From: Shigella phage SHSML-45
Length of the DNA stretch: 64,000 nt
Direction: 5' to 3' (one strand)
Sequence record: KX130863
The notes under the pieces are model-generated. The model ran no database searches. It saw only the letters and a list, made by a program, of their open reading frames with translations, and was not told the origin of the DNA. Shown in pieces: positions 1 through 64,000 of the stretch (positions are counted from its first letter, which is position 1; the number at the start of each line of letters is the position of its first letter). The position numbers and the translations under genes are program-made.

Positions 1-231
1 TAAGCGGCCTAAATCGCATTCTAACGAGCAAAACGCTGTAGGGTAATATTAAAGTAAAGCCTTCACCAGTCGCCCTGGTGGCTCCGCCGTGTTTTGCTCT
101 TTACTATACCGCTGCGCAGTTAGCATAAAACTAGGCGTTAGGCAAGGAAAATAAAAAGGTAAAATAAACGTTGCCCCTAGAAAGAAAATACCTTTATCAT
201 TCTCCTACCGATTAACGAGGGAGGCCAACAA

Positions 232-1218
232 ATGAGGCTATATAAACCAGATAACGCAACCGTCTTAAAAGGTGCATTGCGCAACCTGCTGGACGGTAGC
301 AGAACAACCAGCATTAAACACTTTGTTAACAAGGCCGAAGATATTCACCAAAATTTTTTTGATGATTTCGATGCCTATGATATGAGTAGTTTTTTGCAAC
401 TGTATAAGCAGGGGGCAACGATTATCTTGTATAATCGGGATAATCACCTGCTTACTAGCAGGGGGCCGGATACCGATTTCATAATTGTAAAAGGTAGCAC
501 AGTAAAAGCCTATGATACTGGGGCGGGCTTAGAAGTTTTTTCAATAGAAAACTATGAAGCCAACCCCAATGATCTTTATGACGTTGAAAACTTTCTTGAT
601 TCATTTTGGCGTTATTTATCCGTTGGCTGGAATCGGTCAATTGGTGACGGGTATCGTCTGGCGGCTGTAATGGCTTTTGATGATAACGGTAATTTTTTGC
701 TACCGCCGGAATTATATGATCGTGTATATGAAGGCGATATTGTTGACGCCGGATTCTCTTTCGAAAGAGAAGAAAGTATTGGCAATATAGAAAAACATGC
801 TGTAAATTCTAACACTCAAAGCGTTAATACTCAAATCACTGAAAATAAAGGAAAAAACACCATGACCAAGATCGCTAATATTGTTGCCGCTAATAAATCC
901 GCTGTTGTAAACGCTGCAAAACTGGAAGCGGGTAAAATTGCACTGACTCAAATTACGAAAGTAGCGGCGAAAAAAGCACCGTTTATGATTAAAGGTTATA
1001 TTGATACACCTATCGGTCGAGTAGTGATTGCCAACCTGCTGAGCGTAGCGGTTGACCAGTACGCCCCAAGTAACCAAAAGGCGAAAGCGGTAGCAGGGGC
1101 AGCTATGGAAGCGGCAATGCTGGAAATGGTGCAAAGTTTTAACATCGCTGAAATGATTGATGAAATGGTGAAAGGTATTGATATTTCTACTTTTACCACT
1201 AGCACCGAAAGCGAGTAA
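232..1218 (+). CDS. hypothetical protein (328 aa)
   Basis: Long ORF with GAGGGAGG Shine-Dalgarno upstream of ATG; hairpin follows the stop. Confidence 0.7.
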   Translation: MRLYKPDNATVLKGALRNLLDGSRTTSIKHFVNKAEDIHQNFFDDFDAYDMSSFLQLYKQGATIILYNRDNHLLTSRGPDTDFIIVKGSTVKAYDTGAGLEVFSIENYEANPNDLYDVENFLDSFWRYLSVGWNRSIGDGYRLAAVMAFDDNGNFLLPPELYDRVYEGDIVDAGFSFEREESIGNIEKHAVNSNTQSVNTQITENKGKNTMTKIANIVAANKSAVVNAAKLEAGKIALTQITKVAAKKAPFMIKGYIDTPIGRVVIANLLSVAVDQYAPSNQKAKAVAGAAMEAAMLEMVQSFNIAEMIDEMVKGIDISTFTTSTESE

Positions 1219-1225
1219 TAATATT

Positions 1226-1256
1226 AAGCGGGGATTGTTACCCCGCTTTACTATTC
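1226..1256 (+). terminator. putative intrinsic terminator (weak T-tract)
   Basis: AAGCGGGG-loop-CCCCGCTT stem directly after stop of 232..1218. Confidence 0.4.
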
Positions 1257-1283
1257 CCTTGTTAACTAATAGGAGGCTAATAA

Positions 1284-1778
1284 ATGGCTGCGGAAAAATA
1301 TGGCTTCTCACTGGGAGAAGTGAGCACGGCAAAACATGATATGATCATTTTGGTCGATTGTCATACTGGCTATTGCGGAGAAGGCTGGACGGAGGAACAT
1401 TTTGTTCCCGCTGGCTGTGATCTGGACGCTTTCGCAAACGAACACGCATATGATAATGCTTCTCGTTTCGGTAGTGATGGGGAAGAAGATGAAGAAACAG
1501 GGGAATGGATTGAAAATGATAATGTATACGCGAGTCTTTATCATTATCAATTGAGTAAGTCCGGTACTTATGTAAATGGTGGCGATCCTATTAATACCGT
1601 TATGAAACTAATTATTAAACACGGTGGCGCGGAAATAATTGGTAACAAGGCGTTATTATATGCAAATCGATTAAAACAGCTTGTTTATATTCCTGATAAT
1701 TCCCGTTGGGATGAATATGCCGTTTTACAGAAAGAACTAAAACGCTGTTTCGGCGTGGAAACATTAGAAATAGTCTAA
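1284..1778 (+). CDS. hypothetical protein (164 aa)
   Basis: ORF with AGGAGG RBS; strong terminator downstream. Confidence 0.7.
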   Translation: MAAEKYGFSLGEVSTAKHDMIILVDCHTGYCGEGWTEEHFVPAGCDLDAFANEHAYDNASRFGSDGEEDEETGEWIENDNVYASLYHYQLSKSGTYVNGGDPINTVMKLIIKHGGAEIIGNKALLYANRLKQLVYIPDNSRWDEYAVLQKELKRCFGVETLEIV

Positions 1779-1793
1779 TGTAAAGTTTTGTAA

Positions 1794-1823
1794 AGGTCGC
1801 CTATTATGGCGGCCTTTTTTGTT
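1794..1823 (+). terminator. intrinsic terminator
   Basis: AGGTCGCC-TATTAT-GGCGGCCT stem followed by TTTTTTGTT. Confidence 0.7.
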
Positions 1824-1885
1824 ATAATGCCTTTACACCGAAACGGTGGACTGAAAATTTTCCCTGATTTCTAGGAGGCGTTAAA

Positions 1886-2035
1886 ATGGTTATTTTTCGA
1901 TCTATTCTGGCTAGTATCTTGGGCGCTATTTTATCACTGTTTGCAATAGCTTTCGGAGTTCACGTGGTTATTATTGGAGCAGGTATCGCGGGGTTTTCTT
2001 ACTTGTTAGGCTGTATGACTGGTAAAGGGGAATAA
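1886..2035 (+). CDS. small hydrophobic peptide (49 aa), below the 60-aa ORF track cutoff
   Basis: AGGAGG RBS 6 nt upstream of ATG; translation is one hydrophobic helix; stop abuts next start. Confidence 0.45.
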   Translation: MVIFRSILASILGAILSLFAIAFGVHVVIIGAGIAGFSYLLGCMTGKGE

Positions 2036-2037
2036 AA

Positions 2038-2250
2038 ATGTTAAAGAATGTTTCCCTTGCCCGTTCCAAAGGTTTTAAGCTGGTGGATGTTAACACGTTC
2101 GAGCGTCCAGATTGTAAAATCGAATATGTAGCACGCAACAAAAACGCTTTCCGTGTTACAGAAAAGAAATTTGACAAGCGCGGCAATTTGGTAGCCGAAA
2201 CGGTTAAACACTTTGCCACCTTTTACGCTGCATTTCGTGGGGTATTATGA
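2038..2250 (+). CDS. hypothetical protein (70 aa)
   Basis: ORF in co-directional tightly packed cluster. Confidence 0.5.
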   Translation: MLKNVSLARSKGFKLVDVNTFERPDCKIEYVARNKNAFRVTEKKFDKRGNLVAETVKHFATFYAAFRGVL

Positions 2251-2365
2251 TAGCGCAAATTAAAACAGCGTTTCGTTTCTGGGGAGTGATCCTCAGCGTA
2301 TGTTTTGGCATAGTTATTATTAGCCAGCTAATGATCATTGTTGCAATCGCAGGGGAAATGCTATC

Positions 2366-2710
2366 ATGGTAATTTATGAGGGCAATCGTTTTGTTACTAA
2401 TTGCCGTCCGGCATTATTAGCAAACTATTTAAACCAGCTTTCACCAGTTTATAAAGGCGTGGTTAATATCTATGAAGGCAAAGCACATTATAAAATTTCT
2501 GCCGTTGTCACCCGTGAACTAGCGTTTCAATTTTTAACTTTTGGGTCTTGTGACGTTCAGGTTATGGGGGAAGCGTTAATAGCAGAAAATGAAAATGAAT
2601 TTACTGACATTTTCCGCAAAGTATGTACGGAGCGCCTGATTATGAAAGGCGCATATATTCAATCCACTGCTGAAAGTATTGAAACAGCATTTCGAAAAAT
2701 TGCACAATGA
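2366..2710 (+). CDS. hypothetical protein (114 aa)
   Basis: ORF in co-directional cluster. Confidence 0.55.
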   Translation: MVIYEGNRFVTNCRPALLANYLNQLSPVYKGVVNIYEGKAHYKISAVVTRELAFQFLTFGSCDVQVMGEALIAENENEFTDIFRKVCTERLIMKGAYIQSTAESIETAFRKIAQ

Positions 2711-2837
2711 ATAGCTGGTGGCGAAAAACACAAAGCCATAAATCTAATAATACCGCTGGGAAGCATTCCCAGCGTTTACGATTTGGTAATGGCTTCACAA
2801 TGATATTGATAATCATTCTCATTCTAGGAGCAATGGC

Positions 2838-3077
2838 ATGGCTGTAAGAATTTTACGATATGTAGAACGTAAAGAAACCGATATTATGCAACATCATTTA
2901 ACTGATGGGCAATACGCGCAATTTTTAGAAATGCAGAAAAGCGGAGCTGATACAGCAACGCTAGGAGCGTGGATCAACTCAGTTTCAACGTGTACGCATT
3001 TTGATTCATACGGGTATACGCCAGCCGAAACCGTCCAGATCTTTGACGACTACGAGAAAGAATACATAACAGACTAA
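2838..3077 (+). CDS. hypothetical protein (79 aa)
   Basis: AGGAG RBS before ATG; terminator hairpin after stop. Confidence 0.55.
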   Translation: MAVRILRYVERKETDIMQHHLTDGQYAQFLEMQKSGADTATLGAWINSVSTCTHFDSYGYTPAETVQIFDDYEKEYITD

Positions 3078-3083
3078 TAATAA

Positions 3084-3113
3084 CGGGGCGCAACTATCGG
3101 CCCCGCTTTTTCT
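3084..3113 (+). terminator. intrinsic terminator
   Basis: CGGGGC-loop-GCCCCG stem followed by CTTTTTCT. Confidence 0.6.
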
Positions 3114-3250
3114 GGCCTTCCTCAAATTTCCCCTTATTAAAGTACCTCCTCCAAAATTAAAACGCTTAGAATGCGTTTGAGAGCGTTTTAGACCTATATT
3201 AGAGTTATTCACTACGTAGGAATACTGTATAAATATACAGTAGGATAACC

Positions 3251-3259
3251 TGTGGATAA
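3251..3259. promoter_or_regulatory. DnaA-box-like site TGTGGATAA
   Basis: Exact reverse complement of TTATCCACA; embedded in repeated AACCTGTGGATAA. Confidence 0.5.
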
Positions 3260-3323
3260 GTCTGTTGAAAACGCCTCAAAATCGCTAGGGTTTTGTCAAG
3301 TCAAATCGTGCTGTTAATAAACC

Positions 3324-3332
3324 TGTGGATAA
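3324..3332. promoter_or_regulatory. DnaA-box-like site TGTGGATAA (second copy)
   Basis: Same 13-bp context AACCTGTGGATAA, 73 bp from first copy. Confidence 0.5.
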
Positions 3333-3349
3333 CTTAAATAACAGTGTTT

Positions 3350-3510
3350 CTCACTTCCCTTTCTAAATGCGAATCATTCTCAGTATGTGACTCATTCGTA
3401 TTCAACTCTGTAAATGATAACCGTTCTCATTCCCCTTTCTAAACGCGAATCATTATCATTCGCATTCAACTTCTCAAATGCGAATCAATCTCATTATCAT
3501 TCGCATTCAG
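3350..3510. repeat. cluster of short palindromes and direct repeats
   Basis: TCCCTTTCTAAA(T/C)GCGAATCATT occurs twice; GCGAAT..ATTCGC inverted arms repeated. Confidence 0.5.
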
Positions 3511-3566
3511 GCGAGCAGGGCAATTGCCCTGCGCTTTTGTGCAAATCCGACATTTGCCCCCATGGA

Positions 3567-4106
3567 TTACGCGTGGGCGTGTATGTGCAAATCCGACCCA
3601 TTTTTGGTAGTGTGCAAATCCGACCCTAAAATTTCATCCCTCCATTTTACTAGAAATTCTAGATCATATGAACACTTAGACTGAGTACCATTACTAGTAG
3701 GAACATAAGCCCGGTAATAATCACCCTTTGAGGTAGTTCTAGCAACACGAATATATTTTGGAAGATTGGTTGTTTTACTGTTGGTATTTTTGCGATTTCT
3801 AGCATTTTTATAGTCTGGTATTTGTCTTAGATTCTCAGGAGAATTATTAGTGGGATCCTGATCTATATGATCTACCTGCAACTCGGGATCAATACTGCCG
3901 TTATGCAGGCAGAAAACAATCCGAGAAACTGCTAGGGTTCCCACCCCAGATACAAAGACCACATAAGACTTCCTACCTTTTCCGTCGTCCCTTAAAGTGC
4001 CTGTATGTTTTCTTTTAGGTAATCTACTCAGCCCACTGGGACTTGATGGGTCAATAAAAAATAAGTCTTTCATTTGTGCATATTCGATAGGTATATATCT
4101 TGACAT
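3567..4106 (-). CDS. HNH homing endonuclease (start moved to internal ATG with AGGAGG RBS)
   Basis: HNH-like motif DHIDQDPTNNSPENLR; nested in the repeat region. Confidence 0.75.
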   Translation of the reverse strand: MSRYIPIEYAQMKDLFFIDPSSPSGLSRLPKRKHTGTLRDDGKGRKSYVVFVSGVGTLAVSRIVFCLHNGSIDPELQVDHIDQDPTNNSPENLRQIPDYKNARNRKNTNSKTTNLPKYIRVARTTSKGDYYRAYVPTSNGTQSKCSYDLEFLVKWRDEILGSDLHTTKNGSDLHIHAHA

Positions 4107-4180
4107 AATAAAATTCCTCCTATGAAGTAATATTATAACAAAATTTTCGAAAGTGTGCAAGTGAAATTTTTATATTTGAA

Positions 4181-4208
4181 AATAACCGCCCTCCCTATAA
4201 CCGCCCTA
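4181..4208 (+). repeat. 28-bp direct repeat, copy A
   Basis: AAATAACCGCCCTCCCTATAACCGCCCT; second copy ~510 bp downstream with one mismatch. Confidence 0.6.
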
Positions 4209-4289
4209 TTCGAATCCTGTGGGATATGTGCAAATCCGACACGGTTTTTCTAGGATTAAGATGTGCGAATCCAATGAAATTTTTGTGAC

Positions 4290-4480
4290 TTCGATGAGAG
4301 GGTGTGTGATTGTGTGAGTTTGGGGAGAAGTTGAGAGAGCGAGAGAAATTTAGAGGCTAGAAGGATGTGGGCGCAGGATTGGTGCGGAGCACCTGATTTG
4401 CGGGGATTTTGGGGAAGAGTTGAGATAATTTGGGAAGATTTGAGATAGGTGCAGAAAAAGTAAAATTTTATTAGCAAAAT
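4290..4480 (+). repeat. purine-rich strand-asymmetric tract with degenerate GAAGAGTTGAGATA-like repeats
   Basis: Plus strand almost entirely G/A/T; the 92-aa minus-strand ORF here is low-complexity and likely spurious. Confidence 0.5.
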
Positions 4481-4693
4481 GGGGCAAAATAGCTTGACAA
4501 GTGGAAATTCTTGTGGATCTAAAAACTCAGGCAATCATGGGCCTTCGGCCCGAAATAATGCTGCTATTTTCGGGAGATTATATGTTCCTAAAAACTTAGG
4601 CATTTGTGCAAATCCGACCAGTTTTTAAACTCCTGTCAGTGTGCAAATCCGATAGCAATTTCCAGAAATGTGTTTTGGAAAAATGTCTTCTAG

Positions 4694-4721
4694 AAATAAC
4701 TGCCCTCCCTATAACCGCCCT
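4694..4721 (+). repeat. 28-bp direct repeat, copy B
   Basis: AAATAACTGCCCTCCCTATAACCGCCCT. Confidence 0.6.
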
Positions 4722-5234
4722 GTATAGAAAACCGGCCTAAGATATGTGACGTTGGTGAGAAACTGCCCTAGAATGCGTGCAAATCCGATGAATATTTTTG
4801 TGTGATCTCTAGAATTTGTGCTTATCAATTTCCTAGAAACTTAGGAGTCTAGAAGAAAGTGTTGTGCCATCCTAGCAGATGAGCGGCAACCGGTGTATCA
4901 TCTTGAACGTTAATTTATCTATTCAACAGTATTAGTTTTTATATAAGTATAAGATCCCCAGGGTTCTCATATAGAGCTTTGCCCCCACCAGAAGGTCTCG
5001 TGATGTTTCTAGTAATCTTTATTAAATTACCTGTTGACTTGTCCTGTCGCTCCGTAACCTACGCTACAAGTCAGTAATTTAAGATTCCTGAACCACCACA
5101 CCTTCTGTGTGGCAACTCTAAATGGTTAATTCTATTAACTCATAGAGTTATGATAACATACATTTAGCTATCTGTCAACGAGAGTTTGTATTTGAGTCTC
5201 GGTACAGGTATTGTGCACCGAGACATGCAGAGTA

Positions 5235-6119
5235 CTATAATAATTCTTGGTATGCTTTCTGATACGCCTCAGTATCTGTAGGTGTATCTTTTGCTAACGC
5301 AATTAGTTCATCCGTTATCTGAATATTCGTATTATAACGTTGGTGGAACTCGTCTGGAATTTCTAGATATCTATTTATGAATGCTGCAGCAAGCGGTGTA
5401 ACTAACCCAATTTCTAGAGATAACTTAACTTGTTTCTCATAAATTAAATATTGAGAATCAGACGGTATTGGTGGGGTTACATCAATTTTTTCTGGTTCTT
5501 TTTCTGGTAGCAATGGATTGTTATACAATGCTTCATCTGGAAGCACAGATTTACGCTCTTTAAATATATAAGTTTCTAGATCAGATGCTTTAGACCCTGA
5601 ATACACAGCAAAAACGCTAGCTTTACCTTGAGATGCCCTAACTGGTAAGTAACTAGTAGGGTAGCTCCTTAATGCATCGTGGAATGGACTTCCTGAGTAT
5701 TTGTATGTATCCCCATAGAGATCATCAATATTCATTCGTTCATCTTCAAAGATATGGAAAGAGCTAAATGATGGGATAGTAAAGTATTCCATCTGTAATC
5801 CATAAACTAAGAAACGATGTGCGTATGCACTGATTTTTAAGACTGTAAATGCTTTCTCACCTTCTTTATAGGAATTGCCTTTTGAAGTAACTTGGTAACG
5901 TTTACAAAACATCTCTACTAGACGTTTCTCATTAATACCAAGAGTGGAGTACAGTCGTCCATTTAATCCTATAAGTGCATCGAACATAAATGCTAGTTTA
6001 TCTTTTTCTTCTTGGGATAGTTCTGGAAATGGCAATACTTTGGCATTAGGAACACTATTGTTCTCTTTAGGTTTTGTTTTACCAGCATTTTGTCTTAGTT
6101 TATCTTTAAAGTTATACAT
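5235..6119 (-). CDS. hypothetical protein (294 aa)
   Basis: First long ORF of the minus-strand early block. Confidence 0.65.
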   Translation of the reverse strand: MYNFKDKLRQNAGKTKPKENNSVPNAKVLPFPELSQEEKDKLAFMFDALIGLNGRLYSTLGINEKRLVEMFCKRYQVTSKGNSYKEGEKAFTVLKISAYAHRFLVYGLQMEYFTIPSFSSFHIFEDERMNIDDLYGDTYKYSGSPFHDALRSYPTSYLPVRASQGKASVFAVYSGSKASDLETYIFKERKSVLPDEALYNNPLLPEKEPEKIDVTPPIPSDSQYLIYEKQVKLSLEIGLVTPLAAAFINRYLEIPDEFHQRYNTNIQITDELIALAKDTPTDTEAYQKAYQELL

Positions 6120-6198
6120 TATTATCTCCCGTTTTTAAGGTCTGGATGACCTTCTTTTTATTTTAGAGCCTCCGTAGAGGCTCATATATTAGGAATTA

Positions 6199-6810
6199 TT
6201 AATCCTTTTTACTCTCATTAATAACAGCCCCCAATGCTTCCATAATTGCATCTTCTAGACTTCCATGTTTATCAGGATTACTAAAATGAATAGTATAAAC
6301 AGAATTCCTAGAAACTCCAGCATCCGCAGGTGCTACGCTTCGCATATCAGATTCAAAAGCTTCTTGGGTATGTTGCAGCTGTACAGAAGGGCCGTAATCT
6401 TCACCAAACTTATATGACTGTGTGTTACTTACCACACCCCCACAAGGAACATTGTGCATATCCGACATTAATCTTTTATCAGAATTATTTAACATTGCAA
6501 TTGGCCCAGACTGCCATGGATCTCTAATAGTCACTGGAGTACTAGGGCGGTTCACCTCAGTCTTCACAAGTTTGTACCCTGCATCGATTAGTGCATTAAT
6601 CAGGTTATCCGCCGGGATGCGAGCCGTACCAAAAATCTTACGAGCATCTTCGAGCTTACCTTCAAGATCTTTACATGCTCTAAGGTCAGTGTGTGCAAAT
6701 GTTAGCTTCATAGATTTGAATTGTACAGTAGCAGTTAAATCTTTAAAGCTATAATCCCATGTGTTCAGTTCATGGTCTGGTACTACTTGAATAGGTTGTT
6801 GTGTAAACAT
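6199..6810 (-). CDS. hypothetical protein (203 aa)
   Basis: Long ORF, co-directional. Confidence 0.65.
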   Translation of the reverse strand: MFTQQPIQVVPDHELNTWDYSFKDLTATVQFKSMKLTFAHTDLRACKDLEGKLEDARKIFGTARIPADNLINALIDAGYKLVKTEVNRPSTPVTIRDPWQSGPIAMLNNSDKRLMSDMHNVPCGGVVSNTQSYKFGEDYGPSVQLQHTQEAFESDMRSVAPADAGVSRNSVYTIHFSNPDKHGSLEDAIMEALGAVINESKKD

Positions 6811-6995
6811 TATTTATTCTCCAGTTTGTCTAACAGTTTATGGGCTGCTAGGTTATATTGCTCAAGTTCACGATTAAGGATTTGGTTTTCACACTTTAGC
6901 TCTAGATTCTTATTATTAAGAATATTGCAGATCAGTAGAAGTGCTAATATAACTAGCAAGGAACCTACAAGTATTAAAAGAAAAAGAGTTTCCAT
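6810..6995 (-). CDS. small membrane protein (61 aa)
   Basis: Hydrophobic N-terminal helix; start/stop coupling with neighbours. Confidence 0.45.
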   Translation of the reverse strand: METLFLLILVGSLLVILALLLICNILNNKNLELKCENQILNRELEQYNLAAHKLLDKLENK

Positions 6996-7228
6996 TATTT
7001 AATTCCCATGTAACGTTTGAGATATATGACGAAGTCTTCTGCTGTATGCTCCACACTACCTTGAGCTACAAACAACTTTAAAGCCTCACGCTGTAATTTA
7101 AGAGCAGCTAACTCACCACGTAATTTTGTTATATCTTCCGCTAGTTCTCTAGCTCTGCGCATAATAGCAAATGATACAAATGTTACAATAAATAACATAA
7201 CTGCTAAAATAATTACTATGATCTCCAT
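6995..7228 (-). CDS. small membrane protein (77 aa)
   Basis: N-terminal TM helix then coiled-coil-like region. Confidence 0.45.
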   Translation of the reverse strand: MEIIVIILAVMLFIVTFVSFAIMRRARELAEDITKLRGELAALKLQREALKLFVAQGSVEHTAEDFVIYLKRYMGIK

Positions 7229-7506
7229 ATTAACATCCAGCTTTTATCATATATTTGGGCATGTTCTACTAATTCATTTATTGATGTAGAATTATCGTAG
7301 ATACCCTCTAGTAAACGTTTTCTGTCAAATTTATCAACCAAATACTCCGCGCCATTTATCACTACCATATACAGCTCTGGAACTAAGGGGTGTTTGTTTG
7401 GTATTGGACGACTACCTAAGTCTATTTCATTTTTACCCCACTCTGTTTTAAACAGTCTGTTACTAAGTGCTGCTAGTGGGTTTGACCATACAATATAGCT
7501 ACTCAC
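7216..7506 (-). CDS. hypothetical protein (96 aa)
   Basis: ORF overlapping neighbours by a few nt. Confidence 0.5.
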   Translation of the reverse strand: MSSYIVWSNPLAALSNRLFKTEWGKNEIDLGSRPIPNKHPLVPELYMVVINGAEYLVDKFDRKRLLEGIYDNSTSINELVEHAQIYDKSWMLIWRS

Positions 7507-8047
7507 TACTTATCTCCATTCTTAGCTTTGAAAACTTATTATACCAAACTATATGATTATCGTCAATTACAAATTTATGGTAACATGCTGGTACGGTATA
7601 AGTTCCATAATCCGTGACACGCTGCACAACCTTGTGTGCACACAGTCGACAACCATGCCCTTCTAAATGAGATCTAGCAGTTTGCCAGTAATAACCCTTA
7701 TGGTCTGGACAATAGATCTCGACTTGCTGTTGCATTGTTTTATAATTTACACGCTCATACCCAAAGAAAGCCCCGTGAGCTGCAATGGCTTTCTTGATAA
7801 ATATAAGGTTTAGCGCCTCTTGCTGAAAATCGGGATGTAGCTGTTTAATCTTAGTTCTATTAATAGATCCATCCGATTTGATGAACCTATTTATTGGAAA
7901 GTTGTTAGCTTCCTCGATTAATAGTTCATTTACTTTCTCTCTCATATTAGATACTCTCACAACTAAGATGGAAACATTCGTAAGCATCTCCAGTAAACTC
8001 TTTATCTTGTAGTATACACTTAGCCTGGTCTTCTGGTACTCCAACAT
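7499..8047 (-). CDS. hypothetical Cys/His-rich protein (true start probably internal, near 7945)
   Basis: 5-prime 100 nt overlap the upstream ORF in another frame. Confidence 0.5.
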   Translation of the reverse strand: MLEYQKTRLSVYYKIKSLLEMLTNVSILVVRVSNMREKVNELLIEEANNFPINRFIKSDGSINRTKIKQLHPDFQQEALNLIFIKKAIAAHGAFFGYERVNYKTMQQQVEIYCPDHKGYYWQTARSHLEGHGCRLCAHKVVQRVTDYGTYTVPACYHKFVIDDNHIVWYNKFSKLRMEISSE

Positions 8048-8225
8048 CTAATAATTGTTGTTTACTTGGCTTTTCAGCGAATACTTTTACAAAATACTCA
8101 CCATCCTGATTATACTCATTTATATCTCTAGTAAGGACATATACTTGCATTTGAAGTTCCTTGAAACATAAAAGGCCAGAACAATTAAGTCCTGGCCTCC
8201 TAAAATTAATGAAGTTGTTTACCAC
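7947..8225 (-). CDS. hypothetical protein (92 aa)
   Basis: ORF; terminator hairpin lies upstream of it. Confidence 0.45.
   Translation of the reverse strand: MVNNFINFRRPGLNCSGLLCFKELQMQVYVLTRDINEYNQDGEYFVKVFAEKPSKQQLLDVGVPEDQAKCILQDKEFTGDAYECFHLSCESI
8163..8198 (-). terminator. intrinsic terminator (minus strand)
   Basis: AGGCCAG-loop-CTGGCCT stem followed on the minus strand by TTTTATGTT. Confidence 0.55.
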
Positions 8226-8643
8226 TTCTTAACATAGTGGCCGTTTCCATAAGACCTAGCGTAGCATCACGCTTATTGATCTGTTTACCAAGTTCATCAG
8301 TACGTTTACTGATGTAAGCATTAATAGCCATATTCATAGCTGTAGCGAGATCTTCTTTGGTTATCTCTTCATCGTCTAAAGCTAATTTAGCCAAAGAATC
8401 AAATGTGCTAGAGAGTCCTATAAGATCTGAGGTTTCTCCCGCCAAAATAGGATTAATATTATCTACTGTTACTTCTAGCATGGAGTTGACAATATCTTCA
8501 CCGTCTATTAGACCAGTTTCAATATTACTCTCCCACTCCTTCATCTGCTCCAATAATGGATTTTTCTTTTCTGTCATGGTAGAGGTTTCCTGTGTCAGTC
8601 GGTAAGAAGGATGATTGAGCTTTAGGCGGATGTTGCTTAGCAA
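8206..8643 (-). CDS. hypothetical protein (start possibly internal, near 8577)
   Basis: ORF; N-terminal part overlaps upstream ORF. Confidence 0.5.
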   Translation of the reverse strand: MLSNIRLKLNHPSYRLTQETSTMTEKKNPLLEQMKEWESNIETGLIDGEDIVNSMLEVTVDNINPILAGETSDLIGLSSTFDSLAKLALDDEEITKEDLATAMNMAINAYISKRTDELGKQINKRDATLGLMETATMLRSGKQLH

Positions 8644-8986
8644 TCCAGTTAAGAATCAGCACGCGACTAGGAACAATATCGGTGTTATACCAAAAATCGT
8701 GAACCCATTGACGAGCATCTTCAAACTTACCAAATTTATATGCTTTCTTAAACAATTCAAATCCAAAACAATCTGGTGTAAAGTCTACTTCGCGATATTG
8801 AATTACTTTAGAACCAGTTAGGTCTTGGATCGCTGCATTAATTTCTGTATGCGAGAACTTTGTTTCATGAAACTTATTAAAGAATCGGTAGTTGAAGCGT
8901 CCGTTCGTTTCGACAAACAACTGGATGAAAAGATCGTTAAATTGGTTATCAAACCAGTAATTCTGTAGTTGTTGTAGTGCTGTCAT
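8525..8986 (-). CDS. hypothetical protein (153 aa)
   Basis: ORF. Confidence 0.55.
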   Translation of the reverse strand: MTALQQLQNYWFDNQFNDLFIQLFVETNGRFNYRFFNKFHETKFSHTEINAAIQDLTGSKVIQYREVDFTPDCFGFELFKKAYKFGKFEDARQWVHDFWYNTDIVPSRVLILNWIAKQHPPKAQSSFLPTDTGNLYHDRKEKSIIGADEGVGE

Positions 8987-9183
8987 TTACGAACTCCGTT
9001 AATTGCCGTGATAATGCCTTCATACATAAAAGGAAGTAACCAAGAAGTATAGAATATATTTTCCGTTATTCCTAGATGTCGAAAAAGTATATTAAATAAT
9101 GCTGTTAGAAATACAATCTGAGGCAGTAATACAAAATACTCAGTTACAATCTTTGGTGCCTGATAAACAAGACGTTTTATCAT
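8983..9183 (-). CDS. small membrane protein (66 aa)
   Basis: Hydrophobic; ATGA start/stop overlap with next gene. Confidence 0.4.
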   Translation of the reverse strand: MIKRLVYQAPKIVTEYFVLLPQIVFLTALFNILFRHLGITENIFYTSWLLPFMYEGIITAINGVRK

Positions 9184-9282
9184 TGTTTTTAAGTCTCCTT
9201 ATTACTTTGGCCTGCTCCACAATAATGAAAACTGCGAGCACTAATAGTGCTATTAGCCCCGCAGTAATTGGTACTAAATCAA

Positions 9283-9672
9283 TCATGGGAGACGCCATAC
9301 GTAATTAGCTGTCTGTAGAACTTCGGAAACATCATCATGTTGCATCACTACAGACGTTGGAGAGTAACTATTCGCCAGTTCTGTACGAACCATCTCACGT
9401 TCTTCTCCAGTTTCAATATTTTTAACAACCACCTTCATTTTGAGAGGTGTCAGTTCAGAGAGCGGTTTCCAAGAGTCCTCAATTGCAATTCCTACCTTTT
9501 TCTCGATTACCATGAGAACTTCTAGTGTGTCATCTGGAATACTAATATTATTATTTACAAACTGTAACAGCTCATGCAAAGTATTTAATTCGTTAAAATT
9601 AAGTTTCATCTTTAAGAATATCCTCAACCATATCACAGGACTGTTGCAATTCGTCAGCAATACGCTTAACAT
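9283..9672 (-). CDS. hypothetical protein (129 aa)
   Basis: ORF. Confidence 0.5.
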   Translation of the reverse strand: MLSVLLTNCNSPVIWLRIFLKMKLNFNELNTLHELLQFVNNNISIPDDTLEVLMVIEKKVGIAIEDSWKPLSELTPLKMKVVVKNIETGEEREMVRTELANSYSPTSVVMQHDDVSEVLQTANYVWRLP

Positions 9673-9844
9673 CGGTCTTCGTCACTTTACCAATTAACAT
9701 CACCAGTAGCATAGAAAGTATAATAAGTGGAACTGGAATAACAAATAATGCTACCTTAGCTATATTCTTCGGTGCCCATGTATGGTACTTAGTAACTAGA
9801 ACTCCTACCACGATTAGGTAAAATGCTAGAATAAACATCATCAT
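9599..9844 (-). CDS. small membrane protein (81 aa)
   Basis: Two predicted TM helices. Confidence 0.4.
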   Translation of the reverse strand: MMMFILAFYLIVVGVLVTKYHTWAPKNIAKVALFVIPVPLIILSMLLVMLIGKVTKTDVKRIADELQQSCDMVEDILKDET

Positions 9845-10116
9845 TTTTTAATCTCCGTGATTATCTGTGTGCGCATTACTTTAGCAGGTAATTTATTATT
9901 CCCAACTATTGCTTCTATATTATTTAATTTTTCCTTAAGAATATCCGAGCGTCTTTGGGCTATTTCAATATCTTGCTCTAGCAAACGGTGGTGTAGTCCA
10001 TCGTTAGTAATAAGCATATTTTCCATGCTTTTTCGTGCATTCACAATCCCAATAACTCCGCCAATCGCTACTAGCGTAGTAAGAATTAGTAACCCAATAA
10101 GAATTTCAATCAACAT
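9841..10116 (-). CDS. small membrane protein (91 aa)
   Basis: N-terminal TM helix. Confidence 0.45.
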   Translation of the reverse strand: MLIEILIGLLILTTLVAIGGVIGIVNARKSMENMLITNDGLHHRLLEQDIEIAQRRSDILKEKLNNIEAIVGNNKLPAKVMRTQIITEIKK

Positions 10117-10279
10117 TAAATATCCTTACATTTTTCATTGTTTGGAACTAGTTTACACAACTCCACATTTAACTCGTGGATAGAATTGTCTAGTTCTTCT
10201 AAACGTGTGTGAAGAGAAACTATACTATATATTAACACTCCTAAAAGGAATGACAGCATAAAAATGGATAGTCTTTCCA

Positions 10280-10576
10280 TTATTTCTTACCTTTCAGTTG
10301 TTTAACTTCACGCTCAAAGCTAGCTGCTCGGCGTTCTGCCACTGCTTGATGCTCCTTAGCAAAGCGTGCCTCTTGTTTTGCTAAGTTAAAGGCCATAGCG
10401 TTCTTGTTAAGAGAATCGTACATCTTTTTCATTGCTGGGATGGACATTTTCATCAGTTGCCCCTCAAATCCTTGCATGTCGAGGAGAATTGCTAATACAT
10501 TGGCCATTTCAGTCTTGGTAAGGTTAGAGGCGTCGAAGTCTTTAGTCATGTTTTCCATTAGAATTTCCTCTCTCAT
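10280..10576 (-). CDS. hypothetical protein (98 aa)
   Basis: Preceded by conserved promoter and leader. Confidence 0.55.
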   Translation of the reverse strand: MREEILMENMTKDFDASNLTKTEMANVLAILLDMQGFEGQLMKMSIPAMKKMYDSLNKNAMAFNLAKQEARFAKEHQAVAERRAASFEREVKQLKGKK

Positions 10577-10590
10577 TAATTTATGAACTT

Positions 10591-10619
10591 ATTATACAGA
10601 ATTTTAAGGCTTAAAGCAA
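10591..10619 (-). promoter_or_regulatory. sigma70-type early promoter (TTGCTT-N17-TATAAT)
   Basis: Reverse complement gives TTGCTT, 17-nt spacer, TATAAT, then conserved leader ending in GAGAGG. Confidence 0.55.
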
Positions 10620-10636
10620 CTGAATTTTTTAATTAC

Positions 10637-11068
10637 TTACCAATCGTTAACGAAACCTGAGAACTCAGAAGCAAAAACTTTTTCAAATTTTTCTGCAATT
10701 TCAGGATGATCTTTACAGATTAACTCAATACATGCTTCTGGAGCTATTCCTTCGTCTTCAGGATCACCGTAATATTTGTCCCAAAGATCATCAGGGATGA
10801 TGTGCTCTGCCAAATCTTGGAAAGAGATTAGCTGATAACGTTCTGCTTCCTCGGGGATAAGGATTTCACAAAGATCTTTATCTATATCACTACGGTAATC
10901 AGCAATTAGCAAGGCATTGCAAGCATGGCACTCCCAAACCATCAAGCGTTCAGAAATAGGATTAGACTTATCCTGAACGTAAGACTGAAACAGGGGTCGG
11001 AAAGTAGCTTTGACTTGTTCAAACTTATCTGCTGCTGCGAAAACTAGAGCCTTATCAACTTTGTTCAT
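10637..11068 (-). CDS. hypothetical protein (143 aa)
   Basis: ORF preceded by conserved promoter and leader. Confidence 0.55.
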   Translation of the reverse strand: MNKVDKALVFAAADKFEQVKATFRPLFQSYVQDKSNPISERLMVWECHACNALLIADYRSDIDKDLCEILIPEEAERYQLISFQDLAEHIIPDDLWDKYYGDPEDEGIAPEACIELICKDHPEIAEKFEKVFASEFSGFVNDW

Positions 11069-11098
11069 TTTATCTCCTTCTCATCAATTTATAGAGTA

Positions 11099-11127
11099 AT
11101 TATACAGAAACTTAGGCATTTTAGCAA
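11099..11127 (-). promoter_or_regulatory. sigma70-type early promoter (TTGCTA-N17-TATAAT)
   Basis: Consensus hexamers plus conserved leader ATAAATTGATGAGAAGGAG. Confidence 0.55.
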
Positions 11128-11235
11128 ATAAAACTTTTAATTAAAATGCCTAATCCTGTACTAATAGCAATACAAATGATTATAAGTATTGCTACTGCTT
11201 GTATGATTCGTTTAATAATAGCCTCAGCTATATAC

Positions 11236-11757
11236 TTAGACATTTAACATCCAGCTAATTTTATCGTGGGAAGTATACCTACCACTCATGATGTCTTCCA
11301 GTCGTACTGGTGATTTTGCATACTCTACACAAACGTTAATATAACGGGGATCTCCCATTAATTCAAAGTGAGTATGCCCATGTAAGTTCTTCTTACCCCT
11401 CAGCTCTCCTGGATGTACTGGAGCATGGGAAAGCCAGAAGTTTTTATATTTAACTAGTGATTGTACATTATCTACAACTCCTGCTAAGTCTTTGAAAGAT
11501 AATCCTTCTCGCTCTAAGTCGTGGTTCCCCAAAACCAGTGTAGTTCTAACATTGCTAAAGAGTTTTCCGAACTTCTCCAAACCATTTCTAGATACAAATG
11601 CATCTCCTAAAATATAAAATACTGTACGCTTATCTTTCATGGATGTAATAGTATCCATAATAAATTCATCATGCTCTTCCATAGTAGAGAAGATTGGCCT
11701 GAATTTAGTAATATTTGCATGTCCTAAATGGAGATCACTCCAAAAGCAAACTTTCAT
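11236..11757 (-). CDS. metallophosphoesterase (calcineurin-like)
   Basis: Motifs SDLHLGH, GDAF, GNHD, HGHTH. Confidence 0.65.
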   Translation of the reverse strand: MKVCFWSDLHLGHANITKFRPIFSTMEEHDEFIMDTITSMKDKRTVFYILGDAFVSRNGLEKFGKLFSNVRTTLVLGNHDLEREGLSFKDLAGVVDNVQSLVKYKNFWLSHAPVHPGELRGKKNLHGHTHFELMGDPRYINVCVEYAKSPVRLEDIMSGRYTSHDKISWMLNV

Positions 11758-12633
11758 TTAAAGAATCCTCTGTACACCACAGCTATTATTTTTGTCAGTG
11801 GTAAATGTTGTGATTTTGCCAGTTTCATCATTAACCTGCGCAACCGTCAACTGCCCGTTGAAAACACCGCCAGTATCAAGATAAACACGGTTCTGGTATA
11901 AAATCGGGTAAGGTACTCCAGTATGTCCGTGAAACACGAAATCTACTCCTTTAACTGGAGGTATTTCTACTGTGTATTTTTCTTTAAACCCAGAATAACG
12001 CTGGAAATAGGGGTGTTCCTCACCATTTTTAGACAAGTGGAAGCCTATCTCTTGGATTACATCTCGATCCCATAAGTATGGTTCAACATGGTATCCAGGA
12101 TGGTCATGTGGGTCTTCCTTAGCTGCTTCTACTTGTGCAATAAGGTTATCCCATACTGGGGTTTCTACCTCATTACCACATTCTTTATACGTGAATGGTA
12201 CACCACCATGAACAACACCATACTTCTTACCACGATGCAGCACAGTCAGGAATACTGGAAGTTTTTCAGCCATGTCTTCGGCAATATTTTTAATGATATC
12301 TGTATCTAGTTCATTCATAGCCCACATACCACCGTTATACATCCAGTTAGCCCAATCCCCTACAATCATAAACTGGTCATGATTTCCACGAACGCTACAG
12401 AAACGTGGATTATACAGGAATTTGGCTAAAACTTGTAGGTTTTGTGTGCCTCGGTCAATTAAGTCCCCTACACATACAACGCAATCTTTCTTGCCGTTAT
12501 AGCCAGCTAATTGTAGTGCATCTTCTAGTAAATCGTTGCATCCATGAATATCACCAACAAAGAATAAGTTAACATCATCAGGTACTACTAGTGTTTTATG
12601 CACATTAAATTCTTTTTTCATAATTATTCCCAA
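11758..12633 (-). CDS. Ser/Thr protein phosphatase (PPP family)
   Basis: Motifs GDIHG, GDLIDRG, GNHD. Confidence 0.75.
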   Translation of the reverse strand: MGIIMKKEFNVHKTLVVPDDVNLFFVGDIHGCNDLLEDALQLAGYNGKKDCVVCVGDLIDRGTQNLQVLAKFLYNPRFCSVRGNHDQFMIVGDWANWMYNGGMWAMNELDTDIIKNIAEDMAEKLPVFLTVLHRGKKYGVVHGGVPFTYKECGNEVETPVWDNLIAQVEAAKEDPHDHPGYHVEPYLWDRDVIQEIGFHLSKNGEEHPYFQRYSGFKEKYTVEIPPVKGVDFVFHGHTGVPYPILYQNRVYLDTGGVFNGQLTVAQVNDETGKITTFTTDKNNSCGVQRIL

Positions 12634-12869
12634 ATAACATTTAAAATAGTTGTACCATAGTTATTAGATAGTTTGAGAGTATAACCCTCTTTATAAATGG
12701 CTTTTATGGCCTCATAACTAATTTCATCACGGTTAAACTGCACATAAGAACCACCACATTCTACAGAAGATATAATCCGTCTTTTAACGTATCTATACGG
12801 TTTCTTTCTGCTCTTGAGAAGAGCAGCTCTATTAACTCTAGCTAAATGTTTTGCTTGCTCTGCTAACAT
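12624..12869 (-). CDS. hypothetical protein (81 aa)
   Basis: ORF. Confidence 0.45.
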   Translation of the reverse strand: MLAEQAKHLARVNRAALLKSRKKPYRYVKRRIISSVECGGSYVQFNRDEISYEAIKAIYKEGYTLKLSNNYGTTILNVIWE

Positions 12870-12873
12870 TTAA

Positions 12874-13251
12874 TTATCTCCAATGGTTAGTATGTTTTTC
12901 AGCCTCTTCATCATTAGGCTCAAATACTACGTGGCAATCTACAGCTTCCCAAAAGGCTTCACGGATTAAGGAGTTCTTAGCTGAAATATCTAACTCTTCC
13001 CACTCCTCTAAAGTCTCTAGGTCTGTATCAACTTCGGTATCACAGCCAACCAAACCCAGAGACACAACAAGAGTAAGACGATCTTCACGTTCTTCGGGAT
13101 AAACCTCAGCATACTCCCAAGCAGCTTCTTCAACATAATATTGTTGTTCCTTTTCTGGAAGTGACTTATACTTTTCCTCTGTAATACCCATCTCAACAGC
13201 GCGAGTACCACAAACTACGTTATTATTAATAATTAGATATGCATAGTTCAT
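12874..13251 (-). CDS. highly acidic hypothetical protein (125 aa)
   Basis: High Glu/Asp content; own promoter upstream. Confidence 0.55.
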   Translation of the reverse strand: MNYAYLIINNNVVCGTRAVEMGITEEKYKSLPEKEQQYYVEEAAWEYAEVYPEEREDRLTLVVSLGLVGCDTEVDTDLETLEEWEELDISAKNSLIREAFWEAVDCHVVFEPNDEEAEKHTNHWR

Positions 13252-13308
13252 TGGAATACTCCTATTTCTTGTAGTGCGTAGATAGCCTTCTCATCAATTT
13301 ATATAAGT

Positions 13309-13337
13309 ATTATACCAAAATTTTTAGCAAAAAGCAA
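13309..13337 (-). promoter_or_regulatory. sigma70-type early promoter (TTGCTT-N17-TATAAT)
   Basis: Consensus hexamers; conserved leader. Confidence 0.55.
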
Positions 13338-13338
13338 G

Positions 13339-13372
13339 TAAAATAAAAGCCTGATCCGCTAAGATCAGGCTT
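13339..13372 (-). terminator. intrinsic terminator (minus strand)
   Basis: AAGCCTGATC-loop-GATCAGGCTT stem followed on the minus strand by TTTATTTTAC. Confidence 0.65.
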
Positions 13373-13378
13373 GGTTTA

Positions 13379-13675
13379 TTAATCCTCTGGATTATCATCC
13401 AGGAAATTTTTAATAGCTTCGTGCATAGTTTCTTTACGAAGCTGACGTCCAATCAAAATATGGTTAGCTTCTACTCGACCATTAGGTAAGCGATCTGCCA
13501 GAACTACTACAGGAACTTGGCGTACACCAAATTTCTGCATTAATTCTGTATTATCAGTCTCTTTATGGACTTCCAAATTATATTCATTGACTACTTTATC
13601 AAACACAGGTTCGAAAAGAGCACAAGGACGACACGTGGAACCTTTTAATAAATAAATAACTTTGCTCATATACAC
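13379..13675 (-). CDS. thioredoxin/glutaredoxin-like protein
   Basis: 98-aa ORF with a Cys-x-x-Cys pair (CRPC). Confidence 0.55.
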   Translation of the reverse strand: MYMSKVIYLLKGSTCRPCALFEPVFDKVVNEYNLEVHKETDNTELMQKFGVRQVPVVVLADRLPNGRVEANHILIGRQLRKETMHEAIKNFLDDNPED

Positions 13676-13682
13676 TCCTATT

Positions 13683-14222
13683 TTACTTGTTAAGCTCTTC
13701 TAAATCTGGTATATATCCAAGAAACTCCTCAATTAAAGCGTACTCCCCAGCAATCTCCTGTCTAGACTTATTTGCTAAGTCTACTGCCAGAGCTAAGTCT
13801 TCATAATTGAAAGTTCCTTTCATACGTTTTCGGCCTGTTTCATCCGTAATTTGAACTCTCCATTTCTGCCTATCTTTAGCCCACATAACATTTGCATATC
13901 CAGATTTGGACTTTCTATGCTTCTTATTACGACAATTTTGTGGTTTAGATGCAGAACGTAAGTTTTTCCATCGGTTATTTTGTGGATTTCTATCTATGTG
14001 ATCCACAAATTCAGGTATATATCCTTCCATATATAGGAAGGCCCATCTATGGGCTCCCTGCCTCTCCCCTTCCACCATTATCATTATGTAATCATTGTTG
14101 TATAGAGTTCCAGCTTCCATTCCCCTCTTTACATACTGATTATTACCATCTATCTTCCAGGTAAATATCCCGGTTTCTGGGTTATATTCTAGTAATTCTT
14201 TTAGTCTTTCTTGAGTAATCAC
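13683..14222 (-). CDS. HNH homing endonuclease
   Basis: N-terminus MITQERLKELLEYNPETG and HNH motif DHIDRNPQNNRWKNLR shared with paralogs. Confidence 0.8.
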   Translation of the reverse strand: MITQERLKELLEYNPETGIFTWKIDGNNQYVKRGMEAGTLYNNDYIMIMVEGERQGAHRWAFLYMEGYIPEFVDHIDRNPQNNRWKNLRSASKPQNCRNKKHRKSKSGYANVMWAKDRQKWRVQITDETGRKRMKGTFNYEDLALAVDLANKSRQEIAGEYALIEEFLGYIPDLEELNK

Positions 14223-14623
14223 AATTTATTAATGGCCTCTAAGAAGTTTTTCATGCACTTAACAGTTGCGGTGCTCAGATCAAGATTTACACCCAAACAC
14301 TCGGTTAATGCTTCCTGATAAGGAGCCTTTAATCTGCCTTCTGGGACTTCTACCTTCTTATATTCTTTATTTTTGACCTTTTTAATCATAGTCTCTAGTA
14401 CAAGAAGCGGTAATTTAGCACCTTCAATATCAGTACCCAAAAGTTCAGTTAAAATTTTATTAAGATCAAGACGAGTTAACTTTTTGCCCTTAGACATAGT
14501 AGTTCCTGCCTTCTTCTCAAGTTTTTTACGCTCTGGTGAATCGAGGTCACGTAATGCGATGTTCAACTCATATGGAGCCATGTTATAATGTTCCGCCATT
14601 TGAGTGTAGAAACGATCAGACAT
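14219..14623 (-). CDS. hypothetical protein (134 aa)
   Basis: ORF. Confidence 0.55.
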   Translation of the reverse strand: MSDRFYTQMAEHYNMAPYELNIALRDLDSPERKKLEKKAGTTMSKGKKLTRLDLNKILTELLGTDIEGAKLPLLVLETMIKKVKNKEYKKVEVPEGRLKAPYQEALTECLGVNLDLSTATVKCMKNFLEAINKL

Positions 14624-14698
14624 AATATATACCTCTCTTAACTAATTTATGTATATATTATATAATAACTAGGGCTAAAAGTCAACTACTTTTTTATC

Positions 14699-15115
14699 TT
14701 AATCTACTACATGTATAAATCTTTTCCTAACTAGATACATAGTTATTGGGTAAATTGAGTACATAAGTATCGGGGAGAAAAGGGTGAAATACGCTGTAAC
14801 TCCCCCAGCTAACATCAAAGGTATTAATGCTAGAGTAAGGGCCATAAGAATCATACCGAATGAAACAGCCAAAGCTATGGATATAGGATTCTCTAGTTCC
14901 ATCCATAACCAACAATATTTCGTATCTCTATGGCAATTGCATTTACAAACGCCGAATGAACCCATAATTATATACTCTAGTCCGTGAATAACCTTTATTA
15001 ATAAGCTATTTCGGGTAGTTAATGCAAGGATAGTAAAGACTATCATTAAAACGAATACTACTAGACTTATTTTCCAGATACCTAGCAGCATCATAGTGAA
15101 TAGTTCTGCAAACAT
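14699..15115 (-). CDS. multi-pass membrane protein (138 aa)
   Basis: Several hydrophobic helices; downstream of endolysin. Confidence 0.5.
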   Translation of the reverse strand: MFAELFTMMLLGIWKISLVVFVLMIVFTILALTTRNSLLIKVIHGLEYIIMGSFGVCKCNCHRDTKYCWLWMELENPISIALAVSFGMILMALTLALIPLMLAGGVTAYFTLFSPILMYSIYPITMYLVRKRFIHVVD

Positions 15116-15155
15116 GGCTTTCTCCTATCTTCAAAAATTATTAAAGCCCCCTTTG

Positions 15156-15181
15156 CCTAAAAAGGCGGGAATACTCCCGCC
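15156..15181 (-). terminator. intrinsic terminator (minus strand)
   Basis: GGCGGGA-ATAC-TCCCGCC stem followed on the minus strand by TTTTTAGG. Confidence 0.6.
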
Positions 15182-15190
15182 GTATCTTAC

Positions 15191-15604
15191 TTAAATCAAT
15201 TCTATATGTGGGCCATCAAAAGTACCACGTTGGATTTCATCCTTATAACTTCCGTTCTGGTTCCAATCACCACCCCATCTAATCTTTACCCCTAGCTCTT
15301 CTGCTGCCTTAAAGAAGGCATCTGCCACTAATTTGAATGATTCTAAATCATTCCAATCAATCTTCCCATTTTTAAGAGGAGCAAAGTCAACGGCCAGCCC
15401 TTGTACGTGTTTTGACTTGCTCGGGTCTTTTAAAAACGAGGTTCCATTCTTAATATTTTGGGCGCTTTGTTCTAAGGAACGTAATCCTTCTGTAATCGTA
15501 AAATCATATGGGCTTAATTCTAAAGCTCTATGAGTTACTCTTACTAAATCTGGATGAACACCCTTTAATCTATCTAAACTTCTTTTACCAAATTTAAAAC
15601 TCAT
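15191..15604 (-). CDS. endolysin, L-alanyl-D-glutamate peptidase-like
   Basis: 137-aa ORF recognised as T5-endolysin-like; stop overlaps the upstream membrane-protein gene. Confidence 0.7.
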   Translation of the reverse strand: MSFKFGKRSLDRLKGVHPDLVRVTHRALELSPYDFTITEGLRSLEQSAQNIKNGTSFLKDPSKSKHVQGLAVDFAPLKNGKIDWNDLESFKLVADAFFKAAEELGVKIRWGGDWNQNGSYKDEIQRGTFDGPHIELI

Positions 15605-16257
15605 ATTGATCTACCTAAAGATCTCTGTTGTGGGGAACAGAGCTTTGTTAAATACTCGTTAAATTTCTCAGAATCGGCTGCATCTACAGGATTATCTTTC
15701 CAAGCAATACCAATATATCCAGCATAGATATTGTTTAGATTGAAATAGGGACAAGTGTATATGTAATTAAAAGTAACGTTCTTAAACGCAGGTATATTTA
15801 ACCCCATGTATTTATTTACTTTTACACTTAAATCCGATGCGTAGTTAAAGCCTTCCAAGTGACGTCTATATAGCTCAGACGTTTTATTTACCGCTTTATC
15901 GGCCAAGTCAGCCCTATCTAATTGCGCATTGCTTTCCCATGCAATAATGTTAGAATAATCATTAATGGCATCGGGTTTATACTTGACGACAAAAACAGCA
16001 TCCGCACCCGTTTGAGAAAAGAGTACCATGCTCTTTTCTCTAGCTACATTAGGAAAGTTATCTATCCTTTGAGTTTGAACATCCTGTAGAACCGCAGACG
16101 TGGAGAAAGTCTTTAAGAATGACATCACCTCGCTAGTATTACTAACAAATAAGAAAATAATGACAGCAACTAAGATAGTTAGCAGACGTTTAAGAAGCGA
16201 TGCTGGATCTTTCGCTTCTTGGAGCAGTACCGTTAATAATTGTAAGAACTTTTCCAA
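15601..16257 (-). CDS. putative holin / membrane protein
   Basis: N-terminal TM helix; immediately upstream of endolysin. Confidence 0.5.
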   Translation of the reverse strand: MEKFLQLLTVLLQEAKDPASLLKRLLTILVAVIIFLFVSNTSEVMSFLKTFSTSAVLQDVQTQRIDNFPNVAREKSMVLFSQTGADAVFVVKYKPDAINDYSNIIAWESNAQLDRADLADKAVNKTSELYRRHLEGFNYASDLSVKVNKYMGLNIPAFKNVTFNYIYTCPYFNLNNIYAGYIGIAWKDNPVDAADSEKFNEYLTKLCSPQQRSLGRSI

Positions 16258-16369
16258 TTGTAACCTCCTCTAACCAGTACCATTATACTAATTTTGGAGG
16301 AAAATTACAATGTGTTTTTAAAGATCACTTCTGGAGCACAAAATTATGTCGTTGTCAAGAAGAATTTTA

Positions 16370-16403
16370 GATAAAAGAAAAGCCAGGGTACTTAACCCTG
16401 GCT
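16370..16403 (-). terminator. intrinsic terminator (minus strand)
   Basis: AGCCAGGG-loop-CCCTGGCT stem followed on the minus strand by TTTCTTTTATC. Confidence 0.65.
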
Positions 16404-16412
16404 TAAAATTAC

Positions 16413-17012
16413 TTACTCTTCGTTGTGCTCCTCGGATTGAGGTAACTGAGCTTTATTATATTGCTCAGATCGATATTTTGCCAAGATTTCAGTACGCTTA
16501 TGAATTTCCTTGCTATCTAGATAGATATTTTTGTTGTCTTTTACCATCTCGTCGATTTCATCTATTGAGAAGAACGGATAGTAGACATCTAGCATCATAT
16601 CTTCTACAAACTTGTTGTAAGATTCATAGGCTTTCTTGATTTCTTGACCTTTCTCACAGAACCCGCCAGAGAACGTGTGCCCCATTAGCGTAGCATGTGG
16701 ATGTACTACCCATCCATGACAAGATAGGAAAATTGTGCAGTAAGCAGAAGCACTAGGACCAATCAGGTGTCCTATAACTGTTCCACGGCAATTAGCAATT
16801 AAGTTAGATAACTGTGCAGCAGTATCAACATAACCACCTGGACCATTAATCATCAGATTAATTTCGTCGTCCTCATTTGCCTGCATAAGTACCATTGATA
16901 AATCACGGTATTCATCCGGTGGGCCTAATTCTTCATCAAAGAAAAAGGTATACTCGTTAGATTGGCGAATGGAGTGAAACAGGTTAGTCTTTTCTTCTTT
17001 TTTATTAGTCAT
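16413..17012 (-). CDS. ClpP-like serine protease
   Basis: INGPGGYV..GPSASA segment resembles the ClpP active-site region. Confidence 0.55.
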   Translation of the reverse strand: MTNKKEEKTNLFHSIRQSNEYTFFFDEELGPPDEYRDLSMVLMQANEDDEINLMINGPGGYVDTAAQLSNLIANCRGTVIGHLIGPSASAYCTIFLSCHGWVVHPHATLMGHTFSGGFCEKGQEIKKAYESYNKFVEDMMLDVYYPFFSIDEIDEMVKDNKNIYLDSKEIHKRTEILAKYRSEQYNKAQLPQSEEHNEE

Positions 17013-17024
17013 AGCGATCCTTGA

Positions 17025-17777
17025 TTATCCAACTAGTGGTTCTAGCTCTAAGTCACAGAAGTTATAAACTTCTAGTTTAAGGTTATTGATACCATCGAAT
17101 TTATTAACTAATTCGTGAGTAATATATTTTGCAGGAATACCACTTTCAGATGGATGATCTGATTTAATAGTGAACTTCTGCTCAGCGGGTACTACATTTA
17201 CTATCAAAGAATCCATATCTAAATGGTTTGTTTCTCTGAGTAACTCTCCTTCATTGGGGAATCTAACATCTGTTATTACGGCGACATCTGGGTCGTCTTT
17301 AGCGATGGATTGCTCCAGAATTATGAGCCAAATGCGTTCATGCACCAGCTGCCTTCCTAGCTCTGTCCCTACGAGCTGTAACATTTTTCTCGGAGAAATA
17401 AATAAACTATAAAGACCATCTTCTTTACTCTCTGAGATAAGTTGTTGAGGATTAAGATATTTTTCCTCAAAAATAGGCCAAACGTACGAGAAGTCTTCAA
17501 ACTTATCGATACCATACTTAACCCACACATCTCTAGCTCGCTCCAACTGAGATTGTGTGACCGTAAACCATTGGTCAATTTCTTTTCCCCTGCGCTCTCC
17601 TAGAAACTCTGGAGTTACCCCGAGGATTACGGATGCAAGCTCATAAACTGGTTTAGCAAAACTGTAACGACGGGGTAAACACGTTGGATACGTGTCATTA
17701 CACCAATCGATAATTAATTTTGCAACGGTATCTTTTCCTGCACCTGCCTCGCCATGTAAACCTACTAATACTGACAT
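17025..17777 (-). CDS. deoxynucleoside monophosphate kinase-like P-loop protein
   Basis: Walker A GEAGAGKDT near N-terminus; 250 aa. Confidence 0.6.
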   Translation of the reverse strand: MSVLVGLHGEAGAGKDTVAKLIIDWCNDTYPTCLPRRYSFAKPVYELASVILGVTPEFLGERRGKEIDQWFTVTQSQLERARDVWVKYGIDKFEDFSYVWPIFEEKYLNPQQLISESKEDGLYSLFISPRKMLQLVGTELGRQLVHERIWLIILEQSIAKDDPDVAVITDVRFPNEGELLRETNHLDMDSLIVNVVPAEQKFTIKSDHPSESGIPAKYITHELVNKFDGINNLKLEVYNFCDLELEPLVG

Positions 17778-18130
17778 TAATCTTTCCTATTGTTAATGGG
17801 TGGATAGTAAATTAAGCAACGTTTTTCTTGTAAATCTTGGCGATAAAAGCAAACCATACTAGTCAATCGTGAGATATATGAATATTCTGCCTCGCGGCAT
17901 TTTGCCAACATATTCCAATCTTTATATGGTACGACTACTACTACGCCATCCTCCCCATTTGTAGCTAATTTCTTTTCGAATTTGAAATCAAAGCTACAAG
18001 GTTGAAGTCCTTTAGGCCAGTCCACATGAGCTGTTGGTAGTTCATGGGTAGGTTCTGGCTTTATTTCTTGTGCACAGCCTGTGATTGTGATTGCGGCTGC
18101 GAGCAGTATTCCAAGTTTTATTTTGTGCAT
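17777..18130 (-). CDS. lipoprotein (117 aa)
   Basis: Signal peptide with lipobox ITGC. Confidence 0.55.
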   Translation of the reverse strand: MHKIKLGILLAAAITITGCAQEIKPEPTHELPTAHVDWPKGLQPCSFDFKFEKKLATNGEDGVVVVVPYKDWNMLAKCREAEYSYISRLTSMVCFYRQDLQEKRCLIYYPPINNRKD

Positions 18131-18816
18131 CTACGCACCTCATAATGTGTTTCTATGTATTGTTCCACTTCTACTGGAGAAACATTGAAAAACTCTGTAC
18201 TTCCACTAAACCCCCCATAACTGCATCTTTTATTTTTATAGACACTATGTAGGTCAGCTTCGATCTTAGCTGTTTCTTCCTTAGAACCCTTGCCACAAAT
18301 ATAGTAAGATGATACTCTCAGATCTTTAAAACCACTACAAGACTTAACTTCTAGAAGTCTTTTCTGCACACTCTTACTTATACCTATTTTTATGCCTTTA
18401 TCTGAAACAAATATGTATAAAAATCCTTGTGTATCCCAAGCTGTTTTGGCACAATTTGGGCACCCACTATGGTGTAAAACGTGGTTAGTGGTTGTCTCCC
18501 ACTGATGGGAACATGTATTACATAAAAACTTTAGCTTAGAAGTAGAATTAGTATATTCACTTAGTAATACGATTTTTCTAGGACTGAGGAGTGAGTTAAT
18601 CCTGTCTTTGGTTAACTTTTCATTGCCTGCACATTTTGGGCATCCTCTACCTTTATTTCTGACATTTGTAGGGGCTGTTAACCATGTATTAGAGCATATA
18701 AGACACTTAAATTGTGTCTTTGTCTTATTATGTTCATATTCCCCTACTAATCTTACTGTCCTACCTTGAGCTTCTAAATCTTTATTAAAGATTTCTTTAT
18801 TTATTTTTACGCTCAT
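18118..18816 (-). CDS. zinc-ribbon repeat protein with C-terminal T5orf172/GIY-YIG-like domain
   Basis: Three CxxC..CPxC repeats then a C-terminal domain shared with the 44003..44866 paralog. Confidence 0.6.
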   Translation of the reverse strand: MSVKINKEIFNKDLEAQGRTVRLVGEYEHNKTKTQFKCLICSNTWLTAPTNVRNKGRGCPKCAGNEKLTKDRINSLLSPRKIVLLSEYTNSTSKLKFLCNTCSHQWETTTNHVLHHSGCPNCAKTAWDTQGFLYIFVSDKGIKIGISKSVQKRLLEVKSCSGFKDLRVSSYYICGKGSKEETAKIEADLHSVYKNKRCSYGGFSGSTEFFNVSPVEVEQYIETHYEVRRCTK

Positions 18817-19222
18817 CCCTACAGTACTCCAAGCTACCAGAAAGACATGCTAATCTTTCCTCGAATTCCTTACTCTGCTTTTTAGCAATTAATGTAACCA
18901 ATCCAGGCTTTGCAGCTATAATATCTTGACGACTAAGTGCTTTATCAAGCTGATTAATTTTCTTGTCTAGATCTGCTTGCGAAACATTATTCATTGTGAA
19001 ATACTGATTCATTCGAGTCTCACGAAGTTCACTCTCAGCCCTCACATTATTAAGGGAAGTTTCTAGAGAAGAGATCTTTTTAGTAGCTACTGCAAGATCA
19101 CCTGCTAGAGTCTCAACCTTATTAACTAAGTGATAAGCACCGAATCCGATGCCTATCGCCAAACCAGCTCCCAGGATATACCACTTACCTTGCCATAGAG
19201 AACTAATAAAGTTTTTTATCAT
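18797..19222 (-). CDS. membrane-anchored coiled-coil protein (141 aa)
   Basis: N-terminal TM helix. Confidence 0.5.
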   Translation of the reverse strand: MIKNFISSLWQGKWYILGAGLAIGIGFGAYHLVNKVETLAGDLAVATKKISSLETSLNNVRAESELRETRMNQYFTMNNVSQADLDKKINQLDKALSRQDIIAAKPGLVTLIAKKQSKEFEERLACLSGSLEYCRDERKNK

Positions 19223-19899
19223 CTTTTCATATTCCTGAATGACGTAACCGTATCAAATCCATGTGCTGCTAGGCGGTCTTTATCAGAAATGGTAATAATA
19301 TCTGGTTCTCCTGTTCCAAGTACGCCCCAGATATATTGTTCAATTCTCTGGTGTAATCGGTATAAGTTGCTTTCAACTTCCTGCCACGGAATACCTGATA
19401 GATGTAGGCGTGGGTTAGTTATAACCTTGAAATACTTATTACTATCTTTATCATTTGGAACTACTGAGTCTAGAACCGCTAAAGGTACTCTTAACTCAGC
19501 TAAGGCTTCTTCAGCTTTAGAGGTAACTTCTTCTTGCCAGGATAGAATAGATTCTTTTGGCTTTCCTCTATTTATATCTAGTAGAGAAAATCCCGTTGAC
19601 CATCCATTCTCTTTCAAAACTTCTAATGCTTTGTCTAGGTTGAAAGTTTTTACTTGAGTATCCAATACATCAATATGGTACATCCAGTAAATCTCTCCTG
19701 CTAGGAAAAACGGTAGAATTTTAAAGTAGCCTTTCTTTTCACCAACACGAGCAATCATACGTTCTTGCATAATCATGTAGTTGCCATCATCTGGAGCCTT
19801 TATTGTTAGCTCTTCAGTTTTACGCTCCCAAGCACGATCGGGGTCAAACAAGCTGTTCTGCAAATCGTATACATCTGCCCATTTACTAATAATTCTCAT
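19219..19899 (-). CDS. hypothetical protein (226 aa)
   Basis: ORF. Confidence 0.55.
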   Translation of the reverse strand: MRIISKWADVYDLQNSLFDPDRAWERKTEELTIKAPDDGNYMIMQERMIARVGEKKGYFKILPFFLAGEIYWMYHIDVLDTQVKTFNLDKALEVLKENGWSTGFSLLDINRGKPKESILSWQEEVTSKAEEALAELRVPLAVLDSVVPNDKDSNKYFKVITNPRLHLSGIPWQEVESNLYRLHQRIEQYIWGVLGTGEPDIITISDKDRLAAHGFDTVTSFRNMKR

Positions 19900-19902
19900 A
19901 GT

Positions 19903-20418
19903 TTATCCTCTAAATCCCTCGTAAATAGCAAATTCACCAAAATACTCGAATCTTAACTCATTAGCAGTTTCTACTGCTTCTTTAAGATCACTAAAGATTC
20001 CGCCATAGATTGTTTTTCTATCTTTAGTAACAGAAACTTGCCACTTATTAGCTCTTTTATTCCAACTTACATTTTTGTAACCTGAAGTATTATTAGAGTA
20101 CTTTGACTTATTGGCATTATTCTGTGATTCAGTAGACTCCCTCAAGTTATCCCAAACATTATTTGTTGGGTTAATATCTTTATGGTCTATGTTTTCTGGT
20201 ATATAACCTTTCTTATATAGAAAGGCTAACTGATGAGCATAGTAAGGTTTTCCATCAATTCTTATAGAAATATACCCATTGGATTTTCCACCAGCTAAAC
20301 ATCCAGCATGTCTGGCATTCCATGCATTATCTAACTCTTTTCTGAACTTCCACCTAAAATTTCCAATATGTTCATCATACTCCAGAATACTTTTTAGGTA
20401 TTCTTGTGTTAATTCCAT
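19903..20418 (-). CDS. HNH homing endonuclease
   Basis: AHQLAFLYKKGYIPENIDHKDINPTNN motif. Confidence 0.8.
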   Translation of the reverse strand: MELTQEYLKSILEYDEHIGNFRWKFRKELDNAWNARHAGCLAGGKSNGYISIRIDGKPYYAHQLAFLYKKGYIPENIDHKDINPTNNVWDNLRESTESQNNANKSKYSNNTSGYKNVSWNKRANKWQVSVTKDRKTIYGGIFSDLKEAVETANELRFEYFGEFAIYEGFRG

Positions 20419-20504
20419 AATATAATTGATCCTTTTGCCTCAATCTATAAACATATTATACAATACTTGTGGCATCTGAGCAACTGAAATTTTATTACAA
20501 AAAT

Positions 20505-20533
20505 AGCCCAGTCGCAAAATTGCAGGCTGGGCT
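20505..20533 (-). terminator. putative terminator hairpin (minus strand)
   Basis: AGCCCAG-loop-CTGGGCT stem followed on the minus strand by a T-rich tract. Confidence 0.45.
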
Positions 20534-20568
20534 TTGTCATTATTATTCTTGCTAGGAGGTGATTATCA

Positions 20569-20958
20569 TCACTCTTGTTTACTTAATTCTCTAGCACGAC
20601 GTAGCGATCCAGCGGTTCTCCATAGTTTAATGTCGTCAACAACTTCTTTGTAGGGAGCAATAGTAAGACCTAGCGGCCCCGCTACCAACAGTCCAAAGAA
20701 ACCAATTACACGCATGTAAAGCAAGCATTCTTTGGGAGTCATTGACTGGACAGCCTGTCTTTCCTCAGCACTGTCGAACTCGTGTTCTTGATAGTCTAAA
20801 CGTAGGTACTTAATAAACCATTCAGCAGAATATTCATCCAGATGACGAATAACTGCAATAGCATAGCCTAAACCAATAATAAACCATGCTGCTACAATGA
20901 ATAAAATAAAGCTCATGATATCTCCAGTTAAAGTTGAGGTCAGCGACCAACTCACCAC
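20569..20958 (-). CDS. membrane protein (129 aa)
   Basis: Two or three TM helices. Confidence 0.5.
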   Translation of the reverse strand: MVSWSLTSTLTGDIMSFILFIVAAWFIIGLGYAIAVIRHLDEYSAEWFIKYLRLDYQEHEFDSAEERQAVQSMTPKECLLYMRVIGFFGLLVAGPLGLTIAPYKEVVDDIKLWRTAGSLRRARELSKQE

Positions 20959-21032
20959 TTACCGCACTAAGGGGCACGACTCCCTTATCCGTAACAGTTG
21001 CAGGTGACGCAACTCGGTCCTACGCGAGTTCT

Positions 21033-21317
21033 TTACTTGCTCTGCATTTCAGCGCGAAACTTTTTCATCTTACGAGTTTTACGGAAGAAGAAGTAAGTAG
21101 CTACTGGCCCGAACAAGGTGTCCATGATAAGCATACCTGACATAATGAATTTGAACATCTTTTCATCGTCAAATTCTGCTAATTCTGGTGGACGATATTT
21201 GTTTATAACATAAAGAATAACATCTTTATTTTTAGAGATATACAGATCATCAATCAGGCTGTAAATCGCGACAACTGCACCAATAACAAACCACAAAGCA
21301 AATGGAGAGATAATCAT
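21033..21317 (-). CDS. small membrane protein (94 aa)
   Basis: Hydrophobic helices. Confidence 0.45.
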   Translation of the reverse strand: MIISPFALWFVIGAVVAIYSLIDDLYISKNKDVILYVINKYRPPELAEFDDEKMFKFIMSGMLIMDTLFGPVATYFFFRKTRKMKKFRAEMQSK

Positions 21318-21607
21318 TTAAGATCCTTTTCATCAATTAGAATAGTAACAAACAATGGTACACAACCTGGGCACAAATCTTTACCAAACTTTTCCATCAC
21401 ATCCCAAAGTGGTAAAGTAATCACACCATTCTTAACTCTAGGATCTGTATACTCAGCTATTCGTTTATTTGCAAAATCAGTAGCTAAATCTGAGTTATGC
21501 TCGTAGCTATAATCAGTCCAGAATTTAACATGATCCTTTCTAAGATATTCTAGTACAGCATCAGTTGCTGGAATCTGTACTAGACTGTTGAGATTTAGCT
21601 CTTTCAC
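21314..21607 (-). CDS. hypothetical protein (97 aa)
   Basis: ORF. Confidence 0.45.
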   Translation of the reverse strand: MKELNLNSLVQIPATDAVLEYLRKDHVKFWTDYSYEHNSDLATDFANKRIAEYTDPRVKNGVITLPLWDVMEKFGKDLCPGCVPLFVTILIDEKDLK

Positions 21608-22058
21608 GTTCTTCTCTCCGACGTTTGCGTTCTTTCATCATGTAAGCTGCTACAACTTCATGGTAGTAGTCGTTAATGTTACCTTCAGGCAAGAAATGCT
21701 TAATCGTTTCTAGCTGGCAGACAACACGGTAAAGATGTTTATTTGGTAAACATAATTTCATGCCCATAACAAATCCAGAGAAGCCTGGAACACTGAACAT
21801 GGGTTGGGCTTCTACGTTGCCCTCTGGATTGATACTAAGTTCAATCGAGATGCCCATTTTCATGCTATAAAGCTGACAGCCTTCACCATTGCCAAATCTT
21901 GACCAAACAGTGAAGTCCTCATCTATCTGATCTTGGATTTCTTCGACTGCATGTTTAATTCTAGGGTCTAAATTACTCATCTTCACCTTCAAAGCCGCAG
22001 TCATAACGGCAAGTAAAAGAATCAGAACTATTAGTACGTTGAGTAGTGATTTCACCAC
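21561..22058 (-). CDS. hypothetical protein (start uncertain)
   Basis: ORF overlapping both neighbours. Confidence 0.45.
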   Translation of the reverse strand: MVKSLLNVLIVLILLLAVMTAALKVKMSNLDPRIKHAVEEIQDQIDEDFTVWSRFGNGEGCQLYSMKMGISIELSINPEGNVEAQPMFSVPGFSGFVMGMKLCLPNKHLYRVVCQLETIKHFLPEGNINDYYHEVVAAYMMKERKRRREERERAKSQQSSTDSSN

Positions 22059-22275
22059 GTTTACTAACAGTAATAGCCGGAGTAGAGAAGTTTTTATTAG
22101 TATAGATTTCTACTTTGCCATTACGTTCTTTAACATCACGTACTTTACCATATTCGGTGGTAATGCCGTTCTGTTGTATCCTAACACTACCATTTTTCAT
22201 AGAAACTTTGGTAGATGCCAGAGAACCGAAACTAACTGCTGAGATTACTAGAGCAATAATAAACTTATTCATCTT
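21973..22275 (-). CDS. secreted protein with signal peptide (start set to internal Met)
   Basis: MKMNKFIIALVISAVSFGSLAST signal-like N-terminus. Confidence 0.45.
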   Translation of the reverse strand, partial: KMNKFIIALVISAVSFGSLASTKVSMKNGSVRIQQNGITTEYGKVRDVKERNGKVEIYTNKNFSTPAITVSKRGEITTQRTNSSDSFTCRYDCGFEGEDE

Positions 22276-22546
22276 CATCGTCCTCTTTACAGTCACGGCA
22301 TACATCATAATCATTGAAAGAATGTTCGTGAGCTTCACACCACCAAGAACAAGAATCGCACAAGAAAATTTCTGTTTTCTCTATTGACTGTCCAAGCAGT
22401 TCGTCTGCTTCATCTTCTGTGATTTTCAAACTACAAACATCAGCAACACGTTTAACAATCATTTTACCTGCTTCATGATAAGACATACAAGTCCCAACAA
22501 CATCATGCTCAAGTACATGAACAGCACAGTCTAAGTGAGTTTTCAT
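22265..22546 (-). CDS. Cys-rich acidic protein (93 aa)
   Basis: CDSCSWWC..CRDC motif; own promoter. Confidence 0.5.
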   Translation of the reverse strand: MKTHLDCAVHVLEHDVVGTCMSYHEAGKMIVKRVADVCSLKITEDEADELLGQSIEKTEIFLCDSCSWWCEAHEHSFNDYDVCRDCKEDDEDE

Positions 22547-22577
22547 TTCAAAGCCCTCTCTATCAATTTATATAAAT

Positions 22578-22606
22578 ATTATATCAATAAAGAGGCTCTT
22601 TAGCAA
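22578..22606 (-). promoter_or_regulatory. sigma70-type early promoter (TTGCTA-N17-TATAAT)
   Basis: Consensus hexamers and conserved leader. Confidence 0.55.
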
Positions 22607-22623
22607 ATGAATTATTTACGAAA

Positions 22624-22971
22624 TTAGTCGTAGCACCACCATAAACCACGCTTACGCATGTCATGGTCGCGATTATAATCATAATTTTCTGGATCTTTCA
22701 TCACGCGGTGGAGTTCTTGACGATTCCCTTGACGAACCATTTTATTAGAATGCCACTTAACATTCTTACTAATAGAATTCCAGTTATAACCATCCTTTTT
22801 CTCATTACGAATGGTTGCTTCCTTCATTTCTTTTTTGATGTCGTCCCAAGATTTGGCATAAGTAACACGAATGTAGTAGCCACTTGCTTTGAGGAAAGTA
22901 TATCCCTGGGTGTAATTAGCTTTAGACTTCCACCACTGATCACCAGTTTGTCTACGATAAGTACGGCTCAT
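22624..22971 (-). CDS. hypothetical basic protein (115 aa)
   Basis: ORF. Confidence 0.5.
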   Translation of the reverse strand: MSRTYRRQTGDQWWKSKANYTQGYTFLKASGYYIRVTYAKSWDDIKKEMKEATIRNEKKDGYNWNSISKNVKWHSNKMVRQGNRQELHRVMKDPENYDYNRDHDMRKRGLWWCYD

Positions 22972-23046
22972 ATTACCTCCATTAAGTCTTTTAAATTAAC
23001 CTAATGTGGATGAATTTTATTATACATAAACTATTTTCCTGTACAC

Positions 23047-23090
23047 AGAAAAACCCCAGACTACTTATTCAATAGCTGGGGTTTGTTATT
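23047..23090. terminator. bidirectional terminator hairpin
   Basis: CCCCAG-loop-CTGGGG stem flanked by A-run and T-run. Confidence 0.55.
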
Positions 23091-23092
23091 AA

Positions 23093-23407
23093 TTACAGAT
23101 CGGGGCGTTCATCTTCGAAACAGCCTGAGCTAATTCCTTCTCCGAATCCTACAAAGCCATCAAATTCGTCATTTGAGATGCCCATAATCATTGCTTCCAT
23201 TTTCCTAATCTCCGAGATTTTCATGCCTGCTTTACTATTCTTATAGTACTTGCGAGGGTTCCCACACATCCAACAAGAACAGATGCAAGGAGTAGTAGTG
23301 ATAATACCTAACCGTTTAGGGCTTTCTTCATGTGGGAAGACTGTCCAATACTTTTTGCGATTGTTCTTCACACGTTGCCGGTGATGGCGTCTCAATGCTC
23401 GATCCAC
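23093..23407 (-). CDS. hypothetical Cys-rich protein (104 aa)
   Basis: ORF. Confidence 0.45.
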   Translation of the reverse strand: MDRALRRHHRQRVKNNRKKYWTVFPHEESPKRLGIITTTPCICSCWMCGNPRKYYKNSKAGMKISEIRKMEAMIMGISNDEFDGFVGFGEGISSGCFEDERPDL

Positions 23408-23488
23408 ACATTTCTCCTAAAACTTGGGAGATAAATGGAGTTTGCTCGACTACCTTGCGTAGCTGGGAGAAATCGTATCCAAACCCCA

Positions 23489-23857
23489 TTACATCGCCTG
23501 AGTAAATGTACGACTAATAACGTCGTTCTGTTGTTCACGAGTCAGTGCGTTAAAACGTACAGCGTACCCTGAAACACGGATAGTTAATTGAGGGTATTTT
23601 TCAGGATGTTTCTGTGCATCCAAAAGCTGATCACGACTTAACACATTGACATTTAGGTGCTGACCTCCCTCGATTTGAGGAACTACTTCCACCTTGACTT
23701 CACGGAAGGATTCGGGGTCAAAATGTGGTGTGATACCTTCTAGATCCTCAACCAGAACTTTTTGTTTAAGTTCACCATCTTTAGAGTACAGTTGAATAAT
23801 CTGATTATCATGAACAAGATTAATTACGCCAGACTTAAGATTTTGATATGCTTTCAT
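23489..23857 (-). CDS. GrcA/YfiD-like autonomous glycyl radical protein
   Basis: C-terminal [17 protein letters not shown] glycyl-radical motif; start moved to Met26, which has an AGGAG RBS, because the GTG-extended ORF overlaps the adjacent tRNA. Confidence 0.8.
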
Positions 23858-23870
23858 TAGCTCTCCTGTT

Positions 23871-23946
23871 TGGTAGTTAGTAGTGGATTTGAACCACTGT
23901 AGTCGCTCCGTATGAAGGAGGTGCATAACCACTCTGCCAACTAACT
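23871..23946 (-). tRNA. tRNA-Met (anticodon CAT), CCA encoded
   Basis: Hand fold: 7-bp acceptor, T-arm AGTGG-TTCAAAT-CCACT, anticodon loop TTCATAC. Confidence 0.7.
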
Positions 23947-24042
23947 ATTATGTTTTACTAGGCTAAGTAAGTATTCTTTATACTCTTTAGACCAACTAGC
24001 TTTTTTAAACTTTCCTGGACGCATAGCCTTAATTCCTAGATT

Positions 24043-24119
24043 TGGTACTCCGGGAGGGATTTAAACCCCCGATCTCTCGGTTATCAGCCGAGTGCTTTAG
24101 ATCGCTAAGCTACCGAAGC
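24043..24119 (-). tRNA. tRNA-Ile (anticodon GAT), CCA encoded
   Basis: Hand fold: D-stem GCTT/AAGC, anticodon arm CTCGG-CTGATAA-CCGAG. Confidence 0.7.
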
Positions 24120-24134
24120 ATTAAAATATTTACA

Positions 24135-24425
24135 TCACACACTGTCTAAGTAAGAAGTATAGTGGAATTTAGTTTCTCCAGTATTATCTACTTCTACCTC
24201 AGTTCGTGGTACTTGACGAACCACACCATGAATCATCTTATATCGGATGCCTCTAGCTGGTTCATGATCTTTTGGAAATACTTGTTTAACCGTCACTACT
24301 TTATATTCTTCACGCGGTGTTAGCACTACTACTTGATCACCCTCTTTGATTTTCCAAGAAGATGGAAATTCATAGGTGTATCTTTGACCACCGGTAAGGA
24401 ATATAACAGAAAGATAACGTTTCAT
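24135..24425 (-). CDS. hypothetical protein (96 aa)
   Basis: ORF preceded by conserved promoter and leader. Confidence 0.55.
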   Translation of the reverse strand: MKRYLSVIFLTGGQRYTYEFPSSWKIKEGDQVVVLTPREEYKVVTVKQVFPKDHEPARGIRYKMIHGVVRQVPRTEVEVDNTGETKFHYTSYLDSV

Positions 24426-24455
24426 TTGGTTTCCCTCTCATTAATTTATATAAAT

Positions 24456-24484
24456 ATTATAGCAATAAATAAGAGAGAAAGCAA
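24456..24484 (-). promoter_or_regulatory. sigma70-type early promoter
   Basis: TTGCTT-N17-TATAAT on the minus strand; conserved leader. Confidence 0.55.
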
Positions 24485-24502
24485 ATGAGTTTTTCTTGAA
24501 AT

Positions 24503-24577
24503 TGGTAGCGGGTTCCAGTACTGCCCTGGACTTACTTAGCTTATGAGACTAAGAAGAACTCTATGCCTCCCACCCGC
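24503..24577 (-). tRNA. non-canonical tRNA-like gene, anticodon CAT
   Basis: Anticodon arm TTAGT-CTCATAA-GCTAA, perfect 5-bp T-stem with atypical loop GGCAGTA, CCA encoded; no U8, acceptor has a mismatch. Confidence 0.4.
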
Positions 24578-24831
24578 AATTGTTTGGTCATTCTAGGCAG
24601 GACTCGAACCTGCTATCACTTGTGCGGACTTACGAGAACCATTCTTTCACTCGAATCGAACGAGCTTCTGCCCTCGCCAAGTTGGTTTCCCCATCAACCA
24701 CGCTAGAATGTTAGATTGTTTTCAGTGCAAGAGTCCGAGTCTTGGACACGACCGCTTCGCAAGTACATAGGCAGCTTATCATGAGTCAGCACTTCCGAAT
24801 TGCTAGCTCCGTGTTCTGCACTGAAATTCTG

Positions 24832-25179
24832 TTAGTTTAATCGTAAAGTATTATCTACTTCACCATTAATTGTTCGGCATTCCTCTGGGATTGCCGGGGT
24901 GGCCTTGTATTCCCACCACTCAGCACCATCATATTCCCCACGTTCTAGCCAAGTTCCATCGGCAAACCATACATTACCATAAAGTAATTGTCCACCGTAT
25001 CCAGAATCATATTCAAAGTCTAGGTTATTAAGAAAATCCTCAATGTATTCTTCTGTATAACCTAAAGGTAATACCCAAACTTTTTTATCCCCATAATACC
25101 CGAATTCTATTTTAATACACTTAACTTTAGAATTGGTATTTTTTAAGGCGAGTAACAGCTCTTCTTTAGCATTACGCAT
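24832..25179 (-). CDS. hypothetical protein (115 aa)
   Basis: ORF. Confidence 0.5.
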   Translation of the reverse strand: MRNAKEELLLALKNTNSKVKCIKIEFGYYGDKKVWVLPLGYTEEYIEDFLNNLDFEYDSGYGGQLLYGNVWFADGTWLERGEYDGAEWWEYKATPAIPEECRTINGEVDNTLRLN

Positions 25180-25204
25180 AGTATATTCTCATACTGAATT
25201 ATTT

Positions 25205-25281
25205 TGGCGCGACCGATGGGATTTGAACCCACATTCCCTCCCGTGACAGGGGAGTACCATTACCAAGCCAGCCCCGGTCGC
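25205..25281 (-). tRNA. tRNA-Asp (anticodon GTC), CCA encoded
   Basis: Anticodon arm CTCCC-CTGTCAC-GGGAG; T-loop TTCAAAT. Confidence 0.7.
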
Positions 25282-25290
25282 ATAATTTAT

Positions 25291-25476
25291 TTACTCAGCT
25301 TTGAGTTTTTCAATAGCTGCATTAAGTTCTTTAAGAAACTCTTTTCGTACATTAAGACGATTGAGACTTACTAGTATATCATGTTTAAGTTCTTCGATGT
25401 ATTTCTTCTCAACTTCAATATTGTTGATAGTGCTATCACGATGAACTTCTAGCTGCGCAATCACATTCTTGGACAT
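25291..25476 (-). CDS. hypothetical coiled-coil protein (61 aa)
   Basis: Short ORF between tRNAs. Confidence 0.35.
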   Translation of the reverse strand: MSKNVIAQLEVHRDSTINNIEVEKKYIEELKHDILVSLNRLNVRKEFLKELNAAIEKLKAE

Positions 25477-25503
25477 GCTTGTTTCCTCAGTTATTAATGA
25501 AAA

Positions 25504-25576
25504 TGGTATCTGTGGCTGAATTCGATGTCAGCAATGATAGCTGGTTGGCTACCGGTTTACTTAACTCTACACAGAA
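25504..25576 (-). tRNA. tRNA-like element (anticodon unresolved)
   Basis: Encoded CCA, 7-bp acceptor with one mismatch, GCTGA/TCAGC stem, but anticodon loop of 6 or 8 nt. Confidence 0.3.
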
Positions 25577-25578
25577 TT

Positions 25579-25661
25579 TGGCGGGCCGTGTAGGATTCGA
25601 ACCTACGTTGTCTTTCGACACGGATTAACAATCCGCCGCCAAACCGCTTGGCTAACGACCC
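25579..25661 (-). tRNA. tRNA with anticodon GTT (Asn) and a 13-nt extra arm
   Basis: Acceptor GGGTCGT/ACGGCCC, D-arm GCCA-AGCGGTT-TGGC, T-arm GTAGG-TTCGAAT-CCTAC, variable hairpin TGTC-GAAA-GACA. Confidence 0.55.
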
Positions 25662-25813
25662 TAAATTTATATTGCTGACTAGGATTTTCACCTAGACGGA
25701 GTTAGCACCGTAGCGTGTAGCGGCATACCTCTCCAAACCGTGCCTCATCTTTCAATTACGGAGACAGTGTTCCTACGCGTGCCTGAATTGATTTAACAAT
25801 TCTTTCAGCAAAT

Positions 25814-25889
25814 TGGACGACCGCATGAGATTTGAACTCACATAAAAAGGATTTGCAATCCTTCGCCTAAGCCATTCAGCCAACGGTCG
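25814..25889 (-). tRNA. tRNA-Cys (anticodon GCA), CCA encoded
   Basis: Anticodon arm AAGGA-TTGCAAA-TCCTT; T-loop TTCAAAT. Confidence 0.7.
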
Positions 25890-26067
25890 ATCTATCTTGT
25901 TTTTCGAGATCTTCAAATTCTAGATCATTGAAGTTCCCTAGAGTACGGGTGTAGAACCTATCTCCTGAGTCATAGCCTGATTTACCACAATCATACATTT
26001 TAAATTCACGAAGAGGTGTGAAAATGTGTTCAGAACCACAACACTTAAATCTAACTAATCGTTTCAT
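25876..26067 (-). CDS. hypothetical protein (63 aa)
   Basis: Short ORF; 5-prime end overlaps tRNA-Cys, so start may be internal. Confidence 0.35.
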   Translation of the reverse strand: MKRLVRFKCCGSEHIFTPLREFKMYDCGKSGYDSGDRFYTRTLGNFNDLEFEDLEKQDRSTVG

Positions 26068-26116
26068 TAGCTTCTCCAGTTCAATTTATGTAATTATTAT
26101 ATAGAACTTTTGGAAA

Positions 26117-26395
26117 CTAAGCGACTACATTTTTTAAGAATTTGATGCCTTTCTTTTTCTTCTTATATTTCCACGTTAATGGATTTTGTCGATTATGAGC
26201 GCTTGAGATCTTTGTCTCGTCAAAGTTCTTCAATATCATGTAATCACAGGATAATTGTTCTAGTGGAATGTGATCACCGTCAAAAGCGTATACATAAGGC
26301 TGTTGACTAGCACGATAATGATAGACTTTGTTAATTCTACGTTTCAGCGACTTATCCGCGCAGTAAATAAAGAAGTTTTCAGGATGCATCAGCAT
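26117..26395 (-). CDS. hypothetical protein (92 aa)
   Basis: ORF. Confidence 0.5.
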   Translation of the reverse strand: MLMHPENFFIYCADKSLKRRINKVYHYRASQQPYVYAFDGDHIPLEQLSCDYMILKNFDETKISSAHNRQNPLTWKYKKKKKGIKFLKNVVA

Positions 26396-26405
26396 CTACT
26401 TCAAT

Positions 26406-26489
26406 TTGGTGCATCGTGATGGATTTGAACCACCAACCCCGAAGGGCACGGATTTACAGACCGCTGCAATAGACATTCTGCCAACGATG
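26406..26489 (-). tRNA. tRNA-Tyr (anticodon GTA), long variable arm, CCA encoded
   Basis: 84 nt; variable-arm hairpin CCC-TTCG-GGG; anticodon loop CTGTAAA. Confidence 0.7.
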
Positions 26490-26570
26490 CACATTTAAAA
26501 GTATTCAAATACTAGTTTAAACACTTTTAAATATGTTTCCAAATTAGATAACTATTATACCAAGTTTTAA

Positions 26571-26612
26571 GGCACTGAGCAAGTCAAATTTCGAAGAACT
26601 TGCTCAGTGCTG
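26571..26612. other. perfect 13-bp inverted repeat hairpin
   Basis: GCACTGAGCAAGT-N16-ACTTGCTCAGTGC between a CDS and the tRNA-Tyr promoter region. Confidence 0.6.
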
Positions 26613-26618
26613 TATTAG

Positions 26619-26894
26619 TTAGTCGAACTTAGGAGTGACAGTTAAGGAGAACGGAAGTTCAAAAACTTCTTCCCCCTCATTACTAACTGTAACTACACGA
26701 CCTTTAAGTTCAGACATTAAAATATCAATATCAGCTTTTGCATCTGGAGCCATGCCAGCTTCAACACATTTAGCTTTAACTTCCGGAAGGAGTTCTACAT
26801 CGTAGAAATAAAGCCATTCAATCTCACCTTCCCAGCCTTCCCAGGATTTACAGATTGCACTTTCAATACCAGTTGCTATAACACGATTTTGCAT
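26619..26894 (-). CDS. hypothetical protein (91 aa)
   Basis: ORF preceded by promoter and leader. Confidence 0.5.
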   Translation of the reverse strand: MQNRVIATGIESAICKSWEGWEGEIEWLYFYDVELLPEVKAKCVEAGMAPDAKADIDILMSELKGRVVTVSNEGEEVFELPFSLTVTPKFD

Positions 26895-26924
26895 TCGTTA
26901 ACTCCTTCATCAATTTATATAACT

Positions 26925-26954
26925 ATTATATCAGAAATTTAAAGTAAAAGGCAA
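26925..26954 (-). promoter_or_regulatory. sigma70-type early promoter
   Basis: TTGCCT-N18-TATAAT on the minus strand; conserved leader. Confidence 0.5.
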
Positions 26955-26984
26955 GTACATTTTTAAAAATTCTATTCGGAGGAG

Positions 26985-27191
26985 CTAAACTCCAGATTCT
27001 TCGGCCAAGTCTAGACTAATAAGAGTTATAGCCATAATTGCCGCACCATGTTCTTTTTCCCCGGTGTTTTTAGCAGAGTCTATAATATCCTTAATCTGTT
27101 CGTAATAACTTTTTACTTCTTGTTCAATACCTGCCTCGGCTATCATGCCTTTAGTCATGATTCGTTGCATAGTAATTTCACGGTTAGCCAT
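26985..27191 (-). CDS. hypothetical protein (68 aa)
   Basis: ORF. Confidence 0.45.
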   Translation of the reverse strand: MANREITMQRIMTKGMIAEAGIEQEVKSYYEQIKDIIDSAKNTGEKEHGAAIMAITLISLDLAEESGV

Positions 27192-27365
27192 GATGTTTCT
27201 CCAGCTTCATTTTTAATAGTTTACAAATGAAGTCAACGTCTTCATCTGTGCCTAGATCTCTATCTTCAAGAGTTGCCTTGAAGTTTTTCGTTAGTTCCAT
27301 AAGAACTACTTCTCTAGAACGACGTGTTGGCGGGGGTGGATGTCTATACATCTTATTTCCTTAAT

Positions 27366-27440
27366 TTGGTGGGTCGGAGGAGAATCTAACTCCTACTCGT
27401 TAGCTTATGAGGCCACCGCTTTAACTTTAAGCTACCGACC
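27366..27440 (-). tRNA. tRNA-Met (anticodon CAT; fMet or Ile2 not excluded), CCA encoded
   Basis: Acceptor GGGTCGG/CCGACCC, D-arm GCTT-AAAGTTA-AAGC, anticodon loop CTCATAA, T-arm AGGAG-TTAGATT-CTCCT. Confidence 0.65.
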
Positions 27441-27446
27441 CTATGT

Positions 27447-27535
27447 TTGGCGGAAGAAGGGGGAATCGAACCCACAAGGCTATATTTCAAACCGACAGAT
27501 TAGCAATCTGCTGCAATACCGTTATGCTATTCTTC
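27447..27535 (-). tRNA. tRNA-Ser (anticodon GCT), class II, CCA encoded
   Basis: 89 nt; anticodon arm GCAGA-TTGCTAA-TCTGT; long variable arm. Confidence 0.7.
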
Positions 27536-27557
27536 CGAATTTATAAGATATATTATA

Positions 27558-28076
27558 TTAGAAATTTAGCTTCATGGCAAGAAAATTTTTCAAGTTTTCG
27601 GTAGACATCTCATCCACATCTATAGGAGAAACAAACCCATTTAATTGTCTAGCAAACTTTTCGCCAGCAGGATCATTATCCCCAACAGCTACCAATTTAA
27701 AAGGTAGTAATTTCAATTGCTTTAATAGCGGTTTTCCTGGAGAAGAACCCAACATTGCTAGAGCAGGATACCCAGCATTATGTAATGCTACAGCCTTAAA
27801 TACAGATTCAGCAATTAATACTACTTTTTCATCCCCATTGAGAGTTTCTAGTCCCCATACACACTGTGTAGTAGAATAAGTAAAATATCTAGCTTCAAAG
27901 GGGCACTTACCATGACCTTTTGGAGCAGAAGGATTATAAGTCTGATAGCCTCTCAACATTCCAGAGAAGTCATACAATGGGACTGTTAGCCATCCTTCTG
28001 GGCTTAACCAGCAGTGATATTTATCTGTATCAAACCCTCTAGATAAGAGATGTTCTGTTAGTTCATCAATAGTCAT
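27558..28076 (-). CDS. hypothetical protein with Toprim-like motif (start at internal Met behind the conserved leader)
   Basis: VVLIAESVF..AVGDNDPAG resembles Toprim acidic motifs; leader ATAAATTTGAGAGAGG precedes the ATG. Confidence 0.5.
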   Translation of the reverse strand: MTIDELTEHLLSRGFDTDKYHCWLSPEGWLTVPLYDFSGMLRGYQTYNPSAPKGHGKCPFEARYFTYSTTQCVWGLETLNGDEKVVLIAESVFKAVALHNAGYPALAMLGSSPGKPLLKQLKLLPFKLVAVGDNDPAGEKFARQLNGFVSPIDVDEMSTENLKNFLAMKLNF

Positions 28077-28297
28077 ACTAGATTCCTCTCTCAAATTTAT
28101 AAATATATTATGCAGAGAATTTAGCATTCAAGCAATTGAATTTTTTAACTTTTTAGAGGAAAATCACAGGATGCTTAAGGGTAGCAGGTAAGTGGGTAGA
28201 CCCCAAAATTGTTATCCCCACTTGATTTTCAATGTGATATAGTGTAAAGTATTTGTCATAGCTGAGTGACCAAAGAGACACACTTATCCTCTACCTT

Positions 28298-28337
28298 AAA
28301 ACAGAAAAGCCCTGCGCTCTCCAGGGAACACAGGGCT
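28298..28337 (-). terminator. intrinsic terminator (minus strand)
   Basis: AGCCCTG-loop-CAGGGCT stem followed on the minus strand by TTTTCTGTTTT. Confidence 0.6.
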
Positions 28338-28361
28338 TACTTCGAATATTACGTGTGGGAA

Positions 28362-29309
28362 TTACTTGTTACGCATATCCATAATCATCTGGCCATCGTA
28401 ACCAGTGCCAACTACTGTTTGAGGTACACCGCCTTGATATTTCTGAGCACGAATCATTTCAACTTCTAGTTGTTTCCAGCGAATCATCTCAGGAGTAATA
28501 GTACGTTGCAGAGCGGCGTTAGCTTCGGCTTCCTTCTTAGCTGCGTACAGTTTAGCATCTGCATCACGTTCGTTTGCAATAGCTTGGTTGTTACGAGCTT
28601 CACGATCTGCTTCTGCTTGTTTAACCTTCTGCTGTGCTTCTTGTTCAACACGAGCCAACTCAGCTTTCGCAGCATTAACTTGTTCCTCACGAACTTTGGT
28701 ATTCTGTACCTGTTCCACGATTACAGGCGGCAAAGTAATATCCTGAAGGAACACTTGCTTAACTGTGTAACCATAAGGGCGTGCATACTCTTCAACTTCC
28801 TGTTGAATTGCGGTTTGTAATTGAGCCTGGATTTTAGCATCAAACAAATCTTGTGCTTTAGGAACAGACTTACCGAACTCACGAATAGTGGACAGTAATT
28901 TTTCAGTTACATATTTGTCTAATGCTTGATCCTGGGTACCTGCGTTAATACGGTTAATCGGTGCCTTAGAACCATCAAACTGCAACATAACAGTCAGGTC
29001 AACAGTGGATTTAAACTTATCCTGACTAGGAACCTGAAGTTTATCTAATTTTACAGCAATGTCTTTTGTACTAAAAGTATCGAAAGATGCAAATGGGTTT
29101 ACAAGATGAAAACCAGGTAATACAGGATTAGGGTCTACTTTACCCAGAAATGTTTGGGTTTTAACCGTACCATCAGAAACAATAGTATATGAATTAAAAG
29201 CTAGGATTAAACCTGCTAAACCAACTACAGCACCAATACCCCAACGTTTAATAGTGCGAATTACTTTTTGCTCAGAAGTCAGTTCTTTCATATTTTTAGT
29301 ATTAAACAT
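28362..29309 (-). CDS. SPFH/band-7 (HflK/C-like) membrane protein
   Basis: N-terminal TM helix, SPFH-like core, long Ala/Glu/Gln-rich coiled-coil C-terminus. Confidence 0.65.
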   Translation of the reverse strand: MFNTKNMKELTSEQKVIRTIKRWGIGAVVGLAGLILAFNSYTIVSDGTVKTQTFLGKVDPNPVLPGFHLVNPFASFDTFSTKDIAVKLDKLQVPSQDKFKSTVDLTVMLQFDGSKAPINRINAGTQDQALDKYVTEKLLSTIREFGKSVPKAQDLFDAKIQAQLQTAIQQEVEEYARPYGYTVKQVFLQDITLPPVIVEQVQNTKVREEQVNAAKAELARVEQEAQQKVKQAEADREARNNQAIANERDADAKLYAAKKEAEANAALQRTITPEMIRWKQLEVEMIRAQKYQGGVPQTVVGTGYDGQMIMDMRNK

Positions 29310-29320
29310 ATATTTCCTTA

Positions 29321-29521
29321 TTATTTAGAAGAGTTAGCTACTACAGTTACTTTAGTTGCAGAAATAAACAGGCTAGCATCCACAGCAAATTCAGGAGCTT
29401 TGATATCTCCATTATGAAATATGACTATACCGGAGACTACTTCAAATGCTAGTGCTGTAACATCGGTGGTATTTACTTGTGAATGTTCACCTACTACTTT
29501 TACTATATATCGTGTTTTCAC
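29321..29521 (-). CDS. hypothetical protein (66 aa)
   Basis: ORF. Confidence 0.4.
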   Translation of the reverse strand: MKTRYIVKVVGEHSQVNTTDVTALAFEVVSGIVIFHNGDIKAPEFAVDASLFISATKVTVVANSSK

Positions 29522-29547
29522 TTTATTTTCCTAGCAGTTAATAAAAT

Positions 29548-29622
29548 TGGCCGAGGTGACAGGATTCGAACCTGCATAAAGGAATTTAGAAGACTCCTGC
29601 CTCTCCCTTAGACTACACCCCG
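29548..29622 (-). tRNA. tRNA-Arg (anticodon TCT), CCA encoded
   Basis: Acceptor CGGGGTG/CACCTCG, anticodon arm GGAGT-CTTCTAA-ATTCC, T-arm GCAGG-TTCGAAT-CCTGT. Confidence 0.7.
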
Positions 29623-30123
29623 TTTAAGTATTTTTAAGAACTCTCGTAAAAACTCTTAAAAATACAGACGATACCGGGAGAGTCATAAGTCTCACTCATT
29701 AAGTATTTCAAGACAAAATACAGTAACGTCTATTATTTTCCAGTTTAAGTCAAGGTGACTTAGTGGTTATGTCCTGCGGTATACTGAGGACTCGGTTAGG
29801 TTAGGGTCATGACTCCCCACCTTTTGCTGCTACTCAACAGGAGTTATCGCGAATTACCTGTGCTATTGTGCACCATTAGTGACATCTCTCATGTCAGCAT
29901 TTCCCACTTTGTGGATAGCTTGAAAAACTACTCCGATATGGAGAAAGAACTTCACTATCCTAGAATACCTTCTAAAGTTCTTCTTTAGCCTGGACATAGT
30001 TAAATCGTAATAAAACTATTCAGCAGACTGGTTGGTTAGTCTGGAACCAACTACCGCGTGGTTTAGGCAGTGCGCAACTAACCTCGGAAGCTTTTACGTT
30101 AAAAGCACCAGTTATCCAGTTCT

Positions 30124-30195
30124 TACCGACCGTAGGATTCGAACCTACATCTTCCACCAGTTACGGCTTGATAATACCGTTTATACTAGATCGGC
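30124..30195 (-). tRNA. tRNA-like element (anticodon arm unresolved, CCA not encoded)
   Basis: Canonical T-arm GTAGG-TTCGAAT-CCTAC and acceptor GCCGATC/GGTCGGT with two G-U pairs; no standard anticodon stem found. Confidence 0.35.
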
Positions 30196-30308
30196 AGTGT
30201 TACTACATAAGTGATTTCCACACCCCACTATTTATAAATTAGAGAAGAATTACTCTCTAATTTATGAATATATTATACAGAATTTATAAGCATTTAGCAA
30301 ATGAATTT

Positions 30309-30743
30309 TTAGAAAAACTCGCTAGCAATCAAGGCGGCTGTTTTACCATCATAACGCCCCGGAAACTCTGCCTTAATAGTTTTCATTAGGAGAGCTTTGG
30401 TAATACCTGGGTTTAGCTTAACCAATTCTGCAAAATATTTACGAATTTCAGTTTCAGTTAGCTGTTGTAGTGCATAATCATGCTCTAAACGCGCTAAAAG
30501 ATCTAAGTATTCAGCATCAGGAGTATAGTCAACATTCGATTTTTCAGCGGCAATCCGTGTATTCTCAATTGCTTTGAGTTGTGATTTCAACCAGTTAGTA
30601 AACTCCAGCTCAGTTACGCAATCTTTATCAATACGTTGCAGGTCTCCTAGAACCGTACTTAGATGCTTAACTGATACAGCGTCACCACTTTTGCGAGCAG
30701 CTTCAATCAACTCTCGCAGTACATAAAGCATGTTCATGCCCAT
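30309..30743 (-). CDS. hypothetical protein (144 aa)
   Basis: ORF. Confidence 0.55.
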   Translation of the reverse strand: MGMNMLYVLRELIEAARKSGDAVSVKHLSTVLGDLQRIDKDCVTELEFTNWLKSQLKAIENTRIAAEKSNVDYTPDAEYLDLLARLEHDYALQQLTETEIRKYFAELVKLNPGITKALLMKTIKAEFPGRYDGKTAALIASEFF

Positions 30744-30913
30744 TATTTCATCCCCAATGCTTGGTTAAAAGATTGTTCTGTCATAACTACTGAGACTTTG
30801 GCGAAATCAAACTTTTTAGGGTTCGTAGTGATCTCAGCAACGTTGGAAGTTTTAACAGTTTTCGTAGTACGAATACCGCGAGTGCTAACACCAATGACGA
30901 TCAAGTTTTTCAT
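30743..30913 (-). CDS. small hypothetical protein (56 aa), below the ORF track cutoff
   Basis: ATG preceded by GAGG and the conserved promoter-leader; stop overlaps next start (ATAATG). Confidence 0.4.
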   Translation of the reverse strand: MKNLIVIGVSTRGIRTTKTVKTSNVAEITTNPKKFDFAKVSVVMTEQSFNQALGMK

Positions 30914-30944
30914 ATTTCGCTTCCTCTCATTAATTTATGAAAGT

Positions 30945-30973
30945 ATTATACAGAAGTTTAAGTATTTAAGCAA
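30945..30973 (-). promoter_or_regulatory. sigma70-type early promoter (TTGCTT-N17-TATAAT)
   Basis: Consensus hexamers; leader ACTTTCATAAATTAATGAGAGG. Confidence 0.6.
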
Positions 30974-30981
30974 ATAAATTT

Positions 30982-31431
30982 TTAAGTTTTAGTGACAGCA
31001 GGCTTATAAAATGTATGTCCCTTAATCTTAGTTGTTTTCTTAAACTTCTTTGTCCAGTATGGTTTATCTTTACCACTATGGAAGTATAAAGCTCCATGTG
31101 TAGGATCTTGTGGTAAATCAACGTAGTATATCACTCTAGCTAAATTCTTGGCAGTTTGCCAAGCCTCATCGGTTTTATCAACTTTTGGTCTCTTAGATAC
31201 CCAAGAGAACTGGTTAGACTGATATACTACTTTACAGTAGGAATCTGGAAATTTGCCGGAGTTTACACGGTTTTTAGTAACCTGTGCAACCGCCATCATT
31301 CCCTTTATGCCCTCACCACGACTCTCGAAATAGATATTTTTAGCAATGCAATCTATTTCTTTTGCATCGTGCGATGCTTGACTACTAAAGCTGAAGGTAA
31401 GGGCAGCTACTAAAAGCAAAGCTGCCTTCAT
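30982..31431 (-). CDS. cell-wall hydrolase (SleB/Hydrolase_2-like) with signal peptide
   Basis: Signal peptide plus NIYFESRGE..VTKNRV motif. Confidence 0.6.
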   Translation of the reverse strand: MKAALLLVAALTFSFSSQASHDAKEIDCIAKNIYFESRGEGIKGMMAVAQVTKNRVNSGKFPDSYCKVVYQSNQFSWVSKRPKVDKTDEAWQTAKNLARVIYYVDLPQDPTHGALYFHSGKDKPYWTKKFKKTTKIKGHTFYKPAVTKT

Positions 31432-31443
31432 TCTTTTTACTCC

Positions 31444-32265
31444 TTAAAATAGATCATATTCTAATCTATTGGGATTTTCTCGGTATCCATAAGACGTAAG
31501 AGTACCCCTCATATACTCTGCGTCAACAGGATTAGATGTTACTAGAACCACTTTTAGTGGTCTTTGACCTAAAAATAGTATATGATCTAATAAGTCTTTT
31601 CCTTGTACCTCTGGATCTCCTAAATCTGAGTCCATAAATAAATAGGATCCTGTGAAACTAAATATATCTGATAGCTCCAGCGCACCTATAACTGTACGAC
31701 AAATAATGGACATTTCAGGTAGATCTCTAACATCGTCTATTAGAATATTGGTCTGCTTCCCAATTTCTGCATTACATAAACCATTTACTAGTTTTTCTCT
31801 TTCCCCTTTAGCTTGTTCGAAAGTGGTGAAGCCAGGAGATACGAAAAACTTTCCACCTAATGTAATGCTATACACAAAACCCTCGGGGAGGAGTTCTACA
31901 CCTACGGTTTTATTAGTATTAATCCTATTTAACTTAAAATTTGTCTCTCTTAGATTAATAATTCTGTTATCCCACGGTATAGTATTTATATGGTCGATCA
32001 TATCAGGCGGCTCTTCACCATAATGGAGCAACCACGCTATTCGGTGTCCATAAATAATTGTGGGTTTATTATCTAAGAGCAAACTAACTCTGATGTACCC
32101 ATCAGAGTTCTTACTACATATTTCTCTCCCAGCATATAGGGTGTGCCAAGTTTTATTCTTGTATTTATTAGGCCTATAAAATAATTTACCGGTATAAGGA
32201 TTATACTCTATAATTTCTCGAATATAATCTATATATGGTAGTATTTGTTTTTGTAATTTACCCAT
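31444..32265 (-). CDS. HNH homing endonuclease (273 aa)
   Basis: HRIAWLLHYGEEPPDMIDHINTIPWDNRIINLRE motif in N-terminal half. Confidence 0.7.
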   Translation of the reverse strand: MGKLQKQILPYIDYIREIIEYNPYTGKLFYRPNKYKNKTWHTLYAGREICSKNSDGYIRVSLLLDNKPTIIYGHRIAWLLHYGEEPPDMIDHINTIPWDNRIINLRETNFKLNRINTNKTVGVELLPEGFVYSITLGGKFFVSPGFTTFEQAKGEREKLVNGLCNAEIGKQTNILIDDVRDLPEMSIICRTVIGALELSDIFSFTGSYLFMDSDLGDPEVQGKDLLDHILFLGQRPLKVVLVTSNPVDAEYMRGTLTSYGYRENPNRLEYDLF

Positions 32266-32707
32266 AATAGCCTCGTTTCATCAATTTAAAAATATATTAT
32301 ACAGATAACTTAATAAATTAGCAAATACATTTTTAAATTGTGAAACTAGTAAACCGATAAACAGCCTAGAGGCGCCACAGGCCATATCTTATGAGCCATG
32401 TACCTTTGATCTAGGGTTTGAATCATCAACGAATACTTTGCATCTTTTAGCTTTAGAAGTTTAGAAGTTTGAGTTCTTTAAACTTTTCAGCTTTCATACT
32501 TAAATGTTGATCTTTGAAGTTGTGTCGGTAATATCAACGACGCTTTGTTCTTACGTGTCAGCTTAAAAGGCTGGTGTAATAAACATAATCTCCAATAGAT
32601 TATACTTTATAGTATGGTCAGCGGTCTTATTTAACCTCGTATTTCAACCGCTGCTGCGAGGTAAGATGCTTGGGCTTTCGTCTACCGATTTACTAGCTTT
32701 TAAATTA

Positions 32708-33346
32708 TTACTCTACTTCAATGAAGGTAGAGGCGTTAGACTCGGACAGAACAAAGTCAACATTTGTTGCAAAGTCCTGGTATTCCTCGTCATGCTGCTT
32801 AATCAGCTTCTCCAGTTCCAGCGGATCAATCAAGAATGGAGTATTCTTGAGTTCCAGCAGGTTGAGCTGCATTTTAACTTCATCTTCGGAAGTTTTCTTA
32901 TCGCGGGTAGCCATGCTATCCTGCAAACGCTCATATTTAGCATCAAACTGTGCTTTCTGCGTATTAAACTTAACTGTAGCGGCATGGAACTGCTTACGCA
33001 TATTAGCCAGCAACTGAGCTTTAAGCTCCATAGAACGCTTAGCTTCAATTGCTTCTGCAACAGTCATTCTACGAGAACCGATCTCAACGATCGTTTCTGC
33101 GTTGCTCTTAATCAGGGCAGCTTTGATACGATCACGCTGGGACATCATATCCAGCAGAGACTGGAAATCAGTCTTAATACGAGTAGACAGGTCATCTACT
33201 TCGATTGCAGCGCCAACTACAACCTGGTTTTTATCCTTACCTTCACCAACAGCGATCAAAAGCTGTTGTTCAGTAGCTTTACGGATTTTAGCTTCCAGAG
33301 ATTTGATGGTTGCCAGAGCACGAGTTTTAGAAATACGAGTGGTCAT
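32708..33346 (-). CDS. hypothetical coiled-coil protein (212 aa)
   Basis: Preferred over the antisense plus-strand ORF on context and composition. Confidence 0.55.
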   Translation of the reverse strand: MTTRISKTRALATIKSLEAKIRKATEQQLLIAVGEGKDKNQVVVGAAIEVDDLSTRIKTDFQSLLDMMSQRDRIKAALIKSNAETIVEIGSRRMTVAEAIEAKRSMELKAQLLANMRKQFHAATVKFNTQKAQFDAKYERLQDSMATRDKKTSEDEVKMQLNLLELKNTPFLIDPLELEKLIKQHDEEYQDFATNVDFVLSESNASTFIEVE

Positions 33347-33398
33347 TGTTTCTTCCTTATATGAAGTTTAAGATTTGAATTTGTTTAAAGTTGGTCTA

Positions 33399-33581
33399 TT
33401 ACAGACCAATTGCCAGCAGAGTGCGTAGAACAGTATCGTTACTGTTATCAATTTTAGGGTTAGCACGATTTAGCAGATCAAAGATTTTCTGGATGCCGGA
33501 CTGACGTTCAGCCATACGACGCAGACCCAGGTTACGTTTTGCTACTTTACCATTTTTACGGACGTTTTTAGATACTGGCAT
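33399..33581 (-). CDS. small basic protein (60 aa)
   Basis: Own promoter and RBS. Confidence 0.45.
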   Translation of the reverse strand: MPVSKNVRKNGKVAKRNLGLRRMAERQSGIQKIFDLLNRANPKIDNSNDTVLRTLLAIGL

Positions 33582-33651
33582 AATTATTTTCCTTTTGTTG
33601 TTTTCTCAAATTTATGAATATATTATACAGAATTTTGGAGCCGGAAGCAAA

Positions 33652-34353
33652 TCAAATTTTCATTTTTTCGATCATAGCTGCAACACAATAGCTCTCAACT
33701 AAGGCATCGAATGCTGGGTCATGTTTAACTGGGTAGATTCCATAACGAATGGTATCCATCTTCTCCATCTTAGCTTTTGCCCAGCTAATCCCCTCTGCTT
33801 CTAGGTCTTTGTAACTATAACCAGCCTGCATCCAGAGATTGCGGAGAGATCGAACATTACCCAAATTCCAGAATTTCCACGGAACTATTTCTTCATTGGT
33901 TCCAGCATGGAAAGTGTTTGCAGAGTAGATAGTCATATCAAACTCTGGGCCGTTGCCATAATACAAAGCATTCTCTCCTAGAGCCAACTCCATAATATTT
34001 TGAGCCATAGAGAAGGCAGCATAGTTTGAGCCTAATTTATTAGTGCAATGATGTTTACCATTTTGGAAGGCAATCAGTTTTGGATTACGTTCCTTCATAG
34101 CTTCCATAATGTGGATAGCAGACGGGCTATTTTTAGCTTGATCCATCCAGAATGCTAGAGTAGATGCTGTAACTTTGGCACCAGAATTAAGCTGATCCTG
34201 CACATCCAAAGTAACAAATACTAGATCAGGGTCTTTATCAACCCCATGCATAGCCACAAAAGCGAAAGAAGGCATTACGATATGAGTAGTACCACAATCT
34301 CCTGGAGTTCCTAGAGATTCAATATCTAGCATACCAAATGGTTTTACTTTCAT
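33652..34353 (-). CDS. putative DnaQ-like 3-prime to 5-prime exonuclease (DEDDh)
   Basis: LDIESLG (Exo I-like) and HDPAFDA (Exo III-like) motifs. Confidence 0.55.
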   Translation of the reverse strand: MKVKPFGMLDIESLGTPGDCGTTHIVMPSFAFVAMHGVDKDPDLVFVTLDVQDQLNSGAKVTASTLAFWMDQAKNSPSAIHIMEAMKERNPKLIAFQNGKHHCTNKLGSNYAAFSMAQNIMELALGENALYYGNGPEFDMTIYSANTFHAGTNEEIVPWKFWNLGNVRSLRNLWMQAGYSYKDLEAEGISWAKAKMEKMDTIRYGIYPVKHDPAFDALVESYCVAAMIEKMKI

Positions 34354-34381
34354 AACTTATCCTTTATTGTGTAGAAAACTA

Positions 34382-34618
34382 TTAAAGAGCTGTCTCTTTA
34401 ATAGACTCCCACTTCTTGGGGTCTTTAAAACCAGGAAGCATATCCTCACTAACATCCCAGTTCTCTTCCATAGAGAAGTCAGGCCATTCATTCCAGCTAC
34501 CTTCCAGCTCTTCATAACAGGTATTCATTACCTCATGACTAGAAAGTCGTGTATAATCTCTAGCGGATTTATGGGTGCTAGCACGGTTAAAATCATTCTT
34601 TGCTACAAAATTACGCAT
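34382..34618 (-). CDS. hypothetical protein (78 aa)
   Basis: ORF. Confidence 0.45.
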   Translation of the reverse strand: MRNFVAKNDFNRASTHKSARDYTRLSSHEVMNTCYEELEGSWNEWPDFSMEENWDVSEDMLPGFKDPKKWESIKETAL

Positions 34619-34661
34619 AGTTTCTCCAAAATATGAGGGGCTTTCGCCCCCTATTTATCTA

Positions 34662-35177
34662 TTACTTCGCTTTACGCTTGCGAGCTGGTTTAGCAGATTT
34701 ACGAGCAGAATCGCCTGTGAATTTAATTCCTACACCGTAACACAGAGCACGAACGTTATCTTTGCTATATTCTACGCCAAAGATATTTGGTTTAACAGAA
34801 CCAAACTGGCCACGAGTGTCACGAAGCACATCTGCCGTTGGTTTACGCTTCTGGTTAACTGCTTTCTCATAGTCTTTCATGGCCATGCCATTACGAGAGA
34901 ACAATTCTGCTCCAGCATTGAAACTCAGTGCTACTGGAACAGATTTGTGACCATAACCCTGTACATAGGTCACAAGGCGGGCTACAGAACGAGTAGCATT
35001 CTTAGCCTTCGGCTTTTGACGAATCGTAGCCGGACGATTCAGTGCCTGTGCAGCTTGAGCATCAGTAGGATGCTTGCGCAGGTGGCGTTCCAGACGAGCT
35101 TTGCGGTTAGCCTCAGTCTGCGGGAAAGTTTTAACTGTAGTAGCTGCTTGAGTTTTTGCGTTTTTCTGCTTAGCCAT
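34662..35177 (-). CDS. basic hypothetical protein (171 aa)
   Basis: Lys/Arg-rich N and C termini; own promoter. Confidence 0.55.
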   Translation of the reverse strand: MAKQKNAKTQAATTVKTFPQTEANRKARLERHLRKHPTDAQAAQALNRPATIRQKPKAKNATRSVARLVTYVQGYGHKSVPVALSFNAGAELFSRNGMAMKDYEKAVNQKRKPTADVLRDTRGQFGSVKPNIFGVEYSKDNVRALCYGVGIKFTGDSARKSAKPARKRKAK

Positions 35178-35260
35178 TATTTGTTTTCCTTTTTGTTTAT
35201 TAATTTATGAAGTATATTATACGAGAATTTGAAGCGTTTAGCAAATGAATTTTTTAAAAA

Positions 35261-35539
35261 TTATCTACCAACCATCTTGGCTTGTTCTGCATCGGAAACA
35301 TATTGATACGCTCCTTTATTATATGCTGGAGCAGTACACATTTTCTTACGCTCAATCTCTTCTTGAGCTTTTCTTTCGCGTTCAGCTAATTCTTTATCCA
35401 AATAAACTAAACGTTGTTCTGGAGGAGGTGGAAGACGTGTTTCTGGCTCACCAATATTAGCCTCTCTTATTTGACGAGGTGATTGCGCACGTTTTCTCAA
35501 TGGTTTAAATCCTAATGAATTTGAGTTATAAATTCGCAT
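35261..35539 (-). CDS. hypothetical protein (92 aa)
   Basis: ORF with promoter upstream. Confidence 0.5.
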   Translation of the reverse strand: MRIYNSNSLGFKPLRKRAQSPRQIREANIGEPETRLPPPPEQRLVYLDKELAERERKAQEEIERKKMCTAPAYNKGAYQYVSDAEQAKMVGR

Positions 35540-35614
35540 AAAGCCCCTTAACTTTCAATACGAATATTATACTAAATTAGTGGGCTTTAAGCAAGAAAAT
35601 TTTTAATTTATTTA

Positions 35615-36103
35615 TCACATCTCGGCAAGTTCTTGCTCAGTAATAACAGTATTACATAATGCGTCAACTTCTTCATTACCTCTAATACCTGAGTGCCCTT
35701 TAACCTTAATAAAGGTAGGGTTAGTATTATGAAAATTAATATACTGTTGGGTTAGTTTAAATGCTTCTTGCCATAGTTCTAAATTGAGAGGAGCTTCACC
35801 ATCTCCCTTCTTCCAGCCTTTCTTCTGCCAAGACCACATCCAGCTTTCCATACCATTTTTACAGTATGCAGAGTCAGTGTAGATTATAACTGGACGTTTA
35901 TCATTCTTAGTAGCCCAGCGCAGAACTTCAACAATAGCTGTGAGTTCCATTTCATTGTTTGTGGTTTTTGGACTGAAACCCGACTTAGAACCCAAACGTT
36001 CGTCATTAGGATCATAAACTACGAAACCCCAAGCACCTAAACCAGGATTACCCTTACAAGCGCCATCTGTATAAACATGGAAAACTGACATTATTTGCTC
36101 CAA
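35615..36103 (-). CDS. ribonuclease H
   Basis: VYTDGACKGNPGLGAWG N-terminal motif typical of RNase HI. Confidence 0.75.
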   Translation of the reverse strand: MEQIMSVFHVYTDGACKGNPGLGAWGFVVYDPNDERLGSKSGFSPKTTNNEMELTAIVEVLRWATKNDKRPVIIYTDSAYCKNGMESWMWSWQKKGWKKGDGEAPLNLELWQEAFKLTQQYINFHNTNPTFIKVKGHSGIRGNEEVDALCNTVITEQELAEM

Positions 36104-36224
36104 TTAATAGTTACCCAATAGCTTTCACGTTGATTATGATCAAGTAAAATATATTATATTTGAGATTATACCTAATAAGCAAGTACAATTTCAAATATAA
36201 TAGCCCCCGAAAGGGCTATTTGAG

Positions 36225-37064
36225 TTAAGAAGACATCTTAGCTTTAAGAGCTGGGTGAGGATCGTACCCCTCTAAATGGAATGACCAAGCTGCCGTATTA
36301 TTATCCAGTAAATCGTAGAGATCTACAAATTCTGGCATTACTAGAGTTGGCAAAGGACGTGGTTTGCGTTTCATTTGCTCCTCTACTTGCTCTATATGAT
36401 CATTATAGATATGAGTATCACCGCCACTAAAGATAAGATAACGAGGTTTTAATCCTGTCAGTTTTGCTAATATGTGCGTTAATAAAGCATAACTAGCAAT
36501 ATTGAAAGGTAGGCCTAGAAAACAGTCTACAGAACGTTGTGTCCATTTAAGATCTAAGTATCCATCATTACTTACGTAACACTGAAAACCATAATGACAT
36601 GGTGGTAGTGCCATCTTATCCAGTTCAGCAACGTTCCATGCGGATACTAGGTGTCTACGACCATGTGGATTATTCTTGAGTCCCTCAATGAGTTCTAAAA
36701 TCTGATCTCGTCCGCCAAAGTTGCGCCATTGTTTACCATATACTGGTCCTAGATTACCATTGTCATAACCCATGCTTATAGCTTGGTCTTCATAATTTGG
36801 GGTCCAGATAGTCCACTGTCCTTCGTCACGCCCAAATGTGAATACACGCAGATCATGGAGATTTGTAGACCCAGATAGGAACCATAAGAGTTCTCCAACT
36901 ACCGATTTCCAAGCTAGACGTTTAGTGGTTACGGCAGGGAATCCCTCACGTAGATCGAACTTAGCATAGGAATCAAAAATTGAAACTGTGCCTGTTCCTG
37001 TACGGTCATTACGGGGTTCACCTAGTAAAATTACATCTGTCAAAATTTTTAAGTATTGTTGCAT
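36225..37064 (-). CDS. thyA: thymidylate synthase
   Basis: NDRTGTGT and LPPCH active-site motifs; 279 aa. Confidence 0.85.
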   Translation of the reverse strand: MQQYLKILTDVILLGEPRNDRTGTGTVSIFDSYAKFDLREGFPAVTTKRLAWKSVVGELLWFLSGSTNLHDLRVFTFGRDEGQWTIWTPNYEDQAISMGYDNGNLGPVYGKQWRNFGGRDQILELIEGLKNNPHGRRHLVSAWNVAELDKMALPPCHYGFQCYVSNDGYLDLKWTQRSVDCFLGLPFNIASYALLTHILAKLTGLKPRYLIFSGGDTHIYNDHIEQVEEQMKRKPRPLPTLVMPEFVDLYDLLDNNTAAWSFHLEGYDPHPALKAKMSS

Positions 37065-37597
37065 TAATAAGTAACCAATTCCTGTACAAATCGCAGGCTG
37101 TTATCACTGTTTGCGCCAACTGCATAGACTAATCGAGTGGATTCATAGTTATAATCCAGTATCATACTATCTAGGTGTGTATCTGCCTCTAGCTTCTGCT
37201 CGCTAAAAATTGTAGATACAAAAGCACTTTCAATATGTCCATGTTGGTACATTTCTAGAAGAAGATTAGCTCCACCTAGAACTAATGTTTGCTGATCTTT
37301 TAGGAAAGTAGGTAATGTATCACCTATCATTGATATGGGAGTGTAAATATCGTGTGTAATATCATCTGGCAGTGGACGATCAGCACGAATAAATAGGTCA
37401 GAAGCTCCAATCATACGTTCTCTAACGGCGTATGGAAGAGCTAAATAAGTACCAGCACCAATGATGATGTTATCTGGATTCAACACGTCCAGTTGAGAAT
37501 AGAAAGCATCTAGTTCTTCTTTGAAGGAACCCCAGGGAAGTTTACCTCGGAGGCCGAACTCCCCATTCGGCCCAACTGCATACATTGCTGTAATCAT
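37064..37597 (-). CDS. dihydrofolate reductase
   Basis: DHFR-like N-terminus and size; overlaps thyA start and nrdB stop. Confidence 0.7.
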   Translation of the reverse strand: MITAMYAVGPNGEFGLRGKLPWGSFKEELDAFYSQLDVLNPDNIIIGAGTYLALPYAVRERMIGASDLFIRADRPLPDDITHDIYTPISMIGDTLPTFLKDQQTLVLGGANLLLEMYQHGHIESAFVSTIFSEQKLEADTHLDSMILDYNYESTRLVYAVGANSDNSLRFVQELVTY

Positions 37598-38739
37598 AAG
37601 AAATCTCCAAATTCATTACCCAGATCTTTCAGAGTATCAGTAGAGGTTTCGGTGACTTGACCTACACGATATGCTGCACCAATCTGGATTTCTTGTGGAG
37701 CAGGCTGTAAAGAAGTGGTATCCAGCCAGTTCATGATCCACGGAATGGGGTTCTTGGTGATTACTGGTAAATGACTAGGCCATTCTACACCGATGTGCAT
37801 AAATGCATTACGCCCCACAAAGTACAGATATTCTTCTAGAAGTTCTGCGTTCAAGCCAATCAGACTACGACCTTTGAAAATGAAATGACCCCATTCAATT
37901 TCAGTTTTCAGAGTTTTCAGGAGCTGTGCTGGTGCTTTAGCCACTGCTTCATCCACCAGATCTTTGTCAAACTGCTGGAACATAATCTGGATGATTGCTT
38001 TAGACATCTGAGTGTGCAGAGCTTCATCTTTAGCGATTAATTGCAGATTTTTAGCAATACCTTGCAGAATATCGTTCTCTGCTAACGCAAAGGTACATGC
38101 AAAGGATGCATAGAACTGCATTGCTTCCAGACCGTAGATTGCAAAATAAGCGTCTAATAACTTAGCCTGGGTTTCACGTTTAACTTCAGGAAACTCTGTT
38201 TCTGGGTAAGTATTATCACCACGATGATCGCGTACTGCGATGAAATACTGACCTAACTGGTATAGTTCATCGAACAGTTCAACAGAATCAGCGATACGTG
38301 CAAATGCTTCTTGGTTTTTAGTTACAGAATCAATAAATTCTGCTGGATCAGTCAGCACATTACGAATAATATTACTATATGCACGGCTATGCAGATCTTC
38401 GAAGTAGCTCCACTGCTTGAGCATACCTTCCAATTCTGGACGACTTACAAGTGGCATAATAGCTGCTTCAGGCGCTCGACTGATAAAGGAATCAGTTTGA
38501 GTCTGCCATGCTAAATTCAGAAGTGTAATTTCCTGAATTTCACGTGGGAGATTAGGCCATTGTTTCTTATCTGCTTCCAGACTGATTTCAGTTTCAGTCC
38601 AAAATTGAGAGCGAGCTAATAACGCCAGCCTTTCTAGCTCTGGATGGGCTACCCTTACATAGTCTGCAATACCAAGTGAATCACCCAGGAAAAGATCTGG
38701 ATTAGTATGATCCCATTTTAAATTAAGTAAAGTTGTCAT
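37594..38739 (-). CDS. nrdB: ribonucleotide reductase class Ia small subunit
   Basis: 381 aa, adjacent to nrdA, Glu/His-containing helices typical of R2. Confidence 0.75.
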   Translation of the reverse strand: MTTLLNLKWDHTNPDLFLGDSLGIADYVRVAHPELERLALLARSQFWTETEISLEADKKQWPNLPREIQEITLLNLAWQTQTDSFISRAPEAAIMPLVSRPELEGMLKQWSYFEDLHSRAYSNIIRNVLTDPAEFIDSVTKNQEAFARIADSVELFDELYQLGQYFIAVRDHRGDNTYPETEFPEVKRETQAKLLDAYFAIYGLEAMQFYASFACTFALAENDILQGIAKNLQLIAKDEALHTQMSKAIIQIMFQQFDKDLVDEAVAKAPAQLLKTLKTEIEWGHFIFKGRSLIGLNAELLEEYLYFVGRNAFMHIGVEWPSHLPVITKNPIPWIMNWLDTTSLQPAPQEIQIGAAYRVGQVTETSTDTLKDLGNEFGDFL

Positions 38740-39263
38740 TAGTTCTCCTGTTTATCTGTGTTTCTAAGTAGTGTTGGGTCTTTGGTTATAGAGAGAATTA
38801 AAGAATCTCGATACTCTATCGCCTCTTCTAGAGTTGGGAGAGTTTTCACATATTCTTTTCCGTTAATGTATTTTCTAACTTGAAATCCAGACCCTTTCTT
38901 CCGAATATTCTTAGTACCCAATATATTGTTTTTACTGGTTTTTCTATTTTGACTATTTAACTGCCAGTCTGCTTCTCTTAGATTAGTCCACTTATAGTTT
39001 AGTGAATCTCCATCTATATGGTCAACCATAATTTTAGGTAAGTTTCCTGTCATGTACAGGAAAGCAATATTTTGTGCGGGATACTTCTTACCCTTGATTT
39101 GTATTACTAAGTCTTTTCGGTTAGGATCTACTGAGTGTGGTTTTAAACAGCCAGCAGGTAGTCCTCTTACTTTATTATGTACTTCCTGGTTATTTAACCA
39201 AGTAAATGTTCCTTCATCTGGATTATACTCCAGAATCCTTTTTAATTCATCTTGTGTTATCAA
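38739..39263 (-). CDS. HNH homing endonuclease between nrdA and nrdB
   Basis: Conserved MITQ..LEYNP N-terminus; IAFLYMTGNLPKIMVDHIDGDSLN motif. Confidence 0.8.
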   Translation of the reverse strand: MITQDELKRILEYNPDEGTFTWLNNQEVHNKVRGLPAGCLKPHSVDPNRKDLVIQIKGKKYPAQNIAFLYMTGNLPKIMVDHIDGDSLNYKWTNLREADWQLNSQNRKTSKNNILGTKNIRKKGSGFQVRKYINGKEYVKTLPTLEEAIEYRDSLILSITKDPTLLRNTDKQEN

Positions 39264-39328
39264 AATTAATCTCCTTAACTAATGGAGATATTATAGCAAA
39301 TCAGGTAGCGATTAGCAAGTAAAATTTC

Positions 39329-39366
39329 AAAGAAAAAAGGAGACCCGAAGATCTCCTTGTTTTTAT
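39329..39366. terminator. bidirectional terminator hairpin
   Basis: AGGAGA-loop-TCTCCT stem flanked by A6 and T5 runs. Confidence 0.55.
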
Positions 39367-42300
39367 TATAACTGACAGCCTCCTGATGCACAGCCTACTG
39401 CTTCTTCACCAGCTCCACCACCATTTTCAGTATTAAAATTAGCATAATACCAAGTTTTTATACCATACTTAACAGCGATCATGAAGTCACGAACTACTAC
39501 TGGGCCTGGAATGATTTCATTCTCGAATTTAGAGTAGTCATAATACGACTGGAAGCTTGAAGACTGATTCAGGAACTTCTGGTAAACAGCATTCCACTTA
39601 ATATACTCTACCCTATCAATGTCATAAGCCAGTTTATAGCTCATTAATGTATCCCAATCAGTTGCACCTGGAGCAATTGCAATTACTTTATTCACTGCAC
39701 TACCCTTGATAGATACGATCTTACGGGGCGGTTCGATAGAGTTAGTAACACCTAGCAGTACAGAGGAACTTTCACCTGGCATCTGAGCAGTCAGAACAGA
39801 GTTGCGCATACCATATTTCAGAATATCTGCACGCAGAGATTCCCAATCCATTTCTAGACCTACAGTTACCAGTTCATCAACAGTTTTCTTGTACGTGTCG
39901 ATTACCAGAGTTCCTTGCGAAGGCTTAGTACGATTAAACCAGTCACATGCACCTTGTTCTTTAGCCAGACGTACAGAGGCTTTATGTAGGAAGTAGGACA
40001 GCTTTTCAGCTTCACGGTGAATCCAGTTACGGGCTTCAACACCTTCGTAAGCCAAACCTTCTGCTGCCATTGCACCTGCTGCGTTCATCAGACCAATACC
40101 AACGTTACGACGTTTCTTAGCCGTGTACTCCATAGTTGGGAATGGGTAATCCTGAATCTCGATGATTGTATCAACGAATTTCAGAAGAATGTAGCAAGTT
40201 TTCTCCCATTCAGCCAGAGATTCCATACGACCTAGTACAACACCACCTAAGTTACACAGAGATACTTCACCAATATCTTCTGGACGCATATCGTCTAACT
40301 GATCTTGGGTCTTATACAGCTCCATAATGTGATGGAATGGACGGGTTGGCTGAGTAATTTCAACACAAAGGTTGGTCATACGAATCGGGTCAAGGAAGTT
40401 ACCATGACGGTTAGATTCACCAATGTGATGAGCATACATACGCCCTGTTTCCATACGGATACGTAACCAAGTATCTAGGATTTCTTTTGCAGAGATTCTA
40501 GGAGCTGCTGGAATTGTTTTTCCTTCGTGGTCGATCTTTGTAAGAGAAGCCACACGTTTCTCCGCTGCCACGTAGATTTCTTCAAACTTAGCCTCATCTT
40601 CGCCATAAAACGCTTCATGAACTTCTGGTGCGTAGAAGTATGACATTAGCGTAATATCTTCATTTTTCAGATAACGTTTTAACAAAAGATTGTTGAAGCT
40701 CAGAGAATAATCCATCTTATCGATTTTATTCTCGTCTGTAGCACGTTGTTGCTTAACCTGCATCAACTGGATGATTTCAGGGTCAAAGTAAGGATAGGAT
40801 ACAGTAGCAGAACCACCACGGCTATTACCACAGACTATGGTATGCCCGTTACGGCGCACTACTAACTTATTGGTGGGTACTTCCACACAATAAACTTTAC
40901 CAATATACTCAACTTCAGTTTCCTTGATACCCTCTGCTGTCATATCTAGTTGGTCAAAATAGACATAGCAACGGTCTTTAGTGCTTGTATTTGAGCGTAA
41001 TCCAGCAATTGCTGCTAGAGCCTGCACCACATGTTGTTGCCCTGCGTGGCTTGAGTATTCTCCAACATTTTCGGATTTCCAGTACCCATCCCACTCCATG
41101 ATTTCTTTCAATGCTTCTTTCGCAGCATTAGATGTTAAATCCTTCTCTAGCAGGAAAGATAAGTCTTTCGAATAGTATAGCTGCCCATGCCCAATATGAA
41201 TGGTAGTTACACCTTGTTCATTTAGCTTCTTAGAATATTTAAGACCTAAATCATCTAGGATATGTACTAAACGATCTACCTTGCGTTGCTTTTTAAATCC
41301 GAAACGATACGCTCTACCTGTATTTGTTTCTACGATTGAACCATCAGCCTGCAATGCAATACGGAAGCGGTCTAGCATGGTGATAGTATCAGTACCATTT
41401 GTTTTCTGCGCTGAACCAAAATCTAGTGCATGGGTTCTTTTTGGTTGCCAATCTTCTGCTAGGATTTTCTGATACCCAGGTTTACGTTGGATATTCTTAT
41501 TATTATACGATACTTGACGGTATACCATAGTATGGTTAGGGGTTACTAGAAGATCTACCCCTCTTTTCTCGAAACGTAACATTGTACCTTCGTAATCATA
41601 CTCGAACACATTAAGAGGTAATACCCATTCTAACCCCCTACTATCAGTAATCTGAGCGACTAACTCATCTCCAGTAAGTTCTGAGAATAACTTCCAACCA
41701 TTCTTAGTTAAGACTTCAGTATCCTCGGAGTAGCACTGTTGGGTATTTGCCTTTACTGAGCGGTCAATGTGTCGATAATATGGCAGTTTTCCGGAATGCG
41801 GGAATGCCCCATTTCGCACCGGATCAGCAATTGATCGGCTTTCAAGATGATACCCGATTCCCGCTCTGGCTGCGACCATTTTGAAGACGATGTGCTCGGC
41901 TGTGTCGATTGAATCCAACGTGTCAGTGGAATCCACGAGGCAGCAACTAGCAAATCCACGGTCACTAGAACGCAAACCAACCAGTGGCGGCGTAGGAACG
42001 TTGATTTTGTGGAGCGACATTGCATTGTAGAGATCGATTGCATCTAGAATTGTCCAGTTGGGTTGAGATAACATCGCCATTGCCATGCCCATATAGGCAA
42101 ATTGCGGGGTTTCGTAAATTTCACCAGTGGCTATATTACGACGGGAATATTTATCAAAGAACTGTTTCAGTCCACCACTAGTAAAAAGACGGTCACGATC
42201 GTGGTCTATAACCTGATTCAGAGCTTCAAATTGCTCATCGGTAATCCATGCACTCATGTCTTCCCATGCACCTACACTAACCATATGATCGTGGAAGAAG

Positions 42301-42608
42301 CGTAGAGAAGGTGGTTCGAAGGAATCATAAAGGCGTTTACGCATCTGCGCAAGACGTAATTCCTTTGCTGGCACGTCGTATGCTGGATTATCTTTAATAA
42401 GACTTTCGGCAGCTTTAATTAACGCATCCATCAGAGTATCGGAATCTACAACCCCTTTAGGCAGAGTTTTTTGAGCAGCCATAGTAATGGCTGACCAACT
42501 TACATCAACTGTTTTGCAGCCATACTCTGCCCAACCATTGAGTTTTTCAGGAGCAAAGTCTTCTACAGTACCGTCACGTTTAATTACTTTTTCAATGCGA
42601 TGGCTCAT
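39366..42608 (-). CDS. nrdA: ribonucleotide reductase class Ia large subunit, intein-containing precursor
   Basis: ATP-cone N-terminus, NLCVEI active-site motif, C-terminal Cys pair; ~300-aa insertion with intein blocks; start set to second Met (RBS AAAGGAAAA) rather than track start 42668. Confidence 0.85.
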   Translation of the reverse strand: MSHRIEKVIKRDGTVEDFAPEKLNGWAEYGCKTVDVSWSAITMAAQKTLPKGVVDSDTLMDALIKAAESLIKDNPAYDVPAKELRLAQMRKRLYDSFEPPSLRFFHDHMVSVGAWEDMSAWITDEQFEALNQVIDHDRDRLFTSGGLKQFFDKYSRRNIATGEIYETPQFAYMGMAMAMLSQPNWTILDAIDLYNAMSLHKINVPTPPLVGLRSSDRGFASCCLVDSTDTLDSIDTAEHIVFKMVAARAGIGYHLESRSIADPVRNGAFPHSGKLPYYRHIDRSVKANTQQCYSEDTEVLTKNGWKLFSELTGDELVAQITDSRGLEWVLPLNVFEYDYEGTMLRFEKRGVDLLVTPNHTMVYRQVSYNNKNIQRKPGYQKILAEDWQPKRTHALDFGSAQKTNGTDTITMLDRFRIALQADGSIVETNTGRAYRFGFKKQRKVDRLVHILDDLGLKYSKKLNEQGVTTIHIGHGQLYYSKDLSFLLEKDLTSNAAKEALKEIMEWDGYWKSENVGEYSSHAGQQHVVQALAAIAGLRSNTSTKDRCYVYFDQLDMTAEGIKETEVEYIGKVYCVEVPTNKLVVRRNGHTIVCGNSRGGSATVSYPYFDPEIIQLMQVKQQRATDENKIDKMDYSLSFNNLLLKRYLKNEDITLMSYFYAPEVHEAFYGEDEAKFEEIYVAAEKRVASLTKIDHEGKTIPAAPRISAKEILDTWLRIRMETGRMYAHHIGESNRHGNFLDPIRMTNLCVEITQPTRPFHHIMELYKTQDQLDDMRPEDIGEVSLCNLGGVVLGRMESLAEWEKTCYILLKFVDTIIEIQDYPFPTMEYTAKKRRNVGIGLMNAAGAMAAEGLAYEGVEARNWIHREAEKLSYFLHKASVRLAKEQGACDWFNRTKPSQGTLVIDTYKKTVDELVTVGLEMDWESLRADILKYGMRNSVLTAQMPGESSSVLLGVTNSIEPPRKIVSIKGSAVNKVIAIAPGATDWDTLMSYKLAYDIDRVEYIKWNAVYQKFLNQSSSFQSYYDYSKFENEIIPGPVVVRDFMIAVKYGIKTWYYANFNTENGGGAGEEAVGCASGGCQL
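40824..41735 (-). mobile_element. intein (304 aa) with LAGLIDADG-type homing endonuclease domain inside nrdA
   Basis: Starts CYSEDTEVLTKNG (block A), TPNH (block B), LAGLIDADG-like ALQADGS, ends ..GN followed by Ser; flanks rejoin to conserved R1 sequence. Confidence 0.65.
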
Positions 42609-42950
42609 TTGGTTTTCCTTTTTATAGTTATCAGGATTTAGGAAATAGTTTACTTTATTCTCAGTCATTTGGCAAATAAAATTTCTGATAGAAAAGGCCC
42701 GAGTATTTTCATACCCAGGCCTCCTGTGTTGTCAGTCTAGTTTTTGGCCACTTAAGTTCTCAGCAGAATATCTATTGAGGTACTTAGTTCATTATAATTG
42801 AAGGGCCGATTTGGATTTGAGGTTACAATTTTCCACGCTAGGGTAGTCTTAGGACTTTCTTCCCCTTCCTTACGTGTAATCATATTAGCAGCACTCAGTG
42901 AAGTACGATGTATTTTAGTTTTACGGTGTAGATGTACGACGTTTCCCATA

Positions 42951-43712
42951 TTACACCTTCCCCATGTCTTTAAAAATATCGTAGAATGCTTTAGACTCAG
43001 CAGAACGAACGTTATCAATCAATTCGATCATAGAGAAAGGAGAGTTTTCATACTTCTCATAGACTTCCATAAGAAGTGCTAGACCTGAGTCACCTTTAAT
43101 GTCTTTCTGAGCTATATCCCCGCAGATAATTAAACGGCAGTCTTGTCCTACACGAGTTAGGAGACAAACCATTGCCTCAACGGAAATATTCTGAGCTTCA
43201 TCGACAATTACATAGGAGTTGTTGAAAGTTCTGCCACGAGCATGTTCTATAGCCAAAAATTTAATTTTCTGACGTTCGACATATCCCTTATAGGCATGAT
43301 CACCGATGGCCCATTTCATACCATCAGCTATTGGCTCTAACCAAGGCTCTAGCTTTTCTGCTAGATCACCAGGAAGCATACCAAGAGACTTACCTAGAGG
43401 TTCATTAGGACGTACGAGGATCACTTGCTCAATATCTGAGTGAATGTCTACGAGTTCCTGAGCTGCAAGAACAGACGGGATAAAGGTTTTACCAGTACCC
43501 GGCTCACCGATACCCACAGTCACTGTGTTGTTCTTGATCATATTAATATATGATTTTTGCTCTCGGTTTTTACCTACTAGGGATTTAGCAACTGGGTTAG
43601 CGTAATCATTAGAAAAATCAGCCTGAATTACGTTACTCCCATATTTGTTGCCACGCTTTCTTGAACCATTGCGGTTCTCTCTTTTTTGACGTGCTTTTCC
43701 CATAAATAACAC
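42951..43712 (-). CDS. phoH: PhoH-like ATPase
   Basis: Walker A GEPGTGKT and PhoH-like organisation. Confidence 0.75.
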   Translation of the reverse strand: MLFMGKARQKRENRNGSRKRGNKYGSNVIQADFSNDYANPVAKSLVGKNREQKSYINMIKNNTVTVGIGEPGTGKTFIPSVLAAQELVDIHSDIEQVILVRPNEPLGKSLGMLPGDLAEKLEPWLEPIADGMKWAIGDHAYKGYVERQKIKFLAIEHARGRTFNNSYVIVDEAQNISVEAMVCLLTRVGQDCRLIICGDIAQKDIKGDSGLALLMEVYEKYENSPFSMIELIDNVRSAESKAFYDIFKDMGKV

Positions 43713-43789
43713 TCCTATAGTGTACTTCGCTTCTAACAGAGGATCAACAAAGAGATCTTGTTTATCAACTTACAAATATATTATAACAA

Positions 43790-43818
43790 GGTTTACAGCA
43801 AAAAGCAAGTATAATTTT
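43790..43818 (-). promoter_or_regulatory. sigma70-type early promoter for the minus-strand operon
   Basis: TTGCTT-N17-TATAAT on the minus strand in the divergent intergenic region. Confidence 0.55.
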
Positions 43819-43945
43819 AAATAAACCTATGATATTGCTTTTAAGTAAAAAATTTACTTGCTTATAAAGGTAGAAATATGATACTAGATAATCATTTATT
43901 TATATGCGAAATATTACAGTATTAGATGGCGAAAGAAAATTTTAA

Positions 43946-43974
43946 TTGACATAGTGGATAATGTTTAGTATAAT
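43946..43974 (+). promoter_or_regulatory. sigma70-type promoter (TTGACA-N17-TATAAT) for the plus-strand block
   Basis: Perfect consensus hexamers with 17-nt spacer. Confidence 0.65.
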
Positions 43975-44002
43975 AGGTGTAAAAATTCTGTGGAGAAGTG
44001 GA

Positions 44003-44866
44003 ATGCCGAAAAAATTAACTCAAGAAGAAGTAGATAAATGCCTAGCCGAGCGTGGTTTTACTATGGTGGATAAGCCATATCAAAATTCTAGGTATAGGCA
44101 TACGTATCAGTGTGAATACGGTCACCAATGGACAGCTAAATTTGACGCTATTAGGAATGGAAAGACCAATTGTCCTACTTGCTCTATTAGTAGCCGTAAA
44201 CTAGATATTGATAAAATTAATACTATATTACAGGACAGAGGTATTACATTGTTGAACGGCTATAAAAATAGTGCCGATATAAATACTAAATTTAGGTGTG
44301 TTTGTGGTCATGAGTGGGCTACTACACTTAATAGTATAATTAATAGAGGTAGTGGCTGCCCATCTTGTGCTGCTAATAAACAGAAACTTAGTGTTAATAC
44401 TATAAATGATCGTCTTGCTGCCAGAAATATCAGAATAGTGGGTGAGTATAGTAATGCGAATACTAAGACCGCCTTTCTTTGTGGTGCAGGGCATAGGTGG
44501 GAAGCTACTCCAGGGTCTGTATTAAGGGGGAACGGTTGTCCTTACTGTAGTTATAGAGATTTAGAAAGTACTAGGATATATGTTATGTATAGCCCCTCAC
44601 ATGGGGTTAAAATAGGTAGGTCTAACAATCCAGAGCGTAGACTTCTACATATTAGATCTAGTAGCCACCTTATTGATTTGGAAATAATTAAAGTATTTGA
44701 AATTGGGGAATATAGTAGTGCAGTTCGAATAGAAAAATTAGCCCATAACTACTTTAAAGAGCAGAATTGCCAGTACAAAGATTTTGACGGCGCTACGGAA
44801 TTCTTCAATATTGAACCAAAAGTAGCTATAAAGTTTATCGAGGAAATAATCAATGACAGAGAATGA
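44003..44866 (+). CDS. zinc-ribbon repeat protein with C-terminal T5orf172/GIY-YIG-like domain
   Basis: Four C-x2-C..CP-x-C repeats then IYVMYSPSHGVKIGRSNNPERR-type domain; start at Met with GGAGAAG RBS. Confidence 0.6.
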   Translation: MPKKLTQEEVDKCLAERGFTMVDKPYQNSRYRHTYQCEYGHQWTAKFDAIRNGKTNCPTCSISSRKLDIDKINTILQDRGITLLNGYKNSADINTKFRCVCGHEWATTLNSIINRGSGCPSCAANKQKLSVNTINDRLAARNIRIVGEYSNANTKTAFLCGAGHRWEATPGSVLRGNGCPYCSYRDLESTRIYVMYSPSHGVKIGRSNNPERRLLHIRSSSHLIDLEIIKVFEIGEYSSAVRIEKLAHNYFKEQNCQYKDFDGATEFFNIEPKVAIKFIEEIINDRE

Positions 44867-46679
44867 ATTAATTGAGAATTGCAAAGGTCTGCTCACTCTA
44901 ACTGCGGATAAGGACTTACAGCATAATAATGCTAATAAGCCTAGTGAGATGTTCCATACTCAAAGAGACTTATTGGCCGGAGAAATCAACAAATATTTAG
45001 TATCGCAGGAATTACCCAAACATCTATTAGACGCCCATAATCTAGGTAAGATACACATTCATGATATGGATTACAGGGCGCAGGGGTACACTAACTGTTG
45101 CTTAGTAGACCTTGGTGGCATGCTGAAGAATGGTACTAAAATTGGTAATGCAAATATTGAAACTCCTAAATCCATAACTACTGCATGTGCAATCACTGCT
45201 CAGATTATTGCCCAAGTATCTGGTGCTCAGTATGGTGGCACCTCTATTGATCGTATCGACGAGGTTCTAGCCCCGTATGTCAGAAAGTCTTACAATAAAC
45301 ATCTGGGTCGTGGGCTACGTTGGCTCAAGGATGAAAGAAAAGCTGCTGTGTATGCTACTGAGCTTACTGAAAAAGAGTGTTATGATGCATTCCAAGCTCT
45401 AGAGTATGAAACTAATTCATTATTTAACTCTAATGGGCAGACCCCTTTTGTTACGCATGGCTTTGGATTAGGTCAGGAGTGGGAGGAAAGGATGATTCAG
45501 AAAGCCATCCTCCAAAATCGTATTAAAGGTTTAGGTGCTGCTGAGTCAACCCCTATCTTCCCTAAACTAGTATTCTCAGTTAAAGAAGGGTTAAATAAAA
45601 ATCCAGGCGATCCTAACTACGATATAAAACAGCTAGCACTTGAGTGTTCTGCTACCCGTATGTACCCAGACTATTTAAGCTATGAGAAAGTTGTAGCTGT
45701 TACTGGTGATTTTAAAGCCCCTATGGGTTGTCGTAGCTTTTTATCTGCTATCCCCTCCGGAGAAATTGCAGGGCGCAATAATTTAGGTGTAGTGTCTATT
45801 AATCTACCTATGGTTGCTGCTGAGGCAGATGGGGTTTTTGAAGATTTCTGGGATATTCTGGACAAATATGTGGATGAGGCTTTTGAAGCTCATGATTTTT
45901 TCTTGGATAGACTTAAGAAAGTGAAGGCTAAACAAGCCCCTATTCTTTATATGCACGGTGGTTTTGGTGTGCGTTTAGATGGGGAAGAGTATGTATGGCC
46001 TATTTTTGAGGGTAGATCTTCTGTATCTCTTGGATACATTGGGGTCTATGAGATGTGCCAAATAATGTTTAGTCTACCACAAACCCATAGGGATTGTATT
46101 GAATTTACAGAAGAAGTTCTTACTCACCTAAAAAATCGTTGCGAAGTTAAAGCTAATGAGACTAATCTTGGATTTAGCTTATACGCTACCCCTAGTGAGT
46201 CTCTATGTAATCGTTTTAATAAATTACTAGAACGTAGATTCCCAGAGTATTCTTGGTTAACAGACAAAGGCTATCTTACTAATAGTCACCATTTGGACGT
46301 AAGAGAGAAGGTAGCCCCAGATACTAAATTTGAGTACGAAGCTCATTTTACCAAAATAGCTAATGGTGGTAATATATCGTTTGTGGAATTACCACAAATG
46401 AAAAAATTCCATAAAGCTCTTGAATACGTAGTAGATAAGGGACTAGAGTGTAGCCATTATATCGGTGTTAATATACCGATTGACGAGTGTTTCAACTGTG
46501 GATATATGGGTGAATCTATTGCCTCTGAGCGTGGGTTTGTATGTCCAAGTTGTGGGTCTGAAGAAATAGAGGTTACACGTAGGGTTTGCGGGTACCTGGG
46601 ATCCCCGGGCAGTAGGCCTTTCAATTCTGGGAAACAAAAAGAAGTGCTTGGTAGAGTAAAACACTTAAATCTTAAGTAA
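44853..46679 (+). CDS. nrdD: anaerobic ribonucleoside-triphosphate reductase (class III)
   Basis: C-terminal zinc ribbon CFNCG..CPSCG and glycyl-radical motif RVCGYLG; 608 aa. Confidence 0.85.
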   Translation: MTENELIENCKGLLTLTADKDLQHNNANKPSEMFHTQRDLLAGEINKYLVSQELPKHLLDAHNLGKIHIHDMDYRAQGYTNCCLVDLGGMLKNGTKIGNANIETPKSITTACAITAQIIAQVSGAQYGGTSIDRIDEVLAPYVRKSYNKHLGRGLRWLKDERKAAVYATELTEKECYDAFQALEYETNSLFNSNGQTPFVTHGFGLGQEWEERMIQKAILQNRIKGLGAAESTPIFPKLVFSVKEGLNKNPGDPNYDIKQLALECSATRMYPDYLSYEKVVAVTGDFKAPMGCRSFLSAIPSGEIAGRNNLGVVSINLPMVAAEADGVFEDFWDILDKYVDEAFEAHDFFLDRLKKVKAKQAPILYMHGGFGVRLDGEEYVWPIFEGRSSVSLGYIGVYEMCQIMFSLPQTHRDCIEFTEEVLTHLKNRCEVKANETNLGFSLYATPSESLCNRFNKLLERRFPEYSWLTDKGYLTNSHHLDVREKVAPDTKFEYEAHFTKIANGGNISFVELPQMKKFHKALEYVVDKGLECSHYIGVNIPIDECFNCGYMGESIASERGFVCPSCGSEEIEVTRRVCGYLGSPGSRPFNSGKQKEVLGRVKHLNLK

Positions 46680-46686
46680 GCTAATC

Positions 46687-46720
46687 AGCCAGGTTGCTAG
46701 TCGACCTGGCTTTTATTTTA
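46687..46720 (+). terminator. intrinsic terminator after nrdD
   Basis: AGCCAGGT-loop-ACCTGGCT stem followed by TTTTATTTTATTT. Confidence 0.7.
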
Positions 46721-46721
46721 T

Positions 46722-46750
46722 TTGCTTTCAGCTAAAAATATATGTATAAT
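46722..46750 (+). promoter_or_regulatory. sigma70-type early promoter (TTGCTT-N17-TATAAT)
   Basis: Consensus hexamers; leader AGATTTATAAATTTGAGAGGAG before ATG at 46779. Confidence 0.6.
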
Positions 46751-46778
46751 AGATTTATAAATTTGAGAGGAGAAAGCT

Positions 46779-47060
46779 ATGAGAGAGTTGCTTCCTAAAG
46801 TAGATGTCTCCCATCTTGGAGAGCCTAGTGAAGAACGTAAGGCTCTAGATTGGTTGGGTGGATTTGATTATCGTCGTGTTGTTGCAACATGGAATGATAA
46901 GAAAGTTAAGAAGTTTCGGGTACATTATGTAGGTAAAGACAAGTGGCTCTGGATTGATTATGAAGAATCGAAGGGGTCTACTAAGGCTGTGAAAATTTAT
47001 TGTATGTATGGGTATTATTATGCTCACTGTGACAAGAATGAATTTACAGTACAGAACTAA
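46779..47060 (+). CDS. hypothetical protein (93 aa)
   Basis: ORF behind promoter and leader. Confidence 0.55.
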   Translation: MRELLPKVDVSHLGEPSEERKALDWLGGFDYRRVVATWNDKKVKKFRVHYVGKDKWLWIDYEESKGSTKAVKIYCMYGYYYAHCDKNEFTVQN

Positions 47061-47069
47061 GGAACAAGA

Positions 47070-47273
47070 ATGAAAAACGTAAAACACCTTAAATATCGCT
47101 TAATTTACAACGGACGTATGGAAACAGAAGACCTAGCTCAATTAGCTATTAATTCTAATGAGGTCACGGTACGTGCGTTAGCTATTGAAAAGTTGCGGGC
47201 TTCTTATGAAAGTCGTATTATGGAACTAGAGGAGAAACTTTATGGCATTCTCGAAGCCGATGCTACCAGATAA
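47070..47273 (+). CDS. hypothetical protein (67 aa)
   Basis: ORF. Confidence 0.45.
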   Translation: MKNVKHLKYRLIYNGRMETEDLAQLAINSNEVTVRALAIEKLRASYESRIMELEEKLYGILEADATR

Positions 47274-47631
47274 GGGTTTAAACGCCGCTTTGGAAAACGC
47301 ATTAATGCAGCACTGGTTCTCTGTCAGGAATGAGATGGAGAACGTTCAGATTATGACCGGATTAGATCTTATCGATCGTTTTCTTGGTACAACGGATTTT
47401 ACTGGTGGTGGGCTATCTAGGGGTAATTCTGTTCTTCGCTTCGTTGAAAAGCATAAGCTCAAACATTGGTGTGTGCTGGATGATGCTGGTGCTATGATGT
47501 ATCAGTACCCAACGGTTATAGTCAACGGTAGAACTGGAATAAATCTTCAAGATTTAAGAGCTGTTAGCTATATGCTAGAATTTAGCCCAGATCTTGAAAT
47601 GTGTAAATCCTTACAACAATTTAAGGTGTAA
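47242..47631 (+). CDS. hypothetical protein (129 aa)
   Basis: ORF. Confidence 0.5.
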   Translation: MAFSKPMLPDKGLNAALENALMQHWFSVRNEMENVQIMTGLDLIDRFLGTTDFTGGGLSRGNSVLRFVEKHKLKHWCVLDDAGAMMYQYPTVIVNGRTGINLQDLRAVSYMLEFSPDLEMCKSLQQFKV

Positions 47632-47633
47632 AT

Positions 47634-48062
47634 ATGTTCAATAATGTATTCTCTAAAGAAGCTAACCCAATTTTGGTTAACTTTTGGCGTACTCTCCCGG
47701 CTAGCCTGTATAATGAGGCTATTAATGCTCTGAAAATATGGTGTGAAAATAATGAAATCTCCTTTGCTTTTAAAGATGATATTGATGAGGCCCCCTGTAT
47801 TGGTTTAGTTGTGCAGGTAGAGGATGGTCTTGAAGAGATTGTGGGCTGGAAAGAGTTGGATGAAATGGGGTTGGTTTTTGCATTAAACTATAAGCTATTT
47901 ATGCCCAATAAACACCGTATTGTTGTTAATTATAAAACCAGTGAATCTCCTGGTTTTCAAGTTAATGAACACTACGGTTGGTCTTACTCACCGGAAGAAG
48001 TAAATGATGGTATCCAAAAACTTCGTCGTTTTGGTTATCAAATTCCCGGTTTAACTGCCTAA
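47634..48062 (+). CDS. hypothetical protein, tandem paralog 1
   Basis: Shares ..PC(I/V)..MGL(V/I)(F/V)ALN(Y/F)(K/S)LF(M/H)P..IPGL.. with the next ORF. Confidence 0.55.
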   Translation: MFNNVFSKEANPILVNFWRTLPASLYNEAINALKIWCENNEISFAFKDDIDEAPCIGLVVQVEDGLEEIVGWKELDEMGLVFALNYKLFMPNKHRIVVNYKTSESPGFQVNEHYGWSYSPEEVNDGIQKLRRFGYQIPGLTA

Positions 48063-48071
48063 GGGGACACA

Positions 48072-48464
48072 ATGGAACAAGTATATTGGCGTCAGATTGA
48101 TCCTAGTTTGGTGAATCGTGCGGAGAAGCTGCTACAACGTTGGTTGGGGGTAAGACAAGCCTCCTTCACTTTTCCAGAGCAGCAAATAGATGATCCCTGT
48201 GTTGATGTTTTCCTATCAGGCTACGCTAGGGAATGGGAATTGGATTGGAATGAGTTGTCTGCTATGGGTTTAATTGTTGCCCTAAATTTCTCTTTGTTCC
48301 ATCCACGTGGTTTGGCCATATGTCGTGTGCCTGATGACGGTTGTTCGCCCCATCTTTTACAGGTGGAAGATGATATTTGGGAGTACACTCCAGATATTCT
48401 CAAAGAAGCCAAAGAACAATTAAACCGTGTTGGAATTTATATTCCAGGCCTGAATGATGAATGA
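48072..48464 (+). CDS. hypothetical protein, tandem paralog 2
   Basis: Paralog of 47634..48062. Confidence 0.55.
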   Translation: MEQVYWRQIDPSLVNRAEKLLQRWLGVRQASFTFPEQQIDDPCVDVFLSGYAREWELDWNELSAMGLIVALNFSLFHPRGLAICRVPDDGCSPHLLQVEDDIWEYTPDILKEAKEQLNRVGIYIPGLNDE

Positions 48465-48603
48465 TTTTTATTAGCTGAAATTTGTAATCCGGGCTATTAG
48501 TGCTCGGATTATTACATAATCTTTCCAGTCGATTGACAGTCAAAATAAAATGTCGTTGACAATTTGGATGGATTATGTAATAATATATGTATTGGAGGTG
48601 AGG

Positions 48604-49056
48604 ATGTCATTCACACAGCAAGAACTTTTAGATAACTTCCGATATGAAGATGGTAAGTTATTTAGAACTACAGGAAGAAATGCAGGGAAAGAATGTTGTG
48701 TTTCTACGGGTAACGGATATTATCGTATATCTCTAGGGAATAGGACTATGCTTCGGCATAGAGCAATATTTTTAATGCATCATGGATACTTACCTGATTT
48801 AGTAGATCATGTGAATACTATAAAAGGTGATGATCGTATTGAAAATCTTAGAGAGCAGACAGTGTCCGGTAATCTAAGAAATATCAAATATAAGAAAGGA
48901 ATGCATGTTTACCCTTCTGGTAGTAAGAACTGGCAAGTAGTATTTACTATTAACCGTAAACGTATAGTTAAAGGAACATATGACAACTATGAGGTTGCAT
49001 GTTCTATGGCCAAGATGTTTAGAGGTCAATTATACGGTAGGGAATCAATCCAGTAA
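48604..49056 (+). CDS. HNH homing endonuclease (start at Met with GGAGGTGAGG RBS)
   Basis: HRAIFLMHHGYLPDLVDHVNTIKGDDRIENLRE motif. Confidence 0.75.
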   Translation: MSFTQQELLDNFRYEDGKLFRTTGRNAGKECCVSTGNGYYRISLGNRTMLRHRAIFLMHHGYLPDLVDHVNTIKGDDRIENLREQTVSGNLRNIKYKKGMHVYPSGSKNWQVVFTINRKRIVKGTYDNYEVACSMAKMFRGQLYGRESIQ

Positions 49057-49064
49057 AATTTCAT

Positions 49065-49094
49065 TTGCAAGGGAGTATTATTTTATAGTATAAT
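49065..49094 (+). promoter_or_regulatory. promoter plus leader unit, copy 1
   Basis: TTGCAA-N18-TATAAT followed by the 40-nt leader TGAGAGACATTAGTAAAAATTGATTTTGCTAATTTTTCT. Confidence 0.5.
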
Positions 49095-49186
49095 ATTCCC
49101 ATAAATGAGAGACATTAGTAAAAATTGATTTTGCTAATTTTTCTCTATGTTCAAAGACACTGGTAGCAGCCCCGGGAAAAATTTAC

Positions 49187-49215
49187 TTGCATGATGCCCA
49201 AAATCTTGATATAAT
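49187..49215 (+). promoter_or_regulatory. promoter plus leader unit, copy 2
   Basis: TTGCAT-N17-TATAAT followed by the identical 40-nt leader. Confidence 0.5.
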
Positions 49216-49712
49216 ATTTATATTGAATTGAGAGACATTAGTAAAAATTGATTTTGCTAATTTTTCTTGTTTACAATCCGCGATACGGAACAGTTAGGCT
49301 GCCCCATTAAGGGTTGTTTTAACTATTACTAGTGTTTATATTGCATTAGTTAATCTTCAATTAAGTGATCTGTGTACCCTGAATTCGGAAAGGTAAATCC
49401 AAACCGTGCATGTTTAGCTCGTTATATAGGCAGAGCTTTATATGGGGGTGCGAACGAAAAGAGCAGCGAATGGCGGCACGTACAGTAGTCACCTACCAAT
49501 AGGATAGTGAGGACAAATAGAATCGGCTTAGCGGCCAATGACCTAGGTTCTATTCTGTATAAGAGCGAAGAGAGCACAGCACTGAGATATGATAACTTAT
49601 TCATATTGTTTGATGATAATTGATGTTTACGTAAATAGTAGTAATAGTTGTTCTATTCTTTCTGAATAGTCCTAAAGAAAACTTATTTCATTTCCAACAC
49701 AGGAGTATTGTT

Positions 49713-52502
49713 GTGTTTTCAATCCTACAAGGTCATGCAGGATTTCATCGCGATTTAGCCACAGGCAATTGGCGAGAAATCAAAGCGGAAGATTATACCT
49801 TTGCCAAGCGATTCTCGAAAGAGCATCCAGAAGGTAAACCAGCTTCTATGCCCTTCAAATTTGATGTAATAGAAGAGCACGACCCACAAAGCCTGGCCGA
49901 AATGTTACCCCTTATGAGACGTTTAACGTCTGACCCTCATATCGTTGCGGTACGAGGTCGATGTCTTGCACCTAAAAATAATGTGCGGCGTAAGAAAGGT
50001 AACTTTAATGTATCTAATCCTAGTAATATTATTGCTATGGACGTGGATGGTATCCTAGATACCGGTGGGTACGACAAATTTAATCTTGTTGGTATGGCCC
50101 GCCACATTATTAAGATGTTGAATAGTATTAGTGAGGATATGTTTCCTCTTAATGCAGGCTTTATAGCTCATGCATCGTCTTCGGCTGGGCTAAAACCAGG
50201 TATCCGAATGCACTTAATGCTAGAATCTAACGTCAAGGTAACTCAGGGTCAGCTAAAGTTCTTATTTACATCTATCAACGATAGTAGTAAGCAAAAATTT
50301 GGTTTTGATATTGCCGACCTAGCTTATTATTCATCTGTCCAGCTCCACTATTTTGCCGACCCCTTATTTAGCGATGGTATTGTTGATCCGTTTAAAGCGG
50401 AGAGTAAGCCACGTCTGGTGTATGTTAAAGGTTCGAAAGTAAATTTGCCCAATAATCTGGTTGACTATGAAACAACTAGAGGGGAGTTTAAGGAAGAGTT
50501 TTATTCTTTACTTGATCAAATTAAAGGCAAAAAGATTGCTTCTGATAAAGTAGAAGAAACCATCAGCGAGTTAGAAGAAGCTGATGATGGAGTGTATTTG
50601 CGTATTATCCCCAAACTATACCATAGGGCATTAGAGGATGGTGTTGATTTTGCATGGCTAGAACGTGAGATTAAACCAGCTTTATCTGAATATATTGCAA
50701 CTAAAGATAACAGTCGTAACATTCAAGATTACTTTAATAACGGTCGTAAGCAGGCTCTCAAAGCGTTTGTTAATAATTCTAAACGTGAGATTCCATTAAA
50801 TCTGAAAGGTGTTCCACTTAAGAAATTAGAAGTGGATTCTCCACCAGAAGTTCCATACCTGAAGATTAACATTGTGCCACCAAAAGGCCATATAACATTT
50901 GTTAAGGCAAGTCTTGGTACTGGTAAAACTACGGCAGTAACTAAATGGCTGGACGCAGGTGTTCTTCCGGGCAACTTTTTAGCAGTTACAAATACTAGAG
51001 CACTGGTATCTTCAAATGCCAAGAAATTTAGTGCAGGACAATACGATAAGTCTGTAGATATGCTCAACTTTAAACGTGGAGCTATTGATCGTATGTCCAC
51101 AACTATTCACTCTTTGCATAAGTTCAAAAGTTTTATTGGTCAAATAGACACCATTTTTATTGACGAATGTGACGCTGTAATGAATGATCTATTATTCGCC
51201 CCTGTTGTTAAACAACGCCGCGAGTGTATTCAAGTTCTACGTGACATCCTCATGACAGCTAAGACTGTAATTTTATCCGATGGTGATATTAGTGCTGAGA
51301 CGATTGAAGCATATGGTTCTCTAATTGATTTTGATAAACCAGTAGCATTTTATAATCATCACCGTAAAATGCTGTCAAAAGCTCATGCTTATGAATTCCC
51401 TGACGAATCCAGTATTTGGGTTGCACTTCAGACTTCTCTAGAGATGGGTGAGAAATCTATTCTAGTATCTGATTGTGGCCCAGATGAGCTGAATGAGAAA
51501 GGTATGGCATTACGTCGTAATACTGGTGCGTTAGTTAAAGAAATCCATTCAAACTCCACTTCAGATGTGGATATTCGACGTATTCTGGATTACACGACTA
51601 ATGAGCTAATTGATCAACAAATTGATTGCTTATTATGTAGTCCATCCGTAACGAGTGGTGTTGACTTCAATTACTTTGATAACGTATTTGTTATTACTAG
51701 AACTAGTAATCAAGCGCCAAACATGCGTTTTCAAGCAATCAGGCGCGACCGTGGTGCTCAGAATATCTATTATTTTATTGATAAATCCACTAGTGGGTTC
51801 TCCGCAGGTTCTGAACAATATAATATTGATGAAGGTTGGCTGGAGTTAGCACAGCAATTATATGCACGTCGTAGGGAATTAGAATCTAGGAACTATACTA
51901 GTACCTTACGTTATTACTTGCTTGATCAGGGTGCAACTATTGATATTTTCAGTGAAAGCTGGGGAACTATTGAAGGTGCTGGTAAAGAGTACACAGAAGA
52001 GCGAATAAAAGCTATTCTGCACTCAACTCCTGATTATTGTGCTCCACGTCATGCGGATGCGTATGAAGCTAAACTACTTCTTGTTCGCTATTATCATCTT
52101 GAGTCTATTAAAGATGTAACAGTTGAGCATGTTGAACAATATATCAAAGATAAACCGAATGATCGAGCTGCATTCTTCCATAAGATGCACGAGATGTTCT
52201 GGGAAGATATTAAGAAGTGTTCAAACGTCACTATCAAACCATTCATAGAAGCTCTGAAAGGTAAGAAGAAAGATTTCTTCCTTAAAACAGGTCAGAGTGC
52301 TAATCCAAAATATGCTAGAATGTATCTTGGTATGATGGGTATTGGTAAGGATATGAACACTGAAAATATCGTAGACTGGTATAGAACCTACTGCAAAATC
52401 GAATGTATGCCGATTCCTTATAAGTTTATGACTGATGAGGAGAAACATATGCATGATGAAGCAATGTCAGAGCTAGGTGCTAGAAATGACAGTGAAGAAT
52501 AA
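49713..52502 (+). CDS. large P-loop NTPase / helicase-like replication protein (possible origin-binding or primase-helicase)
   Basis: GTG start with AGGAG RBS; Walker A SLGTGKTT, Walker B IFIDECD; N-terminal IAMDVDG segment. Confidence 0.65.
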   Translation: MFSILQGHAGFHRDLATGNWREIKAEDYTFAKRFSKEHPEGKPASMPFKFDVIEEHDPQSLAEMLPLMRRLTSDPHIVAVRGRCLAPKNNVRRKKGNFNVSNPSNIIAMDVDGILDTGGYDKFNLVGMARHIIKMLNSISEDMFPLNAGFIAHASSSAGLKPGIRMHLMLESNVKVTQGQLKFLFTSINDSSKQKFGFDIADLAYYSSVQLHYFADPLFSDGIVDPFKAESKPRLVYVKGSKVNLPNNLVDYETTRGEFKEEFYSLLDQIKGKKIASDKVEETISELEEADDGVYLRIIPKLYHRALEDGVDFAWLEREIKPALSEYIATKDNSRNIQDYFNNGRKQALKAFVNNSKREIPLNLKGVPLKKLEVDSPPEVPYLKINIVPPKGHITFVKASLGTGKTTAVTKWLDAGVLPGNFLAVTNTRALVSSNAKKFSAGQYDKSVDMLNFKRGAIDRMSTTIHSLHKFKSFIGQIDTIFIDECDAVMNDLLFAPVVKQRRECIQVLRDILMTAKTVILSDGDISAETIEAYGSLIDFDKPVAFYNHHRKMLSKAHAYEFPDESSIWVALQTSLEMGEKSILVSDCGPDELNEKGMALRRNTGALVKEIHSNSTSDVDIRRILDYTTNELIDQQIDCLLCSPSVTSGVDFNYFDNVFVITRTSNQAPNMRFQAIRRDRGAQNIYYFIDKSTSGFSAGSEQYNIDEGWLELAQQLYARRRELESRNYTSTLRYYLLDQGATIDIFSESWGTIEGAGKEYTEERIKAILHSTPDYCAPRHADAYEAKLLLVRYYHLESIKDVTVEHVEQYIKDKPNDRAAFFHKMHEMFWEDIKKCSNVTIKPFIEALKGKKKDFFLKTGQSANPKYARMYLGMMGIGKDMNTENIVDWYRTYCKIECMPIPYKFMTDEEKHMHDEAMSELGARNDSEE

Positions 52503-52719
52503 AAAATGGGAAACAAGGAAGTTTCCAGTAAAAGAACGTAAAGTTCCTGTTTATGATACTTCGGAAAAGCTATGTAGGGTGGTTCCTGCTAGACTAGCTG
52601 GTATCCCTAACATATCCGAGTGGTTACTTAAACAACGGAGGACTAACGTATCCCTTCGCATAGGGTTTGAGTTAGATAAAGTATATGCTGAGCTTTCTTC
52701 TTTGCTCAAAGAATCATAA
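52477..52719 (+). CDS. hypothetical protein (80 aa)
   Basis: ORF overlapping the upstream stop. Confidence 0.4.
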   Translation: MLEMTVKNKKWETRKFPVKERKVPVYDTSEKLCRVVPARLAGIPNISEWLLKQRRTNVSLRIGFELDKVYAELSSLLKES

Positions 52720-52728
52720 AAAATTTAT

Positions 52729-52757
52729 TTGCTTTCAGGAAAAATTTTCTGTATAAT
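52729..52757 (+). promoter_or_regulatory. sigma70-type early promoter (TTGCTT-N17-TATAAT)
   Basis: Consensus hexamers; leader AGATTCATAAATTTGAGAGAGGAG. Confidence 0.6.
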
Positions 52758-52788
52758 AGATTCATAAATTTGAGAGAGGAGTTTAAAT

Positions 52789-53493
52789 ATGGCTGGTTCT
52801 CGCAGAAAGAAACATATCCATGAAATCCCGGATGAAGTCTTTAAAAAAGTTATAGAGCATCTGGAAAACGGTGGTACTAAGAAAGCAGCATGCGAAATGC
52901 TCGGCGTATCATCCAACCCAACTATGGAAAGGATGATAGAAGAGTGGCAAGACCGTCAGATCCAAGTTGCCGAGATGAAGAAAAAGAAACGTGGTACACT
53001 CATTGAAGGTATTGAGTTGGCCAACGTTATTGAACAGTATCTATCTGGTGATTCTTTTGAAGAGATTGCCGATCGTAATTACCGCTCCGTAGCAATGGTT
53101 AAATCTGTTCTGGAACGCTATGGTGCTCTGCTTCGTTTGAACGATATTGTAGATCCATTGAATCCACCAATTATTCCTGATGATGCTGTAGCAGAAGAAT
53201 TTGAGGTAGGTGAGCTTGTTTGGGTTCCTGGATACCAGTGTATCGGTGAAATCAAAAAAGCAATGGATAACCCTGTTGGTTGTTACCGTGTATGGCTTCT
53301 ATCGGAAGGCAAACAACAGAACGTTCATTATATGAATTATGAGTTGGCTTCTGTTAAACACCTGGAAAAGTTAGGGGTAGACGTAAAATCTCTGGGGTAC
53401 AAGTGGACTCGTGAAGAAGTTATTACGTTGATTAACGAAGCTGTTAAGGCTGCCCTGAAACTTGATAAAGAAAAAGGAAAACGCCGTGAGTAG
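52789..53493 (+). CDS. helix-turn-helix DNA-binding protein
   Basis: N-terminal HTH-like segment TKKAACEMLGVSSNPTMERMI. Confidence 0.55.
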   Translation: MAGSRRKKHIHEIPDEVFKKVIEHLENGGTKKAACEMLGVSSNPTMERMIEEWQDRQIQVAEMKKKKRGTLIEGIELANVIEQYLSGDSFEEIADRNYRSVAMVKSVLERYGALLRLNDIVDPLNPPIIPDDAVAEEFEVGELVWVPGYQCIGEIKKAMDNPVGCYRVWLLSEGKQQNVHYMNYELASVKHLEKLGVDVKSLGYKWTREEVITLINEAVKAALKLDKEKGKRRE

Positions 53494-53722
53494 ACTAACT
53501 GATTTACTTAAAGATGGAGATGTAAAATATCTCCAGCGGGATAGCTGGGAAAATAATAAAGAGTATACTGTATTATTGAAATTTGACGTATACAGCAATA
53601 CTGTACGCCAATACGTGTGGATGCCTTCAGATACTACGCTGCTGCCTAGTGATGAAGAGGTTGAATTAACACTAGACGAAGCTCTAGCGGATGATTGGGA
53701 GATTGTTGAGCTAGATGTGTAG
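53462..53722 (+). CDS. hypothetical protein (start uncertain)
   Basis: ORF overlapping the upstream gene end. Confidence 0.4.
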   Translation: MIKKKENAVSRLTDLLKDGDVKYLQRDSWENNKEYTVLLKFDVYSNTVRQYVWMPSDTTLLPSDEEVELTLDEALADDWEIVELDV

Positions 53723-53742
53723 CAATTACCGAAAAATTTCAG

Positions 53743-53771
53743 TTGCTTAATCCTACAATTCTTGATATAAT
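53743..53771 (+). promoter_or_regulatory. sigma70-type early promoter (TTGCTT-N17-TATAAT)
   Basis: Consensus hexamers. Confidence 0.55.
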
Positions 53772-53828
53772 ATTCTCATAGTTTGAAAGAACTATTCTGT
53801 TTAATTCTTAATTAAGGAAATATAAAAT

Positions 53829-54239
53829 ATGACTACTCCAACTCAGTGGACTGATGAACTGTTCGAAAAAATGTCTTCCGAATACGTTGCTCGTATGGAG
53901 CAATTCCCAGAGGATGAACGTCCGGGTGTTAGCATGGAAATTGTTAGCGAAATTGCCCAGGAAAATGGTGTAACTCCGAACGGTTTTCGTATGAAGCTGA
54001 CTAAAGCAGGTTTGTATATCAAGAAAGCTGCTGGCTCTGCTTCTAAATCTAGCGCATCTACTGGAGAAAAAGCTTCTGGTGGTTCTCGTACTTCCAAAGC
54101 CCAAGCTCATGCCGATCTTCGTTCAGCATTCTCTGATGCTGGCCTAGCACCAGATTTTCTGGATGATGCAATTATCGACAAACTGACCGGTAAAGCAGCT
54201 GCTCATCTGGCAGAAGCAATCCGAGCTATCACTAAGTAA
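53829..54239 (+). CDS. hypothetical protein (136 aa)
   Basis: ORF with AAGGAAA RBS. Confidence 0.6.
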   Translation: MTTPTQWTDELFEKMSSEYVARMEQFPEDERPGVSMEIVSEIAQENGVTPNGFRMKLTKAGLYIKKAAGSASKSSASTGEKASGGSRTSKAQAHADLRSAFSDAGLAPDFLDDAIIDKLTGKAAAHLAEAIRAITK

Positions 54240-54275
54240 TTCTTAGATAAATCCACCAACACAAGGAATACAGTT

Positions 54276-54572
54276 ATGACCAAAGCTGAAATTATCGCAC
54301 AATGTGAAAAATTTGGTGAGTTTTATCTTCATTACGAGAAACTTCGTCAGAAAGGAACCACGTACCTTCAGGGTACAATGGAATTTGATCCAGCCCAAGA
54401 TAAATATCTGGCTGAGCGTATTAAACGTGAACGTATTCGTAAAGCGAAAGATGATGAAATCCTTGTCTTCTCTCGTACTAATGATAGCTTCCGTTTCATT
54501 CCTGTTGCGAAAGTTCGCCGTGTGACGAGCCTCCAGTCAGAGTTAGATCGTGCTTCTCCAGTAGGCCGATAA
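54276..54572 (+). CDS. hypothetical protein (98 aa)
   Basis: ORF. Confidence 0.55.
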   Translation: MTKAEIIAQCEKFGEFYLHYEKLRQKGTTYLQGTMEFDPAQDKYLAERIKRERIRKAKDDEILVFSRTNDSFRFIPVAKVRRVTSLQSELDRASPVGR

Positions 54573-54622
54573 GAAACCAATTAGCCCCTATATGGGGCTT
54601 TTTGTGTATTTGGGATATGTAA

Positions 54623-54931
54623 ATGAGCGATCAGGTAAATCAAAACTATGAAGGACACGTTGACGACCAGTCCATCATGCTTTGGGAGAAGGAGGGAGAA
54701 CAAGTAAGACTAACCGTATCTGAATTTCGTGGGAATCTATACATGGGAATTCGTTACTGGCTCCAAGATATTACTGGAGAGTGGTTTCCAACGAAATCCG
54801 GCTTCTCTTTTCCTTATACCCTAGAAACTACGTCACAGCTATTCTACGCTTTTACGCAAATCCTCAGTGAATCCGAGGTCTTGCATGAAGTACAGAAACG
54901 AGCTGAAGAACTCAAAGCCAAGAATGCCTAG
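54623..54931 (+). CDS. hypothetical protein (102 aa)
   Basis: ORF. Confidence 0.55.
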   Translation: MSDQVNQNYEGHVDDQSIMLWEKEGEQVRLTVSEFRGNLYMGIRYWLQDITGEWFPTKSGFSFPYTLETTSQLFYAFTQILSESEVLHEVQKRAEELKAKNA

Positions 54932-54958
54932 TTCTTGGCTTTTTCTTTATAAATGTAC

Positions 54959-54987
54959 TTGCTTTCGACTCAGTTTTCATATATAAT
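54959..54987 (+). promoter_or_regulatory. sigma70-type early promoter (TTGCTT-N17-TATAAT)
   Basis: Consensus hexamers; leader TATTTATATAAATTGATGAGAG. Confidence 0.6.
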
Positions 54988-55018
54988 ATTTATATAAATT
55001 GATGAGAGATATAAATAA

Positions 55019-55990
55019 ATGACTAATGTAAAAGAATTTATTAAACGCTGTCAAGAAGCATATTATCAGGGTATGTCTTTAATCTCTGATGAGGAGTATG
55101 ATTGCCTGGTAAAACGCTTCCCGTTAGAAGAAGAGATCGGGCCTAAGGGTGATATTCCACACCTATATCGTATGTATTCTTTACAGAAAGTTTATTATAA
55201 CCGTGGGGATAAATCACCATTTAATCCTTTAGGTCAGGTAGAAACTGATAAGTTAGATGGTTGTGCAATTTCTCTGCTATATATTAACGGTGAATTTGTT
55301 CAAGCATTAACCCGTGGTAATGGTATTCTGGGAAATGATGTCACAAGCAACGTAAGATTGCTGAACATCCCTAAAAAGATTTCCCAAAAAGTACCTACTC
55401 AAATCACTGGTGAAGTTCTAATTACAAAAGAAGTAGAAAATAAACGTAACTTTGCCTCTGGTGCTATTAACCTCAAAGATAGTGATGCTTTCATACAACG
55501 CATTGGAGAAGGCGGTTTAATCTTTGTTGCTTATGGTATCCAATGTTCTGCTGAAGCTGTAGGTATTACAGAAGCATACTTAAAAGATATGCTTTGGCTA
55601 GAGAATGAGAACTTCTTAACAGTTGTTAATGTGCGTTCCTTCTTTAAATGGATTCCGACGGACGGTAAAGTTGTTCGTATTAATGACAACAACAAATTCT
55701 TCCGTGAGGGCTGGACAAATAAATTCCCTCGTGGAGCATTCGCCATTAAAGAGGATGAAGAAGGCGAGATTACAACTCTTACTAAAGTTGAATGGCAGGT
55801 AGGGGCTTCTGGTAAAGTAACTCCAGTTGGTTATTTCGAACCGGTAATTATTGATGATGCTACGATTGTTAAAGCGACTCTTAATAACGTTGATTATATT
55901 AACTCTCTCGATCTAGAGATCGGTTGCCAGATTCGAGTGATTCGTGCCGGTGGTGTAATCCCGTGCATAGTAGAGCGAGTATACGATTAA
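55019..55990 (+). CDS. NAD-dependent DNA ligase, N-terminal adenylation/OB fragment
   Basis: LigA-like N-terminus (EEYDCLV) and KxDG adenylation motif (KLDG). Confidence 0.75.
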   Translation: MTNVKEFIKRCQEAYYQGMSLISDEEYDCLVKRFPLEEEIGPKGDIPHLYRMYSLQKVYYNRGDKSPFNPLGQVETDKLDGCAISLLYINGEFVQALTRGNGILGNDVTSNVRLLNIPKKISQKVPTQITGEVLITKEVENKRNFASGAINLKDSDAFIQRIGEGGLIFVAYGIQCSAEAVGITEAYLKDMLWLENENFLTVVNVRSFFKWIPTDGKVVRINDNNKFFREGWTNKFPRGAFAIKEDEEGEITTLTKVEWQVGASGKVTPVGYFEPVIIDDATIVKATLNNVDYINSLDLEIGCQIRVIRAGGVIPCIVERVYD

Positions 55991-56040
55991 TACATAACCC
56001 TTTGCTACCCATCTACCATATCGGAATTATAAAGTGGTTA

Positions 56041-56069
56041 TTGACATTTTCGCCGCTTAGGTATATACT
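56041..56069 (+). promoter_or_regulatory. sigma70-type promoter (TTGACA-N17-TATACT) in the ligase spacer
   Basis: Near-consensus hexamers. Confidence 0.55.
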
Positions 56070-56133
56070 ATTATCATTCAGTTGAGGGATAGAAAGTTAT
56101 GGCGAGGGTAAGCAAAGTTAGTTAAAATTGTAG

Positions 56134-56162
56134 TTGCTAAATGCTTAAATACTTGCTATAAT
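56134..56162 (+). promoter_or_regulatory. sigma70-type early promoter (TTGCTA-N17-TATAAT) in the ligase spacer
   Basis: Consensus hexamers plus leader ATTTATATAAATTGATAAGGAAG. Confidence 0.55.
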
Positions 56163-56192
56163 ATTTATATAAATTGATAAGGAAGAAATTTG

Positions 56193-56972
56193 ATGAAAAT
56201 CGAAATTCCAACACAATGTCCCTCTTGTGGTTCTAAGCTCGATCTTGTCAACGGACAATTATTCTGTCGTAATAAGTCCAACTGTCCAGCTCAATCAAGT
56301 AAGTTAATTGAGAACTTCTGTACAAAAATGAAGTTAAAGGGTTTTGGCCCGAAAACTATTGAGAAGCTGGAGCTGACGAAGATTTCAGAACTATTTTACC
56401 TAACCGAAGAAGATTTGGTTAGAGCCGTGGGTAGCAAGGTTGCCGCTAAGTTAATTAGCGAATTAAATACTAAAGTTCGCGGAGACATTGACTTTGGTTC
56501 AGTTCTCGGTTCTTTAGGAATCCCTCTAATTGGAGAGGTTGCAGCAAAGAAATTGTCCCAAAATTGCACCAGTTTTCAAGATGTGAGAGCTGATGGCAAA
56601 GCTGGAGAAAATTATAAAGCCTGGCTAAATTCCCCACAAGGCAAGGATGTTATCGAATTACCGTGGAAATTCACAACTGGTATTAAAGGTGCTAAAGCTG
56701 AGGTCATCATCACTGATGGTCTAGTAGCCCAACCAAACGGAATAACGGTATGTATTACCGGATCTTTGCAAGATTTTGCAAATAGAACGGATGCAACAAA
56801 CTATTTAGAAGGTCTAGGATATACGGTTAAGAAATCCGTTACCAAAGACGTCAAATACCTAATCTGTGAGGATGAATCGAAGCGTTCTTCCTCATCTTAT
56901 AAGAAAGCCGAAACGAATGGGATAGAAATCCTGTCGATTAAAGAACTATTGGAGAAAAATAATAATGTCTAA
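56193..56972 (+). CDS. NAD-dependent DNA ligase, C-terminal fragment (Zn finger, HhH, BRCT-like)
   Basis: CPSCGSKL..CRNKSNCPAQ zinc finger at N-terminus; start taken at ATG 3 nt inside the track ORF. Confidence 0.7.
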   Translation: MKIEIPTQCPSCGSKLDLVNGQLFCRNKSNCPAQSSKLIENFCTKMKLKGFGPKTIEKLELTKISELFYLTEEDLVRAVGSKVAAKLISELNTKVRGDIDFGSVLGSLGIPLIGEVAAKKLSQNCTSFQDVRADGKAGENYKAWLNSPQGKDVIELPWKFTTGIKGAKAEVIITDGLVAQPNGITVCITGSLQDFANRTDATNYLEGLGYTVKKSVTKDVKYLICEDESKRSSSSYKKAETNGIEILSIKELLEKNNNV

Positions 56973-57732
56973 ACTGAACTGGAACGTAGAAGGTGTAACC
57001 GAGTCTCTGAAAGCAAAAGCCACTGCTCTGGGTGTTGCTGTAATCTCTCAAGAACAAGTAGCTGCTATCGCTGCTGAACTAGCTGCTGAAACTGGCAAAG
57101 ACGTTACTGCTCGCTCTGTTGGCTCTAAGCTGCGTAAAGAAGGTTTCGAAGTACAGAAAGCTAACGAAGTACAGAAATCCCCGTGGACTCCTGAGCAGGA
57201 AGCTGAACTGGTTGATTTCCTGAACGCTCATGCTGGTCAGTATACCTATGCTGAAATCGCTGCTGCTGTAGCTGGTGGTCAGTTCGGTGCTAAACAGGTA
57301 CAGGGTAAGATCCTGAGTCTGGAAATGACCGCTTCTGTTAAGCCAACCGAAAAAGCTGCTGCTGTTCGTTCCTTCACTCCGGATGAAGAAACTGATTTTG
57401 TTAATCAGGTTGTTGCTGGTGCTACTATTGAAGCTATCGCTGCTCACTTCGGTCGCAATATTAAGCAGATCCGTGGTAAAGCTCTGAGTCTGCTTCGTGA
57501 AGGTCGTATTGCTGCTATGCCGGTACAGGAAACTTCAAGTGCTAAAACTCGTGAAGATCTGTTAGAAGGTCTGGATCTGGTTAACATGACTGTTGCTGAG
57601 ATCGCTGAGAAAACTGGTAAGTCTGAGCGTGGTGTTAAATCTATGCTGTCTCGTCGTGGTCTGGTTGCTAAGGACTATGATGGTGCCGCTAAGCGTGCTA
57701 AACTGGATGCAAAAGCTGCGGCTGCTGTATAA
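56965..57732 (+). CDS. Ala-rich DNA-binding-like protein with four tandem HTH-like repeats
   Basis: Four ~60-aa repeats each with an I-A-x-x-x-G..R-G-K/V..L-S segment. Confidence 0.55.
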   Translation: MSKLNWNVEGVTESLKAKATALGVAVISQEQVAAIAAELAAETGKDVTARSVGSKLRKEGFEVQKANEVQKSPWTPEQEAELVDFLNAHAGQYTYAEIAAAVAGGQFGAKQVQGKILSLEMTASVKPTEKAAAVRSFTPDEETDFVNQVVAGATIEAIAAHFGRNIKQIRGKALSLLREGRIAAMPVQETSSAKTREDLLEGLDLVNMTVAEIAEKTGKSERGVKSMLSRRGLVAKDYDGAAKRAKLDAKAAAAV

Positions 57733-57791
57733 TTAGAAGGCAGATAAGGAGAACTTCGGTTCTCCTTTCTTGTATATTAGAAGGCTACATA

Positions 57792-58373
57792 ATGGGGGAG
57801 ATTACCCAGCAGTATCTTAAAACATTATTAAGATATGAGCCTGATACTGGAAATTTTTACTGGCTACCTAGAGAAAATAATCCTGCGTTCAATGCTAAGC
57901 ACGCTAACAAACCTGCAGGCTATATGCATTCATCAGGCTATATTTATATAAAGATAACCTTAGAGTCAGGTATACAAAAATCTATGGGAGCACATAGGTG
58001 GGCCTTTCTATATATGGAAGGAGAAATCCCTGACAAGGTTGATCATAAAAATAGAATTAAAACTGATAATACTTGGAATAACTTACGTGAAGTTACTTCC
58101 TCTCAAAATTCCGCTAATAGCTTTATAGGTAACAAGCTAGGCATTCGTAACATAGAAGTAACAAAAAATAACACATTTAAAGTAACCATATCTAAAAACT
58201 CCAAAGTATTTAGAAAAACCCTAAAAACTCTAGGAGAAGCTCTGTGGTATAGAGATAAGCTGCTTTTAGCCTTGTACGGAGATTTCGCAGCCCTAGATGC
58301 TCTAGATATAGAGAGGGTTAAACCGCAGAATATAGTGGATAACTTTACAGAGGAGTTGCTAGATAATGTTTAA
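57792..58373 (+). CDS. HNH homing endonuclease
   Basis: AHRWAFLYMEGEIPDKVDHKNRIKTDNTWNNLRE motif. Confidence 0.8.
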   Translation: MGEITQQYLKTLLRYEPDTGNFYWLPRENNPAFNAKHANKPAGYMHSSGYIYIKITLESGIQKSMGAHRWAFLYMEGEIPDKVDHKNRIKTDNTWNNLREVTSSQNSANSFIGNKLGIRNIEVTKNNTFKVTISKNSKVFRKTLKTLGEALWYRDKLLLALYGDFAALDALDIERVKPQNIVDNFTEELLDNV

Positions 58374-59832
58374 CGTGCAAGCTGTAGTGTTGAAGATGCT
58401 TCTAGCTTCCGAACAGAAGCAAATAGCATTGGAAACATTCTCAAAACTGCATAAAGATCATTTTAATGACGCTTTCTCCTCAATTTACCAAGCCGTCCAG
58501 AATTATTATAAAAAATATAACACAATGCCGTCCATTGACGCACTGATGCTTGAGGCTAATAGGAACGCCCGCCTTTCTCAAGCTCTAGTCGTCTTAGCTA
58601 ACACTCAAATTCCAGAAGTGAGCATGGAACAGGCACTTGAAGTCCTAGAAGCCGAATATACACAGGATTTATTCCTGAAGCTTCTAGAAACAGACGTGCT
58701 TCAAGATTTAACAATGCTGGATCAGGGAGAAATTCTCAACCGAGTTGCCTCCCTTCACTTAAAATTAGAAGAGAAAGTAACGAATACTGGAAAAGTATTC
58801 AACGCAGACACAATGCGTATTTTCCAGAGAGAAGAAGATACCAAACTGAACTTGATCGCTCTTGGTATTTGTAATGAGTTCGACGCTCAAATTGGTTTAG
58901 CTCGCACAGAAACGTTACTGCTTGGTGGTTGGCGTGGTACTGGTAAATCCATTATCTGTTCAAACATACAGGTTCAGCAATATTTGAATGGAGATATTGC
59001 TCCATACTTCTCAATTGAGATGAAAGAACATGAAGTATTTAGACGTAATCTAGCCATGTTAGCTGGTGTATCAGCACTAGCAATGCGTAATAATACTCTA
59101 GAAGGTGCAGCTCTGTTGAGATTAGCCAGAACTAGAGCTAGGATGTTTAATGGTGGTGAAGAGCTTTTCGATAACTTCGTTAAACAGTACACAATGGCTA
59201 AGATGAGTGATTTCTACGATATGGAAAGTAAGCTAATAGAAGGGTATGAACTACATACTCCTATGATTATTGTTTATGATCCTGAGCTGTCTATTACAAC
59301 AGTTGACGTAGAATTAAATAAATTAGTTGCTAGATATGGGGATAAAGTTACAGTAGCTTTACTGGACTATATTAACCAAACCCGACTTCCAGACTCTAAA
59401 ACCATTGATATGTATGACTGGAAAGAACAGATGGTTGTTAGCTCGTCTTTCAAATCTATCTGCCAGAAACATAACGTGGCTGGTGTAGCTCCTTACCAGA
59501 TTGATCAAGATGGTAGAACACGTATGTCAAAAGGGATTCTTGATTCCGCAGACATGGCTGCTAATCTTAATGCTGCAAAAGCTGATAATGGTCAAGGTGC
59601 TATTATGTTTGACTTCGTTAAGACCCGTTCTTCTGATAGCGTGAAGTTTATGCCTAAAATGAACTGGGAAACCCTGCGGATGGATAACACTACCAACCTA
59701 GCAATGGAAGATATATCTCAAATGGAAGCTGAGTTCGTTATCCCTATTGAGAAGGATAAGCCAGCTCAATCTAAACGTGCTAAGAAAGACAAAGCTGAAA
59801 ATTCAACAGGTGAACAGGCCAGCGATATATGA
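58366..59832 (+). CDS. DnaB-like replicative DNA helicase
   Basis: Walker A GGWRGTGKS and RecA-like core; 488 aa. Confidence 0.65.
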   Translation: MFNVQAVVLKMLLASEQKQIALETFSKLHKDHFNDAFSSIYQAVQNYYKKYNTMPSIDALMLEANRNARLSQALVVLANTQIPEVSMEQALEVLEAEYTQDLFLKLLETDVLQDLTMLDQGEILNRVASLHLKLEEKVTNTGKVFNADTMRIFQREEDTKLNLIALGICNEFDAQIGLARTETLLLGGWRGTGKSIICSNIQVQQYLNGDIAPYFSIEMKEHEVFRRNLAMLAGVSALAMRNNTLEGAALLRLARTRARMFNGGEELFDNFVKQYTMAKMSDFYDMESKLIEGYELHTPMIIVYDPELSITTVDVELNKLVARYGDKVTVALLDYINQTRLPDSKTIDMYDWKEQMVVSSSFKSICQKHNVAGVAPYQIDQDGRTRMSKGILDSADMAANLNAAKADNGQGAIMFDFVKTRSSDSVKFMPKMNWETLRMDNTTNLAMEDISQMEAEFVIPIEKDKPAQSKRAKKDKAENSTGEQASDI

Positions 59833-60362
59833 TAACACAGGAACGACTAAAAGAACTGTTTGACTACTCCCCAGAGACTGGGGAGTTTATTAGAAAAGTA
59901 TCTAGAGGCAACCAGAAAGCCGGGAGTATAGTAACTAGAAAGGATTCAAACGGTTATATAATTATCGGTATAGATGGTAGGGATTATAAAGCCCATCGTA
60001 TGGCCTTCCTATTTATGGAAAACACGTTACCTGAAAAAGTAGACCATATAAACCGTATACGAAGTGATAATCGATGGTGTAATCTAAGAGACGCCACAGC
60101 CCAGGAAAATAGTAGAAATAAAACCGCATGTAGTAAGTCTGGATATTTGGGAGTTGCTTGGGATATAGAAAAACAAAGATGGAGAGTTCAAGTAAGAGAC
60201 TCTAATAGCACTCTTAAAAATGGTGGCAGATTTAAGTATGAAGAGCTAGAGCTAGCTGTAAATTCAGCAAATATATTAAGGACTAAGTTACATGGAGAAC
60301 GTGCTGTTATAGAATTTTTTGATACATCTAATTATCCTTCACTGGAGGAGTTAAATTCATGA
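59829..60362 (+). CDS. HNH homing endonuclease between helicase and primase
   Basis: MITQERLKELFDYSPETGEF N-terminus and AHRMAFLFMENTLPEKVDHINRIRSDNRWCNLRD motif. Confidence 0.8.
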   Translation: MITQERLKELFDYSPETGEFIRKVSRGNQKAGSIVTRKDSNGYIIIGIDGRDYKAHRMAFLFMENTLPEKVDHINRIRSDNRWCNLRDATAQENSRNKTACSKSGYLGVAWDIEKQRWRVQVRDSNSTLKNGGRFKYEELELAVNSANILRTKLHGERAVIEFFDTSNYPSLEELNS

Positions 60363-61249
60363 GTAGAATAACAGAGTTACTTGATCTAAAAGGAATTGAG
60401 TACAAGGATACAGGCGGGGATATTCTTATATGCTGCCTGAATCCTGAACACGAGGATAAACACCCAAGTTTGCGTATTGATCCTGAAACCGGGATTATGC
60501 ACTGCTTGAGTTGCGGTTTTGGCAAAGGTATACCTAGTATTTATCATTATTTTAATGAGACTCAATATAGACAATCTCCAAGACTATCCCAAGTACGTAA
60601 AAAAATTTCTGAGATTAGAAATGGATCTACGAATCTTGCAATCCCAGAATCTGCTTTTCTTTTTGAAGGTGATTTCCGAGGTATCAGTTCTAAGACCTTA
60701 AAGAAATATTTTGCTTTCCAACACCAAGAGGACTGGGAAGGCAGAATTGTATTCCCAATCACAGATGCTGTTGGACGCAATATCCTATTTTTGGGTCGTT
60801 CTATAAACAGTTCTGCCCCTCCTAAATACTTAGTAAAACCAAAACAAGTTTCACCACCAATTTTTCCTGTACGATATAATACTCCAGTTCTTATTCTAGT
60901 TGAAGGCATCTTTGATATGCTGAACCTAGAGGATAATGGTATAGACTATGCTTCTTGCTGCTTTGGTACACATCAGTTTACTTCGGATAACATTGCTGAT
61001 AAGTTCAGTCCTTACATTATTGCTGGAGTAAGAGTAGTTGTTATCTTGCTAGATAATGATGCCTCTGGTAATAAAGCTGCTCAAGCACTAGCGAAGCTAA
61101 TTCGTACAAAAACACGTTTAACACCTGTAGTTGGTAACTTCCTTCTTCCAGAAGGTAAAGACCCAGGTGATTTAAATAAAGAAGAGATCGATATGTTGGC
61201 TCAACGTATTGAAATTTTAGTTGCCGAATCGCTCAAAGATTTGGTATAA
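60359..61249 (+). CDS. DnaG-like DNA primase
   Basis: Zinc-binding CC..H..H-x19-C-x2-C near N-terminus; Toprim-like EGIFD and DNDASG motifs. Confidence 0.75.
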   Translation: MSRITELLDLKGIEYKDTGGDILICCLNPEHEDKHPSLRIDPETGIMHCLSCGFGKGIPSIYHYFNETQYRQSPRLSQVRKKISEIRNGSTNLAIPESAFLFEGDFRGISSKTLKKYFAFQHQEDWEGRIVFPITDAVGRNILFLGRSINSSAPPKYLVKPKQVSPPIFPVRYNTPVLILVEGIFDMLNLEDNGIDYASCCFGTHQFTSDNIADKFSPYIIAGVRVVVILLDNDASGNKAAQALAKLIRTKTRLTPVVGNFLLPEGKDPGDLNKEEIDMLAQRIEILVAESLKDLV

Positions 61250-61311
61250 TATATTGGTAAGTTAGAGAAGAAACACTGAAGTTATACTTACTTACCAAAA
61301 GGAGACTAAAT

Positions 61312-63879
61312 TTGAAAATTGCAGTAGTTGATAAAGCTCTAAATAACACTCGTTATGATAAACACTTCCAGCTTTATGGTGAGGAAGTTGATGTATTCCA
61401 TATGTGTAACGAGAAGTTATCTGGTCGTTTGCTGAAAAAGCATATTACAATCGGAACTCCAGATAACCCGTTCGATCCGAACGATTACGATTTTGTTGTG
61501 CTAGTTGGTGCTGAACCTTTCCTGTATTTCGCAGGTAAGAAAGGTATCGGTGATTATACTGGTAAACGTGTAGAGCATGGCGGCTATGCCAACTGGATTG
61601 CAAGTATTAGTCCAGCTCAGCTACACTTTAAACCTGAAATGAAACCAGTTTTCGATGCTACTGTTGAAAGTATTCACGACATTATTAATGGTCGTGAGAA
61701 GATTGCAAAAGCTGGTGATTATCGTCCTATTACTGATCCAGACGAAGCTGAAGAATACATCAAGATGGTGTATAACATGGTTATCGGACCTATCGCATTC
61801 GACTCCGAAACCTCAGCTCTGTATGCTCGTGATGGTTATCTTCTTGGTGTTTCTATGTCTCACCAAGAGTATCAGGGTGTATATATCGATTCTGACAGCA
61901 TCACCGAAGTAGCTGTACATTATCTCCAGAAAATTCTGGATAGCAAGAATCATCAGATCGTTTTTCATAACTTGAAGTTCGATATGCACTTTTATTCCTA
62001 TCATCTAGGACTTTCCTTTGAGAAAGCGCATAAAGAGCGTAGACTTCACGATACCATGTTGCAGCACTATGTTCTAGATGAACGTCGTGGTACTCATGGC
62101 TTGAAATCTCTAGCAATGAAGTATACCGATATGGGTGACTATGACTTCGAACTAGATAAGTTCAAGGATGATTATTGCAAGGCACATAAGATCAAAAAAG
62201 AGGATTTCAGCTATGATCTGATTCCTTTTGATATTATGTGGCCATATGCTGCAAAAGATACCGATGCTACTATACGTTTACATAACTTCTTCTTACCAAA
62301 AATTGAGAAGAACGAAAAACTTTGTAGTCTGTACTACGATGTTTTGATGCCTGGTTGCGTATTCTTGCAACGTGTTGAGGATCGTGGAGTACCTATCTCT
62401 ATTGATCGCTTGAAAGAAGCTCAGTATCAGTTGACACATCGATTAAATATGGCTCGTGAGAAGCTGTACACTTATCCAGAAGTCGTTCAGCTGGAGAAGG
62501 ATCAGAACGAAGCGTTTAACCCGAACTCTGTTAAGCAACTCCGTGTTCTTCTGTTTGATTATGTTGGTTTGACTCCAACTGGTAAACTGACGGATACAGG
62601 TGCAGATTCTACAAATGCAGAAGCTCTGAATGAACTGGCTACGCAGCATCCAATTGCTAAAACTCTGCTAGAGATTCGTAAGCTGACTAAGCTGATTTCT
62701 ACTTATGTTGAGAAGATTCTTCTGAGCATCGATGCAGATGGTTGCATTCGTACAGGTTTCCACGAACACATGACTACTTCTGGTCGTCTGAGTTCTTCTG
62801 GTAAGCTGAACCTGCAACAGTTACCACGTGATGAATCTATTATCAAGGGTTGTGTAGTTGCACCACCTGGATACCGTGTAATCGCGTGGGACTTAACAAC
62901 TGCGGAAGTTTATTATGCTGCTGTTCTATCTGGTGATAGAAATATGCAACAAGTATTTATCAACATGAGAAATGAACCTGATAAATACCCTGACTTCCAC
63001 TCTAACATCGCACACATGGTATTTAAATTGCAATGTGAACCCCGTGATGTTAAGAAGCTGTTCCCAGCTCTGCGTCAGGCTGCTAAGGCAATTACCTTTG
63101 GTATTTTGTATGGTTCTGGCCCAGCGAAAGTAGCTCATTCTGTTAACGAAGCTCTTCTGGAACAGGCTGCTAAGACAGGCGAACCGTTTGTTGAATGTAC
63201 CGTTGCAGATGCGAAGGACTATATCGAAACTTACTTCGGTCAGTTCCCTCAGCTTAAGCGTTGGATTGATAAGTGCCACGATCAGATCAAGAACTTTGGA
63301 TTCATCTATAGTCACTTTGGTCGTAAGCGTCGTCTGCACAACATCCATTCCGAAGATCGTGGTGTTCAGGGTGAAGAAATCCGTTCTGGATTTAACGCAA
63401 TCATTCAGTCTGCATCTTCTGATAGCCTGTTGTTAGGTGCTATTGATGCTGATGAAGAAATCCTGTCACTGGGTCTAGGAAAAGAGATGAAGATCGTCAT
63501 GTTGGTTCACGACTCCGTGGTTGCCATTGTACGTGAAGATCTGATCGATCAGTATAACGAGATTCTGATTCGTAACATCCAGAAGGATCGTGGTATTAGT
63601 ATCCCTGGCTGCCCAATCGGTATTGATTCTGATTCTGAGAAAGGTGGTTCTCGCGACTACTCTTGTGGTAAGATGAAGAAACAGCACCCATCAATCGCTT
63701 GTATTGATGATGATGAATATACTCGTTATGTTAAGGGTGTATTACTCGATGCAGATTTCGAGTATAAGAAGTTAGCTGCAATGGATAAAGAGCATCCAGA
63801 CCACAGCAAGTACAAGGATGATAAGTTTATTGCTGTATGTAAAGATTTGGATAATGTAAGAAGGATTCTCGGTGCTTAA
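61312..63879 (+). CDS. DNA polymerase, family A with 3-prime to 5-prime exonuclease
   Basis: 855 aa, TTG start with AAGGAG RBS; exo motif FDSETSAL; polymerase motifs KAITFGILYG and VHDS. Confidence 0.9.
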   Translation: MKIAVVDKALNNTRYDKHFQLYGEEVDVFHMCNEKLSGRLLKKHITIGTPDNPFDPNDYDFVVLVGAEPFLYFAGKKGIGDYTGKRVEHGGYANWIASISPAQLHFKPEMKPVFDATVESIHDIINGREKIAKAGDYRPITDPDEAEEYIKMVYNMVIGPIAFDSETSALYARDGYLLGVSMSHQEYQGVYIDSDSITEVAVHYLQKILDSKNHQIVFHNLKFDMHFYSYHLGLSFEKAHKERRLHDTMLQHYVLDERRGTHGLKSLAMKYTDMGDYDFELDKFKDDYCKAHKIKKEDFSYDLIPFDIMWPYAAKDTDATIRLHNFFLPKIEKNEKLCSLYYDVLMPGCVFLQRVEDRGVPISIDRLKEAQYQLTHRLNMAREKLYTYPEVVQLEKDQNEAFNPNSVKQLRVLLFDYVGLTPTGKLTDTGADSTNAEALNELATQHPIAKTLLEIRKLTKLISTYVEKILLSIDADGCIRTGFHEHMTTSGRLSSSGKLNLQQLPRDESIIKGCVVAPPGYRVIAWDLTTAEVYYAAVLSGDRNMQQVFINMRNEPDKYPDFHSNIAHMVFKLQCEPRDVKKLFPALRQAAKAITFGILYGSGPAKVAHSVNEALLEQAAKTGEPFVECTVADAKDYIETYFGQFPQLKRWIDKCHDQIKNFGFIYSHFGRKRRLHNIHSEDRGVQGEEIRSGFNAIIQSASSDSLLLGAIDADEEILSLGLGKEMKIVMLVHDSVVAIVREDLIDQYNEILIRNIQKDRGISIPGCPIGIDSDSEKGGSRDYSCGKMKKQHPSIACIDDDEYTRYVKGVLLDADFEYKKLAAMDKEHPDHSKYKDDKFIAVCKDLDNVRRILGA

Positions 63880-63888
63880 TTTCAAATT

Positions 63889-63917
63889 GCCCGTCTATGC
63901 GTTACGGGCGTTTGTAT
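63889..63917 (+). terminator. intrinsic terminator after the DNA polymerase gene
   Basis: GCCCGT-loop-ACGGGC stem followed by GTTTGTAT. Confidence 0.55.
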
Positions 63918-64000
63918 CAATTGAGCAAGAAGGTGATTATTCTGTAATTACAACAAGATATAATAAATATGTGCTAGATAACAGGAAGTTGCCTGGCACG

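What the first reader, a model, noticed from the sequence alone, without database searches (positions are those of the whole stretch)
23871..30195. tRNA island with three CAU-anticodon genes and several non-canonical members
Hand folding gives nine tRNAs with clear cloverleaves (Met-CAT x2, Ile-GAT, Asp-GTC, Asn-GTT, Cys-GCA, Tyr-GTA, Ser-GCT, Arg-TCT), most with encoded CCA, interleaved with small ORFs. Three further elements have tRNA termini but aberrant cores: 24503-24577 (CAT anticodon, atypical T-loop, no U8), 25504-25576 (even-length anticodon loop) and 30124-30195 (no anticodon stem found). Three CAU-type genes could correspond to initiator, elongator Met and Ile2.
Basis: partly seen in the sequence, partly recalled or inferred. 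Interest (0 to 1): 0.5.

Follow-up and report, generated by a model that had tools for sequence, protein, structure and literature searches.

The report
T5-type phage tRNA gene cluster
This is the long-known transfer-RNA gene cluster of a T5-like Salmonella phage (Shivani), and its three odd members are a working-looking but unusually built initiator-type tRNA that annotation tools miss, plus two tRNA-derived RNAs of unknown function already flagged in phages T5, BF23 and DT57C.

Summary
The window is Salmonella phage Shivani (Tequintavirus, 99.8% identity).

- **30124-30195:** passes Rfam (36.8 bits) but has no anticodon arm. T5 annotates it as a pseudo-tRNA. It is the 5' domain of BF23/DT57C "RNAX", and its homologue in Erwinia phage KEY is an intact tRNA-Pro(UGG).
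- **25504-25576:** this is BF23/DT57C "RNA3", a tRNA-like RNA of unknown function. The tRNA model rejects it.
- **24503-24578:** also rejected by Rfam and by default ARAGORN, yet it fits standard tRNA numbering exactly. It replaces T5 tRNA-fMet at the same locus and is unannotated in about 55 T5-like genomes.

The third element belongs to a widespread family found in phage-type tRNA arrays (32 distinct sequences). The family has strong stem covariation and an initiator-type acceptor stem: position 1:72 is never G-C, and G2-C71 and C3-G70 are conserved. It also has a linked non-canonical D-loop and T-loop (G55, U59, A60).

The "initiator / elongator Met / Ile2" reading matches curated T5-group annotation and the acceptor-stem determinants. 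Shivani's small tRNA set results from deletions relative to BF23.

The island itself is ordinary. The altered-elbow initiator-like tRNA family is a modest novelty.

The parts
23871..23946 (-). tRNA-Met(CAU), elongator type, CCA encoded
   Evidence: ARAGORN; Rfam 51.5 bits; homologue labelled tRNA-Met in BF23; U4-A69/A5-U68 as in E. coli tRNA-Met
24043..24119 (-). tRNA-Ile(GAU)
   Evidence: 64.7 bits
24456..24484 (-). sigma-70-type promoter (TTGCTT, 17 nt, TATAAT), homologue of BF23 P11/P13b; a likely deletion junction between repeated promoters
   Evidence: sequence; BF23 promoter annotation; similarity to both P11 and P13b. Not reported by the consensus scan; by my reading its -35 hexamer matches only 3 of 6
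24503..24578 (-). Element A: 76-nt initiator-type tRNA(CAU) with a non-canonical core (G8, C14, A19, T-loop GGCAGUA), CCA encoded; allele of T5/BF23 tRNA-fMet
   Evidence: rejected by Rfam
24585..24710 (-). RNA2-like 126-nt tRNA-like RNA (8-bp acceptor stem, D-like arm, two T-arm hairpins); its 3' end is fused to the tRNA-Pro trailer, which supplies the CCA
   Evidence: BF23 'RNA2, tRNA-like RNA with unknown functions'; alignments; fold
24711..24831 (-). conserved non-coding stretch closed by a 9-bp long-range helix (UUCAGUGCA / UGCACUGAA)
   Evidence: 98.1% mean identity across T5-like loci; fold (z = -1.3, weak)
25205..25281 (-). tRNA-Asp(GUC)
25504..25576 (-). Element B = RNA3: 73-nt cloverleaf-like RNA (U1.U72, A73, CCA; 6-nt 'anticodon' loop; 8-nt T-loop); not a decoder
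   Evidence: 99% identical to BF23 RNA3, 100% to T5; annotated in DT57C; no Rfam hit; fold z = -3.0; variants
25579..25661 (-). tRNA-Asn(GUU), 83 nt, with an unusual 13-nt variable arm (GUC-GAAA-GAC); a different allele from T5/BF23
   Evidence: (58.4 bits)
25662..25813 (-). 152-nt structured non-coding element between tRNA-Asn and tRNA-Cys, closed by a 7-bp terminal helix with an adjacent T-arm-like hairpin; occupies the position where BF23 and T5 carry an ORF
   Evidence: fold z = -2.6; 98-100% identical in 9 loci; no similarity to BF23; no Rfam hit
25814..25889 (-). tRNA-Cys(GCA)
26407..26490 (-). tRNA-Tyr(GUA); a different allele from BF23 tRNA-Tyr
27367..27441 (-). tRNA(CAU) assigned as Ile2 (lysidine type); the tertiary pair 19:56 appears to be U:A instead of G:C
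   Evidence: 60.6 bits; DT57C annotation tRNA-Ile(CAU); alignment
27448..27536 (-). tRNA-Ser(GCU)
28307..28338 (-). intrinsic terminator ending the transcription unit that runs RNAX, tRNA-Arg, small ORF, SPFH gene
   Evidence: 13-bp stem followed by a T run
29548..29622 (-). tRNA-Arg(UCU)
29623..30123 (-). body of 'RNAX', a non-coding RNA; conserved structured core at 29734-29907
   Evidence: BF23/DT57C 'stable RNA with unknown functions'; homologues at 72-98% identity, reaching Erwinia phage KEY and a Sugarlandvirus; consensus fold with 10 compensatory pairs; no Rfam hit
30124..30195 (-). Element C: tRNA-derived 5' domain of RNAX (acceptor, D and T arms intact; anticodon arm destroyed; no CCA)
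   Evidence: Rfam 36.8 bits with an 18-nt unaligned core; T5 pseudo-tRNA; homologues called tRNA-Pro(UGG), 'Sec(UCA)' and 'Ser(ACU)'
30272..30300 (-). sigma-70 promoter (TTGCTA, 17 nt, TATAAT), homologue of BF23 P16-17, driving element C and RNAX
   Evidence: 10 of 12 matches

Best explanation
The region is the early-gene tRNA cluster of a T5-like phage, Salmonella phage Shivani.

**How it is expressed (inferred).** Host RNA polymerase reads it leftward from several strong repeated promoters. This should give transcripts that mix tRNAs, tRNA-like RNAs and small ORFs. Host tRNA-processing enzymes would then cut out the tRNAs.

**The tRNAs.** Nine canonical tRNAs plus element A supply the infected cell.
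- They cover codons the AT-rich phage uses heavily, such as AUA and AGA.
- They can also act as spare parts when host tRNAs are destroyed by anti-phage nucleases. This has been shown for T5 tRNA-Lys and reported for T5 tRNA-Tyr, but not for any Shivani tRNA.

**Element A** is a functional tRNA. It takes the place of T5 tRNA-fMet and keeps the CAU anticodon loop and an initiator-type acceptor stem. Its D-loop/T-loop 'elbow' is replaced by a different, conserved pair of loops. It most likely accepts methionine and is probably formylated. Whether it starts translation is not shown.

**Elements B (RNA3) and C (5' end of RNAX), and the unnoticed RNA2**, are descendants of tRNA genes that can no longer decode.
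- They keep the acceptor/T-arm half that tRNA-processing enzymes recognise.
- They are as conserved as real tRNAs.
- Most likely they serve as processing or stability modules that define the ends of neighbouring RNAs and mRNAs. This step is inference.

**The small gene set.** Shivani has 10 tRNAs against 20-24 in BF23 and T5. Its map is explained by deletions relative to BF23, whose junctions lie in repeated sequence.
For: **Identity.** The region is 99.8% identical to phage Shivani, with 510 related phage records. BF23, T5 and DT57C gene maps are colinear with it.

**Canonical tRNAs.**

**Element A.**
- It aligns with BF23 tRNA-fMet in the acceptor and anticodon arms, including a compensated 27:43 pair (C-G to U-A).
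- It sits in the fMet slot downstream of tRNA-Pro in DT57C.
- The A-type and T5-type alleles never co-occur in 24 loci.
- About 55 T5-like records carry it at >=97.6% identity.
- An 11-sequence family alignment is 96% paired, with 14 of 21 pairs compensatory and 0 of 500 shuffles as good.
- A covariance model finds 35 members at >=63 bits; the next-best hit scores 52.5.
- Across 28 distinct non-canonical members: 1:72 is never G-C; G2-C71 27/28; C3-G70 28/28; A73 24/28; T-loop N-G-C-R-R-U-A 27/27, with positions 54 and 58 perfectly linked.
- Members lie inside tRNA arrays.

**Elements B, C, RNA2 and RNAX.**
- Curated 'tRNA-like' or 'stable RNA' annotations exist in relatives.
- Mean identity across T5-like loci is 96-99.5% for RNA2, RNA3 and RNAX, against 83-97% for the small ORFs.
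- Element C has acceptor-stem compensation (A5-U68 to U5-A68), and homologues carry three different anticodon arms, including an intact tRNA-Pro.
- RNA3 shows a G49-C65 to A49-U65 change.

**Deletions.** Junctions with BF23 lie in the shared RNA2/tRNA-Pro 3' sequence and in promoter repeats.

**Role of T5 tRNAs.** They are non-essential in the laboratory. T5 tRNA-Lys rescues the phage from PARIS (PMC11464382). The BF23 genome paper summarises the codon-optimisation and anti-nuclease roles, including the tRNA-Tyr/retron result (PMC10644984).

**Codon use.** AUA is 12.3 and AGA 12.0 per thousand codons in the window's ORFs. Both are rare in enterobacterial hosts (my own knowledge).
Against: - No expression, processing, aminoacylation or modification data were available for Shivani.
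- Element A lacks the three consecutive G-C pairs of bacterial initiator anticodon stems (only G30-C40 remains). It also lacks U8, A14, G19 and U55, so its efficiency on the ribosome is unknown.
- The D-loop invariance in the enlarged family is partly imposed by the search pattern.
- For B and C the processing-module role is untested. B shows single substitutions that break pairs in some phages and a 6/7-nt loop-length polymorphism. C is less conserved than the rest (93% mean, 77% minimum). Both patterns would also fit slow decay.
- The high conservation of non-coding parts could partly reflect recent mosaic exchange among T5-like phages rather than selection.
Confidence: 0.75

Rival explanations
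1. Elements B and C (and RNA2) are simply decaying tRNA pseudogenes left by the rearrangements that shape this region. They have no function of their own and persist only because the region turns over by recombination faster than point mutations accumulate.
For: - C's anticodon arm is destroyed and differs between lineages: tRNA-Pro(UGG) in KEY, 'UCA' in MET_P1, none in T5 and Shivani.
- T5 annotates C as a pseudo-tRNA.
- B's loop is 6 nt in Shivani and T5 but 7 nt in BF23, and single pair-breaking substitutions occur.
- Shivani's map differs from BF23 by deletions.
- The tRNA region is dispensable in the laboratory (PMC11464382).
Against: - B is 91.8-100% identical over 17 loci and present in 352 records. 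RNAX parts are 97-98% identical. Both are more conserved than the adjacent ORFs.
- Compensatory changes occur in C's acceptor stem and B's T stem.
- The acceptor, D and T arms of C are retained across Tequintavirus, Epseptimavirus and an Erwinia phage while only the anticodon arm varies. That pattern is selective, not uniform decay.
- BF23 and DT57C annotators list RNAX as a stable RNA.
Confidence: 0.2
2. The non-canonical members are counter-defence devices. Element A would be a methionine or initiator tRNA rebuilt so that host nucleases targeting initiator tRNA (such as enteric VapC/MvpT), or factors that read the tRNA elbow, cannot use it. B, C and RNA2 would be decoys that soak up tRNA-targeting nucleases.
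For: - T5 tRNA-Lys resists the PARIS nuclease through anticodon stem-loop changes (PMC11464382).
- T5 tRNA-Tyr is reported to rescue Eco7 retron toxicity (cited in PMC10644984).
- Phage tRNAs commonly carry changes near nuclease cleavage sites. Salmonella, Shigella and E. coli VapC-type nucleases are discussed among such defences, and tRNA-fMet is named as a target that phages generally avoid encoding (PMC10264068).
- Element A's anticodon stem differs from the host initiator at every pair but one, and its elbow is remodelled as a conserved module.
- Several Shivani tRNAs (Tyr, Asn, Ile2) are divergent alleles of the T5 and BF23 genes.
Against: - There is no test of nuclease sensitivity.
- The A-type and T5-type alleles show the same host split, about 70% Salmonella phages each, so there is no sign of host-specific pressure.
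- The family occurs in marine, soil and freshwater metagenomes, which argues against a defence specific to enteric bacteria.
- The decoy idea has no direct support at all.
Confidence: 0.15
3. Element A is not an initiator. It would be a second elongator tRNA-Met, or a lysidine-type tRNA-Ile, whose weak 1:72 pair is incidental.
For: - The three G-C pairs that bacterial initiators need for P-site selection are missing; the stem reads U-A, U-A, A-U, G-C, U.G.
- In 11 of 28 family members 1:72 is a U-A or A-U pair rather than a mismatch.
- Default ARAGORN simply calls the relatives tRNA-Met.
Against: - 1:72 is never G-C or C-G in 28 distinct members, while pairs 2-4 are almost invariant G-C, C-G, G-C, the pattern of E. 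coli tRNA-fMet.
- A11:U24 is present.
- Shivani already has a separate elongator-type Met and an Ile2-type gene.
- G4-C69/G5-C68 differs from the C4-G69/C5-G68 that TilS uses in E. coli (my own knowledge).
- The T5-group curators labelled the allelic gene initiator tRNA-fMet.
Confidence: 0.25

Closest known systems
Bacteriophage T5 / BF23 / DT57C tRNA gene region (GenBank AY587007, AJ604530, KM979354)
   Same: Same gene order, strand, repeated early promoters, interleaved small ORFs, and the same tRNAs or alleles of them. RNA2, RNA3 and RNAX are present at 94-100% identity.
   Different: Shivani lacks the block holding about 15 tRNAs (Thr through Lys) and the Phe-Trp-Glu genes. It carries different alleles of tRNA-Tyr, Asn and Ile2. 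It has the A-type allele instead of T5 tRNA-fMet, and a 152-nt structured element where T5 and BF23 have an ORF.
Bacterial initiator tRNA-fMet (E. coli metZWV/metY)
   Same: CAU anticodon loop CUCAUAA, unpaired or weak 1:72, G2-C71, C3-G70, G4-C69, A73, A11:U24, G53-C61.
   Different: No G29-G31:C39-C41 run. It has G8, C14, A19 and G55 in place of U8, A14, G19 and U55. The Rfam tRNA model rejects it.
tRNA-like processing signals (plant mitochondrial t-elements, mascRNA; minihelix substrates of RNase P)
   Same: Elements B, C and RNA2 keep an acceptor stem stacked on a T-arm-like hairpin and sit at boundaries between transcript segments, while their anticodon regions are free to vary.
   Different: No cleavage has been shown here. 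B also keeps a CCA end and a full four-arm outline, and no such role has been described for phage T5 RNAs in the papers I could search.
Nuclease-resistant phage tRNAs (T5 tRNA-Lys versus PARIS, T5 tRNA-Tyr versus retron Eco7)
   Same: Same genomic cluster in the same phage group, and phage alleles that differ from host tRNAs in stems and loops (PMC11464382; PMC10644984).
   Different: Shivani lacks tRNA-Lys altogether, and its Tyr allele differs from BF23's. No resistance has been tested for any Shivani tRNA.

Membership tests
T5-type (Markadamsvirinae) tRNA gene cluster | Near-identical sequence and colinear gene order with T5, BF23 and DT57C tRNA regions | tested here: met
   99.8% to Shivani, 90-96% to many T5-like phages; colinear blocks with BF23; annotated maps
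T5-type (Markadamsvirinae) tRNA gene cluster | Several tRNA genes on one strand, interleaved with small ORFs and repeated sigma-70 promoters | tested here: met
   10 tRNA calls on the minus strand; ORFs; promoters at 30300, 27580 and 26954 plus BF23-annotated homologues
Canonical tRNA (Rfam RF00005) | Score at or above the curated gathering threshold (29 bits) | tested here: met
   Nine genes score 46.7-64.7 bits. Element C scores 36.8 bits, but with its anticodon arm unaligned
Canonical tRNA (Rfam RF00005), elements A and B | Score at or above the gathering threshold | tested here: not met
   No match at E<=10 even in 251-nt and 351-nt searches. 8 of 9 relatives of A are also missed at E<=1
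tRNA (by structure), element A | Four-helix cloverleaf with standard lengths, supported by compensatory changes among homologues | tested here: met
   76 nt fits standard numbering. 96% of cells paired, 14 of 21 pairs compensatory, 0 of 500 shuffles as good. 95.9% paired in 28 distinct sequences
Bacterial initiator tRNA-fMet, element A | Mismatch or weak pair at 1:72 with G2-C71, C3-G70, G4-C69 and A73 (formyltransferase determinants) | tested here: met
   U1.U72 in Shivani. Across the family 1:72 is never G-C; G2-C71 27/28; C3-G70 28/28; G4-C69 26/28; A73 24/28. Compared with the E. coli sequence confirmed
Bacterial initiator tRNA-fMet, element A | Three consecutive G-C pairs (29-31:39-41) in the anticodon stem | tested here: not met
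   The stem is U27-A43, U28-A42, A29-U41, G30-C40, U31.G39. Most family members are the same
Bacterial initiator tRNA-fMet, element A | Methionylation, formylation and IF2-dependent P-site binding | not testable with these tools
   Needs biochemistry
tRNA-Ile2 (lysidine type), gene 27367-27441 | CAU anticodon with acceptor-stem features used by TilS; lysidine at position 34 | tested here: inconclusive
   C5-G68 is shared with ileX, but 4:69 is U-A. The allele is annotated tRNA-Ile(CAU) in DT57C, and the gene in that slot is tRNA-Ile2 in BF23. The modification cannot be tested
BF23/DT57C 'RNA3' and 'RNAX' stable or tRNA-like RNAs | Sequence identity and the same position relative to tRNA-Asn and tRNA-Arg | tested here: met
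   Element B is 99% identical to BF23 RNA3 and lies directly after tRNA-Asn. 29495-30251 is 96% identical to BF23 13523-14280, which spans RNAX upstream of tRNA-Arg

The most novel reading that the evidence does not exclude
Element A represents an undescribed structural class of phage-encoded, initiator-type methionine tRNAs. In this class the universal D-loop/T-loop elbow (U8-A14, G18-U55, G19-C56) is replaced by a co-adapted alternative: G8, C14, A19, G55, U59 and A60, with positions 54 and 58 switching together between U..A and R..G. The class occurs in phage-type tRNA arrays from enteric, aquatic and soil samples. The Rfam tRNA model rejects it, and default ARAGORN misses about half of it. 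Phage tRNA censuses would therefore under-count initiator-like tRNAs. The altered elbow might make these tRNAs invisible to host factors or nucleases that read the elbow.
Probability: 0.3. Interest if true: 0.65.

Novelty: new member of a known kind. Interest (0 to 1): 0.38.

Why it matters
The island itself adds nothing new. It is the classic T5 tRNA region in a published genome, and two of the three odd elements were flagged years ago in BF23, DT57C and T5 records.

Three smaller points do matter.

- **An unannotated tRNA.** A tRNA that is probably functional is missing from the annotation of about 55 T5-like genomes, because both a covariance model and default ARAGORN reject it. Counts of phage tRNAs, and statements that phages avoid encoding initiator tRNA, may therefore be biased.
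- **A natural experiment in tRNA architecture.** The family shows that a CAU tRNA can swap its whole elbow as a linked module while keeping its stems and its acceptor-stem identity elements.
- **Conserved RNAs without a function.** RNA2, RNA3 and RNAX are at least as conserved as the neighbouring small ORFs (RNA3 and RNAX more so), and their function is still unknown. Now that T5 tRNAs are known to defeat tRNA-cutting defence systems, these RNAs are obvious candidates for testing as processing signals or decoys.

Tried and rejected
- **T-loop pattern scan.** A viral-contig scan with CTCATA...GGTGCRATACC mostly hit what looks like a conserved protein-coding gene on the opposite strand. It yielded two extra viral-contig relatives (L089, L123) and cost one scan.
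- **Genome scan.** A scan of bacterial and archaeal genomes with the D-arm pattern gave four hits. Only one (a 2-kb Planctomycetales MAG contig) was a true member; the other three were chance matches.
- **RNA3 paralogues.** I looked for a BF23 tRNA or stable RNA related to RNA3 and found none; global alignment scores were at background. Its tRNA ancestor is therefore unknown.
- **RNA3 related to element A?** Both have U1.U72 and end in UACCA, but they share no sequence similarity.
- **Rfam matches.** I searched for matches to RNAX, RNA2, RNA3 and the Asn-Cys element with small search spaces and found none. A weak SpF41 sRNA hit over element C (25.5 against a gathering score of 52) is just the tRNA-like part.
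- **RNA2 as an intron-bearing tRNA.** ARAGORN's intron mode calls Arg-CCG with a 48-nt intron. I rejected this because I know of no bacterial tRNA intron that short (my own knowledge), and the insert itself carries a second T-arm-like hairpin.
- **Literature.** Two searches were wasted on terms that were too broad or too short. No paper in the held library describes T5 RNA3, RNAX or an altered-elbow phage tRNA.
- **Pfam on the small ORFs.** The scan gave only Toprim, SPFH, a glycyl-radical domain and DUF7337. None of these explains the RNAs.

Full report
**What the window is.** The stretch 23700-30400 is 99.8% identical over its full length to Salmonella phage Shivani (KP143763 / NC_028754, Tequintavirus, Demerecviridae). 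It matches 510 phage records, almost all of them T5-like phages of Salmonella, Escherichia and Klebsiella. The RefSeq record annotates nine tRNAs here, with their strand given wrongly, and leaves the three odd elements blank. A near-identical phage record adds a 'tRNA-Ser' at the third element.

**Checking the observation.** ARAGORN finds ten genes in the whole 64-kb window, all in this island and all on the minus strand. The Rfam tRNA model finds the same ten.
- The nine canonical genes are Met-CAU, Ile-GAU, Asp-GUC, Asn-GUU, Cys-GCA, Tyr-GUA, a second CAU gene, Ser-GCU and Arg-UCU.
- They score 46.7-64.7 bits against a threshold of 29.
- All nine carry an encoded CCA.

The tenth gene, 30124-30195, scores 36.8 bits. 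The model aligns only its acceptor, D and T arms and skips 18 nt in place of the anticodon arm. ARAGORN's 'Ser-ACU' label is therefore meaningless.

The elements at 24503-24577 and 25504-25576 get no Rfam match even at E<=10 in short searches. ARAGORN finds the first only with a lowered threshold or its mitochondrial model, and does not find the second on the correct strand.

**The island is the classic T5 tRNA region, in a reduced form.** The BF23 tRNA-region record (AJ604530) was curated by the group that sequenced these genes. It is colinear with the window in blocks of 91-97% identity. It annotates 'RNA2' and 'RNA3' as tRNA-like RNAs with unknown functions, and 'RNAX' as a stable RNA with unknown functions.
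- Element B is RNA3. It is 99% identical to BF23, differing by one extra A in the loop, and 100% identical to T5. DT57C also annotates it.
- Element C is the 5' end of RNAX. The T5 record AY587007 marks it as a tRNA pseudogene.
- A 126-nt RNA2 homologue lies at 24585-24710.

Relative to BF23, Shivani lacks the segment carrying Thr, Gly, two Gln, His, two Ser, Leu, Ala, Val and Lys plus several stable RNAs. It also lacks the Phe-Trp-Glu genes.
- One junction lies in the 3' sequence shared by RNA2 and tRNA-Pro. This gives Shivani's RNA2 a CCA end that BF23's lacks.
- The other junction lies in repeated promoter sequence.

Deletions of this region are tolerated in the laboratory. T5Mos has lost 16 of T5's 23 tRNAs (PMC11464382).

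**Element A is a real tRNA, allelic with T5 tRNA-fMet.** With T24578 included, the element is 76 nt long and fits standard tRNA numbering without gaps.
- Acceptor stem: seven positions, with U1.U72 unpaired.
- D stem: G10.U25, A11-U24, G12-C23, G13.U22.
- Anticodon stem: five pairs closing CUCAUAA.
- Variable loop: 5 nt.
- T stem: UCCAG/CUGGA.
- 3' end: A73, then CCA.

It aligns with BF23 tRNA-fMet through the acceptor and anticodon arms, with a compensated 27:43 pair, but the D and T arms are different sequences. In DT57C it occupies the fMet slot directly after tRNA-Pro and is unannotated. In 24 T5-like loci the two alleles never occur together: six carry the A type and fifteen the T5 type. 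Across GenBank phages about 55 T5-like records carry the A type at >=97.6% identity, none of them annotated as a tRNA. About 370 carry the T5 type.

More distant copies (73-78% identity) sit in tRNA arrays of Klebsiella Stephanstirmvirinae phages and Aeromonas Lahexavirus phages. Pattern scans of viral, genome and metagenome collections added many more.

- *Stem covariation.* An 11-sequence alignment is 96% paired, with 14 of 21 pairs showing changes on both sides. No shuffle out of 500 matched this, and shifted registers give only 35-49% pairing.
- *Family size.* A covariance model built from that alignment finds 35 matches at 63-94 bits (32 distinct). The next-best match scores 52.5.
- *Initiator-type features.* These positions were not fixed by the search pattern. 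Among 28 distinct non-canonical members, 1:72 is never G-C or C-G (16 mismatches, 11 U-A or A-U, 1 U.G). G2-C71 occurs in 27/28, C3-G70 in 28/28, G4-C69 in 26/28 and A73 in 24/28. CCA is encoded in 21/28.
- *T-loop.* It reads N54-G55-C56-R57-R58-U59-A60 in 27/27. Position 54 is U exactly when 58 is A, and is a purine exactly when 58 is G.
- *Linked loops.* Relatives whose D-loop keeps GG (T5/BF23 fMet, Aeromonas phage TS3) have the ordinary TTCGATT T-loop. The two loops therefore change as a unit.

One caveat applies. The invariance of the D-arm itself is imposed by the pattern used to find most members.

Default ARAGORN calls the U54 form tRNA-Met but misses most of the purine-54 form, including Shivani's. 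The Rfam tRNA model misses eight of nine members tested.

**Which CAU gene is which.** The acceptor stem of element A matches the E. coli initiator at positions 2-6 and 67-71, at A73 and at A11:U24. My recalled initiator sequence is present at 100% identity in all 5,426 E. coli genomes, with a median of four copies. By established knowledge of E. coli formyltransferase, those positions plus an unpaired 1:72 are the formylation determinants. The three G-C pairs of the anticodon stem, needed for P-site selection, are absent. 'Initiator-like, probably formylated' is therefore as far as the evidence goes.

The gene at 23871-23946 has U4-A69/A5-U68, like E. coli elongator tRNA-Met, and is labelled tRNA-Met in BF23. 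The gene at 27367-27441 has C5-G68, like ileX, and is labelled tRNA-Ile(CAU) in DT57C. The E. coli ileX and metT sequences used are from memory and were not verified.

**Elements B and C.** Element C has homologues across Markadamsvirinae. These keep the acceptor stem (with an A5-U68 to U5-A68 swap in BF23), the D arm and the T arm, but carry three different central regions:
- a proper tRNA-Pro(UGG) in Erwinia phage KEY;
- a 'UCA' loop, annotated tRNA-Sec, in an Epseptimavirus;
- no stem at all in T5, BF23, Shivani and S124.

None encodes CCA. Element C is thus a tRNA-Pro descendant that has lost decoding. It is the first structured element after a strong promoter at 30300-30272.

Element B folds into a four-arm outline with U1.U72, A73 and CCA, a 3-bp D hairpin, a 6-bp stem and an 8-nt T-loop. 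It is present in 352 records at >=90% identity. Its variants include one compensatory T-stem change, one wobble change and three pair-breaking changes.

Across T5-like loci the conservation figures are as follows.

| Feature | Mean identity |
|---|---|
| RNA3 | 98.6% |
| RNA2 | 95.9% |
| RNAX segments | 97.7-97.9% |
| Asn-Cys element | 99.5% |
| Element C | 93.0% |
| Real tRNAs | 96.8-99.8% |
| Small ORFs | 83.5-97.5% |

This favours function over decay, but recent mosaic exchange could inflate it.

My preferred reading is that these RNAs act as processing or stability modules recognised through their acceptor/T-arm half. That reading is inference. Decay and decoy roles remain open.

**RNAX.** The 501 nt between element C and tRNA-Arg contain a core of about 174 nt (29734-29907). 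It is conserved from Tequintavirus to Erwinia phage KEY and, in rearranged form, to a Sugarlandvirus. A consensus fold gives a closing helix GUGG/CCAC and five further helices, with ten pairs showing compensatory changes. Rfam has no match. Its function is unknown.

**How the island most likely works.** T5-like phages express tRNAs as early genes from host-type promoters (PMC10644984). The window's ORFs use AUA at 12.3 and AGA at 12.0 per thousand codons. Both codons are rare in enterobacteria (my own knowledge), which fits retention of Ile2 and Arg-UCU. T5 tRNA-Lys defeats the PARIS nuclease, and T5 tRNA-Tyr is reported to rescue retron Eco7 toxicity. Shivani keeps a Tyr gene, of a different allele, but has no Lys gene, so PARIS sensitivity is a testable prediction.

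**Verdict.** The island is already known, and two of the three odd members carry prior 'unknown function' annotations. The new element is the recognition that 24503-24578 is a conserved, unannotated initiator-type tRNA. It belongs to a widespread family with an alternative elbow that standard detectors reject.

Noticed in passing
window 29734-29907 (within RNAX, 29623-30123): A structured RNA core of about 174 nt with a closing helix GUGG/CCAC and several hairpins that show compensatory changes. It is conserved from T5-like phages to Erwinia phage KEY and a Klebsiella Sugarlandvirus. It has no Rfam family and is annotated only as 'stable RNA with unknown functions' in BF23 and DT57C.
   Followed up: partly
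window 25662-25813: A 152-nt non-coding element between tRNA-Asn and tRNA-Cys that folds better than shuffles (z = -2.6). It has a 7-bp terminal helix next to a T-arm-like hairpin. It is 98-100% identical in nine other T5-like loci and absent from BF23, which carries an ORF in that position, as does T5. It is unannotated in the Shivani records I examined.
   Followed up: partly
window 25579-25661: tRNA-Asn(GUU) is 83 nt long with a 13-nt variable arm (GUC-GAAA-GAC hairpin), which is unusual for an Asn tRNA. It is a different allele from the 78-nt tRNA-Asn of BF23.
   Followed up: partly
window 26407-26490 and 27367-27441: tRNA-Tyr and the Ile2-type tRNA are strongly divergent alleles of the BF23 genes. 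The Ile2 allele has T-loop UUAGAUU and a D-loop with a single G, which looks like a G19:C56 to U19:A56 swap of the elbow pair.
   Followed up: partly
window 24585-24710: The RNA2 homologue has an 8-bp acceptor stem and two T-arm-like hairpins, one of them identical to the T-arm of tRNA-Pro. In Shivani its 3' end is fused to the tRNA-Pro trailer, creating a CCA end that BF23 RNA2 lacks.
   Followed up: yes
window 27558-28076: A stand-alone 172-aa Toprim-domain protein, annotated 'DNA primase', is encoded inside the tRNA island (Pfam Toprim_2, 22.4 bits, just above its cut-off). Some Toprim enzymes are RNA nucleases, so a role in RNA processing is conceivable. This was not tested.
   Followed up: no
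L008 1501-1989 (Pseudoalteromonas phage J2-1, MF988720): The 5' half of an A-type tRNA (through the CAU loop) is followed by unrelated sequence and an annotated endonuclease gene. This suggests a tRNA gene interrupted by an intron or a homing-endonuclease insertion.
   Followed up: no
L004 488-595 (Klebsiella phage FBKp34) and L206 4267-4368: Sub-threshold matches to the Y RNA-like (YrlA) family (39.6 and 35.8 bits; gathering score 69). The FBKp34 match lies next to the phage's tRNA array.
   Followed up: no
NC_028754 annotation of 30476-36227 (L001): The RefSeq record places all nine tRNA features on the plus strand, although the genes are on the minus strand, as ARAGORN, Rfam and a near-identical record show.
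   Followed up: yes

What the first reader, a model, noticed from the sequence alone, without database searches (positions are those of the whole stretch)
25579..25661. tRNA with Asn anticodon (GUU) and a 13-nt extra arm
Acceptor, D-arm, anticodon arm (loop TTGTTAA) and T-arm are all canonical, but a 13-nt segment forming a GAAA-tetraloop hairpin (TGTC-GAAA-GACA) sits between the anticodon and T arms. Long variable arms are normally confined to Leu, Ser and Tyr tRNAs in bacteria, so identity determinants may be unusual.
Basis: seen in the sequence. Interest (0 to 1): 0.5.

Follow-up and report, generated by a model that had tools for sequence, protein, structure and literature searches.

The report
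Phage asparagine tRNA with extra arm
This is a real asparagine tRNA gene of a T5-like phage that carries an extra hairpin arm; the same odd design recurs in many unrelated phages but almost never in ordinary bacterial tRNA sets, and it may protect the tRNA from bacterial defence nucleases that cut host tRNAs.

Summary
Window 25579-25661 (minus strand) encodes an 83-nt tRNA-Asn(GUU) with a 13-nt hairpin variable arm (ARAGORN; Rfam 58.4 bits; cloverleaf is the minimum-energy fold). The window is a T5-like phage, 99.8% identical to Salmonella phage Shivani.

- **Not a one-off.** I collected 65 distinct long-arm Asn tRNAs from five or more unrelated phage lineages, and they make up about 16% of sampled viral Asn genes. 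Only 31 pattern matches turned up in 185,579 cellular species genomes; the confirmed long-arm genes among them lie in giant tRNA arrays or on small metagenome-assembled (MAG) contigs.
- **The arm is selected.** Its stem covaries (75% paired versus 43% in shuffles).
- **Identity.** The arm has tRNA-Tyr-type geometry, not Ser-type. The Asn identity set (GUU + G73) is intact, so Asn charging is the likely outcome.
- **Alleles.** T5 itself carries a different, class I Asn allele at the same locus, with a disrupted anticodon stem. The window's allele keeps the host-identical stem that the AriB (PARIS) and P2-OLD nucleases recognise.
- **Proposed role.** I infer that the arm is an alternative way to escape such nucleases. 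Support is indirect: phage Bas33 carries long-arm Asn and long-arm Thr(UGU), and in published work it needs neither supplied under PARIS. Its Thr counters OLD despite an intact cleavage motif.

The shield role is untested. I found no prior description of the arm.

The parts
25579..25661 (-). Whole tRNA-Asn(GUU) gene, 83 nt including the encoded CCA
   Evidence: ARAGORN. Rfam tRNA 58.4 bits. Cloverleaf is the minimum-energy fold, z = -3.1. Annotated tRNA-Asn in Shivani and many relatives.
25655..25661 (-). Acceptor stem, 5' strand GGGUCGU (G1-C72, G2-C71)
   Evidence: Pairs with 25583-25589. The acceptor helix covaries at all 7 pairs in the family.
25638..25652 (-). D-arm: stem GCCA/UGGC (4 bp here) with loop AGCGGUU (G18G19 present; C16)
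   Evidence: In 26 of 38 family members the fourth pair is absent, giving a 3-bp, class II-like D-stem.
25620..25636 (-). Anticodon arm GCGGA-UUGUUAA-UCCGU. The anticodon GUU lies at 25627-25629, with A37. The stem is identical to E. coli tRNA-Asn; only position 32 differs (U versus C).
   Evidence: It contains CNG at 28-30 and 40-42 plus A37, the P2-OLD recognition features (PMC12445682). The AriB cut site 40/41 lies here (PMC12409363).
25607..25619 (-). Extra (variable) arm, 13 nt: stem GUC (25617-25619) / GAC (25610-25612), loop GAAA (25613-25616), unpaired AAC (25607-25609)
   Evidence: Fold. Covariation of the helix across 38 diverse homologues: 75.2% paired versus 42.8±3.4% in shuffles (0/500). 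Covariation score 0.674 versus at most 0.261 for slid registers.
25590..25606 (-). T-arm GUAGG-UUCGAAU-CCUAC
25579..25589 (-). Acceptor 3' strand ACGGCCC, discriminator G73 (25582) and encoded CCA (25579-25581)
   Evidence: G73 is present in 60 of 65 family members.
25662..25813 (-). 152-nt spacer between tRNA-Cys and tRNA-Asn. Together with the tRNA it forms the segment that is replaced in T5 by a 519-nt ORF plus a class I tRNA-Asn.
   Evidence: Three-way alignment of window, T5 and bobsandoy; T5 annotation.

Best explanation
The feature is a functional tRNA-Asn(GUU) gene of a T5-like phage. It belongs to a widespread family borne by phages and tRNA arrays, in which an Asn-type acceptor end and anticodon arm are combined with a tRNA-Tyr-type variable arm. 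Most members, though not this one, also have a class II-like 3-bp D-stem.

Most likely the host AsnRS charges it with asparagine, because G34, U35, U36 and G73 are all present. It would then decode AAC/AAU, which make up 5.5% of this phage's codons.

Selection maintains the extra arm. My best-supported reading is that the arm changes the shape of the tRNA core next to the anticodon stem. Host defence nucleases that inactivate tRNA-Asn by cutting that stem (Toprim nucleases such as AriB of PARIS and P2 OLD) would then no longer accept the phage tRNA, even though it keeps the host's anticodon stem sequence. On this view the arm is a structural alternative to T5's solution at the same locus, a class I tRNA-Asn whose anticodon stem is mutated and mismatched.

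- **Shown:** the gene, the fold, covariation of the arm, the distribution in phages and tRNA arrays, intact Asn identity elements, and allele replacement at the locus.
- **Inferred:** Asn charging, nuclease resistance, and the arm being the cause of that resistance.
For: **Gene and fold.**

**Family and distribution.**
- There are 65 unique long-arm Asn tRNAs. They come from Demerecviridae, Straboviridae, Marfavirus, Phapecoctavirus and phiKZ-like phages and from many IMG/VR contigs.
- About 19 of roughly 118 viral Asn genes sampled with one pattern are long-arm. They sit in loci with a median of 11 tRNAs.
- Only 31 pattern matches occur in 185,579 cellular species genomes; the confirmed long-arm genes among them lie in giant tRNA arrays or as singletons on small MAG contigs.
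- None occurs in 5,426 complete E. coli genomes.

**Selection and identity.**
- Covariation of the arm.
- G73 is present in 60 of 65 members, and U1-A72 in 38 of 65, as in class I Asn. The arm geometry matches Tyr, not Ser or Leu.

**Alleles at the locus.**
- T5 has a different class I allele with stem GCAUC/GUUGA, with sharp swap boundaries.
- The long-arm allele is about twice as common among T5-like records: 268 versus 134.

**Published nuclease data.**
- E. coli tRNA-Asn(GUU) is cut by AriB at position 40/41 and is a P2-OLD substrate (PMC12409363; PMC12445682).
- The window's stem is host-identical.

**Indirect in vivo support from phage Bas33.**
- Bas33 carries an intact long-arm Asn and a long-arm Thr(UGU).
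- Under PARIS it is rescued by tRNA-Lys alone. T5Mos (no Asn gene) and Bas34 (whose Asn gene I show to be a broken chimera) both need T5 tRNA-Asn supplied.
- Bas33 Thr(UGU) gives strong anti-OLD rescue whereas E. coli ThrU gives none. Yet it keeps the C28-U29-G30/C40-A41-G42 motif, A37 and a full 5-bp stem. By the published two-factor rule that should make it sensitive.

**Weak supporting signal.** Long arms are enriched in other Toprim-target anticodons: 8/142 versus 12/801, p = 0.006, post hoc.
Against: - No experiment has tested an intact long-arm tRNA-Asn against any nuclease.
- The Bas33 evidence is indirect. It concerns a different long-arm allele, 80% identical to the window's.
- The arm is not necessary for resistance. 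Bas32 and T4 class I Thr tRNAs protect equally well against OLD.
- SP15's long-arm Asn was only ever used as a negative control, against a Lys-specific PrrC.
- The family occurs in marine and actinobacterial settings where no tRNA-Asn-directed nuclease is known.
- Class IIb synthetases approach the tRNA from the variable-loop side (Ruff et al. 1991, from my own knowledge). A long arm might therefore hinder AsnRS, and I could not model this.
- With the anticodon arm masked, only 21 of 65 members score best as Asn, and the window's own tRNA scores best as Cys. The body is therefore atypical, and charging is not proven.
- The enrichment statistic is post hoc.
Confidence: 0.5

Rival explanations
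1. Historical relic with plain supplementation. The arm is inherited from a class II ancestor, such as tRNA-Tyr GUA or tRNA-Ser GCU converted by a single anticodon change plus a discriminator change. It is retained because the class II-type core needs it to fold. The tRNA simply boosts Asn decoding for an AT-rich, Asn-rich phage, and the arm has no role in defence evasion.
For: - The arm geometry matches tRNA-Tyr, and GUA to GUU is one change.
- D-arms resemble those of Ser or Tyr, and 26 of 38 members have a 3-bp D-stem.
- The bodies often score as Ser, Leu or Tyr.
- Asn codons are 5.5% of phage codons at 38.7% GC.
- Covariation shows only that the helix must form, not why.
Against: - No long-arm Asn is a close copy of a Tyr, Ser or Leu tRNA in its own genome: the nearest is 58-73% identical, and nearest neighbours are scattered over isotypes.
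- A relic does not explain why the design is common in phages and tRNA arrays yet nearly absent from housekeeping tRNA sets.
- It does not explain why alleles are swapped at one locus.
- It does not explain why Thr(UGU), another Toprim target, shows the same design.
Confidence: 0.27
2. Decoy or sponge. Because it keeps the host's anticodon stem-loop as bait, the long-arm tRNA binds the defence nuclease unproductively and titrates it, rather than (or as well as) replacing cleaved tRNA in translation.
For: - The anticodon stem is host-identical.
- The PARIS authors raise competition by viral tRNAs as a possibility.
Against: - For OLD, a resistant phage tRNA did not protect host tRNA from cleavage, pointing to supplementation rather than inhibition.
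- Family-wide conservation of G73, U1-A72, the encoded CCA and the T-loop points to a translated, charged tRNA.
Confidence: 0.1
3. Identity switch. The long arm plus G73 and G1-C72/G2-C71 recruits SerRS (or the Tyr-like arm recruits TyrRS), so AAC/AAU codons are partly read as Ser or Tyr.
For: - SerRS ignores the anticodon. It relies on the variable arm, G73 and the first acceptor pairs (PMC9976931), and the window tRNA has G73, G1-C72 and G2-C71.
- One family member (L207) has a 7-bp, Ser-like arm and D-arm.
Against: - The arm is 3-4 bp with about 3 unpaired 3' nucleotides, whereas viral tRNA-Ser has 4-7 bp and 1 unpaired nucleotide.
- E. coli SerRS reads the tertiary shape.
- Most family members have U1-A72, not G1-C72.
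- A73, critical for TyrRS, is replaced by G73.
- The full Asn identity set is present.
- Proteome-wide Asn-to-Ser change at 5.5% of codons would be costly.
- Bas33 needs no external tRNA-Asn.
Confidence: 0.05
4. Self/non-self mark for a phage-encoded nuclease. The phage itself degrades host tRNAs (for example with the small Toprim-domain protein encoded in the tRNA cluster), and the arm spares its own tRNA.
For: A 189-aa Toprim-domain ORF lies within the tRNA cluster at 27558-28127.
Against: - The Pfam hit is marginal.
- There is no similarity to RNase M5, AriB or OLD in PDB or PADLOC searches.
- The ORF is also present in T5, which has the class I allele.
- There is no evidence that it is a nuclease.
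Confidence: 0.04
5. Pseudogene or annotation artefact.
For: A related gene in Bas34 is indeed a broken chimera.
Against: - The window gene has a perfect 7-bp acceptor stem, all canonical arms and an encoded CCA. It scores 58.4 bits.
- It is 100% conserved in 38 records and at least 95% identical in 268.
- The family covaries.
Confidence: 0.02

Closest known systems
Bacterial class I tRNA-Asn (e.g. E. coli asnT/U/V/W, 76 nt)
   Same: GUU anticodon, A37, discriminator G73 and an identical anticodon stem GCGGA/UCCGU. Most family members also share U1-A72.
   Different: E. coli has a 5-nt variable loop, whereas this gene has a 13-nt hairpin arm. The window's gene has G1-C72. Outside the anticodon arm there is no BLAST-detectable similarity. 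With the anticodon arm masked, the body is not classified as Asn.
Bacterial-type tRNA-Tyr (class II, short 13-14 nt variable arm)
   Same: Same arm geometry: 3-4 bp stem, tetraloop, 0-1 unpaired nt 5' and about 3 unpaired nt 3'. Both have G34 and U35. The window's own tRNA-Tyr has a 13-nt arm and the same 3' strand of the anticodon stem.
   Different: The anticodon is GUU, not GUA. The discriminator is G73, not A73 (Tyr: A in 46 of 50). The 1-72 pair is mostly U-A, not G-C. Arm loops are GNRA rather than UUCG.
[quoted passage not shown]
   Same: It is a phage-encoded isoacceptor of a host tRNA that AriB and P2-OLD cleave. It occupies the same locus as T5's anti-PARIS tRNA-Asn.
   Different: The published resistant tRNAs escape through substitutions or mismatches in the anticodon stem and D-loop. 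This allele keeps the host's stem and instead has an extra arm. Its resistance has never been tested. Those papers never mention the variable region.
tRNA-Ser / tRNA-Sec / allo-tRNAs (long-arm tRNAs charged by SerRS regardless of anticodon)
   Same: A long variable arm, G73, and in the window's gene G1-C72 and G2-C71.
   Different: The arm is much shorter and differently set, with 3 unpaired 3' nt rather than 1. The acceptor/T architecture is a normal 7/5. The Asn identity set is present.
tRNA array units of Actinobacteria and other bacteria
   Same: In cellular genomes the long-arm Asn occurs inside such arrays: Micromonospora, Verrucosispora, Agromyces, Methyloprofundus and others, with up to 36 tRNAs in 8 kb. 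[quoted passage not shown]
   Different: That paper does not describe a class II-like Asn. The window is a virulent phage, not an array on a plasmid or chromosome.

Membership tests
tRNA (Rfam RF00005) | Cloverleaf with 7-bp acceptor stem, D-arm, anticodon arm and T-arm, scoring above the gathering score | tested here: met
   58.4 bits against 29; ARAGORN call; minimum-energy cloverleaf.
tRNA-Asn (bacterial identity for AsnRS) | Anticodon G34-U35-U36 | tested here: met
   GUU at 25627-25629. The identity rule comes from PMC9976931.
tRNA-Asn (bacterial identity for AsnRS) | Discriminator G73 | tested here: met
   G at 25582. G73 is present in 60 of 65 family members.
tRNA-Asn (bacterial identity for AsnRS) | Actual aminoacylation with Asn | not testable with these tools
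   Needs charging assays. The only evidence is indirect: Bas33, whose sole tRNA-Asn is long-arm, needs no external tRNA-Asn under PARIS.
tRNA-Asn (typical bacterial architecture) | Class I variable loop of 4-5 nt | tested here: not met
   13 nt here. Class I viral Asn genes have 4-6 nt in 91 of 92 cases.
tRNA-Asn (substrate of GatCAB transamidation) | U1-A72 first pair | tested here: not met
   The window has G1-C72. This is irrelevant in enterobacteria, which use AsnRS. 38 of 65 family members do have U1-A72.
Class II tRNAs (Leu/Ser/Tyr type) | Variable region of at least 10 nt forming a stem-loop | tested here: met
   13 nt, a 3-bp stem with GAAA loop. The helix covaries.
Class II tRNAs (Leu/Ser/Tyr type) | 3-bp D-stem with an unpaired 13-22 position | tested here: not met
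   The window has a 4-bp D-stem with A13-U22. The feature is present in 26 of 38 family members.
Class II tRNAs (Leu/Ser/Tyr type) | Leu, Ser or Tyr anticodon | tested here: not met
   The anticodon is GUU (Asn).
tRNA-Ser identity (E. coli SerRS) | Long variable arm of Ser-type size and orientation | tested here: not met
   Viral tRNA-Ser has a 16-20 nt variable region, a 4-7 bp stem and most often 1 unpaired 3' nt. This gene has 13 nt, 3 bp and 3 unpaired nt.
tRNA-Ser identity (E. coli SerRS) | G73 with G1-C72 and G2-C71 | tested here: met
   rule from PMC9976931. This keeps a small residual chance of serylation.
tRNA-Tyr identity (bacterial TyrRS) | A73 discriminator and GUA anticodon (U35 critical) | tested here: not met
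   The gene has G73 and U36; only U35 is shared.
Anti-defence (nuclease-resistant) phage tRNA | Phage-encoded isoacceptor of a host tRNA targeted by a defence nuclease | tested here: met
   E. coli tRNA-Asn(GUU) is an AriB and P2-OLD substrate. The gene lies in a virulent phage's tRNA cluster.
Anti-defence (nuclease-resistant) phage tRNA | Substitutions at or near the cleavage site in the anticodon stem | tested here: not met
   The stem GCGGA/UCCGU is identical to E. coli's. The commoner long-arm allele has C28U/G42A. C16 in the D-loop matches a change known to impair AriB.
Anti-defence (nuclease-resistant) phage tRNA | Demonstrated resistance to cleavage, or rescue of infection | not testable with these tools
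   No published test of an intact long-arm Asn exists. Only indirect data from Bas33 are available.

The most novel reading that the evidence does not exclude
Phages have evolved a distinct architectural class of tRNA: class II-like versions of normally class I tRNAs. Asn(GUU) is the main case, with Thr(UGU) and sporadic Lys(UUU) and others. In these tRNAs a Tyr-type variable arm acts as a steric shield against anticodon-stem nucleases of the Toprim family (PARIS AriB, P2 OLD). The tRNA can thereby keep a host-identical anticodon arm, preserving synthetase and modification recognition, and still escape cleavage. This would be a second, structural route of tRNA-based counter-defence. It would also be an exception to the rule that long variable arms are confined to Leu, Ser, Tyr and Sec.
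Probability: 0.35. Interest if true: 0.8.

Novelty: new variant of a known kind. Interest (0 to 1): 0.62.

Why it matters
**tRNA classification.** Textbooks and reviews restrict long variable arms to tRNA-Leu, tRNA-Ser, bacterial tRNA-Tyr and tRNA-Sec. A covarying, widespread long-arm tRNA-Asn family (and a long-arm tRNA-Thr) that lives almost only in phages and mobile tRNA arrays is an unrecognised exception.

**A testable idea for phage defence work.** An extra arm, rather than anticodon-stem mutations, may make a tRNA invisible to Toprim tRNases.

**Published puzzles it may explain.**
- Bas34 needs external tRNA-Asn because its own gene is an Asn/fMet chimera.
- Bas33's Thr(UGU) protects against OLD although its cleavage motif is intact.

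**Practical uses.**
- Annotation: such genes are sometimes mislabelled or missed.
- Engineering: the design suggests a route to nuclease-proof or orthogonal tRNAs.

Tried and rejected
1. **Bas32 Thr(UGU) as proof of arm-mediated OLD resistance.** Rejected. Bas32 (IrisVonRoten) Thr is an ordinary 75-nt class I tRNA.
2. **Bas34's own tRNA-Asn failing under PARIS as evidence against the arm.** Rejected. That gene is a deletion chimera of the long-arm Asn 5' part and the initiator tRNA-fMet 3' end, with no acceptor stem. ARAGORN makes no call and the fold has z = -1.3.
3. **Recent duplication from the genome's own Tyr or Ser tRNA.** No support. The nearest tRNA is only 58-73% identical, and nearest neighbours are scattered.
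4. **A mobile cassette of tRNA-Asn plus a small ORF.** Rejected. DUF7337 is confined to T5-likes and is also present beside T5's class I allele.
5. **A link to the ORF annotated 'tRNA amidotransferase' (30309-30743).** No Pfam support, and T5 has the same ORF.
6. **The Toprim ORF in the cluster as a tRNA nuclease.** Inconclusive.
7. **RNAalifold consensus.** It omitted the extra helix, probably because of register and length heterogeneity, so I counted pairs explicitly with controls.
8. **Isotype HMMs on the 5' half alone.** Poor cross-validation (Tyr 0.22), so I did not interpret them.
9. **Promoter and terminator scans.** Nothing above chance.
10. **Literature searches for a prior description of long-arm Asn or Thr in phages.** Eight full-text searches were run in all, six aimed at this question, and they found none. 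The library lacks most subscription-journal papers, including the 1980s T5 tRNA sequencing work (one search covered tRNA-Asn nucleases).
Full report
**1. Observation**

The window is a T5-like phage. A 7-kb stretch around the finding is 99.8% identical to Salmonella phage Shivani (Demerecviridae, Tequintavirus).

ARAGORN finds ten tRNA genes on the minus strand between 23.8 and 30.2 kb, including tRNA-Asn(gtt) at 25579..25661. Rfam's tRNA model scores it 58.4 bits against a gathering score of 29. It aligns it with a 10-nt insertion in the variable region. RNAfold's minimum-energy structure is the cloverleaf plus an extra hairpin: -33.9 kcal/mol, z = -3.1 against dinucleotide shuffles.

Read 5' to 3', the RNA is GGGUCGU UA GCCA AGCGGUU UGGC G GCGGA UUGUUAA UCCGU [GUC GAAA GAC AAC] GUAGG UUCGAAU CCUAC ACGGCCC G CCA. 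The gene is on the minus strand.

**2. It is one member of a large family**

BLAST of the 83 nt against 50,697 phage records gives 636 records. They fall into two groups:
- 268 T5-like records at 95% identity or better;
- full-length matches at about 80% identity in quite different phages.

I fetched representatives, and every one is an 83-87-nt tRNA-Asn(GUU) with a hairpin in the variable region. They are:
- Proteus phage Stubb (Novosibvirus);
- Providencia phage PSTCR5 (Priunavirus);
- Epseptimavirus phages bobsandoy and 26175IV;
- the T4-like Jiaodavirus and Karamvirus;
- Marfavirus;
- Phapecoctavirus;
- a phiKZ-like Pseudomonas jumbo phage.

It yielded 42 genuine long-arm Asn genes with 38 distinct sequences. 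The rest were chance matches in coding DNA.

It gave about 19 long versus about 98 short, so roughly 16% are long-arm. The long ones sit in loci with a median of 11 tRNAs, against 3 for the short ones.

The long-only pattern matched just 31 loci in one genome each of 185,579 bacterial and archaeal species. ARAGORN shows what these are:
- members of giant tRNA arrays (Micromonospora/Verrucosispora with 23-36 tRNAs in 8 kb, Methyloprofundus with 26, a Flavobacteriales MAG with 21, and others);
- singletons on small MAG contigs;
- a few non-tRNA or duplication artefacts.

The gene has no match in 5,426 complete E. coli genomes. The ordinary 76-nt tRNA-Asn is present in 5,425 of them, with a median of 4 copies.

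**3. The extra arm is under selection**

Across 65 unique sequences the variable region is 11-19 nt, most often 15. It has these properties:
- a stem of mostly 3-4 bp;
- a 4-nt loop in 48 of 63 (GAAA in 27, other GNRA loops common);
- 0-1 unpaired nt on the 5' side;
- most often 3 unpaired nt on the 3' side.

I aligned 38 diverse members with MAFFT and counted pairs. The two central pairs of the arm take the forms GC/UA/AU/CG/GU and GC/CG/AU/UA/UG. The helix is 75.2% paired against 42.8±3.4% in column shuffles (0 of 500 shuffles as high). Its covariation score is 0.674, against 0.162 for shuffles and at most 0.261 for slid registers.

RNAalifold's own consensus left the helix out, probably because of length and register differences. 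That is why I tested it explicitly. The fourth D-stem pair is unpaired in 26 of 38, giving a 3-bp D-stem as in class II tRNAs. The window's own gene has 4 bp.

**4. What it resembles, and which enzyme should charge it**

I compared arm geometry in about 1,400 tRNAs from the same loci.

| tRNA class | Variable region | Stem | Unpaired 3' nt (most common) |
|---|---|---|---|
| Long-arm Asn | 11-19 nt, most often 15 | 3-4 bp | 3 |
| Viral Tyr | 13-14 nt | 3-4 bp | 3 |
| Viral Ser | 16-20 nt | 4-7 bp | 1 |
| Viral Leu (class II members) | most often 13 nt | 2-5 bp | 2 |

The long-arm Asn matches tRNA-Tyr, not Ser or Leu. The window's own tRNA-Tyr has a 13-nt arm and an anticodon stem with the same 3' strand.

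The acceptor end, however, is Asn-like. G73 is present in 60 of 65 members, whereas Tyr has A73 in 46 of 50. U1-A72 is present in 38 of 65, compared with 72 of 92 for class I Asn. Tyr and Ser are mostly G1-C72.

The established identity rules come from Giegé and Eriani's review:
- E. coli AsnRS uses G34, U35, U36 and G73.
- GatCAB needs U1-A72.
- SerRS uses the arm, the tertiary shape, G73 and the first acceptor pairs.
- TyrRS critically needs A73 and U35.

The window tRNA has the complete Asn set and an anticodon stem identical to E. coli tRNA-Asn, differing only at position 32. Serylation is disfavoured by the arm's size and setting. Tyrosylation is disfavoured by G73 and U36.

Masking avoids circularity, because both Asn sets were found through that arm. 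In cross-validation, class I Asn is recovered 85% of the time, Ser 90%, Leu 91% and Tyr 78%. Only 21 of 65 long-arm genes score best as Asn. The window's gene scores Cys > Trp > Tyr > Ser. The body is therefore not a typical Asn body.

Nor is it a recent copy of any tRNA in its own genome. The nearest is 58-73% identical, and nearest neighbours are scattered over isotypes. The origin remains open. Charging by AsnRS is my inference, not a result.

**5. The locus is polymorphic, and this connects to bacterial immunity**

T5 itself has a different gene at this position. It is a 78-nt class I tRNA-Asn whose anticodon stem (GCAUC/GUUGA) carries mismatches.

Window and T5 are identical through tRNA-Cys, and identical again from the CCA of tRNA-Asn onward. 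In between, T5 has a 519-nt ORF overlapping its tRNA. Relatives annotate that ORF as T5orf172 or homing endonuclease. The window has a 152-nt spacer plus the long-arm gene.

Among sequenced T5-likes the long-arm allele (268 records) outnumbers the T5 allele (134). A third allele of 86 nt occurs in bobsandoy and Bas33. It shares the acceptor stem but has different D, variable and T arms.

Published work shows the following:
- E. coli tRNA-Asn(GUU) is cleaved by the PARIS effector AriB between positions 40 and 41 of the anticodon stem.
- T5's Lys, Thr and Asn tRNAs together neutralise PARIS.
- AriB's second subunit is modelled on D-loop U16-U17, and U16C impairs cleavage (PMC12409363).
- P2 OLD cuts tRNAs that have CNG at 28-30 and 40-42 plus A37, and tRNA-Asn(GUU) is among its substrates.
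- Class I phage Thr tRNAs resist P2 OLD only when the motif is altered and the stem is shortened as well (PMC12445682).

None of these papers mentions the variable region.

The window's tRNA keeps CGG/CCG and A37, exactly as in the host, but it has C16. The commoner long-arm allele carries the compensatory C28U/G42A change. If the long-arm allele evades these nucleases, the determinant must lie largely outside the anticodon arm.

**6. Indirect experimental support, found by matching sequences to published phenotypes**

*Bas34 (SelmaRatti).* The PARIS authors were puzzled that it needs T5 tRNA-Asn although it 'encodes' one. Its gene is in fact the long-arm Asn up to the T-loop, fused to the 3' end of the initiator tRNA-fMet. 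It has no acceptor stem, ARAGORN makes no call, and the fold has z = -1.3. It is defective, so it says nothing against the arm.

*Bas33 (HildyBeyeler).* It carries an intact 86-nt long-arm Asn and an 87-nt long-arm Thr(UGU), and it lacks Lys(UUU). Under PARIS it is rescued by tRNA-Lys alone. The T5-likes without a working Asn gene (T5Mos, Bas34) need tRNA-Asn supplied.

*Bas33 Thr(UGU) against OLD.* A 2026 preprint reports that Bas33 Thr(UGU) restored plating of P2-OLD-sensitive phages to near wild type. E. coli ThrU did nothing, and T5's Thr rescued only partially. Yet Bas33's Thr has C28-U29-G30/C40-A41-G42, A37 and a paired 27-43. That is the same core as E. coli thrU, whose sequence I verified. 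By the two-factor rule it should be sensitive. The obvious differences are the Tyr-type arm and the class II-like D-arm.

Several caveats apply to this evidence:
- Bas32 and T4 class I Thr tRNAs protect equally well, so an arm is not required.
- The Bas33 Asn allele is only 80% identical to the window's.
- Nobody has tested arm deletions.

**7. Is Asn special?**

In the same loci, long variable regions occur in 0-7% of most other class I isotypes. By anticodon, Thr(UGU) reaches 5/52 (10%), followed by Trp 3/42 and Lys(UUU) 2/51. 'Ile(UAU)' is a separate case, covered under the side observations. Anticodons targeted by the Toprim nucleases have long arms in 8/142, against 12/801 for the rest (odds ratio 3.9, p = 0.006). 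This is a post hoc test and is only suggestive. The long-arm Thr(UGU) occurs in about 100 T5-like records and in Aeromonas phages.

**8. Verdict**

The gene is real, and it is already annotated as tRNA-Asn in GenBank. Its architecture is what matters.

It belongs to a widespread, covarying family of class II-like tRNA-Asn genes carried by phages and tRNA arrays. I could not find this family described in the searchable literature. That library omits most subscription-journal papers, so an older description cannot be excluded.

I give about 0.9 that it is a functional tRNA whose arm is maintained by selection. I give about 0.8 that it is charged with Asn. I give about 0.4-0.5 that the arm's role is to evade anticodon-stem nucleases.

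The main rival is that the arm is an evolutionary legacy with no defence role. Mischarging by SerRS or TyrRS is unlikely but should be tested.

Noticed in passing
L272 14599-14681 (Escherichia phage SelmaRatti = Bas34, MZ501103 72598-72680): The annotated 'tRNA-Asn' is a deletion chimera. The long-arm Asn gene runs up to the T-loop and is fused to the 3' end of initiator tRNA-fMet. The acceptor stem cannot form and ARAGORN makes no call. This explains why Bas34 needed external tRNA-Asn in the PARIS study.
   Followed up: yes
L273 18775-18861 (Bas33 HildyBeyeler); L039 4406-4492; about 100 T5-like records: This is an 87-nt tRNA-Thr(UGU) with a Tyr-type extra arm (A-GGA-GUAA-UCC-CGUU) and a class II-like D-arm. 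It keeps the CUG/CAG OLD motif of E. coli thrU, yet it is reported to protect against P2 OLD.
   Followed up: partly
e.g. L054 5224-5314, L066 9355-9446, L064 1697-1792 (IMG/VR contigs): ARAGORN 'tRNA-Ile(UAU)' genes of 91-96 nt (10 of 14 such genes) have a long variable arm, A73, an encoded CCA and a recurring arm-loop motif (CAGAUUAG/CAGAUAAU). This is another unexpected class II-like tRNA type in phage clusters.
   Followed up: no
window 27558-28127 (-): A 189-aa ORF inside the tRNA cluster has a marginal Toprim domain (Pfam Toprim_2, E = 1.8e-4). It is annotated 'DNA primase' and corresponds to T5.076. Toprim is the fold of the tRNA-cutting AriB, OLD and RNase M5. There was no informative PDB hit, and PADLOC gave only a weak DnaG-like (RTasDnaG-like, DRT) match.
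   Followed up: partly
window 25504-25578 (-): This is a structured 75-nt element directly abutting the 3' CCA of tRNA-Asn. It is equivalent to T5 'RNA3, putative tRNA-like RNA'. It folds with z = -3.15, ends in ACCA and has no Rfam match.
   Followed up: partly
window 30123-30196 (-): ARAGORN calls 'tRNA-Ser(ACU)', 74 nt (Rfam tRNA 36.8 bits). It has a good acceptor stem and T-arm but degenerate D and anticodon arms and no long arm. It is probably a tRNA-like RNA in the region equivalent to T5 'rnaX', not a serine tRNA.
   Followed up: partly
window 30309-30743 (-): A 144-aa ORF annotated 'tRNA amidotransferase' in Shivani has no Pfam match at E ≤ 0.01. The annotation looks unsupported.
   Followed up: partly
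L012 6007-6525 (T5.069) and relatives (DaisyDussoix, 3sent1): The class I tRNA-Asn allele of T5 is overlapped by a 519-nt ORF that relatives annotate as T5orf172-domain or putative homing endonuclease. The ORF is absent beside the long-arm allele. This suggests that homing drives allele replacement at this locus.
   Followed up: no
L264 114-200 (Azoarcus sp. L1K30): A chromosomal tRNA-Asn is lengthened to 87 nt by a 10-nt tandem duplication (UCCGUAGGUC) spanning the anticodon-stem/variable-loop junction. This is a different route to a long variable region, and the gene is possibly a pseudogene.
   Followed up: no
L001 486-685 (Proteus phage Stubb): The ORF next to the long-arm Asn and tRNA-Met has a cyclic-phosphate-processing receiver domain (cREC_REC, E = 5e-11). 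This domain is associated with RNA-repair systems.
   Followed up: no
L236, L243, L253, L258 (Saprospiraceae/Bacteroidetes MAGs): The long-form pattern matches here once or twice per locus, but ARAGORN does not call tRNAs at those sites. An ordinary class I tRNA-Asn lies nearby. These may be partial tRNA duplications at integration sites.
   Followed up: no
window 25291-25476 (-): A 61-aa ORF lies 102 nt downstream of tRNA-Asn, beyond the RNA3-like element. It belongs to DUF7337 (E = 5e-30) and is conserved beside both Asn alleles in T5-likes.
   Followed up: partly
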